Assembly: GCF_902459465.1 (NCBI RefSeq)
Contig: NC_047074.1
Coordinates: forward strand, 13,330,001 to 13,394,000
Direction: 5' to 3'
Origin: Asterias rubens
Lineage: Eukaryota
DNA length: 64,000 bases
Shown here: piece by piece, positions 1-64,000 of the stretch
Position numbering within the stretch: position 1 is the stretch's first letter
How the letters are laid out: each line of letters begins with the position of its first letter
Notes under the pieces: model-generated
The model's input: the letters and a program-made list of their open reading frames with translations, nothing else
Database searches by the model: none
Told to the model about the DNA's origin: nothing
Program-made: the position numbers and the translations under genes

Positions 1-1134
1 ACAAAGAGACTAACTTTCTTTTAAACACCGGCTATATTTAAGGGGAAAGTACCTCATCAAAGACCTTGATTACTCCCAGACTATTATGGACTCTTAGAAT
101 TTGTATGGAATTATCTTTTCTTGACTAATAAGTTCTCAAAATTCATAAAATGTAATTCGTAACTTGTTTAAACTTCATCTTGGTGATGATTTGTTGTTTC
201 TTTTTACTTTTGGTACAATTTTTTGTAAAGGTTATTTTGAACTTTGACAAATCATGTAGTTCAGACTACTGAAGAGAAAGATATTAAAAAAAAACCATTT
301 TGTTCATTTTGATTAAGTTCAATATGATAATGTGACGGTCATAAAAATTATACCCCCACTGTTATTTTTATTGCACTTACTTATTATGTAACATTTAATT
401 ATTCAAGAGAAGCGCCCTCTCTTGGACAGCATTCCAATTTCGCGCGCTTCCGCCACCCTTATAATGATTCCAACGAAGACCTGACAACAAGTATTTTGTC
501 TTCGTCTGTTTCAGGTAATAATCTGTTGGTTTATTTTCATACATTTTCCCTCTAAAATCATCATTCAATGTACACTATTGTAAACTGGTGTTTATCTTCA
601 ACCACTATTGATTCTATTTTTATTCATTTCGAGATTATTAGATATTTAATGGAATTGATTGATTGCCGGACTAAAGATTTGTCCCGGTTTAGTTTTCTGA
701 ATACAAGTTCATTATTTATTTGTTGAACTATACCCTTGTAGTTTATTTGACAAGAGTTGCTATTTATAAGTATTTGTTCTTTAAAACATTTCCGATCAGG
801 AGCATCGGCCAAGTTTTATTTGCATTTAAGTTGTTGTTTTCCATCGATAATCAAGATGGCGCATGATGTGAAAATCACATGTCATGATCTTGAGACATAC
901 CTGTTTACTTAAAGCCGTTTACGATTTCATTTAAAACTGTTTGTACCTAAATACTGTTCTGTGATTATTTGTTTTATAAGTTAATTAAGATAATGATTCC
1001 AGCGAAGACCTGACAACATGTATTTTGTCTTCGTCTGTTTCAGGAAATAAAATAGTGCACCGAGTGTAAAGAAAACAACTTGCCGTTAGCTTCTATCCTT
1101 ATACGACTCTCTTAAGTAATAGAGAGGGTCACAG

Positions 1135-1604
1135 TATAACATTTGTCCCGACTAAAGTCCTTCATAGTTTCTTCCTGATAAATTTCATGAAATCTTCGTC
1201 GCACACAACTCAACAAGCCAAGATGTCGCCGAAAATCTAAAAAATTGCTCTCACACGATTAGATCCCTGCTGAGTTTAAACAGAGTGGATATACAGCGCC
1301 ACCAATGGTCGAGGGTGACCAGGCGTTGTACGAGGAGCTACATCCGGGTCTTATGAATCCTGACTTTGCTCCTCTTATGCGAGAAGATCTTCAAGGTCTA
1401 CCGGAGGCGTACATCTTAAAGGCTCAATTTGATGTACTGCGAGATGAATGCATCATCTATGCTAAACGTCTTGAAGAGGCAGGTGTTAAAGTCACTTGGA
1501 AACACTACATGAATGGTTTCCACGGCATGTTTGGCCCACTCATCTCACCATCTGAGCTTGAGGCCAGCGAAGATTTCATGACATTTATCAGTAAGAATCT
1601 ATGA
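1135..1604 (+). pseudogene. Rearranged AADAC-like pseudogene fragment (3' part of the last exon fused to an inverted 3' end of another paralog)
   Basis: 1201-1604 matches the last exon of the intact copy (from 6425) but has in-frame stops: AAAATCTAA, and CACGATTAG where the intact copy has CACGATTAT. 1135-1200 read on the minus strand gives ...DEDFMKFIRKKL* plus 3' flank. No upstream exons are present. Confidence 0.85.
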
Positions 1605-3544
1605 AGGACTTTAATCGGGACAAATTTATATTATTATATTGAACTGACTTAAATTGAATTGAAATGGTTTATCAAAATGAACATCATTCACAGCCTGTAT
1701 ACTCAGTGAAATACGTACAAGAAAAACATTAAACTGCACCTAACAATCGGTAAAACGAAATACTACAAATCACCAAAACACCAAGAAGTTAAGAAACAGC
1801 TATTAAGAAAGAGTTATAAATCACATTTGAGAATTTGTAGCCAGTATTAGTCAACACGTGAAGAGTTGATCAAGATTGTTATAGTCCACAAACGTTGCTC
1901 TGGAAGAAATCATGATTTTTGATTTTATTTTCCCGTAAAATAATGATATGTGTTTAAAAGAAAGTTTCTCCCGTAAAAATGAAAACAAGTGAAAACCACT
2001 CGTTTTATCCGCTAGTGACCACTCTTGCAAAGAACCATATGGCGGATGGCAGACAACTCTATAGTGTGACAGACGGGGAAAGTTCAATTCGATTTAGAGT
2101 GAAGTTCGTTCCAATTTTCACACTTTCAACAGAGTGAAACTGACACCACTCGGACATGAGAGTGACATTTTCACCAGTAGTTGTCAGCTGGGACAAAACT
2201 CATCAAAACAGCCAGAGATTCTAATAAGACTAGAAGTTACAAACGCATGTATGAAAATCTGTTCAAATCCTGCCCCTTACAAGATTTAAATAAATTGGAT
2301 GGAGGAATTTATTGGAAAAAAAGATTTACTATATCCGTTTGTTGTCTGAAGTAAAGTTTGTAGGGTTCGTATCGATACCAATGCATTCTGGGGCAAAAAG
2401 GAAATGGCGCGTCGATCATACAGCAGTGGGGAACGAGGTATCTGTCTGTCGTTAACAAAATCACGCCCAGAAAAAAAACACTCCCGAAAATATTCCAAAC
2501 CGTTCCAAGTTTTAATACCTAAATAGTATCGAAACTCCTCAAAAGTTGAAGCACATAAATGGCAAATACTTTTAGGCTCACTGATTCCACCTTGCATGGT
2601 GCCAAAAAGTTCACGCACGATGTTTCAAAATGTTGCTCATGATGTGAGATCCCTAAAACCGTCGCGTTTTGCCCTTTTGGTTTGACTGCGTGGTTTTTCA
2701 TTGCTCCAATTCACCTTTTTTCACTGTCTATACAGAAGAGGGACGTGGCTACAACCTATTAAAAAAAAATGTTTTTGACATGTACAGTGTACATGCACAC
2801 CATTTCAGGCTGCTTGCATTGTACATGCGCACCGTTGCAGGCTGTACATACTACAGTATGTACATGATGCGCACTGTTAGGTTTGTATTGTACTCAACTA
2901 CCTTGACCCGCAAAACAAAATACCCCAACTGTTTACATTTAATACCGTGCTGTGAATGATTGTACTAATCCTGCTGTTGTGTGAAAAGTATGACCCTCGA
3001 TTATTTCCCGCAAACACAAAATCATTGCCTCCTGAAAGGGTGACCAAAATTCGCCTGTTGCTCTATTTGCTGAATCCGATTACTTCAGCTGAATACAAGG
3101 TAAGTTGATTGATTCATTCCCATTATTTGTGACTACACCCGGAACTACAACAATTGGAGTTGTTCAAGAAGAAGGATCTGTAGTGACCTAAATCGCCAAT
3201 ACACATTTAGTGTTTTTTTTTGTTATTGTTGTTGCATTTGGCACGCCATACAGCTACATGTACTGCACTTTGACTTCACTGTGCAAAGAGTTACATGTAC
3301 TGTACACAATTAATTGTGAACACTTTTGAATTCTGTGGATTGGAATTGGTGTTCATCGTACCGTGCTACGGTCGGCGTTTTAACCTGTAGTGTAGCACTC
3401 CAGTCTTCAGGACCTCGACTTTTCTCCGTCCCGGTGTGCAGATATTAAGTGGTGAGTTATTAGACATCCTTCTAAAGTAGTTTTGACTGATTACTACAGA
3501 CCCATGAGTCTACCAATATAGTGCATGCATGGTGCATGTAACGA

Positions 3545-3676
3545 GGAAAAGTTTCCGTATGGCGCCACCACTTTTTCATTCGCAATAAAATAATATAGTA
3601 TCTAATTTACCTGATTGATAAATCCCTTTTTGTAAAAATGAGTGAAAAAATGGTGGCGCCATACGGAAAGTTATCC
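3545..3676. mobile_element. Short MITE with GGAAAAGTTTCCGTATGGCGCCACCA terminal inverted repeats
   Basis: ~26-bp imperfect TIRs; a second copy lies at 52911-53099 with its right half duplicated. Confidence 0.7.
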
Positions 3677-4384
3677 CATATTGTTTGTACCCTTTGTGTT
3701 TTTAGGGCCTAGGACAGAAATATATATTGTCGATTTTGATTTCTTATAATAATATACGTCAGCAATTCTCTGGTGCGACTCCTGTTCTGAACATAACAAC
3801 CACCATCAGAAACAATAATAAAATTCGATCGCGTAATAATTGAAGCGGGCCTCGGTTTGTATAACTATGACCTTTTATGTGCATAAACAGGCCTGTGTAA
3901 AATTGTGTTTTGTTATCGGTAATGTAATTGATTAGTTTTCGTCTGAAGGCTTACTCTTGTAAAAAGAATCGTTTTGCGTTTCAGCTTTTCACTTAGATTG
4001 TAATTCTCCTGCTTCAATTCCTGAAGATGAGCAGAGTGTACTGTTTGAAACGTCGAGACCAAACCGGCTCTTTTTAGAGCCAACAAATCCTCAAAATATA
4101 TACTATACATGGTTGTACGTACCCGCAAGTTTATTGTAATAGTATTTATTAACTTATTTTTCACACCATGTAAAGTTTCAAACACCATTTTCGAACCTAA
4201 TCTGCTGATCATAACGTACACCTGGAACTCGAGTCTCGTGCTCTTAACGGCTTTGCCACGACACGTGTCAACATTTTCATAAAATGTTCACATCATTCGA
4301 GGATTGTCCAGCCTGTTATTGTTGTTAACACCTAGGGCTATAACGTTTTTCTTTTGCTATTTCAGGTAAACTAGTGCAGCCGCC

Positions 4385-6839
4385 ATGATACTAAATATTT
4401 TACTCTTGTCTGTGCTTGTGTCTGCACTGGCGGTGATTGTGTACGTCGTCCTACTACCTGTACCAGAGGGACTAGAAAACCCATGGAAACTCAAGATGTT
4501 AACAGTCACTATGAAAGTGGTGAGTATTGCCATAACTCTACAAAATATCAGACCCCTTGCACATGACGTCACACTGTGAAACAGCGCCCTCACTGAGGCA
4601 AAAAGAGGCAGATCATTGGACGACCAGCCTTGGTGCGTATACAAAGAATGTGCACATGACCTCAAAACAGCCGCGCTGCGCTTAAAGGGTTCCATGCTTA
4701 ATTTGGGTCTCCACACCTTATTTATTGTCTATGAAACAATGGCAGACTTGCAAGATGTCTCTGAAGGTGTTTCGTGTACATGATAGCACTTATAAAACTC
4801 TTAGCAAACTTTGAAGAACAACAAAAAAACGCGTATACTGTGACCCGCTTTCAAATAAAACAAAATTTAACTGGTCATCAAATTATTTCTTTTCAGATGT
4901 TTTTTCTTGGGGACTATTTTCCGTCGACAATGGCGAAATATCTCGACGAGCGTTCCCGGCCTGGCATGCGTGAGAAGGGTCCAAACGTTCCCTACACAGA
5001 CACCATGTTTGATGGGGTACTCGTGCGGGTATTTGACGATCAAAAGACCGGGGAGATTTCCACCAAGCGCCCGGCGATCGTTTTTTATCATGGTGGTGGC
5101 TGGCGATTCGGCCACATCGGTGAGTATTTCGCTGCGGCTGTAGATTTGAAATTAATAATCACTTTGATAATAATTATTCATGAAAGCAAAGTGATACTTT
5201 TGGGGACTCTTGGAGGCAGCAGACTTCGATTCAATTCAAGACCCCCGCAAAGATAAGTCACTCTGATGTAAAAGAAAAATAAATGTTTTTATTTTGTTAG
5301 AGCTTTAAAAATTTTGTTTGAAATTTGTTTAAATTTTTATTTGTTATCTTTAGACATGCATCACGCAATACTCTCCGTGTTTGCGAGAACTTTGGGTGTT
5401 GTTATCATCAATGTTGAGTAAGTACAGTTTACTGCACAGCTTTACACCAAACCTTTGAAAATATTTTCAAAAATGTTTATAATTATACAAAATATTAGTA
5501 ATTTTTTCAGAAAGTAAAAACAGATAAGTTTTAAGTTGTGAACAATAACGTTCAAAAGTCAATCAAACCAGCATTTTGTTATTTTTTTTTCTAAGAACCA
5601 AGATCACCATATTTGGTTAGAAGTATACCACTATACAGAGTATTGCAACTGTCTTGATAATTTCATTGATAATCTATAACTTATACCCCCCAATCCAGTA
5701 GACTTGTAGAAAGGTCGTTAATTGTCTATCGCGGTGAGACACTCGAGTCGTGGTGGTGGCGTAATATAATTATCAGGTTTCCGCGATCGAACACTGCTCT
5801 CGCGAGACCATTGCTCTCCCGCAAAGCTGCTGTCTGCCTTTTAACAGGGGCCGATGCATCCTCGCAATACAGCCAGTGTCGCGGGAATCGCGGAGATTCG
5901 GGACGCAGTCACCGCGACAGACATCTACCGACCCAGCTGCATCTTGACCATCGGAGCAATGCCGTTGTTCCTCGTTGAAAATCTGTCCCATGAAATACTA
6001 AATCCGGCATGTATGAATAAAGAGACCTTTTCTTTAAATCTTTTAGATACCGTTTGGCCCCGAAGTACGTTTTCCCCGCTGCCATAGATGACTGTACAAC
6101 AGCTACAGTTGCTTTCTTACGTCGCCTTGAAGAGTTCACTGTCGACCCAGCTAGAGTTGCTATCATGGGTGACAGTGCTGGAGGAAACCTTGCTGCAGCT
6201 GTTGCTCAGAGGTTGACCTTTGATCCGAAGTATGAGGGGTTACCCAAGCTGAAATTGCAGGTGATGATCTACCCTGCTTTGCAGGCGTTTGACTTTCAGC
6301 TTCCGTCGTACCAGCAGAATGGCGGTTATTCCACTATAGTTCTGGACGGTTATATGATGGTTGCGTTCTGGGTAATCTACCTTAACAACAAACCACATCT
6401 TACAAGTGCAATGCTACAAAACAAGCACACAACTCAACAAGCCAAAATGTCGCCGAAAATCAAAAAGCTGCTCTCACACGATTATATCCCTGCTGAGTTT
6501 AAACAGAGTGGATATACAGCGCCACCAATGGTCGAGGGTGACCAGGCGTTGTACGAGGAGCTACATCCGGGTCTTATGAATCCTGACTTTGCTCCTCTTA
6601 TGCGAGAAGATCTTCAAGGTCTACCGGAGGCGTACATCTTAACGGCTCAGTTTGATGTACTGCGAGATGATGGCATCATCTATGCTAAACGTCTTGAAGA
6701 GGCAGGCGTTAAAGTCACTTGGAAACACTACAAGAAAGGCTTCCACGGCATGTGTGGTCACAAAGATAGCCCATTCACCTCACCAACTGGAGTTGAGGCC
6801 ACCGAAGATCTCATGGAATTTATTCGGAAAAATCTTTAA
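4385..6839 (+). CDS. AADAC-like: Arylacetamide deacetylase-like lipase/esterase (HSL family), copy 1, 404 aa
   Basis: join(4385..4519,4897..5119,5354..5417,6047..6839), all GT-AG with consistent phase, 1215 nt. N-terminal hydrophobic anchor, HGGG oxyanion motif, EYRLAP, GDSAGG nucleophile, DVLRDDG (Asp) and HGM (His). A probable non-coding first exon ends at the GTAAG donor at 3100. Confidence 0.92.
5699..5927. mobile_element. Intronic MITE with TAG..CTA termini and a degenerate 9-bp TSD
   Basis: Inverted TGTCT(A/G)TCGCGGTGA repeats; flanks CCAATCCAG / CCGACCCAG (7/9). Absent from the homologous intron of AADAC copy 2 (~11830-11850). Confidence 0.65.
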
Positions 6840-7040
6840 AGGACTACCGACCATAAGAGGGGGGATCAGATTTTGGGGGGGGTTGGAAAGATTATCACCC
6901 ACACACTTTGTGCAAAAAATTGTACACACACACATAGCTACCCAGTTCTAACTTCTAATAGATTGGGGCCATTTTTTTGTAGCAGGCTTCCAGATGGAGC
7001 CTTCACACAATGTGTATAATTCTTAGTGTTACTCCCTCAC

Positions 7041-7263
7041 TAGTCTTGGTGCAAGACGTTTCTCTTTTCACTTTCACGCACACCGCGGCCAATTCACCAA
7101 CCGCACCGACTCACCTGACTTAGTCCACTCACCGCCCCGGCCGGACGTTTCTCCGGGGCGGTGAGTGGACTAGTCAGGTGAGTCAGTGCGGGTGCGCGCG
7201 CTGTCGGTGAATTGGCCGCAGTGTGCCTAAAAGGGAAACGAGAAACGTCTTGCACCAAGACTA
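7041..7263. mobile_element. Palindromic MITE with TAG..CTA termini and a perfect 9-bp TSD (Academ- or Mutator-like non-autonomous element)
   Basis: 24-bp TIR TAGTCTTGGTGCAAGACGTTTCTC plus internal inverted arms; TSD CTCCCTCAC at 7032-7040 and 7264-7272; empty homologous site at ~12895-12925. Confidence 0.88.
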
Positions 7264-7599
7264 CTCCCTCACATAAGGGTTGTCATCTCATTTCATTACA
7301 AAGTTACAAACAAGTGACTTTAGTAAAAGTCCATCAACAAAGTATTACTAAGAGTTTATCATGATGTTTACCGCGGTAGTGCCTGACATAAAACTTGTGT
7401 TTAGAAAGTAGGTTTAGCCAACAGATGACGGTATAAACAAAGCAGATCTGATCTATAGAATGATTTGTACAAAAAAGAGTAAATATTTTTTACAGCAATA
7501 CATTTAACTGAAAAGTTGGTAGTAGTCGTAGCGTATGTATAGACAACTGAGTCATCCTGTCACTAAATTACCAGTCTTTCATAAAATCTTTGTAGTTAA

Positions 7600-7973
7600 A
7601 GGCCGTGAACACTATTGGTAATTGTCAAAGACAAGCCTCCACAGTTGGTGTATCTCAACATATGCATAAAATAATGAACCTGTGAAAATTTGAGCTCAAT
7701 CGGTCATCGAACTTGCGAGATATGAATGAACACCCTTGTCACACGAAGGTGTGTGCGTTTAGATGGTTGATTTCGAGACCTCAAGTTCTAAATCTGAGGT
7801 CTCGAAATCAAATTCGTGGAAAATTACTTCTTTCTCGAAAACTTACTGTGGCACTTCAGAGGGTGTCGTTTCTCACAATGTTTTATACCATCAACATCTC
7901 CCTATTACTCGTCACCAAGAAAGGTTTTATGCTAATAATTATTTTGAGTAATTACCAATAGTGTCCACTGCCT
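7600..7973 (+). mobile_element. TTAA-flanked non-autonomous DNA transposon, family A (Kolobok-like)
   Basis: TTAA|AG..GGACACTATTGGTAAT ... ATTACCAATAGTGTCCACTGCCT|TTAA. Other copies: 36502-36851, ~39972-40366, 47236-47614, ~51887-52266, 57828-58207, ~62306-62640, ~63863-64000; fragments at 8211-8370, 16690-17200 and 41740-42080. Confidence 0.85.
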
Positions 7974-9134
7974 TTAAAAGTCTTGATACGTTTTTTTTTT
8001 TTTTTTTTTTCTTTTTTAAATGTAACCAAAATATTATGCAATTAATAAATCTACAACCCGGCTCACTGCACTGTCCTTAGGTGACCTCAACCCTCCACTA
8101 TCCTCCACTCTTATGCCTTTTCACATCAACATGTTTAAGAGATTTTCTTTGGGTCTATACCGTCCTCAATCATCAGCAAACGATTTCGGGGAGAAACAAC
8201 GTCCGGACTTAAAAGACGCTGGACACTATTGGTAATTGTAAAGACCAGTATTCTCACTTGATGTATCTCAACATATGCAGGTCTTTTATTTTGTAAGACA
8301 CTGAACACTATTGGTAATTGTAAAGACCAGTCTTCTCACTTGATGTATCTCAACATATGCAGGTCTGTTATTTTGTAACTTTTAATGTATTTTTGTAACG
8401 AAGCCAACCCGATTTGGTTGCAAATAAAATGATGATCATTGTGACATAACAACCAAATTGAATGCTTAATGTAAAATATTCAATAATAATCAAATCAAAA
8501 GTTTTGAATTTTGTTTAAAAAAAACACCAGAAAAATTCCCAAACTTGATCCCACAACCATGCCAAGCCAACTCCTTAAGTTGAAGCACAAAAAAATAACC
8601 AAGGGTCAGGGCTAGTGCTATCTGCATGGCCCAAAAACGTTATAGCGCAGGGATGTCCCTGCCACCAATACTCACATGTGAGCCAACCAAACTCCAGAAA
8701 GGCACACAAATGAACACATTTTGAACAGTCGGGGTCAATCGTCTGGCTATGGCTTTTGTTGCGCTAGCCATAGCCATACAATTTGTTCGTTATGAATAGT
8801 ATATCACAATTTGGATACTTTCTCCACAGTTTGCACGTGCATTATGTGTACACACATGTTCATGCGACGATGCGCGTGTTCATGCACACCGTTGCATGCT
8901 ATAAAAGTGTACATGTACATGTACATGCGCACCGTTGCAGGCTGTACATGTATATACGTATTGTACTACGACCCGAACCACAAAAGAAGACCACCAAAAA
9001 AACGAACTGTATGCATTGTACCTATCAGTACTAGATGATTGAACCGATTATGTTTGACAAAAAAGTGTGACCCTTAATTTCTCGCATACACGAAATATCA
9101 TTGACTATCGAAGCCCGCCGACCTTACGCGACAC

Positions 9135-9607
9135 TAGACTTGATTCAAGTCCCGTTTTCGTGCTGAGAGGTCCCTCATAAGCATTATGTAGTCTTGGTTC
9201 CAAGACCATTGGTGGTGTTGCGCGGTCACACACAACCAACGTTCCGATTATGCACGGCAAAAACTGTACACGCTTGTAATGAACGAACGCTAGCGGGCGC
9301 TCTGTTTCTCTGATTTAGATCTCCCCAGCACATGGTGAGATCATAGAGCTATGGTGAGATCTAAATCAGAGAAACAGAGCGCCCGCTAGCGTTCGTTCAT
9401 TACAAGCGTGTACAGTTTTTGCCGTGCATAATCGGAACGTTGGTTGTGTGTGACCGCGCATGCAACACCAATGGTCTTGGAACCAAGACTAAAGCATATG
9501 CGCCATTAATTGAGGTCCCGAGAATTGAACAGATTGGGGGAATGCAGAGCATCACAAAACAATAGTTTGCTGGCGATAGCACGGGATTTGGGCTTGAGTC
9601 AAGTCTA
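9135..9607. mobile_element. Outer TAG..CTA element containing a nested MITE
   Basis: Ends TAGACTTGATTCAAGTCCC / GGGCTTGAGTCAAGTCTA; flanks ACGCGACAC / GCGCGACAA (7/9). Confidence 0.7.
9189..9491. mobile_element. Inner near-perfect ~300-bp palindromic MITE with TAG..CTA termini
   Basis: Long inverted arms starting TAGTCTTGGTTCCAAGACCATTGGTG; flanks AAGCATTATG / AAGCATATG. A lone left end with the same 19-mer is at 38006. Confidence 0.88.
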
Positions 9608-10508
9608 GCGCGACAACGGCTCTAGCTAAAGGCCTACACACACTACTCCATTGCTGAATCCGATTTAATACTTGCTCAAAATACAAGGTAAGATATACGC
9701 TATAGCTATAGATCTATCGCCTACCATCTTTTTGAGTATTTTTTTCTGAAGGCTACGACAGACTGATCATTGTCAATTTTATGTTTTACCTATGTAAGAT
9801 AATTTCCTGATTGGTACACAGTATTCCCTGATGTATTCGAGTGCTGTACTATCACTAAAGCACGACAACAATAGTGACAATCCGATCGCCCGTAATAATA
9901 AACATGAATAATAATATTAATTTGTATAAACCTTGACCTTGTGCATAAACAGGCCTTCGTAAAATTGTGTTTTGTTGTCGGTAATGTGAATTGATTAGTT
10001 TTAGTCTGTATACTCAGACTTTTTAATACTCTGTGTATCTATGGGACTAATAAAATAATTTTTGTTTGCAAGTGCAATTATTTATCAGAATTGAGCTCAT
10101 GGTACTGTATCGTGTGTTTTGTGTTTAGAATCCTTTGTATTCTGTCTGGTATTTCTTAGGGGGAAAAAACACATTTTTATGAGCGCCATCCTCCACGATA
10201 AATATGTTCATCTGAAAACAGCGTTTTGAAAGGCAAGACAAGGCAATTGAAGTGTATCGCAGGTACATCGCTGAAGGATATGACCGGGACTCGAACCGAA
10301 GCTGATCAGAATTAACAGCAGAAGAGCTTGAGTCGAGTCTGGTGTTCATTATAACCGCTTTCGCCACAATTCACGTGTCAACACTTTCAGCAACAAGTTT
10401 AAAACACATACTCCAGAATACTTGTTCAGGCTCTTATTGTTTTGAACACTAAAGCTATACTGGGTTTTTTTCTCGGTTTTTTTCCCCAGGTAAATTAGTG
10501 CAGCCGCC

Positions 10509-12723
10509 ATGATCAAACAGATTTTACTGGTGTCTGCACTGGCAGTGGTGGCGTACATCGTCCTACTACCCGTACCACAGGAAATAGAAAAACCATGGAC
10601 ACTGAAGATGATAACACTGGTTATGAAAGTGGTGAGTCTCAACTCAATGGAGGAACCCTCCTCCATGCTCAACTCTAACAACAACTTAACCCTTGCACAT
10701 GACGTCATGAGTTTGAAACAGCGCGCGACCTCTCTAGGCTCACTGGGGAAACAAGAGGCATGACCTGAACATCTGACGTCACATCGTGTATTTTGAAGAT
10801 TGCAAAACTTACACGATTTGAAGATGATAGTAGCTAGAAAGTCATCCCATGAGGCGCCAATTGTTTTAGCATGCCCAACGTAATTACCAGTGTATTTACC
10901 AACTTTTCTATTAAAAAACATAGATTTTTACTTTTTTTCCTCGTAAATTGACAACAAATGAAGCTGAAACTTCTACATGTGAAATAACATACGTTATTAC
11001 ATACATGTTCATTCACAGCGAGTAGGGATTCATGTCATGGCAAAATAACTTCAAAAATAACAAAATTTACGTATCAATACCTCTTAAAATAAAACAAAAC
11101 GTAATTTAATGGTCATAAAAATATTTCTTTGTAGATGTTTTTCATTGGGAACTCCTTCCCGTCGACAATGAAGAAACTCGACGAGCGTTTTCGACCTGGA
11201 ATGCGTGAGAAGGGTCCAAACGTTCCCTACACAGACACCGAGTTTGACGGGGTACTCGTTCGAGTATTTGATGATCAAAAGACTGGGGAGATTTCCACCA
11301 AGCGCCCGGCGATCGTTTTCTACCACGGTGGTGGCTGGCGACTCGGCCACATCGGTGAGTATTTCGCTGCGGCTGTAGATTTGAAATTAATAATCACTTT
11401 GATAATAATTATTCATGAATTTCTTTTGAAATTGTTCTAAAATGTTTTATTTGTTAACTTTAGACATGCAACACGGGTTGCTCTCGGAGTACGCGAGAAC
11501 TTTGGGTGTTGTGATCGTCTCTGTCGAGTAAGTACAGTTAAAACTGCACAAACTTTCACAAAAAACTTTGAAATAATCGTCCAAAATGTTGTATTTTCAA
11601 AATTGAATATAATATCACTTATTTTATGCATTAACTGAAAGAGAAGAGTTGAAACAGACAAGTTTGAAGTTGTCAACAATATAGTTTGAAAATCAATAAA
11701 ACCTGCATTTTGTGAGGTTTTTTTTTCAACAAAAACAAAGAACACCGTATTTGGCTAGAAGTAGGCCTACATCAGCACTGAGCATTGCAACTGTCGTGGT
11801 AATTTGACTGATAAACTATGACTGAACCCCTCTCCCCATTGTAGCTGCACCTTTACCATTGGGGCAATGATGTTCATCGTTGAAAATCTCCTGAGCAACA
11901 TAATGAAACATTTTTCTTTAAATCTTTTAGATACCGCTTGGCCCCAAAGTACATTTTCCCTGCTGCCATAGATGACTGTACAACAGCTACAGTTGCTTTC
12001 TTACGTCGCCTTGAAGAGTTCACTGTCGATCCAGCTAGAGTTGCTGTCATGGGTGACAGTGCTGGAGGAAACCTTGCTGCAGCTGTCGCTCAAAGGTTGA
12101 CCTTTGACCCTAAGTATGAGGGGTTACCCAAGCTGAAACTGCAGGTATTGATTTACCCTGCCTTGCAGGCGTTTGATTTGCAGCTTCCATCGAGCCAGCA
12201 GAATGGCGACTACTCCACTTTAGTTCTGGACCGTTTGACGACAGTAGAATTCATGGCGATCTACCTCAACAACAAACCGCATCTTAAAACTGCAATATCG
12301 CAAAACAAGCACACAACTCGACAAGCGAAGATGTCACCTAAGATACAAAAGTTGCTCTCACACGATTATATCCCTGATGAGTTCAAACAGAGTGGCTATA
12401 CAGCACCACCAGCAGTCGATGGCGACCATGAGTTGTACGAGGAGCTACATCCGGTTCTTATGAATCCAGACTTTGCTCCTCTTATGCGAGAAGATCTTCA
12501 AGGTCTACCGGAGGCGTACATCTTAACGGCTCAGTTTGATGTATTGCGAGATGATGGCATCATCTATGCTAAACGTCTTGAAGAGGCAGGCGTTAAAGTC
12601 ACATGGAAAAACTACAAGAATGGCTTCCATGGCATGTTTGGACAACAAGACACTCCACTCAACTCACCATCTGGGATTGTGGCCGACGAAGATTTCATGA
12701 AATTTATCAGGGAAAATCTGTAA
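10509..12723 (+). CDS. AADAC-like: Arylacetamide deacetylase-like lipase/esterase, copy 2, 399 aa
   Basis: join(10509..10631,11135..11354,11464..11527,11931..12723), 1200 nt, same intron phases as copy 1, intact HGGG, GDSAGG, Asp and His motifs. A probable non-coding first exon ends at the donor at 9688. Confidence 0.92.
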
Positions 12724-13139
12724 TGGACTTAAAGGACTAACGTCTGCCAAAGAGGGGGTTCAGGTCCCGGGTAGACTTGTGGGTAACTCTTTAATGGTCT
12801 TACTGTGCTAGGTTCTCCCCCACTGCCAAATAAAAAAATGTTGGTATACCGGGGAGCCAATGAAAGTGGAGCCTTCACACATTGTGTAATTACTGGTGTT
12901 ATACCCCCTCAAATAAAGGTTGTAATCTTTTTTAAGTAAAAAGACTGAATTAGTGAAAGTCCAGCTAAAATACTAAGATCTCACAAAGCTGTCAGAGTTA
13001 TCATGATATTTAATGCAGTAGTGTCATAATTAAAACACGTGTTTAGAAAGTAGGTTTTTTAGCCAGCAGGTGACAGCAGGTTGTAACAAAGCATCATGTC
13101 TGATCTATAGAATGATGTACAAAGTAAATAAATTTTAAA

Positions 13140-13450
13140 ACACAACTTTTTTTCCTTTTTGTATGCAAGTCGCCAGACACACAAGCCCTGAAGGCCACTT
13201 CAAGGTGTGGGCTACAATTATTTTTGTCCAGAGGACGTTGCCACCTGCTCCTAGGGCTGAAACGGGGTTACCCCTTTTACAGTCCATACGGATGTAGGCT
13301 TCAGTCAGTCTGAAGCCTGGCCGGTAGAGCAGAAAGCACTACCTCCCCAATTTTACGTAGCAAGTGTCACGACCGGGATTCGAACGTACGCTCTGCTGAT
13401 CAAACACTAGAGCTTGAATCAGGTGCTCTTAACCGCTCGGCCGTGACACA
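13140..13450 (-). mobile_element. tRNA-derived SINE
   Basis: Minus strand starts GTGTCACGGCCGAGCGGTTAAG (A-box-like) ... GTTCGAATCCCGG (B box) followed by a non-tRNA body; absent from the homologous spacer after copy 1 (~7500). Related SINE-like copies at ~39100-39290 (+), ~45770-45870 (-) and ~50460-50700 (-). Confidence 0.7.
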
Positions 13451-13745
13451 TTTTAACTGAAAAGTTTGTCGTAGTCGTAGGGTATGTAGGTGTCTTTAAT
13501 AATTACATCAAAAACCCTGACGTAAATAAACAGCTTTACAATTATTTACGCACTACATTTACGACCCTTGCCACACTGCCCACGGGTTACCTCAATCCTC
13601 CACTCCTATACCTTTTCACACCAAAATGTTTCAGATATTTTTCTCTGGATGTACCGTCCCCAATCGTCACAATCCTTCATCTTTTCACGATTTTAAACTC
13701 ACGAAGGACTTGCATAAAAATGTCTCTTTTTATCCTATCCCAAAC

Positions 13746-16700
13746 TTATTTTGACAATGGGAGATATCTTATTGCGGGAGTTCTGCCCTTGTCGCAAAGA
13801 AGATCCTCGGGTTTGGTCTTTTTCGGTGACGGCTACAAAAGAAGAAGAGAGAAGAAAAAACAGGTGTCAGATTTAACAGGTAAACCAAATGCCCTGTCTA
13901 TCACGGGAAAGCTTCATTAAAAAGAGGCTAGAATAAAACATCCTTTTCAATTGACAACTCACACCTGTTATGTCCATGTAATTCCTTTTTCAAACAGTGG
14001 ACTTAAATGGATAATGCACAAACCGGTAGGCTGCTGACAAACCAAGGCAGAGTAACTGATTATCCATTAAGTTTAATCAACCAAAAAGTAATTCATAGTA
14101 AACTTTCTTACCCTTTCTCTTCGTTCTGTAAGTTTGGCATACTCTGTCGCATAAAACTGAAAGACTTCCTCGCAGTCTTTGCGAATCTCGTGTCCTACAG
14201 GATTGTACTGGATGCAGTTGTTATGAACCAACATCATGTCGACATGGAAACCCGAAAAATCATCATACTGGCCACTCTGAAAGCAAAGTGTGTTTTTGTG
14301 ATTTAAAACAAATGATGAAAAGAAGAAAAAACCTGAAACATGGCAATAAACAAACTGGCACTACTTCAATTTATCCGAACAGATTAGAACAATAATTTTT
14401 ACCATTGTGGCCTCAATGGTCAGAAACACCCACAGAGAATAACCGTTTCTAAAATTAATATAAAAATAAAAAAATTTATATTCTAAATATTTCCTACAAT
14501 ATTCATAGTTTGTAACAAATAATTACCGTATATTTCCATTCAAGAAGTTCATTACCATCGTGCAAAATACACACTGCTCTAAACATTATGACAGAACCCA
14601 AGCCAAGGCAAAAGCCAACTCCCACGTTCAGAAAAGGTCCTTTGAGTCGGACAAGGGATAAGCAAGGTGTCTGCTCAATATTGAAGGGAGGTCTAATATT
14701 GTTAAAGTTTTACTAAGTGCACTTATCCACAAAAAGGTGCTCTGTTATAAAGTAAGAGAGAAAAAAAGAAAAAAAACGTGAAGAAAATTCAGTTTAAGAC
14801 TTTTTAATTACCTCCAGTTTCCTCTTGACTGTACCAAAATCCATGGGAGTCTTTATAACTCGATTATAACCAGGCGCTTCAGCAGCTGCAACTATAAGAC
14901 ATCAGAAGAAGAAGAATAACTAGCCATACGGTACAGGTTTTAACACCTGTTCAAACATTGAGTTAGTATTTCATGCAGTGTAAAGATAACTCAGTAATTT
15001 TGTGTGCGAAGAAGTCTTTCAGATGTAGTTATTTTCGTACTTTTCGTAGATATAACAGACTTTCTAGAGTCCGCAGGAATACATTTTCTAGTAAGAATAA
15101 TAAACATTATATCTCTTATGAGAGTAATTATGGGTAAAATTGTTCTATAGAAATTTGGCTAATCTGCAAACATAAATTTGATCTCAGGTTATGGGTTTTT
15201 TGGTGTCATTTTAATTATTTCTAGTTTGACACCTGACACAGTTTGACACACGTCATCATGACATCCTGATTTAGTTGCATCTTCATCATGTTAAGGCTCA
15301 GTTACATCTTAGCTTCAAGGCTCGTTTCCGTTTCATTTTCTGTTAAATTTATTTGACAAAATGTTCAATAAAATCGCAAAAAATCAGTAATGAAAATCAT
15401 TTTGATATCCAAAACTTGCAACGGAGTGAATTCTTTACCTGGTCTTGTAAACCATGAGGCAGCATTCAAGTCCCCCTTGGATCGATTGGCACCTCGGAAT
15501 CGCATCACACGCTGAAGCAAACTAACAAATCAATCAAGAACTAAAAATCAATTAAGAATTGGTAGTTGATCAAGAACTGATAATCAATCAAGAATTGGTA
15601 GATGACCAAGAACTATTAATCAATCAAGAATTGGAAGATGATCAAGAACTGATAATCAATCAAGAATTGGTAGATAATCAAGAACTGATAATCAATCAAG
15701 AACTAACAATAAATCATGAAGTGTTTTTCAATAATTAATAATCAATCAAAGGTAATCAATCACCGATGATCAATCAAGAACTAATAATCAACCAATAAAA
15801 AATTAATAATTAACCAAGACTAAATAAACATATTTAAGAATTCTATGGTATCATCATCTAACAGTAAACCAATAATCAGTTAAAATTGGAAAATTAAACA
15901 ATTTGAAGTATTAAGTAGTAAATCAAGTTGCAACCTAAAAAATAATCATACAAATATTTCAGTTAACAACAATCTTTCAAATTATTTGTGCGGACGAAGT
16001 TCAATCAAATAATTCCTCCGTTAATAATCAATCAAACAAATCAATCACACATTTCAGCAAACAATCGACAATTTCAGTGGATAGTACTACAATCAAACAT
16101 TTTAATGAGTAATAGTCAAACATTCTAGAGGGAAAAAATTGATCAAGCATTTCAATGAAAAAAAAACAATCAAACAGTGGACAAGGATCAATAAAATGTG
16201 TCAATAATCAAACATTTCAATGGACACTAATAAATCAAATACTTCATTGAAGAAATAATCAAAGAAAAGTGTCCGTGGACATCAATCAATCACACATTTT
16301 AGGTGTCAATAGTCAATCACACATTTCTTTTGTCATTAAGCAATTTTGCATTTTGATGGTCAATAATCAATTATCATGTCAATGGACAATAATAATCAAT
16401 AACAATCAATCATTTCAGAGGACAATCATCAACCAAACATTTTTCAAACATCTTCGAAATAATTTTTAGTCCAACGCCTTACTTGAAAGCAGCTCTTGCC
16501 CAACTGGACATGCTGGTGGGTCCGGGCTCATCGTCTATCGGAGCTGGTGCCTTCCGCTTACGACTACTAATCCTGACGTTAAGAGAGTCACTGGTACCCC
16601 GCTCCTCTGATCCTGAACCAGTAGTGACCGTGTAACCACCATCTAAAATAATAATAATAATAATAGTGGCTTCTTTATAATGCATAAAATAATCTGTGAA

Positions 16701-19700
16701 AAATTGGGCTTAATTGGTCATCGAAGTTCGGGAAAATAATGAAACAGAAAACACCCTTGTTACACAGAATTCTCTTCAATCCGCTGCATCTAAATCATTT
16801 TCCTTAGCCGCTCCAGGACTGTGGAACCATCTTCCCATCACAATACGCACCTCAATTTCACTGCCTATTTTCAAGAAAGCACTTAAAAAACATCTTTTTC
16901 CTTAGTGTCTGTTTATTGCTTTATTGTTCATTTGTTGTATTATCTGCATTGCTATTGTTCGTTTAAAGCGCTATTGTCTAAATGAAATGGCGCTTTATAA
17001 AAAAAACCATTGTATTGTATTGTATTGTACTGTGCTTTGAGATGCTTGAGAACAGTTTCAAATCAAATATTTAGTGAGAAATTACCTCTTTCTCAAAAAC
17101 TGCATTACTTAAGAGGGAGTTGTTTCTCACAATGTTGAATAATATCAACAGCTCTCTGTTGCTCGTTACCATACAAAAATATACTTGAGTTATTACCAAA
17201 TGTGTCAAACCGTCGATTTCACCAAACTCTTCCTAACTTAGGATTAATCTTAGGAGTTATGACGAGTGAAGTTTCGTATCCAAAGGCATAGGACGCATTG
17301 AACCCATCCTAAGTTAGGACGGGTGACTCATCCTAACTTGAGATAGGATTAATCCTAGCGTGTTGTGAAATCGGCTGCAGTACCTTTACGCAGAAAGTAT
17401 AGCTGAACAATTTTCTGCTTGGCAGAATTTAGCAAAATACCAGTTACAAATGTCTTATTTCTGATCCCCACCTTGTATTTTGACGGGGCTGGTATCTGGA
17501 CTTGTTAATAGTTGTTTCTCCTCATCGTCCTCTTCATCTTGGAGTCTCTGACTAGTAAAGTCTTCAAGCTTCATCTGGGAGATATCGACGGACCCGGATT
17601 CCATCACCACGCTAGCAGCCGCCTTCTGACCAGAGGATGAGATCGGTTCAAAGGTCTGTCAATCATAAAAAAGAGATGTGGCGCCATAAAAAAAAACGCT
17701 TCAAAGAAATTAAGCAAAGCTTTCAAGCAAAATGTTTATCCAACAGAGTTATGACGTCATCATATACGCCTCAAATAAATTTTCACAAAGCTGTTAAGAA
17801 AAAGAAAAACAATCCATCGGGCAACATTTTGTATGTCTACTTACTGCCAAATTCTGCACTTACGAACACCATTCTCCCCTTATTATACTGTGCTAGAGCC
17901 AAATTCCGCGCTAGCTGTGTAAGCAAAGAATGCCTAGTAACATCAGCTGAACGAAAATGGAGAGCTATAATGAAGGAAGTTTAAGTGTAGACTTGGGAGG
18001 AAAACCTTAGAGCATTAATCCAGGGAAAATCCCTGCAGTCAAGAATGAACTGAAAACCCAATCCACCTAGTGCGCCCGGCACCTCGACCACCCGAGTCAA
18101 TTGTACTCACTGTCTGACTTCTCCAAGACGGTCCTCCAAGTTGGGGTATGGCAACCTCAGCAACTGCTTTCTCCGACAAACGAATACCTTCTCGCTTCTC
18201 ACTTGACAATTCCAAAACTTTTCCAGCTGTAACCTGAGCGGAATCTGCAGCCTGCTGAGGGCCAGTGGCTTCAGATGGCTTCTGACTGTCACTTGGAGTC
18301 TTCCCCCTACCACTACGGCCGCCGACCGCTCCATCTTCTAGACCCTCACTCTCAAGGAACTGTTCGAACTGATCAACAAACGACGATACATCCTCCGACG
18401 ACAGATTGACCCTTTCAGTCACAACACCTTGTTCCTCCACTGTCATGTCCTTCCCTCCGTCCCCCGATCGTTCTTGTTGGACCTTTTTATGGATGGTGAC
18501 ATCAGAGAGACCTGCTGGACTGACGGTTCTGTCGCCAGGTTGTGGGCTGCGGGACTCGATTCGCTTCGCTAAAAGAGCTTTATTTTGTTCCTGAAGAGCC
18601 TTCTCAACTTCCATAGTGGCTGTTTGGAGAAAGGACGTAGATGGGGCAGACTTTCCTAAAAAAAATAAATTGAAAACAATATTTTATAAATGTGATCAGA
18701 TAGTAAAATAATATAATTCTTCCAAACAACAGGCTCCGTGCTGTCAGCATTATCCCGGAAGTCAGATATCTTCCAACCTTTCCATATTGAAGGCAAAGTG
18801 CACCTTTGGTTTTGGAACTGTTCAATTGTTTAAATCATATATAAATGCAGATGTATACTAAAGCTGCTTTTTAACTTTTGTTTGCCAATTAACTTTAAGA
18901 GTGATTACTCAACGTAAACTTTCCTTTAACATTTCTTTACTTCAGAAGGAACATGGGCAGGTTTCAAATGCCTTAGCTAAAAGGTTTTTTTTCCCCTCAC
19001 GTTTTTAGCTTTTGTTTCTAGATTAAGCGCATTGAGTAATGTGGGATTCACAATGTGCTTTATAAATGCCGTTTATTATTATTATTCTCATCATTGTTGG
19101 CTTCATCATGTCTGTCTTTGTTCTAATTGTCTGTCCGTTCGTTCTTGTCCCCGTTTATTGTCTGTCCCCAGGCATCCCTACATAAGCCTCCGCTTCAAGA
19201 TGATGCCTCCATACCCTATTTAAATATTTTTCTCTGCCTCATTAAATAGCTTCGCTTATTGGTTATTCCTTTAAAAAAAAAAAACTTTAAGTTCTATTTT
19301 CATGAAGTATGGAAATAAATATAAGTTTGAATGAATGAATTTATAATTAAGCATTAATCAAATCTGTTTCCATTCGATACCTGATTTAACTGAAGTTAAA
19401 GCTCTCTTGAGTTTTCTCTGCATGTTGGACAGTAACTGCGACGCCCCTTCCATCTGCATTCCTCCTCCGGCAGTGGAGAGTTCATATTGAGACACTCTGG
19501 GCATAACAGGTGAAGTCTGTGAGATTCTTGAAGGAGCGGGATTTGAGGATTGAGACGGAGAGGGAGACGGGGAGTAGGAGATTCTGGTGATGGATGGGGA
19601 TGAGGCGGAGGATGCCATTTGGGTAAGATCAATCGTCTGACGGCTTACATCTGTTGGTTAGAAAAACAAGTCAACAAATAGGAATATAGTCTTTAAGGGA

Positions 19701-22700
19701 AAATATACCTTTGGTTTTTGGAACCGTTTGATCGCTTTAGTTCTATTTAAAAATAGATAAATACAATACAACTGCCTGCTTCTTGAAGTGCCATCACCAA
19801 GGAGCTCTGGAATCACAGTTTGGTCTTGAAGTCTTGTGCTCTTTCACGGACCTGCAAACTTTTTTTATCAAAAGGTGGTCATGTTTTTGAGGTATCATCG
19901 AAAATCCAGAGCGGTTACGTCCACGCAAGAAGAATAATCCATTATTGGTATACACAATCTGAGAAAAATATCCGACAGTTACCCCTCTCAAATTGAGACA
20001 ACTGCTACATCAGTGGTTTTCTAACTGTTGTTCATTTGAATGGACACGCAAACAAATGTGTACCCATGATTCTGGCTGTGCGCATATCCAAACAGACACC
20101 TAGCCGTAGCCAATAGCTGCAGCCAAACAATAGCCTGGTCTTTGTCTTACCTGGGTGTGATCTAAACTCTAGTAACGCTTTAATGGCTGAGGAGGCAGAG
20201 TCAGGTGGCGCTCCATCGTAATCGATCCATTCACTATTGGGATGGAGCCCTCGCTTGACGCTTCCAGCAAACTCTAAAAACACAACAATAGACAAGACAG
20301 TTTATTGAAAATGGCAATTGCCAGAACCTTTATCCTCTGGCAGGTTAACAGGTTAACCTCCGCTCAAGTCTGAATATTAAGTTTACAAACTATTAAAATC
20401 AAGTAAAAAGTCACAAGCACTACTACTTATAAAAATACTAGATCAAGGCGCTGTGAACATTTGAGTTAGAATTGCTACACAGTTCTGTTTTGAGCAATTT
20501 CTTGAATGTAGCAGCGGAGGTAGAAGAGCAGATAATGTGGGGAAGATCGGTTCAAAGGCGGGGAACAATATAACCAAAAGAGCCTTGGCCAATAGATTTG
20601 GAGCAGGGAGTAGCATTCAAGGTGAGTGGGTTCATGAAATGATCGTAGTCTACTGTCCCGGTGATAGAATGATATGAGCCTAGAAAGACAAGATGGAGCC
20701 TGGGAGTTGATGGATTGCCAGATGATCAGGAAAGTAAATCAATAAATATAAAACTTCAAACGCCAATTTGTTTTACCTTCTTTGCTAGGTACCTCATCCA
20801 ACGAGCCTGGAGGTTTACTGCTCTGCAAGGCGTTTGGAGATATTGATGCCACTTGCCGTCTCTATACCAAACAAACGAGAAAGAGAATGACCGTTATCGA
20901 TGGACATCAAATGACCTTTGCATTCGATGAACCCAAATTCAGCTTCATTAGTCGACTAGTGTTTGAGAAAAAAAAAGTGAAAATAACAGAGGGGAGACTC
21001 AAATAAAGTTCCGGGAGTCACAACAAAAAATAATGACTTTTTTTTACTCATTTCGTAACAAACTACAGCAGCTCAGCAAGCATTATTTTAAAGGAAAGCT
21101 TTCTACCATCATTATCTATTAATCGTGTAAGTTTAATGTAAGTCTGTGGACGTTTGTGTTTTTGTGTTGTACAAAAAGTACCCAAACCCTTTAAAAACAC
21201 TAACTTTTCCATTTTTTTTTCAACAAGGATTCCTACCTGATTGGGCTGATTGCCGCTCGTCCTTATTGTTATCGGGCTTCTCATTCGCTTTGGTGATTTC
21301 ACCGTCGTTGTCATGGTAATATTACCATCGGTACTCTGTAATGTTGGAAAGCGAATACTCGAGGCCGACAAATTAGAGGCAGTTGTTGTTGAAGTTACGC
21401 CAGTTACCATGGCGATCCTGGGTCGCTGCAAGAGTGAGCTGGTCATGATATTGTGCACCTGCCAAAAAAAAATTTATGTTGAAAAAAATGTTTAACGATT
21501 ATAAACCAAACTCAAAGGAATGGTATACGTTTGATAATCACTCTTAAAATTTATGGCAAAAAAAACTTAATAGTACTGCAGCTTTCGATAGAACCATTTC
21601 ACTTTAAAGGGTCTATGAAACTTTTGTAGGAAATAAAACACAATGTCCACAGATTTACACTAAACTTACACAGTTTGAAGATAATGATAGTGGAAAGGTT
21701 CCCTGAAAATATTACAAGCTGAGGTGCTGTAGCTTTTGGGGAAATGAGTAAAACAATGTAATGAAAATTATTTTCGTCTCATGAGACGAAAAATTATTTT
21801 AATCATTTACAAACATATTTTCATGACATTGTTTTACTCATTTCTCAAAAAACTACAGCACCTCAGTAAGTAAGATTTGAAGGGAAGCTTTCCAATATCA
21901 TTATCTTCAAACCCTGTAAGTTTAATGTAAATCTATGGACATTTTGAAAAAGTACCCAAATCCTTTAAAGTAAAGTGCTATGGAAAGAATGAGCACTTTT
22001 TATTCCCCAAAGTTTGAATCTGAGAAGCACTACTGTCAGATCCGTGAACGCCGCTCAAGCTTGCTGGGCACTGTGTCCGCCCCACGGAGCTTGCCGCTTG
22101 CCCAACCATCCTCTGGGAGCCTACACAAGGCAAACACTACTGTCAGATCCGTGAACGCCGCTCAAGCTTGCTGGGCACTGTGTCCGCCCCACGGAGCTTG
22201 CCGCTTGCCCAACCATCCTCTGGGAGCCTACACAAGGCAAACACTACTGTCAGATCCGTGAACGCCGCTCAAGCTTGCTGGGCACTGTGTTCGCCCCACG
22301 GAGCTTGCCGCTTGCCCAACCATCCTCTGGGAGCCTACACAAGGCAAACACTACTGTCAGATCCGTGAACGCCGCTCAAGCTTGCTGGGCACTGTGTCCG
22401 CCCCACGGAGCTTGCCGCTTGCCCAACCATCCTCTGGGAGCCTACACAAGGCAAACACTACTGTCAGATCCGTGAACGCCGCTCAAGCTTGCTGGGCACT
22501 GTGTCCGCCCCACGGAGCTTGCCGCTTGCCCAACCATCCTCTGGGAGCCTACACAAGGCAAACACTACTGTCAGATCCGTGAACGCCGCTCAAGCTTGCT
22601 GGGCACTGTGTCCGCCCCACGGAGCTTGCCGCTTGCCCAACCATCCTCTGGGAGCCTACACAAGGCAAACACTACTGTCAGATCCGTGAACGCCGCTCAA

Positions 22701-25700
22701 GCTTGCTGGGCACTGTGTCCGCCCCACGGAGCTTGCCGCTTGCCCAACCATCCTCTGGGAGCCTACACAAGGCAAACACTACTGTCAGATCCGTGAACGC
22801 CGCTCAAGCTTGCTGGGCACTGTGTCCGCCCCACGGAGCTTGCCGCTTGCCCAACCATCCTCTGGGAGCCTACACAAGGCAAACACTACTGTCAGATCCG
22901 TGAACGCCGCTCAAGCTTGCTGGGCACTGTGTCCGCCCCACGGAGCTTGCCGCTTGCCCAACCATCCTCTGGGAGCCTACACAAGGCAAAGCCTCTCGTG
23001 TGAGAAGATGTCTCTCCTTCCTAGACTCCCTGAAACGTGACACCGGCTTGGCCGAGATGTCTCTCCCTGAAACGTGACACCGGCTTGGCCGAGATGTCTC
23101 TCCCTGAAACGTGACACCGGCTTGGCCGAGATGTCTCTCCCTGAAACGTGACACCGGCTTGGCCGAGATGTCTCTCCCTGAAACGTGACACCGGCTTGGC
23201 CGAGATGTCTCTCCCTGAAACGTGACACCGGCTTGGCCGAGATGTCTCTCCCTGAAACGTGACACCGGCTTGGCCGAGATGTCTTTCCCTGAAACGTGTC
23301 ACCGGCTTGGCCGAGATGTCTCTCCCTGAAACGTGACACCGGCTTGGCCGAGATGTCTTTCCCTGAAACGTGACACCGGCTTGGCCGAGATGTCTCTCCC
23401 TGAAACGTGACACCGGCTTGGCCGAGATGTCTCTCCCTGAAACGTGACACCGGCTTGGCCGAGATGTCTCTCCCTGAAACGTGACACCGGCTTGGCCGAG
23501 ATGTCTTTCCCTGAAACGTGACACCGGCTTGGCCGAGATGTCTCTCCCTGAAACGTGACACCGGCTTGGCCGAGATGTCTCTCCCTGAAACGTGACACCG
23601 GCTTGGCCGAGATGTCTCTCCCTGAAACGTGACACCGGCTTGGCCGAGATGTCTCTCCCTGAAACGTGACACCGGCTTGGCCGAGATGTCTCTCCCTGAA
23701 ACGTGACACCGGCTTGGCCGAGATGTCTCTCCCTGAAACGTGACACCGGCTTGGCCGAGATGTCTCTCCCTGAAACGTGACACCGGCTTGGCCGAGATGT
23801 CTCTCCCTGAAACGTGACACCGGCTTGGCCGAGATGTCTCTCCCTGAAACGTGACACCGGCTTGGCCGAGATGTCTCTCCCTGAAACGTGACACCGGCTT
23901 GGCCGAGATGTCTCTCCCTGAAACGTGACACCGGCTTGGCCGAGATGTCTCTCCCTGAAACGTGACACCGGCTTGGCCGAGATGTCTCTCCCTGAAACGT
24001 GACACCGGCTTGGCCGAGATGTCTCTCCCTGAAACGTGACACCGGCTTGGCCGAGATGTCTCTCCCTGAAACGTGACACCGGCTTGGCCGAGATGTCTCT
24101 CCCTGAAACGTGACACCGGCTTGGCCGAGATGTCTCTCCCTGAAACGTGACACCGGCTTGGCCGAGATGTCTCTCCCTGAAACGTGACACCGGCTTGGCC
24201 GAGATGTCTCTCCCTGAAACGTGACACCGGCTTGGCCGAGATGTCTCTCCCTGAAACGTGACACCGGCTTGGCCGAGATGTCTCTCCCTGAAACGTGACA
24301 CCGGCTTGGCCGAGATGTCTCTCCCTGAAACGTGACACCGGCTTGGCCGAGATGTCTCTCCCTGAAACGTGACACCGGCTTGGCCGAGATGTCTCTCCCT
24401 GAAACGTGACACCGGCTTGGCCGAGATGTCTCTCCCTGAAACGTGACACCAGCTTGGCCGAGATGTCTCTCCCTAAACGTGACACCGGCTTGGCCGAGAT
24501 GTCTCTCCCTGAAACGTGACACCGGCTTGGCCGAGATGTCTCTCCCTGAAACGTGACACCGGCTTGGCCGAGATGTCTCTCCCTGAAACGTGACACCGGC
24601 TTGGCCGAGATGTCTCTCCCTGAAACGTGACACCGGCTTGGCCGAGATGTCTCTCCCTGAAACGTGACACCGGCTTGGCCGAGATGTCTCTCCCTGAAAC
24701 GTGACACCGGCTTGGCCGAGATGTCTCTCCCTGAAACGTGACACCGGCTTGGCCGAGATGTCTCTCCCTGAAACGTGACACCGGCTTGGCCGAGATGTCT
24801 CTCCCTGAAACGTGACACCGGCTTGGCCGAGATGTCTCTCCCTGAAACGTGACACCGGCTTGGCCGAGATGTCTCTCCCTGAAACGTGACACCGGCTTGG
24901 CCGAGATGTCTCTCCCTGAAACGTGACACCGGCTTGGCCGAGATGTCTCTCCCTGAAACGTGACACCGGCTTGGCCGAGATGTCTCTCCCTGAAACGTGA
25001 CACCGGCTTGGCCGAGATGTCTCTCCCTGAAACGTGACACCGGCTTGGCCGAGATGTCTCTCCCTGAAACGTGACACCGGCTTGGCCGAGATGTCTCTCC
25101 CTGAAACGTGACACCAGCTTGGCCGAGATGTCTCTCCCTAAAACGTGACACCGGCTTGGCCGAGATGTCTCTCCCTGAAACGTGACACCGGCTTGGCCGA
25201 GATGTCTCTCCCTGAAACGTGACACCGGCTTGGCCGAGATGTCTCTCCCTGAAACGTGACACCGGCTTGGCCAGCCCTGAAGAACTACGCTCCTGCATGC
25301 TGGACCGGAACATCTGGAGAGAAACCACTGGGCAGGCTCGAGCTTCCACATGGCGCTCGACTTGATGATGACTGTCAGATACAGTTCTCAGATTGTGTTT
25401 TCCAATTGAAGATTATTCTTCAATCAACAACATGACTGCTCCTGATTTTCAGTTATATTCCAAAAAGGCCTTTTGCGATGAAATTTTCACAGGTTAGTTT
25501 TATTGTATATCTACATTTGTACAGGACTAAAAAATCTGACAGTTCCACAAATCAAAGGTAAATGTTCCCCTTAAACAGCGATGACCCTGAATAGTTGTCA
25601 GTACTTACTGGTGAGTTTTTAGCTGACTCTGTGAGTTGAGCTGGAGATGGTTGAGGGTGTGCTTTGTGCATCATCACAACGCTTGTCTTACCAGTCATCT

Positions 25701-28700
25701 TCTGTGTACCACTCGTCAACGATTGGCCAACATCTGAACAAAACAAACAAAAACTAACATTATTATATTTTTCCAGACTTTTTATTTTAACGAATTAGAC
25801 CATAAATGGATTTTTTCAGTGTTGTACTCGTTCTCACAGGGCTCGAATTTTACACTGCATTTCTGAGGCCAGTGATTTTAGCTACGGGCCAATAAAATTA
25901 TGACTGGACCAAGACCGACTGTCTCAGGTTTTTCAATTTAATACTAATACCTTTCTGCGTAATGATTCTATATTAACAAAAAAATTATGTTACAATTTTG
26001 GTTGAGTCTGGTATAATATATTTCAATTTAAAAACAGTATCAAAGTACACTTGCATACAATAAGAATAGAAAACTTCTCAGAACCAACACTACTCAAAAC
26101 AGATGTACACATGGCACTACTGAAAACCTCACATAACTATACTCCGACCATGCAAAGGTTTCTAATCCTACTTACTTGTAATTGTGGCAGCTTTGAAGCT
26201 CTGGACAGTCTTTGGTTTGTTGGTTCCAGCAATGCTGACGATGCCTCCAGGCTTAGGCCTGGGCTATAACAAGCCTAACCTAACTATACTCACACCATGC
26301 AAAGTTTCAAATCCTACTTACTTGTAATTGTGGCAGCTTTGAAGCTCTGGACAGTCTTTGGTTTGTTGGTTCCAGCAATGCTGATGATACCTCCAGGCTT
26401 AGGCCTGGGCTATCACAAGCCTAACCTAACTATACTCACACCATGCAAAGGTTTCTAATCCTACTTACTTGTAATTGTGGCAGCTTTGAAGCTCTGGACA
26501 GTCTTTGGTTTGTTGGTTCCAGCAATGCTGACGATGCCTCCAGGCTTAGGCCTGGGCTATCACAAGCCTAACCTAACTATACTCACACCATGCAAAGGTT
26601 TCTAATCCTACTTACTTGTAATTGTGGCAGCTTTGAAGCTCTGGACAGTCTTTGGTTTGTTGGTTCCAGCAATGCTGACGATGCCTCCAGGCTTAGGCCT
26701 GGGCTATCACAAGCCTAACCTAACTATACTCACACCATGCAAAGGTTTCTAATCCTACTTACTTGTAATTGTGGCAGCTTTGAAGCTCTGGACAGTCTTT
26801 GGTTTGTTGGTTCCAGCAATGCTGACGATGCCTCCAGGCTTAGGCCTGGGCTATCACAAGCCTAACCTAACTATACTCACACCATGCAAAGGTTTCTAAT
26901 CCTACTTACTTGTAATTGTGGCAGCTTTGAAGCTCTGGACAGTCTTTGGTTTGTTGGTTCCAGCAATGCTGACGATGCCTCCAGGCTTAGGCCTGGGCTA
27001 TCACAAGCCTAACCTAACTATACTCACACCATGCAAAGGTTTCTAATCCTACTTACTTGTAGTTGTGGCAGCTTTGAAGCTCTGGACAGTCTTTGGTTTG
27101 TTGGTTCCAGCAATGCTGATGATACCTCCAGGCTTAGGTCTAGGCTATCACAAGCCTAACCTAACTATACTCCGACCATGCAAAGGTTTCTAATCCTACT
27201 TACTTGTAGTTGTGGCAGCTTTGAAGCTCTGGACAGTCTTTGGTTTGTTGGTTCCAGCAATGCTGATGATACCTCCAGGCTTAGGCCTAGATACGGGAGA
27301 CATCGATGACATGTGATGAGAGATAACTCCGGCTGAACTTGTTCCAATCACTACTTTATTACCTACATTGTTAAAATGTTAACAATACAAGAAAATCAAA
27401 ATTCACAGCACTGCTTATTGGTAAGATTATTTTTTTTAATTACTATGGCAAAAAATGTTGCTTAAGCTTAAGCATTTTTTAGAGGCGACCAGCTTGTGCG
27501 TATCCACCATGGATTTGCATTGTTGCGTCATTCATTTTCATAAAGTAAGCAGCGGAAGGTTAGGATGCCTTTTCGTGTACTTACGGTAAGCAGCAGAATG
27601 GCAATCTCACAGTAAGCACAAAATCCACTGTTAAGCAACTCTGCATTTCTGTTCGCAGAGCTGTCCAAAACTGGTCAACAGGAGCCTAATCCAAAACCAT
27701 TAGTCTCTCCTCAATTGGCTTTAAGATATTCTTGACTCAAGAAAAGTATATCTGAAAATCAGTGCTTGCCCAGAAAAAGCGGAAAACTGGTGATCAAAAG
27801 CGCATAATTCTTCAATAAGTAGAGCCATGAATTTGGGCCCAGGTGGTGGGATGTCCATTTTGTTTGGTCTCACCTGCTATTGTAGTCACAGGCATGGAGG
27901 TCATCATAGCAGGGGATGGCATCGACGTCTTGGAGGTCGTTTCTATGGTAACAGTAGGTTGACCCATTGACCTCTGGTGTTTACTAGTAGCAGTGACACT
28001 GACAGACTGACTGAAACTTTTCACACCTTGTAACAAGAAAAGATGTAAACTATGCTTATATACATATTCATGACCAGAACAGTAAATACATATTCAGTCT
28101 ATGCTGAAGTCTATGCTGGTCTCTAATTGGCCAAACATTGGCGTTATTATTTTATGCATATTTCATGACCCGAAAAGTGCCACTGCCTTTAAATACAAAT
28201 GTGTTTGAAAAAAAGTTTACCTGTCTCTGATTTGATTTGTTGCTTCCTATTGCTTGCGTTCATACCGGGCCCCATTTGGGTCGTCACATCGGGGTGCTGT
28301 GCCATCTGCTTCATCAGTTTCTGTTTGCCGACAGCTCTCACCCGAGGCTTCCCGGCCATGTTTGTAGATACGTAGGATGCCATCTGTGAGCTTATCAATG
28401 ATGCTGGGTGTAAAGAATTTGAAATACAAAGTAATTAGAGTACAATTAGGTGAGGTTTGCGGTAGCACCATTTGTAAATCTCTTTTGATTAGTGTTAGTT
28501 CTAAAAAGAACTGGTGGTTGATAAATCAACGTTTCTATCAGTAGGTCATTTTGAGTTGAAAACTGACAAGAAGGCAGGGGTCGATTTCACAAAGAGTTAG
28601 GACTCGTCTTATCTCGAGTTAGGACGAGTAACTCGTCTTAACTTAGGATTAATCTTAAGGTCCGCATGCTACAGTGCAGGGTTGGGACTCGACCTAAGTC

Positions 28701-31700
28701 CTAAGATTAGTCTTAAGTTAGGAAGAGTTTTGTGAAATCGGTGGCAGTAAGCCTGGGCGATATCACGATATTATCGAATATCGCGATATTAATTTGGAAA
28801 CGATTTCGATATCGGATGGATTTGGTTTTAATCGAAATATCGATATATCGCGATATATCACGATAAACGCGATAATCGCGATATATCGCAATATCGATTA
28901 AATATCGCGATGTATTTGCTAGCTGAGACATCTTGCTCCCCATAAGTTTGGAGTAAAACCAGAAGAATAGGTCATTAGAACACCTCTCTTAAGCTATGAC
29001 TGTCTCTTCTACAACTTTCACTTGGAGTTTGAAGACTGATGATGTCAAATTTCATTAATCGCGATTATATCGAATATCACGATATATTGTCGGCGATATA
29101 TCGTGAATAAAATAAATCGATATCGCCCAAGCTTAGACGGCAGGGCTTGTAGCACAAAACATTAACTTGACCAGAAATGTTAGTACAAGCCCAGATATTA
29201 GAAACAAAAAAAGGTTTGAAAGTTTTTCCAACGAGTTGAGCAATCGTCTGAAACAATCCATACAGGTAGTGTGTGGTGGCAAGTGCACTGAACTAGGTAT
29301 GTACTGTGTCGCATTCACCACGCAGATTCCAAACTGCTGAATGTATCCGTCAATCAAACTACACTGGATAATTTGAATAGTCAGACAGTGGTAGGGTTGA
29401 CTGTGTACTGTGTAGATGCACTCACCAAAAGCAAAGTTTATCTATCATTCAAAATCACATCATTCATCGGTCACACAGTAGGAGGGTTATATTTTGTATA
29501 TGCAAGTTTGCCCCAAACAAGGCTAAAAGCCACTCTAGGTAAGGAGCTGCAAGAAGAAAATGATTAAACGTGAAAATAACTCAGCAGAGCTGGAGGTAGG
29601 AATTGATATTCCTCTTCAAACAGTCTTGAATGTAGGATGGGGGAGGGGAACATCCACCAGGCAGGGAGTTCCAAAGAGGTGCAGTACTGGTACTTACTGG
29701 TAGTCCTTGCCGTGATGACAGTGCTTTTGATGGACGGTACCGCTCCAATGTTCCCTGATGCTTTCCTCCCCGTACTGATGACTGGGATTGTCCCTGGCAT
29801 GACCTCGGGGCTACTAGGAAATTGACGACTGCTGGAAATCTGGCACGTTTTCCTCTCCATCTGCTGTTGGGATAACTGGGCGTGCTGTCTGACGTTTGAC
29901 CTGCTGGCGGCGGACTGTTGTCGCCCTCGTTGCGTTACGATCGGTTGTTGTGCGCCTCCGGGTTTCATGTCGGGCTGTCGAGACAGGGACTGACCGGACA
30001 TACTGGTCAGTATGACAGACTGCTTGGTGCCTGATTTGATGATGGGCGACTTGGATGAGGGTACACTGTGTGACCGTTGAAGGATGGACGGGGTGAAGGA
30101 TGTCGAGCTGCTGGACACCAAGATTACCTGAAATCGAATTACCTTTTCGTTATAGACCGAGCACGTATTGATGTTCAACCATCCTGAACAAAGTTGGTCC
30201 TACCCATGTTAAGTTTTAAGTGTCCACTTTTGATTCTTCAATACTTTAGTTTAACCATTTAGAGACAGTTCATCAAACATACGTCCAGACATTGCTCCGT
30301 TGTACTCCGTTAAAATTAATATGAAACAGAAATACGTGTATGGCTTTTTTCTTTAGACTTGTAGTTTTTATGTTAACATGGGGAAATTTAAAATTGTCAA
30401 CTCGTTCCAGTACCTTTTCATTGACCGTCCGCTTTGTGCGGAAGTAGATCAAATTTTGCAGACGTTTGCGACTTCTGCAAGCATTTTGGTACAAGCCATT
30501 TTTATTTTCAAAAGTTTTGCACCAATAAGAAATGATTTCATAGAAAAAGTATAGTCTTTATTTGATTTTACTTTTATGCTTTCTATTTTTAGATTCTCAA
30601 AACTTATTTACCGTTAAAAATGGAGGAATCACATTTCAGCCTTACTACTTACTTTCTGAGCTGCATTACTACTCGCTGATTGCCCACTAGTGGCCTTGGT
30701 GTATGTATATTTAACCGGTGACTGTGCACTACTCATTCCCGTCTTAGCGACACTACTCATCGATGATGACAGCGAAGGTTTGCCAGCAGGCGCCATACTC
30801 AACCCAATGAGCGACTTGTTATTCGCTAAATTCATACCGACGTGTTGTTTGCTTGGATTGAATCCAAGGTGTTGTTGCTTGGTGGCCGGTAAGCTCAGTG
30901 ATCGACTGGTCGTGATGATGTGTCCACTCGATGATTTGGGACTCGGTGGGGCGAGTAGACTCACTGGGGCCGAGGTTTGTTGGCTGTGGGGCGAAGGCAG
31001 TGGCTCCTTTGATGGTGGTCCGCTAGACGAGTCATAGCGAGATCTCTTCACTGGAGGAGTATCGATTTCGATATCTGGGCCACCTACACGAATTCAGAAG
31101 CCAAAAAAATAAAAGCAAGTTTGCCCCAAACAAGGCTAAATGCCACTCTTAGTATGGAGCTACAAGAAAAGAAAAAATATTAAATGTGAAAAGAACTCAG
31201 GGGAGTTGAAGGTAGGAATTGATGTTCCTCTTTAAACAGTCTAGATTGTAGGATGGAGGGAAACATGCACCAGACAAGGATTCCAAAGAGATGCAGTACA
31301 AGGACAAAAATGGCACACCGGGTTGTTTCTTGTGGATGCAGCTTTTTACCCTTATGATGAGCATTGCAATGTAGAGGAAGGGCTCACCCTAGCCCTGTGT
31401 CTATGAAATACTTCTTTGGGCTCGCAAAAACACACTTCTCAACTTGCCTCTTGGGATACTTACACTAGCCTGGTGTCCAGGAAAAACTGTGACGGGCTCG
31501 AAAAGCCACTTCGTAACTTGCCTCATGGTTTGGATAATTTTCACCCAAAAACATTTGAGCCAGAGGCCGTGTCCGAAACGACGACTTTAGCTACAGCTCG
31601 ATCAGAGTTCTGGCCATAGCTGTAGCTGAATGTGCAGTTTTAGGTATGGCCTGAGAAATGATTTATGCATGAATTGTTTCTCAGAGCTAAAATTTATGAC

Positions 31701-33161
31701 TATTTTATGGCCCTTACTTTAGGAAGGCTGAAATAATGGAGGAGGTGGTAAGGGTTTAAAATCCTGCGTACCTTTTACTGGAATGGAGATGCCGCAGGGT
31801 AAAACTACAACATTGGGCGAAGGGCTCGGAGGCTGATGCTGAGGTTTCATTCCAACACTGCTATTCTCATTTCCAATCGGTACTTTAACCAAAAATACCA
31901 CAAATAGTTATTTTAACAGCACTGCACTCCTGGAATTACACAGAGTCCTATGCTATTAATCCCCTATTGTTTTACTCATTTCCCAAAAAACTACAGCACC
32001 TCAGCACGTAGTATTTTCAGGGAAGCTTTCTACTATCATTATCTTCAAACTGTGTAAGTTTAGTGTTAATCTGTGGACATTGTGTTTTTTGTCCTACAAA
32101 AGTTACATAGACCCTTTAAGGCAAAGCTCTAACGACGAAAAACAAATCATCACAGTAGTAGTTTTTCACAATTAAACAAAAGTTAGGAAAAATTGTCTTA
32201 CTTTCTTTTCTAGCCGTTTCCGAGGGCAAAGGAAGTGTGAGATTATGGCTGAATGCTGCATTGGCTGCCTGGTTAGCCGTTAATGAGAACACAGTCTGTG
32301 GTACAAGCCTCGGCATCAGGGGTATCAGACGACGTCCTTCAATGGCCCACTCTGCAGAGTTATTTGGTCCGCTCAATCTGGGTCGGATCAAGCAGTCATG
32401 TTTCAATCAAAACAAAATTCTTAGGTTTAGGCGATTAACATATTGGTCTGATAAACCCAAAAAAATGCACTACAACATGGTCCAATTTCTTGGCTTTGCT
32501 TACAGCCAAATTCTGTGCTGATGATCACCATTCTCCCCTTACTGGGCAAGCGCCAAATGTAAGCGAAGAATGCCTAATAACGTAGAGCACGCATGGGTAC
32601 AACAAAAACTTCCCTGCTCACTGGTAAAATAAGCACGAAGGTAAGCGTTGCTTCTTTGTTTAATAAGGTAAGCAGAGCAAAGAAATTTGGCCCAGAAGAC
32701 CGTACACCAAAAGTGTAAGAATTTAATGGCCTGGGTTTACATCCAGTTTGTCATACCTCTCCGCAACTGTGGATAGTTTTTCATCGTTGACGGCTCTTCG
32801 GACCTCAGCACGATGACGTTCTGTAGAAATACTACAGGAGATAAAGTATGAACGTCAGTCACGGCAGATGGTTATATTTTGTTGCGTCAGTACAAACACA
32901 AAAAGCAAAAGGTTTAATCCCGAGTCGACCAAAACTTGGGAGGTAGCATATTAAAAAAGAATGGACCATTACCCTTAATATTTACTTCCCAATTTATTAC
33001 CTGAGTGTCGTTGATAGTTCGTTGAGAATATTTTTCTTGTCTTTGGTCAAATCACCCTGGGCACGGAACGCGCTGACAATCCCAGCGTATGCCTCAAGTT
33101 CAGTTCGTCTTAATAATCTCTTGCACTCGTCTTTACTCATGTCCAGTAGCTTCGGCCACAT
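13746..33161 (-). CDS. EMSY: BRCA2-interacting transcriptional repressor EMSY homolog with N-terminal ENT domain and C-terminal bromodomain, 1323 aa
   Basis: Coding exons on the minus strand: 33001-33161, 32757-32831, 32202-32377, 31772-31882, 30653-31083, 29698-30127, 28221-28403, 27874-28026, 27204-27362, 25609-25733, 21237-21458, 20777-20861, 20151-20273, 19381-19650, 18111-18619, 17472-17655, 16483-16642, 15439-15521, 14812-14891, 14112-14276, 13746-13832. All are GT-AG and in phase, 3972 nt. The N-terminus MWPKLLDMSKDECKRLLRRTELEAYAGIVSAFRAQGDLTK...ISTERHRAEVRRAVNDE...EGRRLIPLMPRLVPQT is the EMSY ENT domain. Boundaries in the low-complexity middle exons are less certain. Confidence 0.88.
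15525..16440. repeat. Degenerate AATCAATCAAGAA-type low-complexity tandem repeat in an EMSY intron
   Basis: Many imperfect AATCAATCAA(GAA) units, most regular at 15525-15720. Confidence 0.6.
16757..17030 (+). mobile_element. L2/CR1-clade LINE 3' end nested in a family-A MITE fragment
   Basis: Encodes SFSLAAPGLWNHLP..IR.S.SL..FKKALKKHLF*, typical of the L2-type ORF2 C-terminus, followed by an (ATTGT)n tail; it interrupts the family-A sequence. Confidence 0.75.
17212..17377. mobile_element. Harbinger-like MITE (CGATTTCAC..GTGAAATCG); related copy in opposite orientation at 28578-28744
   Basis: Short TIRs with CCTAACTTAGG-rich interior; the 28578 copy is flanked by CAG on both sides. Confidence 0.6.
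20460..20720 (-). mobile_element. Decayed L2/CR1-clade LINE 3' fragment
   Basis: Minus strand reads GQGSFGYIVPRL*TDLPHIICSSTSAATFKKLLKTEL, a degraded RAFS..APRLWN.LP motif. Confidence 0.55.
21608..21964. mobile_element. TTAA-flanked MITE, family C (Kolobok-like); partial inverted copy at ~31970-32114
   Basis: TTAA flanks and internal inverted GAGGTGCTGTAG / CTACAGCACCTC. The two ends do not match each other well, so it may be chimeric. Confidence 0.55.
22028..22990. repeat. 107-bp tandem repeat, 9 copies
   Basis: Period 107 (ORF starts at 22168, 22275, 22382...); copies nearly identical. Confidence 0.97.
22042..25370 (+). mobile_element. 5'-truncated RTE-clade LINE expanded internally by two minisatellites
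   Basis: With the arrays collapsed it reads IRER[1-nt deletion]LKLAGHCVRPTELAACPTILWEPTQGKASRVRRCLSFLDSLKRDTGLASPEELRSCMLDRNIWRETTGQARASTWRST*, then a (TGA)n tail. TSD ACTGTCAGAT at 22032-22041 and 25371-25380. Confidence 0.85.
23028..25272. repeat. 37-bp tandem repeat, about 60 copies
   Basis: Unit CCCTGAAACGTGACACCGGCTTGGCCGAGATGTCTCT; few variants. Confidence 0.97.
26140..27290 (-). repeat. 147-bp tandem repeat (8 copies) made of the 3' half of EMSY exon 27204-27362 plus its splice donor
   Basis: The donor-equivalent boundary recurs at 27204, 27057, 26910, 26763, 26616, 26469, 26322 and 26176. Confidence 0.93.
28748..29135. mobile_element. hAT-like MITE with CGATAT-rich subterminal repeats
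   Basis: TIRs TAAGCCTGGGCGATAT / ATATCGCCCAAGCTTA; degenerate 8-bp TSD GGTGGCAG / GACGGCAG. Confidence 0.7.
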
Positions 33162-33236
33162 TTTGAATGATGATGGGATGATCTTTTATAAAAAACAAAG
33201 AAATTACAAACTATTTCCTCAAGACAATACTGTTAA

Positions 33237-33606
33237 AGGAACACGTTGCCTTGGATTGGAAGAGTTGGTCTGTAAAAAGCGTTTGATATAAAATGTATGG
33301 TTAGATAGATGTTGTAAAAATAGAATACAATGATCTACAAAAATATGTCTCGCAGTTTTGTGGTTTTCCTTTTACCTCGGCGACTAACACGGTCGGCCAT
33401 TTATGTGAGTCAAATTTGTGACTCCCATAAATGGCTGACCGTGTTAGTTCGCAAAGTAAAAGGAAAACCATGCAATTTCGAGGCAAATTTGAGTGGATCA
33501 GTTTATTCTACTTTTGAATTATCTATCTAACCATATGCATTTCATAAAAAACGGTTTCAAACGCTTTGTATCGACCAACTCGTCCGATCCCAGGCAAAGT
33601 GTTCCT
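33237..33606. mobile_element. TTAA-flanked MITE, family B (Kolobok-like); further copies at ~45302-45688 and 60877-61256
   Basis: TTAA|AGGAACACGTTGCCTTGGAT ... GTTCCT|TTAA with a central CGGCCATTTATG(G/T)GAGTCAAA / TTTG(T)GACTCCCATAAATGG inverted core. Confidence 0.85.
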
Positions 33607-34976
33607 TTAAGTTTTCAACCTTAGTCAAGGCGGAGCAGTTAGGTCATGAGAATGAAAATAATAGATTTGCGTCCACCGCCCGCATGCTCTGAAAGCTACC
33701 GCCCAAAAATTTCATTATTTTCACAAAATTTCATTATATTCACAAAAAAGACTGCATCACAAATTTTCAAGTTCAAACCATCGAACAAGGGTAAAAGGTT
33801 ATATTTACGCATTTTAGTAGCTAGTAGTGCTATACAAGGCAGATATTCCGCCGCGATCTCGATTGCGATCGCGATTGTTTTATTTGCAGTAAAACATGCA
33901 TCTGCTGTCGTTCATCTGCCGAGCGCAATCAACAAATTTGCGCAAAAATGTTCTGTGCAATTATAAATTTGCGCTATGCAGAATAGGCAAATTTGTGTAT
34001 CGAGCTCCAGTTTGCACAATTTGAAATTTGCGCATCTTCGTGTGCAAAATAATGAATAATGAAAAATGAAAAAAAGCCTCACGTCATTTCAACAATGCTC
34101 GGACGCAAATCTAAAAGTTTCACTCTCATGGCCTTAGTTAGAGCTTCAAACTCAAGCTCAAGAACTGGTCGTGACCCATGTGTCCTTTGAAAGCCAAACA
34201 CTTCGAAATTCATATTTCTTCATCCTTCAGATGGGATGTACTTAAGCCGTAAGTCCCAACTCCCGAGTGAGGTTTTGAAAACTATCATATTGACAATGAC
34301 TATCACCATTGACAAGACATGTAGGATTGTACTGTAGACCCTAATTGATAATTTGTAAATGTGCATGCACTCAACATCAAAGCAAAGGGAAGAAGAACTT
34401 AGATTTAGGAGAAGAAGTGGAGTAATCTTACTTTTTATTGAGGGTGGGGGGGGGGGGGTGAGCGGAGATGGGGGGGGAGTAAGCAAGCAGAGGCAAAAAC
34501 TAATAAAACCAAAGATAAAGCTTGGCTTGGGAGGGTGCCTATCGTATTTTGGACCTATTTTTAACATATCATTAATCAAACAAACCATTTCGAGAGTTTT
34601 TCAATATTGATTAGGAAAAACAAAGGAAGAGTTGGCATGAGAATGAGATAATGGTTGGCGGTTTTTTCTTGGTTGAAAATGAAAACGTAACGCTGGTGAA
34701 ATGGTCACTACTCCAATCTACAATCTACATGCACTACACATACTTCTAGAAACTATAAGGCTCCCCTGTGAGCTCACAGGGGAGCCTTATTATAGTTTCT
34801 AGTAGAAGTACAAGTACATTACATACACTGTATAATTATAGTACAGTCACATACGGACTCAGCAGAGTAGTCGAGTGTAAATTTTGTTTTTTTATCAAAC
34901 AAATAGCAACTTAAGACTCTTTCCTTAACGTTAACCGTTTAAAAGCTACTCTGTAACTACAAGCCCATTTTCTTAC

Positions 34977-35355
34977 CCTGTTTTCTTGAAGAAATCTTGC
35001 TGTTTTCAGCAGCTACACGACAGTAGATGAGCGCGCCATTATATCGTCTACCAAGCAGAATCATCAAAAACATGCAGTCAGTCAGTATCTTTGGTATTCT
35101 TCATCGGTAAAGTAAAATACCGCCCTCTACGACCAGTGTAGGATCCTCGTCCTCTAATAGAAAAGTACAGTATTTCTCAACCCCGCGTTCAAGTTGCACT
35201 TGAAAAAAAAGTTGCAGCGCAATAACAAGTACACAAAACTGAGGAGAAGTTTGAGAGCTAAAAATAAACAGGGGAGAGGCAAAAGGTCAACATTATTTTG
35301 TTTTGGTTTTGGGCCTCCCTGAGAAGTAGAATCGAGATAATTTTCATACTAAATT
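34977..35355. promoter_or_regulatory. Probable bidirectional promoter between an EMSY 5'-UTR exon (-) and the rhodanese gene (+)
   Basis: Minus-strand GTAAG donor at 34975-34976 upstream of the EMSY coding exons; rhodanese ATG at 35356. Transcription starts are not visible. Confidence 0.5.
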
Positions 35356-38300
35356 ATGGCAACCGTTGTCAACCGAATTTTAACTGCAGCAACAGTGTTG
35401 AACTGTCGGGCTGGATTGACATTTGGCCGACGTTTAGCGTAAGTATTGCGAACAAAACATAAAGTAAATAAGTAAATCACAACCCAGCAAAAGCAAAAGT
35501 CAGGTAGTTTTATTAACTTAGATTAGAAACAAAATCCTATTTAATTGCAATAATTGGTGTGTTAACTTTATTAAGCAGCCTAGCCTGCACAAATAAAAAG
35601 ACTGAAGCACCATCAACCACCCAAGAAGCTTAGGATTGTTAAATATTTTATTGTATTATGACATGAGTAATTGAGGCAATTATAAATATAAATTGATGTG
35701 TATTTTGGGGTATAATAATTTGTCCTTGGTTGTTACAACAATACAGGTGTGAATCCCGGTGAGTTCATTCATTGCATTATTTGATTGATCGCTGACTTTT
35801 CTTCCATTCCTTCCAGCGTAGATAACAGGTAGACACATGGTAGTTGCGATAGCGCAACCCTCCTCCCGAGCAGCCGTCGGTAGGAGTGTTACGGTGTATT
35901 GATGGAGACCATGAAGACTGGATGAGAGAAGAGACAGGATGGAGAGGAGAAATCACAATTTTTAAAAAAAATTTTTCACAAAATATTTTAGGATTTAGCC
36001 AAATATCCATCGTCCAGACCGGTCCCCTATGACAACTATTTATTTTACACTTTTTATATTTACTCAATCGATTGACTACATCCTCAGTCAGGTGTGAGAA
36101 ATTTTGTTTAACAAATTTTAAGTCAACTATACTGATTATTTTTTAGTTTACGCAACTCATACACCGATGTTACTCAGTACTTTCCCGAGTCCTGTGAAAA
36201 AAATCACAGGCATATATTACACAAGTGGGATTCGAACCCACAACATTTGCATCTCTTCAATCAGTGTGGTACCCTCTGCTAAAATATAGGATCTGAACTG
36301 CATCTAGCTACCCGGTGGTCTGGTTGGTAAGACGTCTGCTCTAGAATTTGAAAGGTTGTGGGTTCGAATCACACCCGAGAAATGCCTACTGATTTTTTTC
36401 ACAGAGCTCAGGAAAGTATGGAGTAGACAGTGCTAACGCATGGGTAAAACCCCAAAATTATTACTATTATTTATCCCAGAAGCAAATTTAACTTCTATTA
36501 AAGACAGTGGACACTATTGGTAATTGTCAAAGACCAGTCTTCTCACTTGGTGTATCTCAACATATGCATAAAAGAACAAACCTGTGAAAATTTGAGCTTG
36601 ATCGGTCGTTGGAGTTGTGAGATAACTATGAATTAAAAAAACATCCTTGTCACACGAAGTGCTTTCAGATGCTTGATTTCGAGACCTAAATCAAATTCGT
36701 GGAAAAGTATTTCTTTCTCGAAAACTACGTCACTTTAGAGGGAGCTGTTTCTCACAATGTTTTATACTATCAACCTCTCCCCATTACTCGTAATCAAGAA
36801 AGGTTTAATGCTAATATTATTTGGAGTAATTACCAATAGTGTCCACTGCCTTTAAATACATTTTTTTTACCTCCATGTGCAGATGTACTCCATCTTCCTT
36901 GAGCAGTGAGTCAAGTCACAGACTTCCTTCTCATCAAGTGAGATCTTTCCACCGGTTGATCTTCAAGAATCCTCTCCAACAACAGTCTCAATCAACATGT
37001 GTGAAATGTATGTATGTATATATTGAAAACAAAATGAGGAAGAAACCTCCTAACTTATTCTGGTAAGCATATTTTGTTGTGCTTATTAGCTACTTTTTCT
37101 GCTTAGCAGTTCTATGCTTAGCAGTTCTATGAAATTGGGCCATTGTGGGCTACTTTTCAAAAAGCTTAAGCACATGGCCTGATTAAGTCACAGTATGTTG
37201 GAAGTTTGGATAAGACTGGGTGTAGCTAAAATGATCATGGAACTGAAGTAAAGCACTTTCAGTTGAACTAGAAAGTATCTGTACTACCTTTTTGTAATGC
37301 TTTTTTTTTGGGGGGGGGTATCTGTTCATATTTGTTGTGTTGTCATTTAGCCTTTGAGAAAGACTCTGCTAGGGTCGAAATGTTAGGCCATTAAAGCCAT
37401 TGGACCCTTTCGGTTCAGAAAAAAAAAAAAATGTTCACAGATTTACAAATAACTTACAGGGTTTACAGAAGGCAATGGTGAAAGACTTCTCTTGAAATAT
37501 AATCCCATGAAATGCTTTACTTTTTGAGAAAACAGCAAAACAATATAAATTCTCGTTAACGTGAATTACGGATTTATTTTAAACACATGTCATGACACGG
37601 CGAAAAGCGCGGAAACAAGGGTGGGATTTTCCGTTGTTTTCACCCGACTCCGATGACGGATTGAGCCTAAATTTTCACAGGTTTGTTATTTGATATAGAA
37701 GTTGTGGTACACAAAGTGTGGGCCTTGGACAACACTGTTTACCGAAAGGGTCCAATGGCTTTAACTACTTTTTGCAAAAAAAAATTTTAATTCACATTTT
37801 TTTTGACAGCTCAAGTCCAGTTTTGCCGAGCCTGGAGCAGCGACTCTTCAGTCCTTGAGGAGGATGACGTCAATGTATTTTACGAGGGTTTGGTGAAGCG
37901 AATTGAAAGTCGCGACGTTCAGCTGATTGATGTGAGGGAAGCAGCAGAGTTGGCTGAATTTGGGCAGATTACCGGCTCAACGCATATCCCTTGTAAGTCA
38001 ATCCTTAGTCTTGGTTCCAAGACCTTCGCATGTATTATTTCCCACCCTCGCTATCATGGGCAGCGCGCCGTATCGCATGGTGTTATAAGAGGACAGCAAA
38101 ACAAAGACACACAAAGCAGAAATGCGATTTGGGACTTCATAATGTTCTTTATAAGCAGCACCTCTTAAAATAAAGGTTGACTGTAATCAGGGCTCAGAAC
38201 TAACACTGGACTGCAGGTCATAGGCCAGTTTTTTTGTTTGTTTTATATCGGGCCAGGAAACTCATAATTGGACAAAGTCTGACGATCTTGTGTTTTTGTT

Positions 38301-39846
38301 CAAATGTTGACTTTCAGTCTTTACTAAAAGTCGTTCAATTCTATTGAGTATTAAAGAACACAACACATGGGTATGATACCCATATTATAAATGAGGTAAA
38401 TCTTCTCTTACATGTCATAGTGCTTGTTCAAGTTAAGACAATTAGAAAATGGTAGGCGGTGTAGGTATTTGTTTCGACTTCAATTTGGGTTGTATACCAA
38501 ATTCTGGTCAAGGTAATATTTTGAGCAAAAAGCCCTGCAGTCTTGTTGATTTTCCACACAAATTTGAGCCCTTCTGTAAATGGCCATACGATGGATCATT
38601 TCTTCTAAGTTAGCTAGACAAAACGTTGAGACCAATTCAAGAACTGACTCCGCGGTAGTGCAGTTAATTACGATCCTATAATCTAAAGTAGTAGTCCCGG
38701 CCAATTTTCTAAACCTTCCGCCCAGGTAGTAGTTAAAAAGCAGGACAGAACTTTTCAGAACTGAGAAGTCTCCCGAACATCCGATAAATTTACTCCACAG
38801 TAGTAGAATAAATAAAGACAGTTCTCGTTCTCTAAGAACAAACTCTACCTTGCAAATCAAATATATATTCTTCTAAGTTGTTTGTCTGTTCCCTTCCAGT
38901 GGGTGAATTGGCAGACTCCTTGAGATTACCTGAAGAAAAGTTTGAGATGAAATACAAGAGCCCTCGGCCCAAGGAGGCGGATGACAACATCGTGTTTCAT
39001 TGCAGAAGTGGAGTACGCAGCTTGAATGCAGTCAACCTTGCCAAAGAGCTAGGATTTACCAAGTAATTGAATGTTTCTTTGACTTTACTTTAAAAGATTT
39101 AGTGCACTCAAGTTCTGGTTGCTGAGTCATCAGGGTGTGTTTTTGAATCCCTGTCACGACCCTTGTGTCATTGAGCAAGACACTTGACTCTAATCGTGTC
39201 TAATCACCCAGGGGTAAATGGGTACCTGTGAGGGCAGAGATGGTTCTTGTGATTTAGCCGAGTAGCACATATGTTGCACAAGGCTGTATATTATTAATAG
39301 AACGGATTGGTAAGGATCAACAACAATGTTTTATTTCAGTCTGAAAGCTGCCTGATAATGAAGTTCATAACAGAACTGCTTTTTCTTTTCTGTAAAATAT
39401 TTCCCTCTGAAATAAACTCATATACAAGAAAACTGTTGGCATAGTTATCCGAAAACCTTTAAGATGCAACAGCTTATTTCGGTTTTGACAACCAAAGTTA
39501 AGGACAGTGTGTTTAAATACTCAACATTGTGTTAAGGTTTTTAACTGTTCTCTACTGACTCGCACAAGGATTATGCCCAAATTGTAACAGGTTTATTTCA
39601 TGTTTTGGTTGATTACACAAAACATGACCACTGTCTATGACTATTTGGTCAGCTCTACCAATCCTGTAAAACACCTTCAAAAGAAGTATGCATGTTTCAA
39701 GTACCTGTAGATAGTTTTGTGTTTTTATTCAAATCGATGCATGTGAAAATAATCATTATGTCATTGTTTTTTTGTTTTCCAGGGCAAGGCACTTTCCTGG
39801 CGGCTGGCTGCAATGGGCTGAGAAGAATAATTTGCCGTCAGCTTAA
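35356..39846 (+). CDS. Single-domain rhodanese / thiosulfate sulfurtransferase-like protein (TSTD1/TSTD3-like), 205 aa, possible mitochondrial presequence
   Basis: join(35356..35438,36883..37007,37810..37992,38900..39062,39783..39846), 618 nt in phase. Motifs LIDVRE..E...G.I.GS.HIP, active-site loop FHCRSGVRS and C-terminal FPGGW.QW. The N-terminus is Arg-containing with no acidic residues. The exon 2 donor is uncertain. Confidence 0.82.
36170..36480. mobile_element. MITE-like element with two inverted tRNA-like arms; right-end fragments at ~47620-47725 and ~60795-61290
   Basis: TACTTTCCCGAGTCCTGTGAAAAAAATCA ... TGATTTTTTTCACAGAGCTCAGGAAAGTA inverted ends with opposed GGGATTCGAACCC / GGGTTCGAATC B-box motifs. 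Confidence 0.6.
37395..37760. mobile_element. TTAA-flanked MITE, family D (Kolobok-like)
   Basis: TTAA|AGCCATTGGACCCTTTCGGT ... ACCGAAAGGGTCCAATGGCT|TTAA, perfect 20-bp TIR. Confidence 0.85.
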
Positions 39847-42800
39847 ACCATTTTTCAAAGGGATACTTCATTCGGATACAGTAGGGTCGCCAATAAACTC
39901 CCCATAAGGTTTCCAAATGTGCAATGTGTTCCAAAAGACTTATCAACATAATCAATGAAGCTTCACCTTAAAGGCAGTATTGGTAATTACTCAAAATAAT
40001 TTTTAGCATAAAAAATTACTTGGTAACGAGTAATGGAGAGCTGTTGATAGTACATGTATAGTACATGTACATGTACATGTATATAACATTGTTAGAAACG
40101 GCTCCCTCTGAAGTAGTTTTTGAGAAAGAATTAATTTTCCACGAACTTGATTTTGAGACCTCAGAGTTAGATTTTGAGGTCTCGAAATCAAGCATCTGAA
40201 AGCACACAACTTGGTGTGACAAGGGTGTTTTTTTAATTCATTCATATCTCTCAACTTAGACGACCAATTGAGCTCAAACTATCACAGGTTTGTTATTGTA
40301 TGCATGTGTTAAGATACACCATATGGGAAGGCTGGTCTTTGACAATTACCAATAGCGTCCAGTGTCTTAAACAGCTCTGTGTTGCTGACACTATGTGGAC
40401 ATTCCTTTATTGAAAAAAATACATTAGGACCTACATGTACAAGGTGTACTCTGCAACACTGTGTAGATAAGGATAAGTCCACATAGTGTTACAAGTCTTT
40501 GACTTTTATCAAGTAATAAACCACAAGGGAAACTCACTGGGTAAATTTTAAAATATTTTGGGCAGAACAAAGACGAGTGTACTAGATGTGGACTTGAAAT
40601 GTCAATCTCATATTTAGCCCTTTTTTTTGTCATTATCTTTTTTTAATTTTGCCTGACATTTTGACGCATACATGAAGTGGTGTTGCTGCACTAAAAGGGC
40701 AGTTCTTTGTTTCTTGGATCGCAATAGTGTAAGTGAGTTTATACACTTTAATCGATCTAAAAATGTAATTGAACTTTTAAAATTGAAGATGAGTATAAAG
40801 CAAAATTGTACAAACACTTTTGCATAGAAAAATAATGTAGACTAAAATTATTTTGACTAAAACATGCTGATTGCTCATACTGAGTAGCAAATGGTGATTT
40901 CTAAGTAGCAACAAAATTGATAAATTTGTGTAGCATTTTGCTATGCTGTAAAAGAGTAATTGTTCACTGCAATTAATTTTATTTAAGCTTGACTTAAAAA
41001 AAAATATTTTAATTATTTTTTTAATTAAGAGATGTCTTGAAAAAGTAATCAAATTGCTATCACAAACTTTTGTTCATGTAAACCATACCAGTTTATTTCA
41101 AAAAAACATTCCCGTAGACAGAGAACTCCTCTTAACATTTATACATCAATTTTTATTATAATTTGAACACCTTTGAAACCAACAATTAGTTTTATGTCTT
41201 TAGAATAAATGTGCCAAACAGCAACACAACACTAAATAGTTGTCTCCTCATAGTTTTTGTAGACAATCTCTCTTAATGTTGGTTGACATTGACTTAGTTT
41301 AACTCAACGGAGGCCTGGAACTACATGAAGGGCACATAGCCTGTTGCCCCAACATTGGCCTTGGTGCCCTTTCAGAAGTTTCCCAAAGACTTGTCAACGG
41401 AAGTGTCCTTTGCAAAATAAAATTGCCCCTTTCAAGGATGGAGTTGCAGGCCTGTGTTGTTAAGTTTTAAAAAGCATTACATTGACCATATTATGTGTTA
41501 CAAATAACTATGCAGTATATGAAATAATATTTACAATTTTTTACATTAAATGCCATAGTTTTGCAAGTGCATCACTATTGTTCATGACCATCCCCCACAA
41601 GTAAAAACAAACTTACAATCTCTTAACAATTGTATTTTACGGGTAGAATTTTATGTCGTGAAAATTTACATAGTTACAAAAAACAACAGATGACAACACC
41701 CCCCCCCCCAAAAAAAAAAGTGATAATGTTTACAGGCAGGGTAAACCTTTGGTAATTTTCTCATCACTTGGTGTTTCTCTGACAATAAAATAACAAGCTT
41801 TTGAAAATTTGGGCTCAATTGGTCATTGCAAGAAAATAATGAAATAAAAAACGCCATTGGTGCATACATTAAGAATTGGGTGCTTTCGAATGCTTCATGC
41901 CTGCAGCCTTTTAAGAAGATTCAAATTTGTTTGTGACAAATTACCTCTTTCAAGCTCTAAAACCATAATTACCTCAAAGGATATTATTTCTAATAATATG
42001 TTATAACATCACCAGCTCTCCAGTGCTCTTTACCAAGTTTTTAAGATCATTCAGTTTTGAGAAATAACCACAAGTGTACCCTGTATGAAAGTGAAGTCAT
42101 AGTTCTAAGGTAATTACAAACTGCAATTTAAGATAGAAGTTTCTATATTATTCAGAACTTTCCAATTTAGACTCATTTTAGCACTTTGCTTTTCTTATTT
42201 TTGGTTTGGTTTTTATAAATGGACGGCTCATTTGGAAGAAAACAATGCATATTAATAAAGAATTTATTTAAAATCAAAATTATGGACGGAATTCCAAAAA
42301 AATTATTTGTTGTATAAAAATTCCAGACTGATTTTCAAAATTGACTTTTCTTTTCAAACTGCCGTATAAACTTAACAAACGTCCAAGATTTAAGTTTTGT
42401 GCTGTTTTGGGGCAATAAAACAGCTGTATTTAGCAATACTCGCACAGATCAATTCCATTTTTTTGTTTGAACTAAGAAAACTTAAGGAATGAATGTTCTC
42501 AACTAGATTATTTGCTCCCAATTCATTTCTTTTTCATTCGAGAAGATTTTAATAATTTATTTTACTGACATAGTTACTTATTCCTTGAGTGTAACCACCA
42601 TTCAAACATTGTTACAAATTCTTCTTTACGAAACTTCCTGGACCCAAAACTAAACCAGCAGTTTCTTCTTGGGTAAAAGGAACACACCAGTCGATGAAAA
42701 ATAATCACAGTTATGGATCAGTGTTGATTGGTGACAATATTTCGATGTTTGGCAACAAACAAACTTTTGTTCTTCAAAATGAAGGTGATGTCAATAATAT

Positions 42801-42899
42801 TTACAAATTTTTCTTTGCACTACCAGTACAACTTTGATGCCTTTTTTAAACTGGATTGTTTGCTGCCAAAATTCAGTTAATAAACATTTTTACATACAT

Positions 42900-44010
42900 T
42901 TAATTGAGAACTGATGATTCAAAGGTTGGCACCATATATTTAATGTTAATGAATGCATCGTCGCCACCGTGTTTCTCAAACGCTTCTAACGTTTCCTGAA
43001 TAAGATCTCCGACATTCTCCCTCTTCTGCTGTCCGTAGTCGATGCCGTCTCCGATGTTCAGGTTCTGTGCCTTGAAGGTGTTGAGGATAGGAAGGATTTG
43101 TCGGTAGTACGGAACGAGCGCCTCTCCGACCATGTCGGCCGATACAACCAAGTGTTGAAGGACCTTCAGCGTCGTACAGAGAACTTTGGGATTCCGCAGA
43201 TTTAGGGCTTCCTTGATGGGGATGATTAACTGAGGGATAACTGGAAGGATTTTGTTTGAGCCGCCGTGCTCCAGCATGTCGTGAACACCTTGCCGAGCGA
43301 AGAACTCGTAGGGGTGAGCTGTTTCCTTGAGTCCATCGAAGAACATGGGAAGGTAGTGATGGTAGTCGAGCTTGTCTATCTCCACCTGGATGAAACAAAA
43401 GGGGAAAAGAAGAAATGGATTGAATATGTTGAAGTTATCTAAAAAATGTAAAGAAAAACAATAGACAATGTTAGAACAATTGTTTAGACTGAAACTGTGG
43501 CTAGTAGTAGATTGGTATAGTATAGTCTGCATTCTGGACACATTGAAATCGGTAATTGTCATGTTTTTTGTGCAACACTGATCATCATGATGATTCAGGA
43601 ATTTGCAACTTTCAAATTTGTGTTGATTTTGGTGTAAAGTTTCAAAATCAAAACAAAGTTAAGAAAAGTATAAAAAAGAAGCAGTTTGAATTGAAGACAT
43701 CCCAATTAATTTCTAAACCTTGAATATTTAGTCGATAAAATGCAAACTTTAGTCTCTGCGTAAAGTGATGAATAAAGGGGATCGTTACCTTCCATGCGAT
43801 CTTGTTGCCTTTTGTATCATGCTCGAGAGCGATTGGGAAGTCTCCTCTTTCGTAGAACTTCCTGAATTCTGTCGGCTTTCCCGGAGATTGAACGAAAGCA
43901 CCAGCTTTCTTCGGGCTGATAACTTGTGCATTTTTCATTTGTGATTTAACTGTGAAAGCATCTGCAATTATGGGTTTCGTGTGGCTCCTGGTTCCCTTTG
44001 CTACACTCAT
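42900..44010 (-). CDS. PACRG: Parkin coregulated gene protein homolog, 235 aa
   Basis: Exons 43789-44010 and 42900-43385. Sequence [26 protein letters not shown]|[53 protein letters not shown]...[38 protein letters not shown]. The start codon is provisional; a short upstream exon may end near 44173. Confidence 0.95.
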
Positions 44011-46082
44011 CTTGACGGAATTGGAGATCAAATCAAAACAGCAGAAGAACGATTTTTATGTTGCGTATAAAAACGTAACGATAACCAAGTTGAATTCACT
44101 TCTTTTTAGTTGGTGGAATTTGCAGAGGTAAATCTGTCTAAATTATGAAGTTAGAAACTCTTCTTCGTGTACCTTCATGTGTCTGTTTATGTTGACGTGA
44201 GACGTTGTACCTCTAACAACCAAACGGCGGGCGATGCGTTCTGAACACAAAATGGCGATCAACTTTGCGATGTGATTGATATAACGGGGTCGTTTCGTGT
44301 AGTTATTTACTGCACGTAGTGACAAGCAAACACCTTAATGTGACCATAGCAACAGTCCACTGGTATCCGCACGCCATGGACTCTCTACGCGAAAACATTT
44401 GCATACTGGTACCCGTGATAATTGGCTGTCATAAGTAGACTTGTACAAGTACTTTATCGTCATCGCTCCGGTGAAGGGGTGGGCGTGGTCTAGGAATTCA
44501 ATGAGGGACAGTGTACTTAACATATTTACCATGGAAACAAGTAATTTTTTAATACTTGATTTTTGTTTTAACAAGTGATTCTGAAAGGACTGTGACAAAG
44601 ATAATTATCCACTTTACAATCAAATTTGCAATAGACCCAATGTAATTTTTTAACCAAGTGTCCATTTTGTTCACTTTAATTTACATCATAATAGAATTTT
44701 AAATAATACATTTTACATCATGTATCCATGCCTCATTATGTTAAGACTATGATAAGCATAATACTAGTAAACCTCAGGAAAGTAACCAACAAATTGAAGA
44801 TCGGTATATATTGAGAAGACAAAAAAAAGTTATTATTTTCCAGTCTCGTAAAATTTTATTAAGATGACCAATCAATTGAGGTAATATAAATACACATGCG
44901 CACAAAATTAGTTTACTGTTCATTTTTCTTCTAAGACTGGTAGACCAGTATTGTCATTACAGAAAACCATAAATTGTATAATCGTTTAACATTATTTTAT
45001 TTTGTTTCTCAATATTGTTGAGTTGATATTGATTATCCTTTATTTACACAAAACAAATGTCAATATTTATGATAATAGTTGACATACGAAAATGACACTG
45101 CTTCTACTTATATCCAAACAAGGTACCAAATTGCGTCACATCAGGTTTATTTTGGTTTTTTTTACTCTCTTGAATCAATACAATGTACAACTTTGGTTAT
45201 GTTAGGAGTATCAATAATAATAGTGGCTTCTTACTTAGCGCTCATATTCGACACTCAGTAACACTCTAGGCGCTTCCAAGTACAAATTATTCCTTAACTA
45301 AAAGGAACACGTTGCCTTGGATCAGACGAGTTGGTCTTTAAAAAGTGTTTGTTTCCGTTTGTTATAAAATGCATATGGTTGAAAAGATGTTATAAAAGTA
45401 GAATACATGTACAATGATACACACATTTGCCTCGAAATTGCGTGGTTTTCCTTTTGCTTTGCGAACTAACACGGTCGGCCATTTATGGGAGTCAGAAAGT
45501 TGACTCCAATAAATGGCCGACTGTTTTTGTCAATGGGGTAAAAGGAAAACCACGCAATTTCGAGTGATACTTGTGTGGATCATTGTATTCTACTTTAAAA
45601 ATATCTTTCTAGTCATATGCATTTTATAACAGACGGTTACAAACGCTTTTCAAAGACCAACTCGACCGATCCAAGGCAACTTGTTCCTTTATCACCATGT
45701 AACAAGGTGCAATGTAACAAGGCATGCTAGCCAATCATATTAGGAACACCGATGCAATCCCATTCTTTTTTTTTTGATAAATGCACTGATTAAGTGTCAT
45801 ACTCAAGAACAAAAGTGCTACGACCAGGACTCGAACCCACACCCTGTTGATTAGGAACACCAGAGTTTGTTTTTTAGTTCCCAAAATATTATATAAAGAC
45901 AACCAAATAACAATGGCTATGTGCAACAAAATTGCCATTTGTGGTTTATTTACTTGATTTCAACCAATATAAATACAAGCGAATAACTTGCGCATTCAAA
46001 TTGGAAATTATATTCTAAGAATACTAATAGCTAGAGGAGTTTTCTTTTAAGAACTGTACAAAAACATTTTTGCTTAATGAGT

Positions 46083-49000
46083 TTATTTCCAACCATCTAA
46101 GATATCCTGAATCACGTCTTGTGAACTTTGAAGGCCAGATTTGAATGCCTTAGGGACGTCTTTCCCTGTACGCCCTGCCTCTGCTCCCAGAAGAGCTCCG
46201 AGGGCACCACCGCGATGACAATTCTCTCCTGATTAAAGAGAAACACAAAAGAACATCTCAGGTTACTTCACCAACAAATTTCAAGATTGCATTTTAAGGT
46301 AATGTACCTGTTTGGTAACTACTCAAAAATTAATGGCAAACAACCTAAGCATTGACATCATCCAGCCGCCATCTTTGAGGAAAACGGTGAAAAACAATCA
46401 AAACTCACTGATTTGTACGCGTGGCGCACAGGATTGGCCAATGAACAACCTCATTTTGACCTCTAGGTGAGGGCGCCCTACTGAAATGCATCATGTGCAT
46501 AAGGTCTTAAAAAACATCGCCAGATTATTGTAATACATGTATCTACTATCTATATTTGTATAGGATTAATCGAACAGTTACTAAAACCAAAGAGTTTGAC
46601 ATTCCCTTTAAAGGAAACATATTCAAAAGAAGGATCTTCAATAACTTACCTCCACAGTTAGTATTGGTGAGAACGCCTGCTTCAAAGTTATCGTGGAACT
46701 CATGTGCAAGAAAGAAGAGTGAAGTGACTGCCCCTTTAATGTAGCATGCTAATCCAAAGTGTGATACAGCCTCCTGATAGACTCGTAGTCTCCCCTCTGA
46801 CCCCATTGGATATCTACAGATTAAAGTGACAATCAGCGTAGGAGTAATTCATGACACAGATGTTCAAAGTTACAAACTGAAGTCAAGTTGAAAAATGCTA
46901 CATCCTAGTTTGATATTTGATTGAAAAATTTACCATTCACACAGAAGATAAAAGAAGGCAGTAAAAGAGTAAAATGCTACAGGCATACAATAAATTGGGA
47001 AAATGCTGTGTTGTAGATCATCAGAAGAACTATAGTTGTAAACTGGGTACAACCAGGTATAAAACTCTGTTAGGGGATTAAGATCCGGTGTGGTCTCAAG
47101 ATTTTGAACAATATACTCCGCTCCGCTAACCCTAACCCTCCGCTCATACATTCTTCTGAAGACAAGACCACACCGGTTCTTCTCAGAGCCAGGGCTTCTC
47201 TCAAATGAGTTAATATACAATAGTTGTACCCTTAAAGGCAGTGGACACTGTTAGTAATTACTCAAAATAATTATCAGCATAAAACCTTTCTTGATTGTGA
47301 GTAATGGGGAGAGGTTGAAAGTATAAAACATTGTGAGAAACGGCTCCCTCTAAAGTAACAAAGTTTTTGAGAAAGAAGTAATTTTCCATGAATTTGATTT
47401 CGAGACCTCAAGTTTAGAATTTGAGGTCTTGAAATCAAGCATCTGAAAGCACACAACTTCGTGTGACAAGGGTGTTTTTTTCTTTCATAGTTATCTCACA
47501 ACTCCGACGACCAATCAAGCTCAAATTTTCACAGGTTTGTTATTTTATGCATTTGTTGAGATACACCAAGTGAGAAGACTGGTCTTTGACAATTACCAAT
47601 AGTATCCAGTGTCTTTAAGTTTTTTTCCACAGGACTCGGGATAGTACTACGGTATACAGTGCTAACACACATCGGTGTATGGGTAAAAAACAAAATTAGT
47701 ATTCTTTATCCCAATGCAAATTTAACATTATATTATATTATATACTTAAGTTTATTATTAGAGTTTTCCTCCCTCTTCCCACCTTTGATTTTGTCCTTTG
47801 TGCATCAAATCTTCTTGTGGCCCAACCAGCCCCCCCCCCCCTCAAATAGGCTTATTACATCCTGTTGGTTGGTGAGCAATTTGCAATGAGCTTATTCTAT
47901 TTTCTCATTTAGATACTTACTTGGCTGCTGTCTTTGAATACTTCTGAGCTCTTTTCCACGTAGAGCTTCCTCCTAGCACGGAGGACTCCAATGCTCTTTG
48001 GGCCTCATCTTTAAGACTGGCTCCGTTTAAGACGTTATGGAGTACATTGGAGTACAGCTCCACGAATGGGATGAGACTTCTTGAGCAATGGGTCAAGGAA
48101 ACCAATCTTACTGCGTACTGAAACGATACAAGAGTCTTATGAAAGCACTGTGATATAACACAAGTTAGGGTTATAGATTGTTTTTGGTCAACGCAATGCT
48201 GATTCAGGAAAAGTTATAAAGAAAGATACAATAAAAGTTACGTGATTTGAAAGTATCAGCTGAATAAAGTGTTTACTTTATTAAAACAACAAAAATCAGT
48301 CACAATATTTTCCAATCCAAATTTACCGAGATGACAGCGAATACCAATTTCATCTTTGGCATCAGCATTTGCAAACGAACACCAACCCTCGAAGAATGAT
48401 GCCCAGAGCAAAGTTCAAATACAAATTTACATTCTCTTCACAGAAGTGCCCCTTGTTAGAGGGAAATTGCTGTTCCCCTTCAGGCATGAAGTTCCAGGCC
48501 TTTTTTTGCATTTATACCATAGGTCCTTATGGTTGGTAAGCAGTTTGCAAACAGCTAATTCTGTTTTTTCATAAAAACAATTAAAATGTACAAGTACCTT
48601 GACTGCGTCTGAGCTGTTCATATTTGCACAATGCATGATGACAGGTATCGGCATAATCAATGCTCCAATGCTGTCAATATTATGGTCAATGTGACCGGAC
48701 TGCAACCGCTTATCTCTTTGATCGGCAAATTTCAACACTTCTTCCGCTTCCACTGGGGAACCTTCCTCCAACCAATCCCTGTAGATATCACAGATGAGAA
48801 ATACAACAATGAAATTTTAACTTCTTGGTTTTGATATAAGACCAGGGCCCAATTTCATAGAAAATTTGCTTAGCATGAAATTTCTTCCTTGATAAAAACA
48901 GGATTACCAGCCAAATTTCCATTTGTCATAGTGCTTGTTACTGGTATTCAGCTTTTGTTTGCTTATCCTGAAAATCACATGGAAATATGGTTGGTAAACC

Positions 49001-51206
49001 TGTTTTTATCAAGGAAGAAATTTGATGCTAAGCAAATTTTATGTGCTTAGCAGCTCTATGAAATTGGGCCCAGGTCCGAGGTCATCAGGCAACGAGCTCT
49101 TTGTTCCTCGGACCCGCTTAGCCAGCTACGGGGACAGGGCCTTTTCCTGTATTGCCCCACGGCTCTGGAACAGCTTACCCGTTCGCATCAGAGAAACACA
49201 CAACATCTCACTCTTCACGCAGCAAATTAAAACATATCTTTTCCAGCAGGCCTTTTCATGAACTTGGGTTTTTTTCCTTTCAGACCGGCGCCTTTGAATG
49301 TTTCACAGAAAAAGCGCGCCTTATAAGTACTGTGTTATTATTATTATTATTATTATTATTATCATTCATGCATCTCGCTATTTGTTTCTTATATTTTAGT
49401 TATTCAGTCGATGCGGAGCATCTCGGATGCATGCCCTCCAAACACATTGGTCCTCCATTGCTGTACGCAGCTCTTCCCGACGCAGTCCAGAGTCCCGGCT
49501 CAAGGTGTCCACATTGTTTGTGGTCTGCCACAGGGACAGTGCCCCCGAGTAGGGGCCCATAGCACCAGCCTGCTCATTGCAACTTCAACAAGTCCGAGGC
49601 AGTGACCTGCTATATTAGTTATAGTTTTACCACTATACACCGATTTTGTATTGGTCTCCATTGCTCCTTACCAAGTATGTTTTGTTTATGCCAACATATT
49701 GTGATGAGTAATTACCAATAGTGTCTACAAAACCAAAAACAGTGAGATTTAATTCTTACCTGAAGAACTCCCTGTGGTAAGACTCTGCGTAGGTATCGCT
49801 GTGCGATCCTGGAGTTGTCATAAACTTGACATAAGCAGCTAGCACCATGCTTAGTGCACTGTCATCCATCGTTGGTTCTTCGTTGTATAAACTGGATAGT
49901 GTGAGGGCGGTTTGACCAGCTACGCATGCATTCAAAGTGCTGTCACCTGCTTTCATGCCTGGTAAAATAAAGATTTTTAATTCAAGTTTAGAAGAAAATA
50001 TCCACACTGTACTTTTAACCCATTCACTTTGGTAACACTTTCCAGTGGGTTGAACCATCATTTGAAATCATTGTACTACATATAGGGGTTTGGTATCGTG
50101 TCACAACTGTGCATAGAACTTTGGGGTATACAGTGAATACCAATTCTATAAAAAATTACTGGCTGTCATACATTGTAGTGTATCTATCATTTGAAACCAT
50201 TGGATGATATTGATGGTCAGAGAGTACGAGGGTTGACTGTGTACTTTGTAGATGCATTAACCACCAGAGATTCCCGAGATCCGTCGGCTGATAACAACCT
50301 CTCGCCCAACTACCAATATTTACCACAGGATATCGTATTGATAATAATGATAATAATAATAACCGTATTTATAACGCGCCTTTTGATAAAAGACAAAGTG
50401 CCAGGTATTTTTACTGCAAGGAGTGGGACGAAGTTTGAGTTATGAGACCTAATCCTTAGCACCATGTAATGATTTACAAGGTGATGTGGCACAATATGCA
50501 GCCAATCCAGCCAGGAACACCAGGGCGAACCCCATCACTGGATTCTTTTACATGCATTACACAACACATGGGACCAACAGCTTTACGTCCCATCCGAAGG
50601 ACAAAGCAATGGTTAAGTGTCTTGCTTGAGGACACAAGTGTCATGGCTGGGGATTCGAACCCACACTCTGCTGATCAGAAACACCAGAGAGGTCATTCCA
50701 AACCACAGTGGGTGGTATTGAATGGTCAGACAGTTTGTGACTAGTCCCCAGATTTGTTGCTAATCTTTGCAATGATCATGCTAAGCTTGCTTACCTTGGT
50801 GATAATGAACTGATCTACTCCTACTCTGCCAGAATTTCAGTTTATCGTGTAGTATCACTGAGCCAATCACAGTGTCAGGACGATCTCCGAATGTATTACG
50901 TCCGGCGCCACCTTTGGAAAAATAAGAACAATAACAACAGAAATTCATTAATTTAATTTCTTAAAATATTTTGTGCAATTATTTCAGTTTATAGAATAGT
51001 TTTGTGCTGTTTCAGATCGCCAAAATCTGTGTTTCAAGTATCTAAAAATTGTTTTACTTATTTTATGCTATAATTGTAGATTGTTTTTTGATAATTTAAC
51101 AGTCTACAAGTTTTTGATATTTATGAGGTAATTCATTTAACACTGACAATACCAAAAATGGAATTTCACATTTAGTTTTCTAAGTAGAGCATAATTAAAA
51201 TGCCGT

Positions 51207-51239
<33 letters not shown>

Positions 51240-51534
51240 TTAACTTAAGGGTGTAACATAACTTTGAATAAATGTTACATTCCAGTAAATGTAACATGAG
51301 TAACAATGTAATGTCACAAAGGGTTCAATTGATCTTACCGACAGCGGAGATGGTTAGAATACTTGAGGGATGTTTTGACTTGGGGGCGACAAATCCTTTC
51401 AGCCACTGCCCGTAATCTTGCTTGATGTCGTCTGGGTCGTAGTACCAATGGACCGGCATACTCAATGAGTCACCAGTGAAAAGGCCCCATAGAGACTCAC
51501 TGCGCGCTTTCTTCACCGACGTTGAACAAGACAT
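46083..51534 (-). CDS. ADP-ribosylglycohydrolase (ARH/DraG/crystallin J1 superfamily) protein, 399 aa
   Basis: Exons 51339-51534, 50795-50911, 49760-49958, 48598-48778, 47921-48117, 46650-46813, 46083-46228; 1200 nt in phase. Motifs SLWGLFTGDSLSMPVHWYY, HYHQGMKAGDSTLN and NTNCGGENCHRGGALGALLGA. Confidence 0.85.
48846..49070. mobile_element. Harbinger/PIF-like MITE
   Basis: TIR GGCCCAATTTCATAG, 3-bp TSD CAG on both sides; a right-end fragment also lies at ~37075-37142. Confidence 0.75.
49075..49360 (+). mobile_element. L2/CR1-clade LINE 3' end
   Basis: Encodes LFVPRTRLASYGDRAFSCIAPRLWNSLP..IR....ISLF.QQIKTYLFQQAF*, then a (TTA)n tail. Confidence 0.8.
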
Positions 51535-53839
51535 GACTGGGTCTGCTGAATGGCTGAAAAAATGAATGAACATTTGGTGGTTATAACTTTTGCCTTTTCC
51601 TGCTAAATTCAACAACTTGACAAACTCTGTGGAAGCTCTCTTTGACATGTATATAAACAGCAAAACTACTATAAATTTAGACATCTGTGTAATAAATAAA
51701 TGTTTAAAATAACAAGATTGTGTATCTTTTTTGTGTATTTTTTTATCAGGGGTGGGAGAGGGAATGTTCTACTTTTTAAGATATAAGATCAAAGTATATT
51801 TTTTATCTAGACTAGAGATTTGTTGATACAAAGTTACTGTACAATGTAAGGCTACTTGAAGAAAGCAGCAGGAGAGAAATTGTTTAATGGCAGTGGACAC
51901 TATTGGTAGTTACTCAAAATAATTATTAGCATAAAACCTTTCTTGGTGACGAGTAATGGGGAGAGGTTGTTGGTATAAAACATTGTGAGAAACGGGTCCC
52001 TCTGAAGTGCCATAGTTTTCGAGAAAGAAGTCATTTACAACAAACTTGATTTCGAGACCTCAGATTTAGAACTTGCGGTCTCGAAATCAACCATCTAAAC
52101 GCACACAACTTCATGTGACTAGGGTGTTTTCTTCTTTAATTATTATCTCGCAACTTTGATGACAGATTGAGCTCAAATTTTCACAGGTTAGTTATTTTAT
52201 GCATATGTTGAGATACACCAACTGTGACGGCTAATCTTTGACATTAAACAATAGTGTCCACTGCCTTTAAGAAATCCATGACTTGGCGTCCCCATCCTAC
52301 AACTCATTTTCTTAATTTCTTAATCTTAGTTAGCAAATTAAAAGGATTTTTGGGGTTGAACAAAGAATTGACTAGAGTGGGATTCGAACCAACGCCCCCT
52401 GGATTAACGTGCCGGCACTCTACCAACTGAGCTATCTACATATTTCTAGCCCTATATTGGCGGTGTCCCTATTAGGAATGTGAAAAACAAGAAATTCAGC
52501 ATGCCAATCAATATGCATTAATTATTGTAAACAATAATTAACCAGATTGTTGATTAATTTAAAAAAAAAAAGTTCCAGAATTGTTTTTATTATATGGCAC
52601 CACTTTCACTCTTCCACTTTACACCCCCCCCCCCAAACAAAAACAGATGTGAGCTGATACAGTATAAAAGCAAGATTTTATTTCATATTTTAATGAAAAG
52701 GTGACATTTTTTTTTTTCAGTAAAATTTGTAAATTTAGAAGGTAATAATTAAAATGGGTCTATAGTTACCTTGAACAAATTCAACTATTTCAATTTAATT
52801 ATTGTTTGGTTTTAACAAAAGAAAATTACATTTTGTTTTTTTAATTTGATTAATATTTGAGTTTCTTTTTTTTTTTTTTTTTTTTTCTCAATATTCTTAT
52901 CTAACGTCACGGAAAAGTTTCCGTATGGCGCCACCACTTTTTCATTCGAAATAAAATCATATAGTATCTAATTTACCTGATTGATATATCCCTTTTTGTA
53001 AAAATGAGTGAAAAAGTGGTGGCTCCATACGGAAAGTTATCCAATCTCTTTTTGTAAAAATGAGTGAAAAAGTGGTGGCGCCATACGGAAAGTTATCCCA
53101 GAGGTCCGTTGTTATTCTTGCCCTTGACGCAGTTTCACGGTGCATTTTCCTTCCAAATTTAAAATACACAGCATGCAACCATATTGCTCCATGATGCAAC
53201 ACGTACCGTAGGCTCTACTCACCCACAAAATGATCCTGAACCGGACTGGAAACAACGTCTCACCGTCGTCAGGCACAATCCCGCTAACCCAACTGCAACA
53301 ATTCGTGAGAGGTTTATCCCTCTCATGCCTAAGCACCTCACGTAACGTTTCGGGACACGAAATATATAACAACATCTTGTTGAATAACAGGCAGCTTTTA
53401 TAACGCTGATTCAGACTTGCATAACTTCTTTTTTTCAGGATTTCGGATTTCGGGTCACGTACTTTGTGTTGGCCAAAGTTCATCGAGTGGTGGCGGCAGA
53501 ACATGCGGTGGTCCGCCAAAAACTTTAAAAGGATGGCTAAACAAAGTTAATACTCAACTCTCAAGTCTCTAAAAAAGCTGCTTGAAAACCAATCACATTT
53601 TTGAACAACTACATTTCATATTTCTTTCAGAATAATGTGCTATAATTCACTTCAGAAAGTAACACCCGCAAAAAACACGTGTGCTTTCCATCTGGGTGTC
53701 TTATTATCCGGGCCATTATTACGGGGAAAAAATATGTTCCCCGGAGATTCAGTCTCATACGGAAATTCGCAACATGGGGTAATAATTAAAGGAGTTCAAA
53801 AGAGGGTGCCAGGAAGAAGTTTGTATGGTGGCTTTAAAG

Positions 53840-55005
53840 GGACATCGCAAATATATATTGACGCCAATATTGACGCCAATATTTGCGACTTTTACCCCAA
53901 GTTGCAAATATTGACGCCAATATTGACGCCAATATTCACGACTTGGCCCAAAGTCGCAAATATTGACGCCAATATTGACGCCAATATTCACGACTTGGCC
54001 CAAAGTCGCAAATATTGACGCCAATATTGACGCCAATATTCACGACATGGGCCCTATGTCGCAAATATTGACGCCAATATTGACGCCAATATTCACAACA
54101 TGGGTCAAATGTCGCAAATATTGATGCCAATATTGACGCCAAAATTCACGACATGGGCCCTATGTCGCAAATATTGACGCCAATTGACGCCAATATTCAC
54201 GACATGGGCCCTATGTCGCAAATATTGACGCCAATATTCACGCCAATATTCACGACATGGGCTACACGTCGCAAATATTGACGCCAATATTGACGCCAAT
54301 ATTCACGACATAGCCCAAGTCGCAAACCCACTCAGGCGTGAATTTTTTTTAAAGCAACTTGGGGAGTCAGAGCGCGCGAGCGAGATCGGGACCAGTGCGC
54401 CAGACTATTTTCTTGCCCACCCAGCTACCTAGGTTGCTAAAAAAACAATGAATATTCACGCCTGAGCGGGTTTGCGACTTGGGGCCCATGTCGTGAATGT
54501 TGGCGTAAATATTTGCGACTTGGGGCCCATGTCGTGAATATTGGCGTCAATATTGGCGTCAATATTTGCGACTTGGAGGCAATGTCGTAAATATTGGCGC
54601 CAATATTGGCGTCAATATTCGCGACTTAGGTCATGTCGTGAATATTGGCGTCAATATTGGCGTCAATATTTGCAACTTGAGGCTATGTCGTAAATATTGG
54701 CGTCAATATTGGCGTCAATATTTGCGACATAGGGCCCATGTCGTGAATATTGGCGTCAATATTGGCGTCAATATTTGCGTCAATATTTGACCCATGTTGT
54801 GAATATTGGCGTCAATATTGGCGTCAATATTTGCGACATAGGGCCCATGTCGTGAATATTGGCGTCAATATTGGCGTCAATATTTGCGACTTTGGGCCAA
54901 GTCGTGAATATTGGCGTCAATATTGGCGTCAATATTTGCAACTTGGGGTAAAAGTCGCAAATATTGGCGTCAATATTGGCGTCAATATATATTTGCGATG
55001 TCCCT
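53840..55005. mobile_element. Foldback-type element with ~490-bp inverted arms of 12-bp ATATTGACGCCA subrepeats and TTAA flanks
   Basis: TTAA|AGGGACATCGCAAATAT ... ATATTTGCGATGTCCCT|TTAA with a ~105-bp central spacer; a second, left-truncated copy at 55611-~56695. Confidence 0.85.
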
Positions 55006-57300
55006 TTAAAGCCACCATAAGTTTGTACGCACAGTTCGCCATATTTGGGACAGAATCTCCTTCCACACCGGAACCAACTTGTTGTCAGTTTTTCATATAA
55101 GGGCCCAGACCTAAACATGCCTTCCTCCATGGGCCAAACTAGTCTGTTTCCCAAGCCAGAAACTTTGAAGCAAACGTTTATAGAGTTTCTTCAAAAGTTG
55201 AAGCACACGAACCCCAAGGCTTTGTTGTCAACAATTCCCTTCCGTTCCATAATGAATGTCATGTTTAATCTTCAGTGCTTTATGGTTGAGATTGTAAAGA
55301 ATTAGATGAAAGGTTGAAAAATTAGCCAGGTTAGAGGCCCGTTTCATGGGCGATTTTTTAAGGCGAATTTGTCCACCACCTCCGATGATGAAGAATAAAT
55401 GAATGAATAATGGATGCACGCTTAATTGGCAAGACTCATTTTAAAAAATGTGACGTCATGGACGCATGAACAATCAAATCACATTATGCTAATGAGCGGA
55501 ATTTTTGTTGGCACGACACCGCGGGTCTATTTTTTGTGACCTTTTCTGCTTTTGTTCCTCTGTGGAAAAGAATCACCGGGAACCATAGCCCGAGTCATCA
55601 GTGTGATCTTTGACGCCAATATTCACGCCAATATTCACGACTTGGCCCAAAGTCGCAAATATTGACGCCAATATTCACGCCAATATTCACGACTTGGCCC
55701 AAAGTCGCAAATATTGACGCCAATATTGACGCCAATATTCACGACATGGGCCCTATGTCGCAAATATTGACGCCAATATTGACGCCAATATTCACAACAT
55801 GGGTCAAATGTCGCAAATATTGATGCCAATATTGACGCCAAAATTCACGACATGGGCCCTATGTCGCAAATATTGACGCCAATATTGACGCCAATATTCA
55901 CGACATGGGCCCTATGTCGCAAATATTGACGCCAATATTCACGCCAATATTCACGACATGGGCTACACGTCGCAAATATTGACGCCAATATTGACGCCAA
56001 TATTCACGACATAGCCCAAGTCGCAAACCCACTCAGGCGTGAATTTTTTTTAAAGCAACTTGGGGAGTCAGAGCGCGCGAGCGAGATCGGGACCAGTGCG
56101 CCAGACTATTTTCTTGCCCACCCAGCTACCTAGGTTGCTAAAAAAACAATGAATATTTACGCCTGAGCGGGTTTGCGACTTGGGGCCCATGTCGTGAATA
56201 TTGGCGTAAATATTTGCGACTTGGGGCCCATGTCGTGAATATTGGCGTCAATATTGGCGTCAATATTTGCGACTTGGAGGCAATGTCGTAAATATTGGCG
56301 CCAATATTGGCGTCAATATTCGCGACTTAGGTCATGTCGTGAATATTGGCGTCAATATTTGCAACTTGAGGCTATGTCGTAAATATTGGCGTCAATATTG
56401 GCGTCAATATTTGCGACATAGGGCCCATGTCGTGAATATTGGCGTCAATATTGGCGTCAATATTTGCGTCAATATTTGACCCATGTTGTGAATATTGGCG
56501 TCAATATTGGCGTCAATATTTGCGACATAGGGCCCATGTCGTGAATATTGGCGTCAATATTGGCGTCAATATTTGCGACTTTGGGCCAAGTCGTGAATAT
56601 TGGCGTCAATATTGGCGTCAATATTTGCAACTTGGGGTAAAAGTCGCAAATATTGGCGTCAATATTGGCGTCAATATATATTTGCGATGTCCCTTTAAAG
56701 CCACCATAAGTTTGTACGCACAGTTCGCCATATTTGGGACAGAATCTCCTTCCACACCGGAACCAACTTGTTGTCAGTTTTTCATATAAGGGCCCAGACC
56801 TAAACATGCCTTCCTCCATGGGCCAAACTAGTCTGTTTCCCAAGCCAGAAACTTTGAAGCAAACGTTTATAGAGTTTCTTCAAAAGTTGAAGCACACGAA
56901 CCCCAAACCTTTGTTGTCAACAATTCCCTTCCGTTCCATAATGAATGTCATGTTTAATCTTCAGTGCTTTATGGTTGAGATTGTAAAGAATTAGATGAAA
57001 GGTTGAAAAATTAGCCAGGTTAGAGGCCCGTTTCATGGGCGATTTTTTAAGGCGAATTTGTCCACCACCTCCGATGATGAAGAATAAATGAATGAATAAT
57101 GGATGCACGCTTAATTGGCAAGACTCATTTTAAAAAATGTGACGTCATGGACGCATGAACAATCAAATCACATTATGCTAATGAGCGGAATTTTTGTTGG
57201 CATGACACCGCGGGTCTATTTTTTGTGACCTTTTCTGCTTTTGTTCCTCTGTGGAAAAGAATCACCGGGAACCATAGCCCGAGTCATCAGTGTGATCTTT
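53920..57300. repeat. ~1689-bp direct tandem duplication
   Basis: Matching ORFs are offset by exactly 1689 (54750/56439, 55045/56734, 55228/56917); junction GTGATCTTT|GACGCC at 55610/55611. Confidence 0.9.
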
Positions 57301-58702
57301 ACTGTAAGTTGTCTAATTCTTCATTAAAAGAAATGAATGCGTTAACATGTTTTTACTCATCGTCCTATGTTATGCACACCCTTCAAAGTAAAACTCTTTA
57401 ATATACAATTGTTTAAAATGAGAAATTTTAAAGATTTAAATGACAAATTATTACAAACTTTGTCTTAATGCTGCTTGTTTCACCTTCTCTTTGAATGTTA
57501 TACCTTCCACCCGCGGGTAGTAGTTAAACAGCACGACAGTTCTTTTCAGAAATGAGAAGTCTCCCGAAGTCTCCCGAACATCCGATAAATCTACTCCGCG
57601 GTAGTAGAATAAAGAAAGACAGTTCTCTAAGAACAAACTCTACTTGGCAAGTAGATACACACATGGTGTTATACCGCAAACCAAATAATTATATATTGAC
57701 ACCTCACCATGCAATGCCTCAAATCATTTATACTTTTCAGACAAAAAAAAGAAGGAAAAGGCCGATCACACTTCACTTTTGAATTTGTACAGTGTTTTTA
57801 AAGTTTTTTTTATACACTGTTTTTTAAAGGCAGTGGACACTATTGGTAATTACTCAAAATAATTATCAGCATAAAACCACACTTGGTATTACGAGTAATG
57901 GGGAGAGGTTGATAGTATAAAACATTGTGAGAAACGGCTCCCTCTGAAGTGACGTTGTTTTCAAGAAAGAAGTAATTTTCCACGAATTTGATTTCGCGAC
58001 CTCAAGTTTAGAATTTGAGGTCTCGAAATCAAGCATCTGAAAGCACACAACTTCGTGTGGCAAGGGTGTTTTTTCTTTCATAGTTATCTCGCAACTCCGA
58101 CGACCAATCAAGCTCAAATTTTCACAGGTTTGTTATTTTATGCATATGTTGAGATACAGCAAGTGAGAAGACTGGTCTTTGACAATTACCAATAGTGTCC
58201 AGTGTCTTTAAAAGATAACGAGAAAATCAGCTGATCAGCTGAAAAAGTTGCACGCCTGAATTTTCACCGGCGGTGAGAGAAGATTATTTTGACAGCAATC
58301 AAACAGTCTTCCAGATAGTCGAGATTGTTTTTCACCATTCAAGGAACGGACCCATGAACATTTTATACACGGATGTAGTCAGGTATTTGAAACAATAACT
58401 ATTACATATACATCAGAGTAAGGCACGTTTGTGTACGAGTCAACGGGGAAATCCCTTGAGACAGCGGACCAGTCTATCTTGTAAAAATCCGGCGGATAAA
58501 CCAACTTGCCCTTGACGCTGAAACTTTAAATTCTGTTACCGAAGCGATTCTCTTAAAAGTAAGTTTTACAAAATTGCTAAATTAGCCCCGTTGATAACTG
58601 GTGATGTAAAGGACAATTAAAGACACTATAGAGTTAAATGAAGCAACAGTTCATGGTGGCACAAGAGAGCAGAAATAATTATGAGGAAAGAAAGATGTGA
58701 GT

Positions 58703-59968
58703 TTAAAGTTCCACATGGCTGGAGTTGTTTGCAGCTGGCTTCCGGTAATGTCCCATGAAGATGATGGTCTTCGTCTCGGCATCCATAATGAAAAAGAGGA
58801 AAGGATGGTCGCCTCTAAACTCAGGGGTCAGATCAATTGACCTCTTCATCATGGTCACCGCTGTAGCTGCAGCAGCTTCACTCCCCTCCTCATTGACCTC
58901 AAGGAAGGCCTTATGTATGACCTTTGACACGAACAACCCCTTTTCTCCTGTGATGCCTGACAAGTCTGCGTTCATTGGGTGAAATAAATCTCGCATCCCC
59001 ATGTCTGCCAAGACGTCGTTCATGACGATGGTTTCTTCCAGTTTGAACTTTGGCAGCGTCACCGAAACAGTCATGTTCCTCATGGTGCTCAAGAGATTTC
59101 TGAGTGTCTCTTGCGTGAGATGAGCTTGTAATCTTCCTAACCCGTCTATCTCGTCTGGTAGGATGACTACCATGTTCATGTGGTTGCCAACATAGGGAAG
59201 CTCGACAATCTTACAACGTAGGGCTGTGTCCATACCAAAGAAGAAGTATGACTTCCGGTTCATCATGGACACCTGGACGTCATCAGTCTCCGAGACGTAG
59301 AACTCTCCTTCGTAAGTCTTTTTGGGGTCGAATTGCTTCGCCCAGTCTGCTTTAAAGTAAATCGCGTTGACGAGAACGAGTTGCGTCATGGGATTGACGG
59401 AACCAGCGGGGAGAAGGTCCCGGATCTTACGGTTAGTCTCCTTTTCAACCCACGCATTGATGAATCGACGAGCACCCTCAACGTCCTTGACGAAATCAAG
59501 AGTGGACACGTCGCTGCCGTAATGCTCGTTCGCGTCCGAGAGGAACTGCTGAGTCAGAATTACATCCTTGTGGCCGAATATGCGGTTGGCTTTGTTCAGG
59601 GTGTACTTATCGGCACTCTTGCCGAAGATGGCGGTGTTGAGCTGGGCAAATGAGGAATGCAGAACCGACATTTCGACGGCGTCGAATTTCAGGACTTCGC
59701 CCATCTGGTGTGCGGTGTTTCCGCGTGCGCCCAACAGAGTCATGGCTAGAGCGGTTGAGATGCTGATCGGGGAAAAGAAGATGTTGTTTTTGCCTGAATT
59801 CGCGGCGTGAGTTTGGTAGAGATGCAGTGCGAAGTCATTGGAGGCTTTTGCAACACGATCTGTGTTGGACACAGAATCAGAATTACCTAGCGATGTGGCA
59901 AGAAGAAGAAGAAGAAGAGTTGTTGTATAAACTAGAACTGTCAGTTTCGTGATGGTGGCGGTTGCCAT
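58703..59968 (-). CDS. Secretory-pathway inhibitory serpin (neuroserpin / amphioxus Spn1-like), 421 aa, intronless coding region
   Basis: Hydrophobic signal peptide (LLLLLLATSLG), NIFFSPISISTALAM, LVNAIYFKADW, hinge EEGSEAAAATAV, P2-P1' K-R-S, FRGDHPFLFFI and C-terminal HVEL. A splice acceptor near 60042 suggests an upstream UTR exon. Confidence 0.92.
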   Translation of the reverse strand: MATATITKLTVLVYTTTLLLLLLATSLGNSDSVSNTDRVAKASNDFALHLYQTHAANSGKNNIFFSPISISTALAMTLLGARGNTAHQMGEVLKFDAVEMSVLHSSFAQLNTAIFGKSADKYTLNKANRIFGHKDVILTQQFLSDANEHYGSDVSTLDFVKDVEGARRFINAWVEKETNRKIRDLLPAGSVNPMTQLVLVNAIYFKADWAKQFDPKKTYEGEFYVSETDDVQVSMMNRKSYFFFGMDTALRCKIVELPYVGNHMNMVVILPDEIDGLGRLQAHLTQETLRNLLSTMRNMTVSVTLPKFKLEETIVMNDVLADMGMRDLFHPMNADLSGITGEKGLFVSKVIHKAFLEVNEEGSEAAAATAVTMMKRSIDLTPEFRGDHPFLFFIMDAETKTIIFMGHYRKPAANNSSHVEL

Positions 59969-60109
59969 GTTGACTGCATTCAAACGCTGGTCCTTTTTGC
60001 TTCCTTGTCCGAGTGAAATCCACATCAAGAATTCGTTGGCTGAAATAGAATAAAAATGTGAAATTATGTTTTGTTTTGATAGTTGTGACAAAGAGTAGCA
60101 TGATGTACA

Positions 60110-60290
60110 CAATTATTTGGGGTTGAACAACGTAAAAATAACGAGAGTGGGACTCGAACCAACGACCTCCGGGTTTCATGCCGTCGCTCTACCAACTGAG
60201 CTATCTAGCTAGCACACTATGTTGGTGGTCTCCCTATGTTGTCAATATTTTTGTTCGGGTTGCCAGTCAGTGACAGTCACTCGAATAGGA
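60110..60290 (-). mobile_element. tRNA-derived dispersed repeat; second copy at ~52330-52500
   Basis: TAGCTCAGTTGGTAGAG and GGTTCGA(G/A)TCCC boxes with shared non-tRNA flanks; the acceptor stem does not pair. Confidence 0.6.
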
Positions 60291-63200
60291 TTAAAAGGGC
60301 AAAAACAAACTATTATTTAATTTAATTGGTTCTTCACAATTATTGTGGAAAAAAAGAAAAATATTCTAAAAGAGTTCAGAATTTTTTTGAATGACAAAAC
60401 TAACATGATATGAAAACAATTTCTGGATGAAATGGTCAAAATAGTTGTGATGTGACCCACCTCAGTTCTACTAAAGTAGCGTTGAAACCAAACATGTATG
60501 TTCTTTTCGTCAGAACAACCCCAACTCATTTAGAGATAGTCATTACATGATGTGACCGTAAACCTTTCCATATAGTCGTATACATCTAAATAATTATTAA
60601 CTGTTGGTGACACAAAACACAGACAGTACCATGTCTCACAAAGGCGTGGGTCACCTATTAATTGAAATGTAAACATGTTCCTTTATCATGTCATTATGCA
60701 CGGACTGGCAAGTACAAGGTTCGTCTGCTAACTATTATTTTGAGTTATACGTTGACAATAGAGAGATAAGGCTGCCAAATTAAGTGATTGCCTGTGATAT
60801 TTTTTTCACAGGACTCGGGAAAGTACTTAGTATGCAGTGCTAACACACATCGGTGTATTGGTAAAAACAAAATTAAAGGAACACGTTGCCTTGGATCGGT
60901 CGAGTTGGTCCTTTAAAAGCGTTCTGTAACCGTTTGATTATAAAATGTTATGGTTAGAAAGATTTTGTAAAAGTAGAATACAATGATCCACACAAACATG
61001 CCTCGAAATTGCGCGGTTTTCTTTTTACCTCGTCGACTAACACGGTCGGCCATCTATGGGAGTCAAATTTTTGACTCCCATAAATGGCCGACCCTTAGTT
61101 CGCGACGTAAAATGAAAACCGTGCATTTTTTAGTGATACGTTTGTGGATCATTATATTCTACTTTTAAAACATATTTCCAACCATTGCATTTCATAACAA
61201 ACGGTTACAAACGCTTTTTGAAGACCAACTCGTCCGATTGCAGGCAACGTGTTCCTTATTATTTATCCCCGATGCAAATTTAACATACATTATAAAAGTG
61301 AATACCGTTACTACACGGAGCACGGGGAAAGTCACATGTTGAAGGCACTGTGGAGTCGCGTATAGGGCCCTTGCCCTTTCATAACCGAAGCACTCCTTTA
61401 CCAACGGGAGAAATGCCTTGGTGCCCTTGCATAAAACGAAGCACTACTACAGGCACGCACTCAACTAAACTGTTTTGGCTGCAACTCTCCACCTGTGTCT
61501 GTTGGAGGGGGGGGGGGGTCAATATTGTCCGTATGACTCGAAAACAATCGACTATTAAAAAAAATATCAACTTGATTATCGAAGTTGGCACCAAGTTTAG
61601 TGTATGTTTCTTGATAAATTGTCCTACAAAATGATATTACGTTGACAAAAAACCGAACGATGACCCTACCTTTGTAAAAATAGTTATATCGTTATTATTA
61701 TGCTCTTTAAACATCCCTCGTTTCCCCGTGCTAGTATTGAAAACAGATATAGAGATGCAGTCGATTGTTACAAAATTTAATTAACACATTTCTATTCAAT
61801 GAAATAAAAACCTCAATCAACTAGCGCAACATATCTCAATTAATTAATTTGCTGGCCGTGTCGATTTTACGAGGCGAGAAGAAAATGATTGTACATGTAT
61901 TCAACAAGAAAGAGGACAACGTAGAATATTTCTATATAAATTCAACTTTCTTTATTGTAACCACTTTTTGTTAAATCATCATGTTGCATTAACAATAAAT
62001 TAACAAATTACATGTTATTTTTTTTTTCAAACAAAACCCAGTGTCCTCCGTTCACGCACATATGCAGCGGCTGAACAAAGCTGTACATTTTGCGAGTCAA
62101 CAGAGCCCGATGGCATGGCTCTCTGCTTACCGTAAGCAAATAACAAGCGCTTAGCTGGGACTATTTGCTTGTGCTCGTAAGTACTCCAGGGCCAAAGTTG
62201 ATAAAGCTATTAAGCATAAAATACTTCTTGACAATTTAATTGGCTAAACAAAATTGAGTGTGGTACCATGGCATAAAGTCACAAACTTAATATAACTTTG
62301 GCTGTTAAAGACACCGGACACTATTGGTAACTCAACTCAATGCACACAATAACAAACCTGTGACAATTTGAGCTCAATCGGTCGTCGAATTGCGAGATAA
62401 TAATGAAAGAAAAAACACCCTTGTTGTTACACGAAGTTGTGTGCTTTCAGATGCTTGATTTCGATACCTCAAATTCTAAAATCCGAGGTCTCGAATTCGT
62501 GAAAAATTACTTCTTTCTCGAAAACTACATTACTTCAGAGAGAGCCGTTTATCACAATGTTTTATACTGCCAACCTCTCCCCATCACTCGTTACCAAGAA
62601 AGGTTTTATGCTAATAATTACTTTGAGTAGTGTCCACTGAAATCGGGCCCTGTTACCAGCATTCTTCTTTTACTCGAAGCGCAGAATTTTGGTGTTTGCC
62701 TTGTGAGGAAAGATTGGTGATAGCAAGCTCAGAATTCGGCGGTAAGCAAAGCCATAAAATTGTGCACACGGAGTATTGAACACGCAGCGTCGCATTGTAT
62801 ACGGTATGTAATAAACACCCTACTTATAACACACATGGACATTATTTTACTCACAAAGAATTTCATCCAATAATCAAATTTACATTACACAATTTGCACA
62901 GTCCATTCCATTTGTATAATAAACAAAGATCTCGTTTACTCTATTTCATATTATACATCCTTTTATGGAAAAGCCCAACACAAAATGGTTTGGGAGCGCA
63001 TTGTCATCACATAAATTAAATAAGTTTCTCTCACTGTGAACGTATACATAATTATCGTGTATGTACACGATAGGAGACTTTTTGTGTTCATGTGGCGGCA
63101 ATTTGCTTCCGTAGAAATATAACTATTCTAAAACAATAGTTCTTGCTGAGCAGTGGGCATTACTCCATTCTTTCTGCACACAACTGAGATACGAGTTTGG

Positions 63201-64000
63201 TACTAACACAAACAAGTTGCATAATAAAGCAAAACCATAAAATTCCACAAACTTGACTTTCAATCGTTGAGCCAGAGCATGGCCAGAGCAAGAGGGTCGG
63301 GAAATTAACAAGCTCAAAGAAAAGATATACATTTGCTTCAGTTAAGTATATTATTCTACTTACATTTTCTGCAGATCAAATTGTGGTTCAAATTCTGAAA
63401 ACGTGGGTATGCTTATTTTAAATATTATAATGGTCTGATTTTGCAACAAAAATTTCAGAAATTCAAATTCTTATCAAGCACCATTACATGTTATAAAATT
63501 ATTTAATTATTTGAAGAAAAATGGAGTCATGATTCTCATTATTGTTCATACCAATTTAACGAGAATAACATGATGCAGTGCTACTATAAGTAATATTTCA
63601 TTGTTTTAAGTTTATACTTTTAAAATTGACCACTAATTCATTTTCCTTTCACAAATTGACTACTTTTACTACTTATTTTATTATCTTTCTGAATGAAACC
63701 AGGGAACCCGAAAAAGTGACTGTGACCGAGTAGGCCTTTTACTTATAGACATGTGGTTAAATGTCTGTCGCAGCGATAGCAAAACGACTCTCCAAAACGA
63801 TATCTTGCAAGACTGCTGCTCTTTGTGAGTTCTGCTCTCACAACTACTGCTATCCTGTTTAAAGACAGTGGACACTATTGGTAATTGTCAAAGACCAGTC
63901 TTCTCACTTAGTGTATCTCAACATATGCATAAAATATTAAACCTGTGAAAATTTGGTAGTCAAAGTTGCGAGAGAATAATGGAAGAAAAAACACCCTTGT

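Follow-up and report, generated by a model that had tools for sequence, protein, structure and literature searches.

EMSY has been studied almost solely in mammals, where it is a BRCA2-linked oncogene and a subunit of a SIN3B/KDM5A complex; its mechanism is poorly understood. The ENT domain is a dimerising domain. Mammalian EMSY co-purifies with SIN3B, HDAC1/2, KDM5A, PF1, and MRG15 (PMC6295471), and EMSY is also among the listed partners of ZMYND11/BS69 (PMC9755447). In Arabidopsis, the BET protein GTE4 binds EML1/2, in which ENT is paired with an Agenet domain (bioRxiv 10.1101/2024.07.25.605061). In kinetoplastids, an ENT protein is found in proximity to the bromodomain factors BDF5/BDF3 or co-purifies with them (PMC9279504, PMC8559703, bioRxiv 10.64898/2026.03.22.713544).

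Here, we discuss a stretch of 64,000 nucleotides from the sea star Asterias rubens (contig NC_047074.1, positions 13,330,001 to 13,394,000; referred to below as the window), for which an earlier note had proposed that EMSY carries a C-terminal bromodomain. Our main reading, to which we assign a probability of about 0.87, is that the region 13746-16642 comprises the five 3′-terminal coding exons of the sea-star EMSY gene, which is single-copy, that the combination of ENT and bromodomain is ancestral in eumetazoans, and that the protein would act as a reader of acetylated histones.

Structure and identity of the EMSY locus

A splice-aware exact matcher placed the A. rubens protein XP_033637631.1 on the window, and each of the 21 exons (21/21) is bounded by GT-AG. 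The EMSY-like coding span covers 13746..33161 on the minus strand and consists of 21 coding exons, corresponding to 4008 nt with the stop codon and 1335 aa (Table 1). After splicing, the 21-exon model is identical, residue for residue, to RefSeq XP_033637631.1 and XP_033637632.1, both named "BRCA2-interacting transcriptional repressor EMSY-like". The locus in the window is thus an already annotated gene, and the model is collinear with the Acanthaster and A. amurensis orthologues. The limits proposed in the earlier note turned out to be exact: 16642 is the start of exon 17, 13746 is the last base of the TAA stop, and 33161, its suggested start, is the ATG of the ENT exon.

Table 1. Coding exons and selected features of the EMSY gene in the window.
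Feature	Position	Strand	Content and basis
Exon 1	33001..33161	-	ATG at 33161 and first half of ENT; PF03735 positions 1-42, 43.8 bits
Exon 2	32757..32831	-	Second half of ENT; PF03735 positions 42-68
Exon 3	32202..32377	-	Conserved EMSY block following ENT (SGPN..EWAIEGRRLIPLMPRLVPQT)
Exon 4	31772..31882	-	Exact 21-exon model
Exon 5	30653..31083	-	Exact 21-exon model
Exon 6	29698..30127	-	Exact 21-exon model
Exon 7	28221..28403	-	Exact 21-exon model
Exon 8	27874..28026	-	Exact 21-exon model
Exon 9	27204..27362	-	Exact 21-exon model
Exon 10	25609..25733	-	Exact 21-exon model
Exon 11	21237..21458	-	Exact 21-exon model
Exon 12	20777..20861	-	Exact 21-exon model
Exon 13	20151..20273	-	Exact 21-exon model
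Exon 14	19381..19650	-	Model and spliced contigs (X1 record 6, X5 record 18)
Exon 15	18111..18655	-	Model and spliced contigs
Exon 16	17472..17655	-	Last block alignable to the vertebrate EMSY C-terminus; model and spliced contigs
Exon 17	16483..16642	-	Linker, basic stretch SSRKRKAP, start of helix Z (SSWARAAF); helix 7-20 of the model
Exon 18	15439..15521	-	83 nt; remainder of helix Z, start of ZA loop (WFTRP)
Exon 19	14812..14891	-	80 nt; ZA loop, pocket Tyr (APGY), PMDF
Exon 20	14112..14276	-	Helices B and C, NCIQYN motif
Asn1277 codon AAT	14202..14204	-	Predicted acetyl-lysine-anchoring Asn of NCIQYN
Exon 21	13746..13832	-	Basic 28-residue C-terminal tail; TAA stop at 13748-13746

A six-frame ENT profile search of the 417.6-Mb assembly identified a single PF03735 locus, which lies in the window (33122-33000 and 32833-32753, minus strand). 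The two matches are exons 1 and 2, and the sea-star genome has a single orthologous EMSY locus. When the ENT exon was compared with 1.84 billion representative proteins, EMSY proteins were retrieved, and 16 of these representatives also match the spliced C-terminus; the names among the matches include "BRCA2-interacting transcriptional repressor EMSY-like" of Acanthaster planci, Asterias amurensis, and Asterias rubens. In the middle of the gene, the 3′ end of exon 9 has six further copies in the next intron.

Pfam assigns ENT to residues 15-82 of XP_033637631.1 (79 bits, cut-off 28.5) and a bromodomain to residues 1218-1288 (65 bits, E 6e-18, cut-off 21.7), and it lists no further domain in this protein. 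Hence, both of the families suspected from the sequence, PF03735 and PF00439, score above their cut-offs on the model. The chain consists of an N-terminal ENT domain, a long low-complexity middle, and a canonical C-terminal bromodomain, with a structured part at about 1191-1306. The earlier note had read the last exons as splicing in phase to a peptide with the bromodomain signature and its Asn retained. The minus-strand reading encodes this peptide exactly, with AG/GT boundaries, and the signature is the one recognized by PF00439, including the Asn of NCIQYN. Exon 17 ends with two bases of a codon, and exons 18, 19, and 20 keep the frame between AG acceptors and GT donors. The peptide is indeed spread over four small exons (exons 17 to 20), with the whole module extending over five. 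Moreover, the reading frame is unbroken into the bromodomain exons, without an in-frame stop and without an obligatory new ATG.

Transcripts joining the bromodomain exons to EMSY

A database model may be chimeric, in which case the bromodomain exons would constitute a separate downstream gene. The annotation of the scorpion Centruroides sculpturatus agrees with such an arrangement, since RefSeq lists an EMSY-like protein of 889 aa and, on the same contig, two separate proteins of 452 and 604 aa named "bromodomain-containing factor 1-like". In addition, unspliced contigs from runs X1 and X2 of the sea-star data start at around 15296-15300, at a depth greater than that of the spliced contig upstream. 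However, in the sister scorpion C. vittatus, a single model of 1259 aa joins the two parts, and the frame in the sea star is continuous, as described above. Logan contigs from four public runs and two species (A. rubens and a related species) were placed on 13700-19660, and contigs of all four runs, from both species, carry the exon 16 to 17 splice and continue through exon 21. X5 record 18 (related species, 3854 nt) includes exons 14-17, with the exon 16/17 junction, followed by a 163-nt stretch that equals exons 18 and 19 and by exons 20 and 21; upstream, it extends for a further 2158 nt. X1 record 6 (A. rubens, 3298 nt) joins exons 14-19 and continues upstream for about another 2025 nt. Each of the four runs contains the splice joints 14276/14812 and 13832/14112.

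The coding sequence 5′ of exon 14 is 2434 nt long and, judged from length alone, the spliced contigs are expected to extend as far as exon 3 or 4, immediately beyond ENT (about codon 93-140). The suggestion that one cDNA joins 33161 to 13746 therefore stands in part: exons 14-21 are joined in contigs and the one-gene model equals RefSeq, while the contigs, by their length, stop short of the ENT exons. In other taxa, ENT plus bromodomain proteins of 1200-1350 aa are called on contigs of just 4-5 kb; to encode proteins of this length, these contigs must be intronless transcripts, and they carry both domains. The residue-for-residue match to RefSeq and the spliced contigs largely refute the separate-gene reading, and we reject it as highly improbable. 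The ENT exons and the bromodomain exons are one gene.

The unspliced contigs of X1 and X2 cover 14864 to about 15296-15300, 14249-14749/14841, and 13804-14005. In both runs, these contigs reach at least the depth of the spliced joints; in X1, their depths are 177, 92, and 74, relative to 62-100 for the spliced joints and 23 for the upstream spliced contig. Intron 17 is nearly empty. The unspliced signal over the last three introns reflects either inefficient splicing at the 3′ end or an additional RNA species, and it could originate from an internal start in intron 18, from 3′ intron retention, or from plus-strand RNA, as the contigs are strandless. An expressed repeat was rejected as the source of the deep intronic contigs, because both stretches are single copy in the genome. 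Inspection of the window sequence by eye revealed no plus-strand poly(A) signal upstream of 15296-15300, which is weak evidence. RNA beginning at about 15300 would be without helix Z, and hence could not encode a whole bromodomain. The existence of the joined transcripts is unaffected by the unspliced contigs.

The bromodomain and its predicted pocket

Taken singly, exon 20 covers positions 48-83 of PF00439 (E 9.8e-6) and exon 19 covers the neighbouring positions 24-47 (E 4.8e-5), each scoring above cut-off. The profile match thus runs on across the exon 19/20 splice junction, which places it far beyond chance. In a phmmer comparison with the PDB, the best single domains are BRD3 BD2 (56.9 bits) and BAZ2B (52.5 bits). 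In a separate protein comparison, the next-best matches after the EMSY orthologues are vertebrate BRDT-like proteins. In BRD4 BD2, the counterpart of the EMSY stretch NCIQYNPVGHEI is NCYKYNPPDHEV; the aligned residues comprise the anchoring Asn as well as the BD2-type His.

An AlphaFold model, with 42 orthologues as input, has a mean pLDDT of 87.6 and helices at 7-20, 60-68, 75-92, and 98-122. The predicted fold is a left-handed four-helix bundle with ZA and BC loops. Foldseek places the model on BAZ2A, PCAF, and BRD9 at an rmsd of 1.3-1.5 Å, with target-normalised TM scores of up to 0.95 (BAZ2A, for which the rmsd is 1.3-1.4 Å) and 0.93 (PCAF), and it matches BRD2/BRD3 BD2 at 30-32% identity. 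In the alignment of the 42 orthologues, where the bromodomains are mutually 42-86% identical and always C-terminal, W8, G24, W37, F38, V42, Y50, P57, M58, D59, L67, E68, N88, C89, N93, D102, and E113 are invariant. N93 corresponds to Asn1277 and Y50 to Tyr1234, and both align with the NCYKYN and DY positions of BRD4 BD2. Moreover, all 28 residues that differ between the two Asterias species lie outside ENT and the bromodomain, and BLASTP comparisons with amphioxus, oyster, coral, and Hydra detect only the ENT and bromodomain blocks, at 46-65% identity. Collectively, the sequence comparisons and the model indicate that the C-terminal module is a genuine bromodomain with a predicted intact acetyl-lysine pocket, closest to the second bromodomains of BET proteins. 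Membership of the BET family itself was rejected, as XP_033637631.1 has one PF00439 match and no PF17035 (ET domain).

Several bromodomains are atypical, and the EMSY domain might likewise have kept the fold while serving as a protein-protein module or as a module for other acylations. In this context, the shelf motif is WF, without the Pro of WPF, in all orthologues, which suggests that the ligand preference may differ from that of BET domains; acetyl-lysine binding by the EMSY domain is predicted from the conserved pocket residues. However, more than 600 My of divergence have left the anchoring Asn, the pocket Tyr, PMD, and the NC..YNP..H motif unchanged or almost unchanged, and ligand-bound BAZ2A, BRD2, and PCAF domains can be superposed on the model at 1.3-2.8 Å. 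We therefore regard a non-reading role as unlikely and, given the invariant Asn and Tyr, we expect that the EMSY bromodomain very probably binds acetyl-lysine.

Distribution across animals

A search with the Acanthaster protein showed that the combination of PF03735 and PF00439 is pre-computed for more than 80 protein clusters, which range from Cnidaria to Cephalochordata. Among deuterostomes, these include sea stars, urchins, sea cucumbers, crinoids, three hemichordates, and three Branchiostoma species. The protostome clusters comprise many molluscs, annelids, the brachiopod Lingula, nemerteans, a centipede, a millipede, ticks, and one scorpion, and the cnidarian clusters comprise Hydra and Actinia, to which further searches add Hydractinia, Sanderia, Acropora, and Clytia. 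Named, annotated orthologues with both domains exist in Acanthaster, Patiria, Lytechinus, Saccoglossus, Branchiostoma, Crassostrea, Lingula, and Hydra.

The vertebrate matches all have ENT only, and ENT-only EMSY models are also found in insects, one spider, and one fluke. An HMM of the EMSY bromodomain, applied at E 10, gave no match in the EMSY models of caecilian, gar, damselfly, katydid, medfly, spider, and fluke. The absence of a bromodomain from vertebrate EMSY is thus borne out by the Pfam listings and, for caecilian and gar, by the HMM. As the C. sculpturatus annotation splits a gene that is joined in C. vittatus, some of the apparent absences, such as those in the spider and the insects, which are based on gene models, may be artificially split models.

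Origin and loss of the module

The Hydractinia and amphioxus genes were retrieved, and their exons were derived for comparison with the sea star. In all three, the four introns of the bromodomain module interrupt the same codons in the same phases (2, 1, 0, 0), and the middle exons of the module are 83 and 80 nt long. The identity of intron positions and phases in three lineages indicates that the fusion of ENT and bromodomain predates the cnidarian-bilaterian split, and the ENT-only forms are losses. The vertebrate proteins agree with this view. Residues 1099-1137 of the sea-star protein (exon 16) align to gar EMSY 1216-1248 of 1264, and amphioxus 1128-1182 aligns to caecilian EMSY 1261-1316 of 1324; the match of this C-terminal motif to vertebrate EMSY is weak for the sea star (E 0.018) and stronger for amphioxus (E 1.8e-4). 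Vertebrate EMSY thus ends just short of the bromodomain module, following the motif that exon 16 encodes in the sea star.

The opposite history, in which an ENT-only protein is ancestral and bromodomains were gained independently in several invertebrate lineages, would account for the ENT-only models in vertebrates, insects, spider, and fluke, and plants pair ENT with Agenet instead. However, the bromodomains are mutually orthologous and share their C-terminal position, a cnidarian, an echinoderm, and a chordate have the four intron positions and the two short exons in common, and the vertebrate protein keeps the motif that precedes the module. For Cnidaria and Bilateria, the conserved intron positions led us to reject independent gains, the probability of which we consider negligible. 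The suggestion in the earlier note that the architecture may be ancestral and lost in vertebrates accordingly holds, as the architecture is found from cnidarians to amphioxus.

A fission of the gene would leave a stand-alone EMSY-type bromodomain protein in vertebrates. Among 270 word-sharing candidates of 249-791 aa, an insensitive search, no support for such a protein was found: the best vertebrate matches are BET/BRDT-like, with 92-107 bits, compared with 159 bits for a bromodomain-only 580-aa JGI protein.

Proposed role of the bromodomain in EMSY

Invertebrate EMSY combines, at the two ends of one polypeptide, the dimerising ENT domain and a well-conserved bromodomain whose predicted pocket is intact. 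Given the conserved pocket residues, the bromodomain may anchor EMSY to acetylated histone tails, along with any complex that ENT and the middle region assemble; the mammalian complex contains SIN3B, HDAC1/2, KDM5A, PF1, and MRG15.

In most animal phyla, a bromodomain with an intact pocket is the second most conserved part of EMSY. This conservation suggests that reading of histone acetylation belonged to the original job of EMSY, and that vertebrates have lost this reading or delegate it. This offers EMSY biologists a testable hypothesis, for which echinoderm, amphioxus, and cnidarian embryos are natural models. A tentative extension, which we think has perhaps one chance in several of being right, treats the invertebrate fusion in cis as a "Rosetta stone" that would reveal an ancient association of ENT proteins with BET-like bromodomains across all eukaryotes, by analogy with the plant and kinetoplastid pairs. 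The loss in vertebrates and insects would then have come about because a separate bromodomain protein supplies the reading to the EMSY-SIN3B-KDM5A complex. The supplier could be a BET protein or ZMYND11/BS69. We did not find this idea stated in the literature searched.

The earlier note had left open whether the architecture is already catalogued. It is: the combination of ENT and bromodomain is present in RefSeq models, in pre-computed Pfam assignments, and in UniProt under "Bromo domain-containing protein" names. Since these databases already contain both, neither the gene model nor the domain pair is a discovery as the result of a genome scan. A full-text literature search for EMSY together with bromodomain or ENT domain returned no paper describing an EMSY bromodomain. 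The architecture is thus catalogued yet apparently undiscussed, and the interest, which is modest, lies in the evolutionary point.

Comparison with known systems

XP_033637631.1 and its invertebrate orthologues represent the same gene as the product of the window. The orthologues carry PF03735 and PF00439, and the window adds just the raw genomic view. Vertebrate EMSY (C11orf30) is the orthologue, and it is single-copy, as is the sea-star gene. The two are 41-72% identical over ENT and the first roughly 140-360 residues; for example, the product of sea-star exons 1-3 and a bird EMSY show 71.5% identity over residues 1-137, and the identity with caecilian EMSY is 43% over residues 1-360 (E 1e-74). 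Vertebrate EMSY also shares the short C-terminal motif with the sea star, but it ends 8-20 residues past the exon-16 motif, without a bromodomain.

The likeness of the EMSY domain to the BD2 domains of BET proteins (BRD2/3/4/BRDT) lies in the NC..YNPP.HE motif, including the BD2-type His. BET proteins, however, have two bromodomains, an ET domain (PF17035), and a WPF shelf, whereas EMSY has one bromodomain, no ET domain, and WF; moreover, BAZ2B scores almost equally well. Finally, in the plant EML-GTE4 and kinetoplastid ENT-BDF3/BDF5 systems, the ENT domain and the bromodomain are coupled in trans, on separate polypeptides, whereas invertebrate EMSY carries both domains in one chain.

Transcripts and repeats within the EMSY gene

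Introns 18, 19, and 20 of EMSY, which lie within the bromodomain module, are covered by unspliced contigs (window 13804-15300) in two public transcript runs from Asterias rubens. In both runs, the depth of these contigs over the three introns equals or exceeds that of the spliced joints, and the unspliced contigs end at approximately 15296-15300 (two of two runs). Coverage of intron 17 is almost nil in the same runs, and the unspliced intron stretches are single copy. The signal may come from transcription that starts inside the gene, from retained introns at the 3′ end, or from an antisense RNA.

Two repeat regions lie further upstream in the gene (see table). Over the GC-rich minisatellite, all three minus-strand frames are open, for up to 811 codons, and the same peptide of roughly 37 residues recurs in each of them; the repeat period is therefore not a multiple of three. 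These long open frames are spurious. The second region repeats the end of exon 9, the last ~28 codons of which are found in six further copies at a spacing of 147 nt in the intron that follows. The intronic copies are 93-96% identical at the protein level to EMSY residues 599-626, and the splice model whose translation is identical to the RefSeq protein includes only the first copy of the repeat.

Repeats and open reading frames in the window
Feature	Position	Strand	Pfam	Score (bits)	Remark
GC-rich minisatellite	22870-25412				52-59% GC; inside EMSY intron 10
Repeats of the exon 9 end	26177-26994				EMSY intron after exon 9 (27362-27204)
Serpin	58703-60112	-	PF00079	423	469 aa, uninterrupted
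Parkin co-regulated protein (ParcG)	42900-43562	-	PF10274	237	220 aa
Abhydrolase_3	6054-6839	+	PF07859	about 137-139	261 aa
Abhydrolase_3	11938-12723	+	PF07859	about 137-139	261 aa

Open reading frames elsewhere in the window

The serpin frame matches its profile over the full length and is apparently an intronless gene. The ParcG frame covers most of its profile within one exon and may represent an intronless copy or a retrocopy. The two Abhydrolase_3 frames match an identical profile range. Each is probably the final exon of an arylacetamide-deacetylase-like gene, the two genes being tandem duplicates that converge on the EMSY 3′ end.

EMSY annotation in scorpions

In the older annotation of the scorpion Centruroides sculpturatus, EMSY is present in pieces on one contig (proteins P0008, P0332, and P0334): the ENT protein has 889 aa, and the proteins named "bromodomain-containing factor 1-like" have 452 and 604 aa. 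The sister species C. vittatus has a joined EMSY model of 1259 aa (P0333). ENT-only EMSY models of other arthropods may be annotation splits like that in C. sculpturatus.

What the first reader, a model, noticed from the sequence alone, without database searches (positions are those of the whole stretch)
22017..25394. A ~250-bp RTE LINE remnant inflated to 3.3 kb by two different minisatellites between intact TSDs
Seen: collapsing both arrays gives a continuous RTE-like ORF2 C-terminus, a (TGA)n tail and a 10-bp TSD (ACTGTCAGAT). The 107-bp unit spans the 5' insertion junction and contains flank, TSD and LINE sequence, so the TSD itself is repeated nine times. The 37-bp unit is a rearranged internal LINE segment: AGATGTCTCTCC is joined to CTGAAACG across a CTCC microhomology, dropping TTCCTAGACTC. 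The pre-insertion site also lies in the loop of a small AATCTGAGAA / TTCTCAGATT inverted repeat. Inference: this shows the birth of two minisatellites from one retrotransposon copy, with the 107-bp expansion occurring after or during integration. The near-identical units imply a recent or ongoing expansion in an EMSY intron.
Basis: partly seen in the sequence, partly recalled or inferred. Interest (0 to 1): 0.75.

Follow-up and report, generated by a model that had tools for sequence, protein, structure and literature searches.

The report
LINE stub swollen by two minisatellites
A 254-base dead end-piece of a jumping gene in an intron region of a sea-star EMSY gene has grown to 3.3 kb through two local tandem repeats, one of them spanning the insertion junction; this is real in the assembly but ordinary for a genome full of such repeats.

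Summary
Window 22042-25370 is a 5'-truncated 3' end (about 254 bp once collapsed) of an RTE-type LINE. It has a (TGA)3 tail and a perfect 10-bp target-site duplication, ACTGTCAGAT (22032-22041 and 25371-25380).

Two in-situ arrays inflate it:
- 107 bp x 9.0 (22028-22990). Each unit holds 10 bp of flank, 4 bp of junction microhomology and 93 bp of LINE.
- 37 bp x 60 (23054-25272). The unit comes from an adjacent LINE segment that lost 12 bp between two CTCC.

The collapsed sequence aligns to more than 20 other genomic copies with a single 1-bp gap. It encodes the last 78 residues of their endonuclease/reverse-transcriptase ORF. All three novel junction words occur only at this locus in the 417.6-Mb genome. 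Paralogous copies of an older repeat that hosts the insertion cross the empty site with one copy of the target.

The flanking inverted repeat is perfect only in this copy of the host repeat (imperfect in paralogs) and is not shown to be a targeting signal. The organism is a sea star. "Recent" is inferred. No tool would give reads, so copy numbers are unverified.

TE-derived and boundary-spanning minisatellites are known. This scan has already noted many on other DNA of this genome. Interest is low to moderate.

The parts
21998..22041 (.). 5' flank. It belongs to an older interspersed repeat that hosts the LINE insertion. It includes the left inverted-repeat arm AATCTGAGAA at 22017-22026.
   Evidence: Paralogous copies L041-L043 (73-74% identity) and L037 (88%) align across the empty site.
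22032..22041 (+). 5' copy of the target-site duplication ACTGTCAGAT. Its last 4 bp (AGAT) are also LINE sequence, giving junction microhomology.
   Evidence: Direct reading. Other LINE copies read GAAGATCCGTGAAC at this point. Paralogous empty sites hold one copy of the word.
22028..22990 (+). 107-bp minisatellite, 9.0 units. Each unit is 10 bp of flank (CACTACTGTC), then AGAT, then 93 bp of LINE. There is no microhomology at the unit boundaries.
   Evidence: TRF gives 99% matches. Per-unit listing shows 8 identical units and 1 substitution. The unit-junction 20-mer is found 8 times, all at this locus. Boundary check.
22991..23053 (+). Single-copy LINE segment. It holds the source of the 37-bp unit, running from AGATGTCTCTCC through TTCCTAGACTCC to GGCTTGGCC.
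   Evidence: Collinear with other copies.
23054..25272 (+). 37-bp minisatellite, 60 added units. Variants sit at units 7, 9, 13, 38, 39, 56 and 57. The pairs 38/39 and 56/57 repeat the same two-variant pattern 18 units apart.
   Evidence: TRF gives 60.8 copies at 99%. Unit census. The unit junction (60 hits) and the 12-bp-deletion junction (59 hits) occur only here.
25273..25362 (+). Last part of the LINE ORF (endonuclease/RT protein C-terminus), ending in ...WRST.
   Evidence: blastx against the C20 copy's ORF and against homologs P0002-P0100. DNA alignment.
25363..25371 (+). (TGA)3 tail. The first TGA is the ORF's stop codon. The last A is shared with the TSD.
   Evidence: Other copies carry 3 to about 10 TGA repeats.
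25371..25380 (+). 3' copy of the target-site duplication ACTGTCAGAT.
25381..25574 (.). 3' flank, the continuation of the host repeat. It includes the right inverted-repeat arm TTCTCAGATT at 25385-25394.
33000..33122 (-). EMSY N-terminal (ENT) domain exon, the only ENT match in the genome.
   Evidence: 43.8 bits, over the curated cut-off.
14169..14279 (-). Bromodomain exon at the 3' end of the same gene.
Evidence: 25.3 bits, over the cut-off.

Best explanation
An RTE-type LINE inserted by target-primed reverse transcription into an older interspersed repeat inside the EMSY gene of a sea star, antisense to the gene. The insertion was heavily 5'-truncated to about 254 bp. It was joined to the upstream target through 4 bp of microhomology (AGAT) and made a 10-bp target-site duplication. 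Two separate small tandem duplications then arose in place.

The first copied 107 bp across the 5' junction. The second copied about 50 bp of LINE sequence ending at GGCTTGGCC, and its unit was shortened to 37 bp by a 12-bp loss between two CTCC. Unequal exchange or replication slippage then expanded them to 9 and about 61 copies and keeps the units nearly identical.

Shown: the anatomy, the LINE homology, the TSD, the paralogous empty sites and the locus-specificity. Inferred: the order of events, the expansion mechanism, recency and neutrality. No function is indicated. This is one instance of the high background rate of minisatellite birth in this genome, which ignores feature boundaries.
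For: - Arrays and their unit census.
- The collapsed sequence aligns with one 1-bp gap to more than 20 family copies at 88-93%.
- The ORF C-terminus is retained for 78 aa.
- The family encodes Exo_endo_phos plus RVT_1. Its ORF ends in the (TGA)n tail. Homologs are roughly 1000-aa proteins on 3.2-4 kb contigs. This matches the RTE structure described in PMC1291365.
- All three novel junctions are unique to the locus.
- Paralogs of the host repeat cross the empty site with a single target copy.
- Variant pairs 18 units apart indicate block duplication within the array.
- Other copies of the family carry perfect two-copy duplications, each with 3-bp microhomology: 76 bp in the C22 copy and 86 bp in the C20 copy. 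These look like the seed stage of the same process.
- Minisatellites are common here. They cover 13.5% of the window and 7.3% of 78 kb of other loci, where there are five arrays of at least 300 bp.
Against: - No raw reads could be examined, so copy numbers and even array length rest on one assembly.
- The founding 107-bp duplication shows no microhomology. That fits end-joining or template switching but does not identify a mechanism.
- Unit identity could reflect homogenisation rather than youth.
- RTE clade membership was not tested by phylogeny.
Confidence: 0.85

Rival explanations
1. The founding 107-bp duplication, or the whole 107-bp array, was made during integration. On this reading the reverse transcriptase jumped from the RNA onto the upstream target DNA, copied about 14 nt of it, and jumped back to the RNA at ...GGCAAA. 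This would have happened once or repeatedly.
For: The unit joins target DNA to LINE sequence exactly at the microhomology-mediated 5' junction. The unit boundaries have no microhomology. An earlier unchecked note in this genome proposes template switching in another RTE copy (s1-151251).
Against: The unit begins 4 bp upstream of the TSD, outside the staggered-cut interval. Nine cycles with identical switch points are improbable. The same genome makes boundary-spanning minisatellites at exon edges, where no reverse transcription is involved. The neighbouring 37-bp and 147-bp arrays need no such mechanism.
Confidence: 0.07
2. Assembly artefact: the arrays exist, but their copy numbers are inflated or deflated by the assembler, or a shorter heterozygous allele was expanded.
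For: No reads were available. One 36-bp unit differs by a homopolymer-type indel, which is typical of long-read error.
Against: Variant units form an ordered, non-random pattern, with paired variants 18 units apart. The array edges are exactly collinear with the LINE. The 3.3-kb total is shorter than typical long reads; that last point rests on my own knowledge, not on a tool result.
Confidence: 0.06
3. The 37-bp array was already present in the source LINE and was retrotransposed with it.
For: None was found. It is conceivable only because the array lies wholly inside LINE sequence.
Against: The unit-junction and deletion-junction words are absent from every other place in the genome. None of the other copies scored in the homology search has the array.
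Confidence: 0.02

Closest known systems
TE-derived minisatellites (review PMC9659126, which cites about 7,276 TE-derived minisatellites in the human genome, and LINE ORF2- or 3'-end-derived satellites in hamster, seal, cetaceans and chicken)
   Same: An internal piece of a retrotransposon copy, here the ORF2 3' end, is tandemly amplified at one locus.
   Different: Two independent arrays sit in one 254-bp remnant. One unit is a locally rearranged version of the source (12-bp loss). The arrays have not spread to other loci.
"Mirage" minisatellites of amphioxus, which are tandem repeats spanning exon-intron boundaries (PMC3087553)
   Same: A tandem repeat whose unit straddles a boundary between two unrelated sequence features. 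This shows that the duplication process is blind to features. Units are near-identical and length instability is expected.
   Different: The boundary here is flank/TSD to LINE, not exon to intron. No splice signal of the host gene is copied.
RTE clade non-LTR retrotransposons (RTE-1, SR2, SR3; PMC1291365)
   Same: A single roughly 1000-aa ORF with AP endonuclease and RT. A body of about 3.2 kb. A minimal 3' UTR ending in short tandem repeats. Frequent 5' truncation. A TSD.
   Different: The 3' UTR has zero length, because the stop codon is the first TGA of the tail. Clade placement by phylogeny was not done here.
Tandem TE dimers from double insertion as satellite seeds (Drosophila model of McGurk and Barbash 2018; cited from memory, not read here)
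   Same: TE-junction sequence, including target-site sequence, ends up inside a repeat unit.
   Different: The unit here is not a whole element between TSDs. It is 14 bp of target plus only the first 93 bp of the truncated LINE, so double insertion does not explain it.

Membership tests
RTE clade LINE | Single large ORF (about 920-1066 aa) with an N-terminal AP endonuclease and a reverse transcriptase | tested here: met
   In the C20 copy (L033), Exo_endo_phos scores 6.8e-8 and RVT_1 scores 1.1e-25 in one frame. The frame is split only by a copy-specific 86-bp duplication. Homologs are 1000-1045 aa. The feature definition comes from PMC1291365.
RTE clade LINE | Very short 3' UTR ending in short (3-5 nt) tandem repeats rather than poly(A) | tested here: met
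   A (TGA)n tail is present in all 15 aligned copies. The ORF stops at the first TGA.
RTE clade LINE | Element length of about 3.2-3.9 kb | tested here: inconclusive
   From ORF start to tail is about 3.2 kb in L033.
RTE clade LINE | RT and endonuclease phylogeny groups the family with RTE-1, BovB and Rex3 | not testable with these tools
   No named reference sequences were returned. The hits carry no clade names.
LINE insertion by target-primed reverse transcription | 3' tail intact, 5' truncation, flanking TSD, empty site elsewhere | tested here: met
   A 10/10 TSD and truncation at a 4-bp microhomology. Paralogous, not allelic, empty sites are seen in four copies of the host repeat.
Minisatellite | Head-to-tail units of roughly 10-100+ bp in a locus-specific array of 0.5 kb or more | tested here: met
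   107 bp x 9 = 963 bp and 37 bp x 60.8 = 2,247 bp. Both are unique to the locus.
Minisatellite | Copy-number polymorphism between alleles or individuals | not testable with these tools
"Mirage" (exon-boundary) minisatellite | The unit spans an exon-intron boundary of the host gene | tested here: not met
   The unit spans a flank/LINE boundary inside the gene span and no exon is involved. It works like a mirage but is not one.

The most novel reading that the evidence does not exclude
The seed of the 107-bp junction-spanning array was created in the act of integration. On this reading the LINE reverse transcriptase jumped onto the upstream target DNA and back onto its RNA. Retrotransposition itself, not later replication or repair, would then plant a minisatellite seed containing the target site.
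Probability: 0.07. Interest if true: 0.55.

Novelty: new member of a known kind. Interest (0 to 1): 0.28.

Why it matters
The source sequence, the insertion junction, the TSD and a local 12-bp rearrangement are all still legible, and related LINE copies show the two-copy seed stage. That makes this a clean teaching example of how minisatellites are born from a transposon fragment. It also adds to the evidence that this sea-star genome duplicates short segments without regard to feature boundaries. It does not open a new question. TE-derived minisatellites and boundary-spanning minisatellites are documented, and this scan has already met many in this genome. Practically, the 3.3-kb block is GC- and CpG-rich (59.6% GC, 240 CpG) and sits in an AT-rich EMSY intron region. 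It could serve as a hypervariable marker.

Tried and rejected
- Hairpin-driven slippage. Single-strand DNA folds of both units, on both strands, and of the source segment are no more stable than shuffles (z from -1.07 to +0.82). Rejected as unsupported.
- Recurrent breakpoint hot spot at GGCTTGGCC|AGC. The C22 copy's 76-bp duplication ends at the same place, within 3 bp, as the 37-bp unit. A genome-wide pattern scan for two such motifs 61-91 bp apart found only this locus, the C22 copy and three unrelated places. Two events are too few, so this is left as a coincidence.
- Array inherited from the source element, or a dispersed satellite. Rejected.
- Inverted repeat as a LINE target signal. The two arms lie in the older host repeat. 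Paralogs keep one arm or the other imperfectly. Not supported.
- The L010 26-bp x 45 array next to another copy of the LINE. It is not LINE-derived.
- Naming the clade from database names. The word-index protein search returned 315 relatives, but none carries a clade name.
- Pfam scan of ten minus-strand ORFs to place the EMSY exons next to the locus. Nothing was found.
- A random 400-kb genome sample for a base rate. The base rate was instead estimated from 78 kb of already fetched, non-random loci.
Full report
**What is there.** Reading the window, Tandem Repeats Finder and a per-unit census agree on the layout.
- A 107-bp array of exactly 9.0 units lies at 22028-22990. Eight units are identical and one has a single substitution.
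- A 63-bp single-copy stretch follows at 22991-23053.
- Next come 60 further units of 37 bp at 23054-25272. Fifty-three are identical and seven are variants, one of them 36 bp long.
- TRF counts 60.8 copies from 23026, because the last 28 bp of the single-copy stretch already match the unit.
- A 98-bp single-copy stretch ends in TGATGATGA.
- The word ACTGTCAGAT stands at 22032-22041 and 25371-25380. It also stands inside every 107-bp unit.

**It is a LINE 3' end.** Searches of the window's own genome with the 3' stretch and with one 107-bp unit plus the middle stretch each found dozens of copies.
- With one unit of each array kept, the sequence aligns from AGATCCGTGAAC to the tail with more than 20 fetched copies. 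Identity is 88-93%, with a single 1-bp gap.
- The collapsed LINE is 93 + 63 + 98 = 254 bp. Add 4 bp if the shared AGAT is counted.
- A long copy on contig C20 (L033) has Exo_endo_phos and RVT_1 in one reading frame. That frame runs into the tail.
- 315 database relatives were found. Among the best 120 listed, most are 1000-1045-aa proteins with the same domains, on 3.2-4 kb contigs. They include proteins from sea urchin, brittle star and amphioxus.
- The collapsed window sequence has one early stop, caused by the 1-bp gap. It then stays open for 78 aa to the family's own stop.
- It is 87% identical to the C20 protein (E 7e-49) and 43-55% identical to the last ~72 residues of the foreign homologs.
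- The stop codon is the first TGA of the (TGA)n tail, so the 3' UTR has zero length.
- A single ~1000-aa endonuclease/RT ORF, a body of about 3.2 kb and a minimal 3' UTR ending in short repeats are the structural hallmarks of the RTE clade as summarised in PMC1291365.
- I could not run a phylogeny with named references. The clade label therefore rests on structure.

**The insertion and its target.**
- Other copies read GAAGATCCGTGAAC where the window reads flank-CAGATCCGTGAAC. The truncated cDNA was therefore joined to the target through 4 bp of microhomology (AGAT).
- Both flanks belong to an older interspersed repeat.
- Four paralogous copies of that repeat align straight across the junction, with one copy of ...ACTGTCAGA-TACA.... 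They are L037 at 88% identity and L041-L043 at 73-74%.
- These are paralogous empty sites. They show that 22042-25370 is an insertion and that the 10-bp word was single before it.
Paralogs keep one arm or the other imperfectly.
- The inverted repeat is therefore real, but nothing shows that it guided the LINE.

**Both arrays were born here.**
- The 37-bp unit junction GGCTTGGCC|GAGATGTCTC occurs 60 times in the 417.6-Mb assembly, always in this array.
- The 107-bp unit junction occurs 8 times, all here.
- The junction made by the 12-bp loss (AGATGTCTCTCC|CTGAAACG) occurs 59 times, all here.
- No other LINE copy scored carries either array.
- The 107-bp unit is 10 bp of flank, then AGAT, then 93 bp of LINE. 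It starts 4 bp upstream of the TSD and shows no microhomology at its edges. It cannot predate the insertion.
- The 37-bp unit equals the adjacent source segment minus 12 bp between two CTCC. It also differs by one extra G (or a 3-nt loss) at its 5' end.

**How it grew.**
- Units 38/39 and 56/57 of the 37-bp array repeat the same two-variant pattern: a CCGG to CCAG change, followed by a unit altered in CTGAAACG. They lie 18 units apart.
- That pattern is the signature of a block duplication by unequal exchange.
- Within-array identity is about 99.5-99.9%. The LINE copy differs by 7-12% from its nearest relatives.
- This points to recent turnover, although homogenisation could mimic youth.
- Single-strand folds give no sign of unusual hairpins.
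- Other copies of the family show what a seed looks like. The C22 copy has a perfect 76-bp x 2 duplication. The C20 copy has a perfect 86-bp x 2 duplication inside the RT, which breaks the frame.
- Each of those two has 3-bp microhomology.
- The C22 duplication ends at the same GGCTTGGCC|AGC point as the 37-bp unit. A genome-wide motif-pair scan found no further cases, so I treat this as coincidence.

**Context.**
- The only ENT-domain exon in the genome is at window 33000-33122 on the minus strand.
- A bromodomain exon lies at 14169-14279, also on the minus strand.
- The locus is therefore inside the EMSY gene span and the LINE is antisense to the gene.
- Intron status is inferred. Ten minus-strand ORFs nearby gave no Pfam signal.
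- The 790-aa minus-strand ORF through the array is a mechanical consequence of a stop-free unit.
- Earlier notes of this scan name the organism as the common starfish. I did not check the species independently.

**How unusual.**
- Period-10-or-longer tandem repeats cover 13.5% of this window. This includes a 147-bp x 7.9 array only 730 bp away.
- They cover 7.3% of 78 kb of other fetched loci, which hold five arrays of at least 300 bp. That sample is biased.
- The scan's notebook lists hundreds of minisatellite notes for this genome. They include a SINE-derived 60-bp x 106 array, a minisatellite made of a LINE tail plus an exon junction, and exon-boundary minisatellites of the "mirage" kind.
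- Those notes are leads, not evidence. They agree with what I measured.
- The literature documents thousands of TE-derived minisatellites in humans and LINE ORF2- or 3'-end-derived satellites in several vertebrates (PMC9659126).
- It also documents boundary-spanning minisatellites in amphioxus (PMC3087553).

**Limits.**
- Unit counts, polymorphism and expression are therefore untested.
Copies were only compared.

**Verdict.** This is a well-preserved but ordinary instance of known processes: a new member of a known kind.

Noticed in passing
window 21700-21973: A palindromic, MITE-like element lies just upstream. Its last ~86 bp (21885-21970) match at 97-100% at nearly all of the 40 places scored, out of 1,171 first-look candidates. 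This points to a very young, high-copy family.
   Followed up: partly
window 26127-27288: A third young minisatellite (147 bp x 7.9, 97% matches) lies 730 bp downstream. That makes three arrays of 0.96-2.2 kb within 5.3 kb of one gene region. It is the subject of another first-reader note (s1-150570).
   Followed up: no
window 53855-57300: A 1,689-bp x 2.0 higher-order duplication (98% matches) contains 53-bp arrays in both orientations.
   Followed up: no
L033 3396-3570 (G000:C20:6030395-6030569): An otherwise near-intact copy of the LINE has a perfect 86-bp x 2 duplication with 3-bp microhomology. It covers the RT active-site region, where the unit's DNA starts TTTGCGGATGAT, and it splits the ORF into 841-aa and 255-aa pieces. 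Other copies have one unit.
   Followed up: yes
L035 618-772 (G000:C22:4707517-4707671): Another copy of the LINE has a perfect 76-bp x 2 duplication. Its 3' edge coincides, within 3 bp, with the 3' edge of the window's 37-bp unit (GGCTTGGCC|AGC).
   Followed up: partly
L004-L010, L017, L018, L023 and others: The main subfamily of this LINE is 97-99.6% identical between copies, and its ORF stop is the first TGA of the (TGA)n tail. This suggests recent activity and a zero-length 3' UTR.
   Followed up: partly
window 22042-25370: The inflated insert is 59.6% GC with 240 CpG (obs/exp 0.82). The flanks are 35-38% GC (obs/exp 0.53-0.66). This makes a CpG-island-like block inside the gene. On the gene's sense strand each 37-bp unit reads TTTCAG|G and CG|GTGTCA, which are splice-site-like words whose use is untested.
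   Followed up: no
L010 1-1180; L004 1941-3004; L039 122-660 and 2212-3086: Unrelated minisatellites (26 bp x 45, 73 bp x 14.7, 31 bp x 17.4, 119 bp x 7.4) turned up in 3-kb loci that were fetched for other reasons. This shows how dense such arrays are in this genome.
   Followed up: partly
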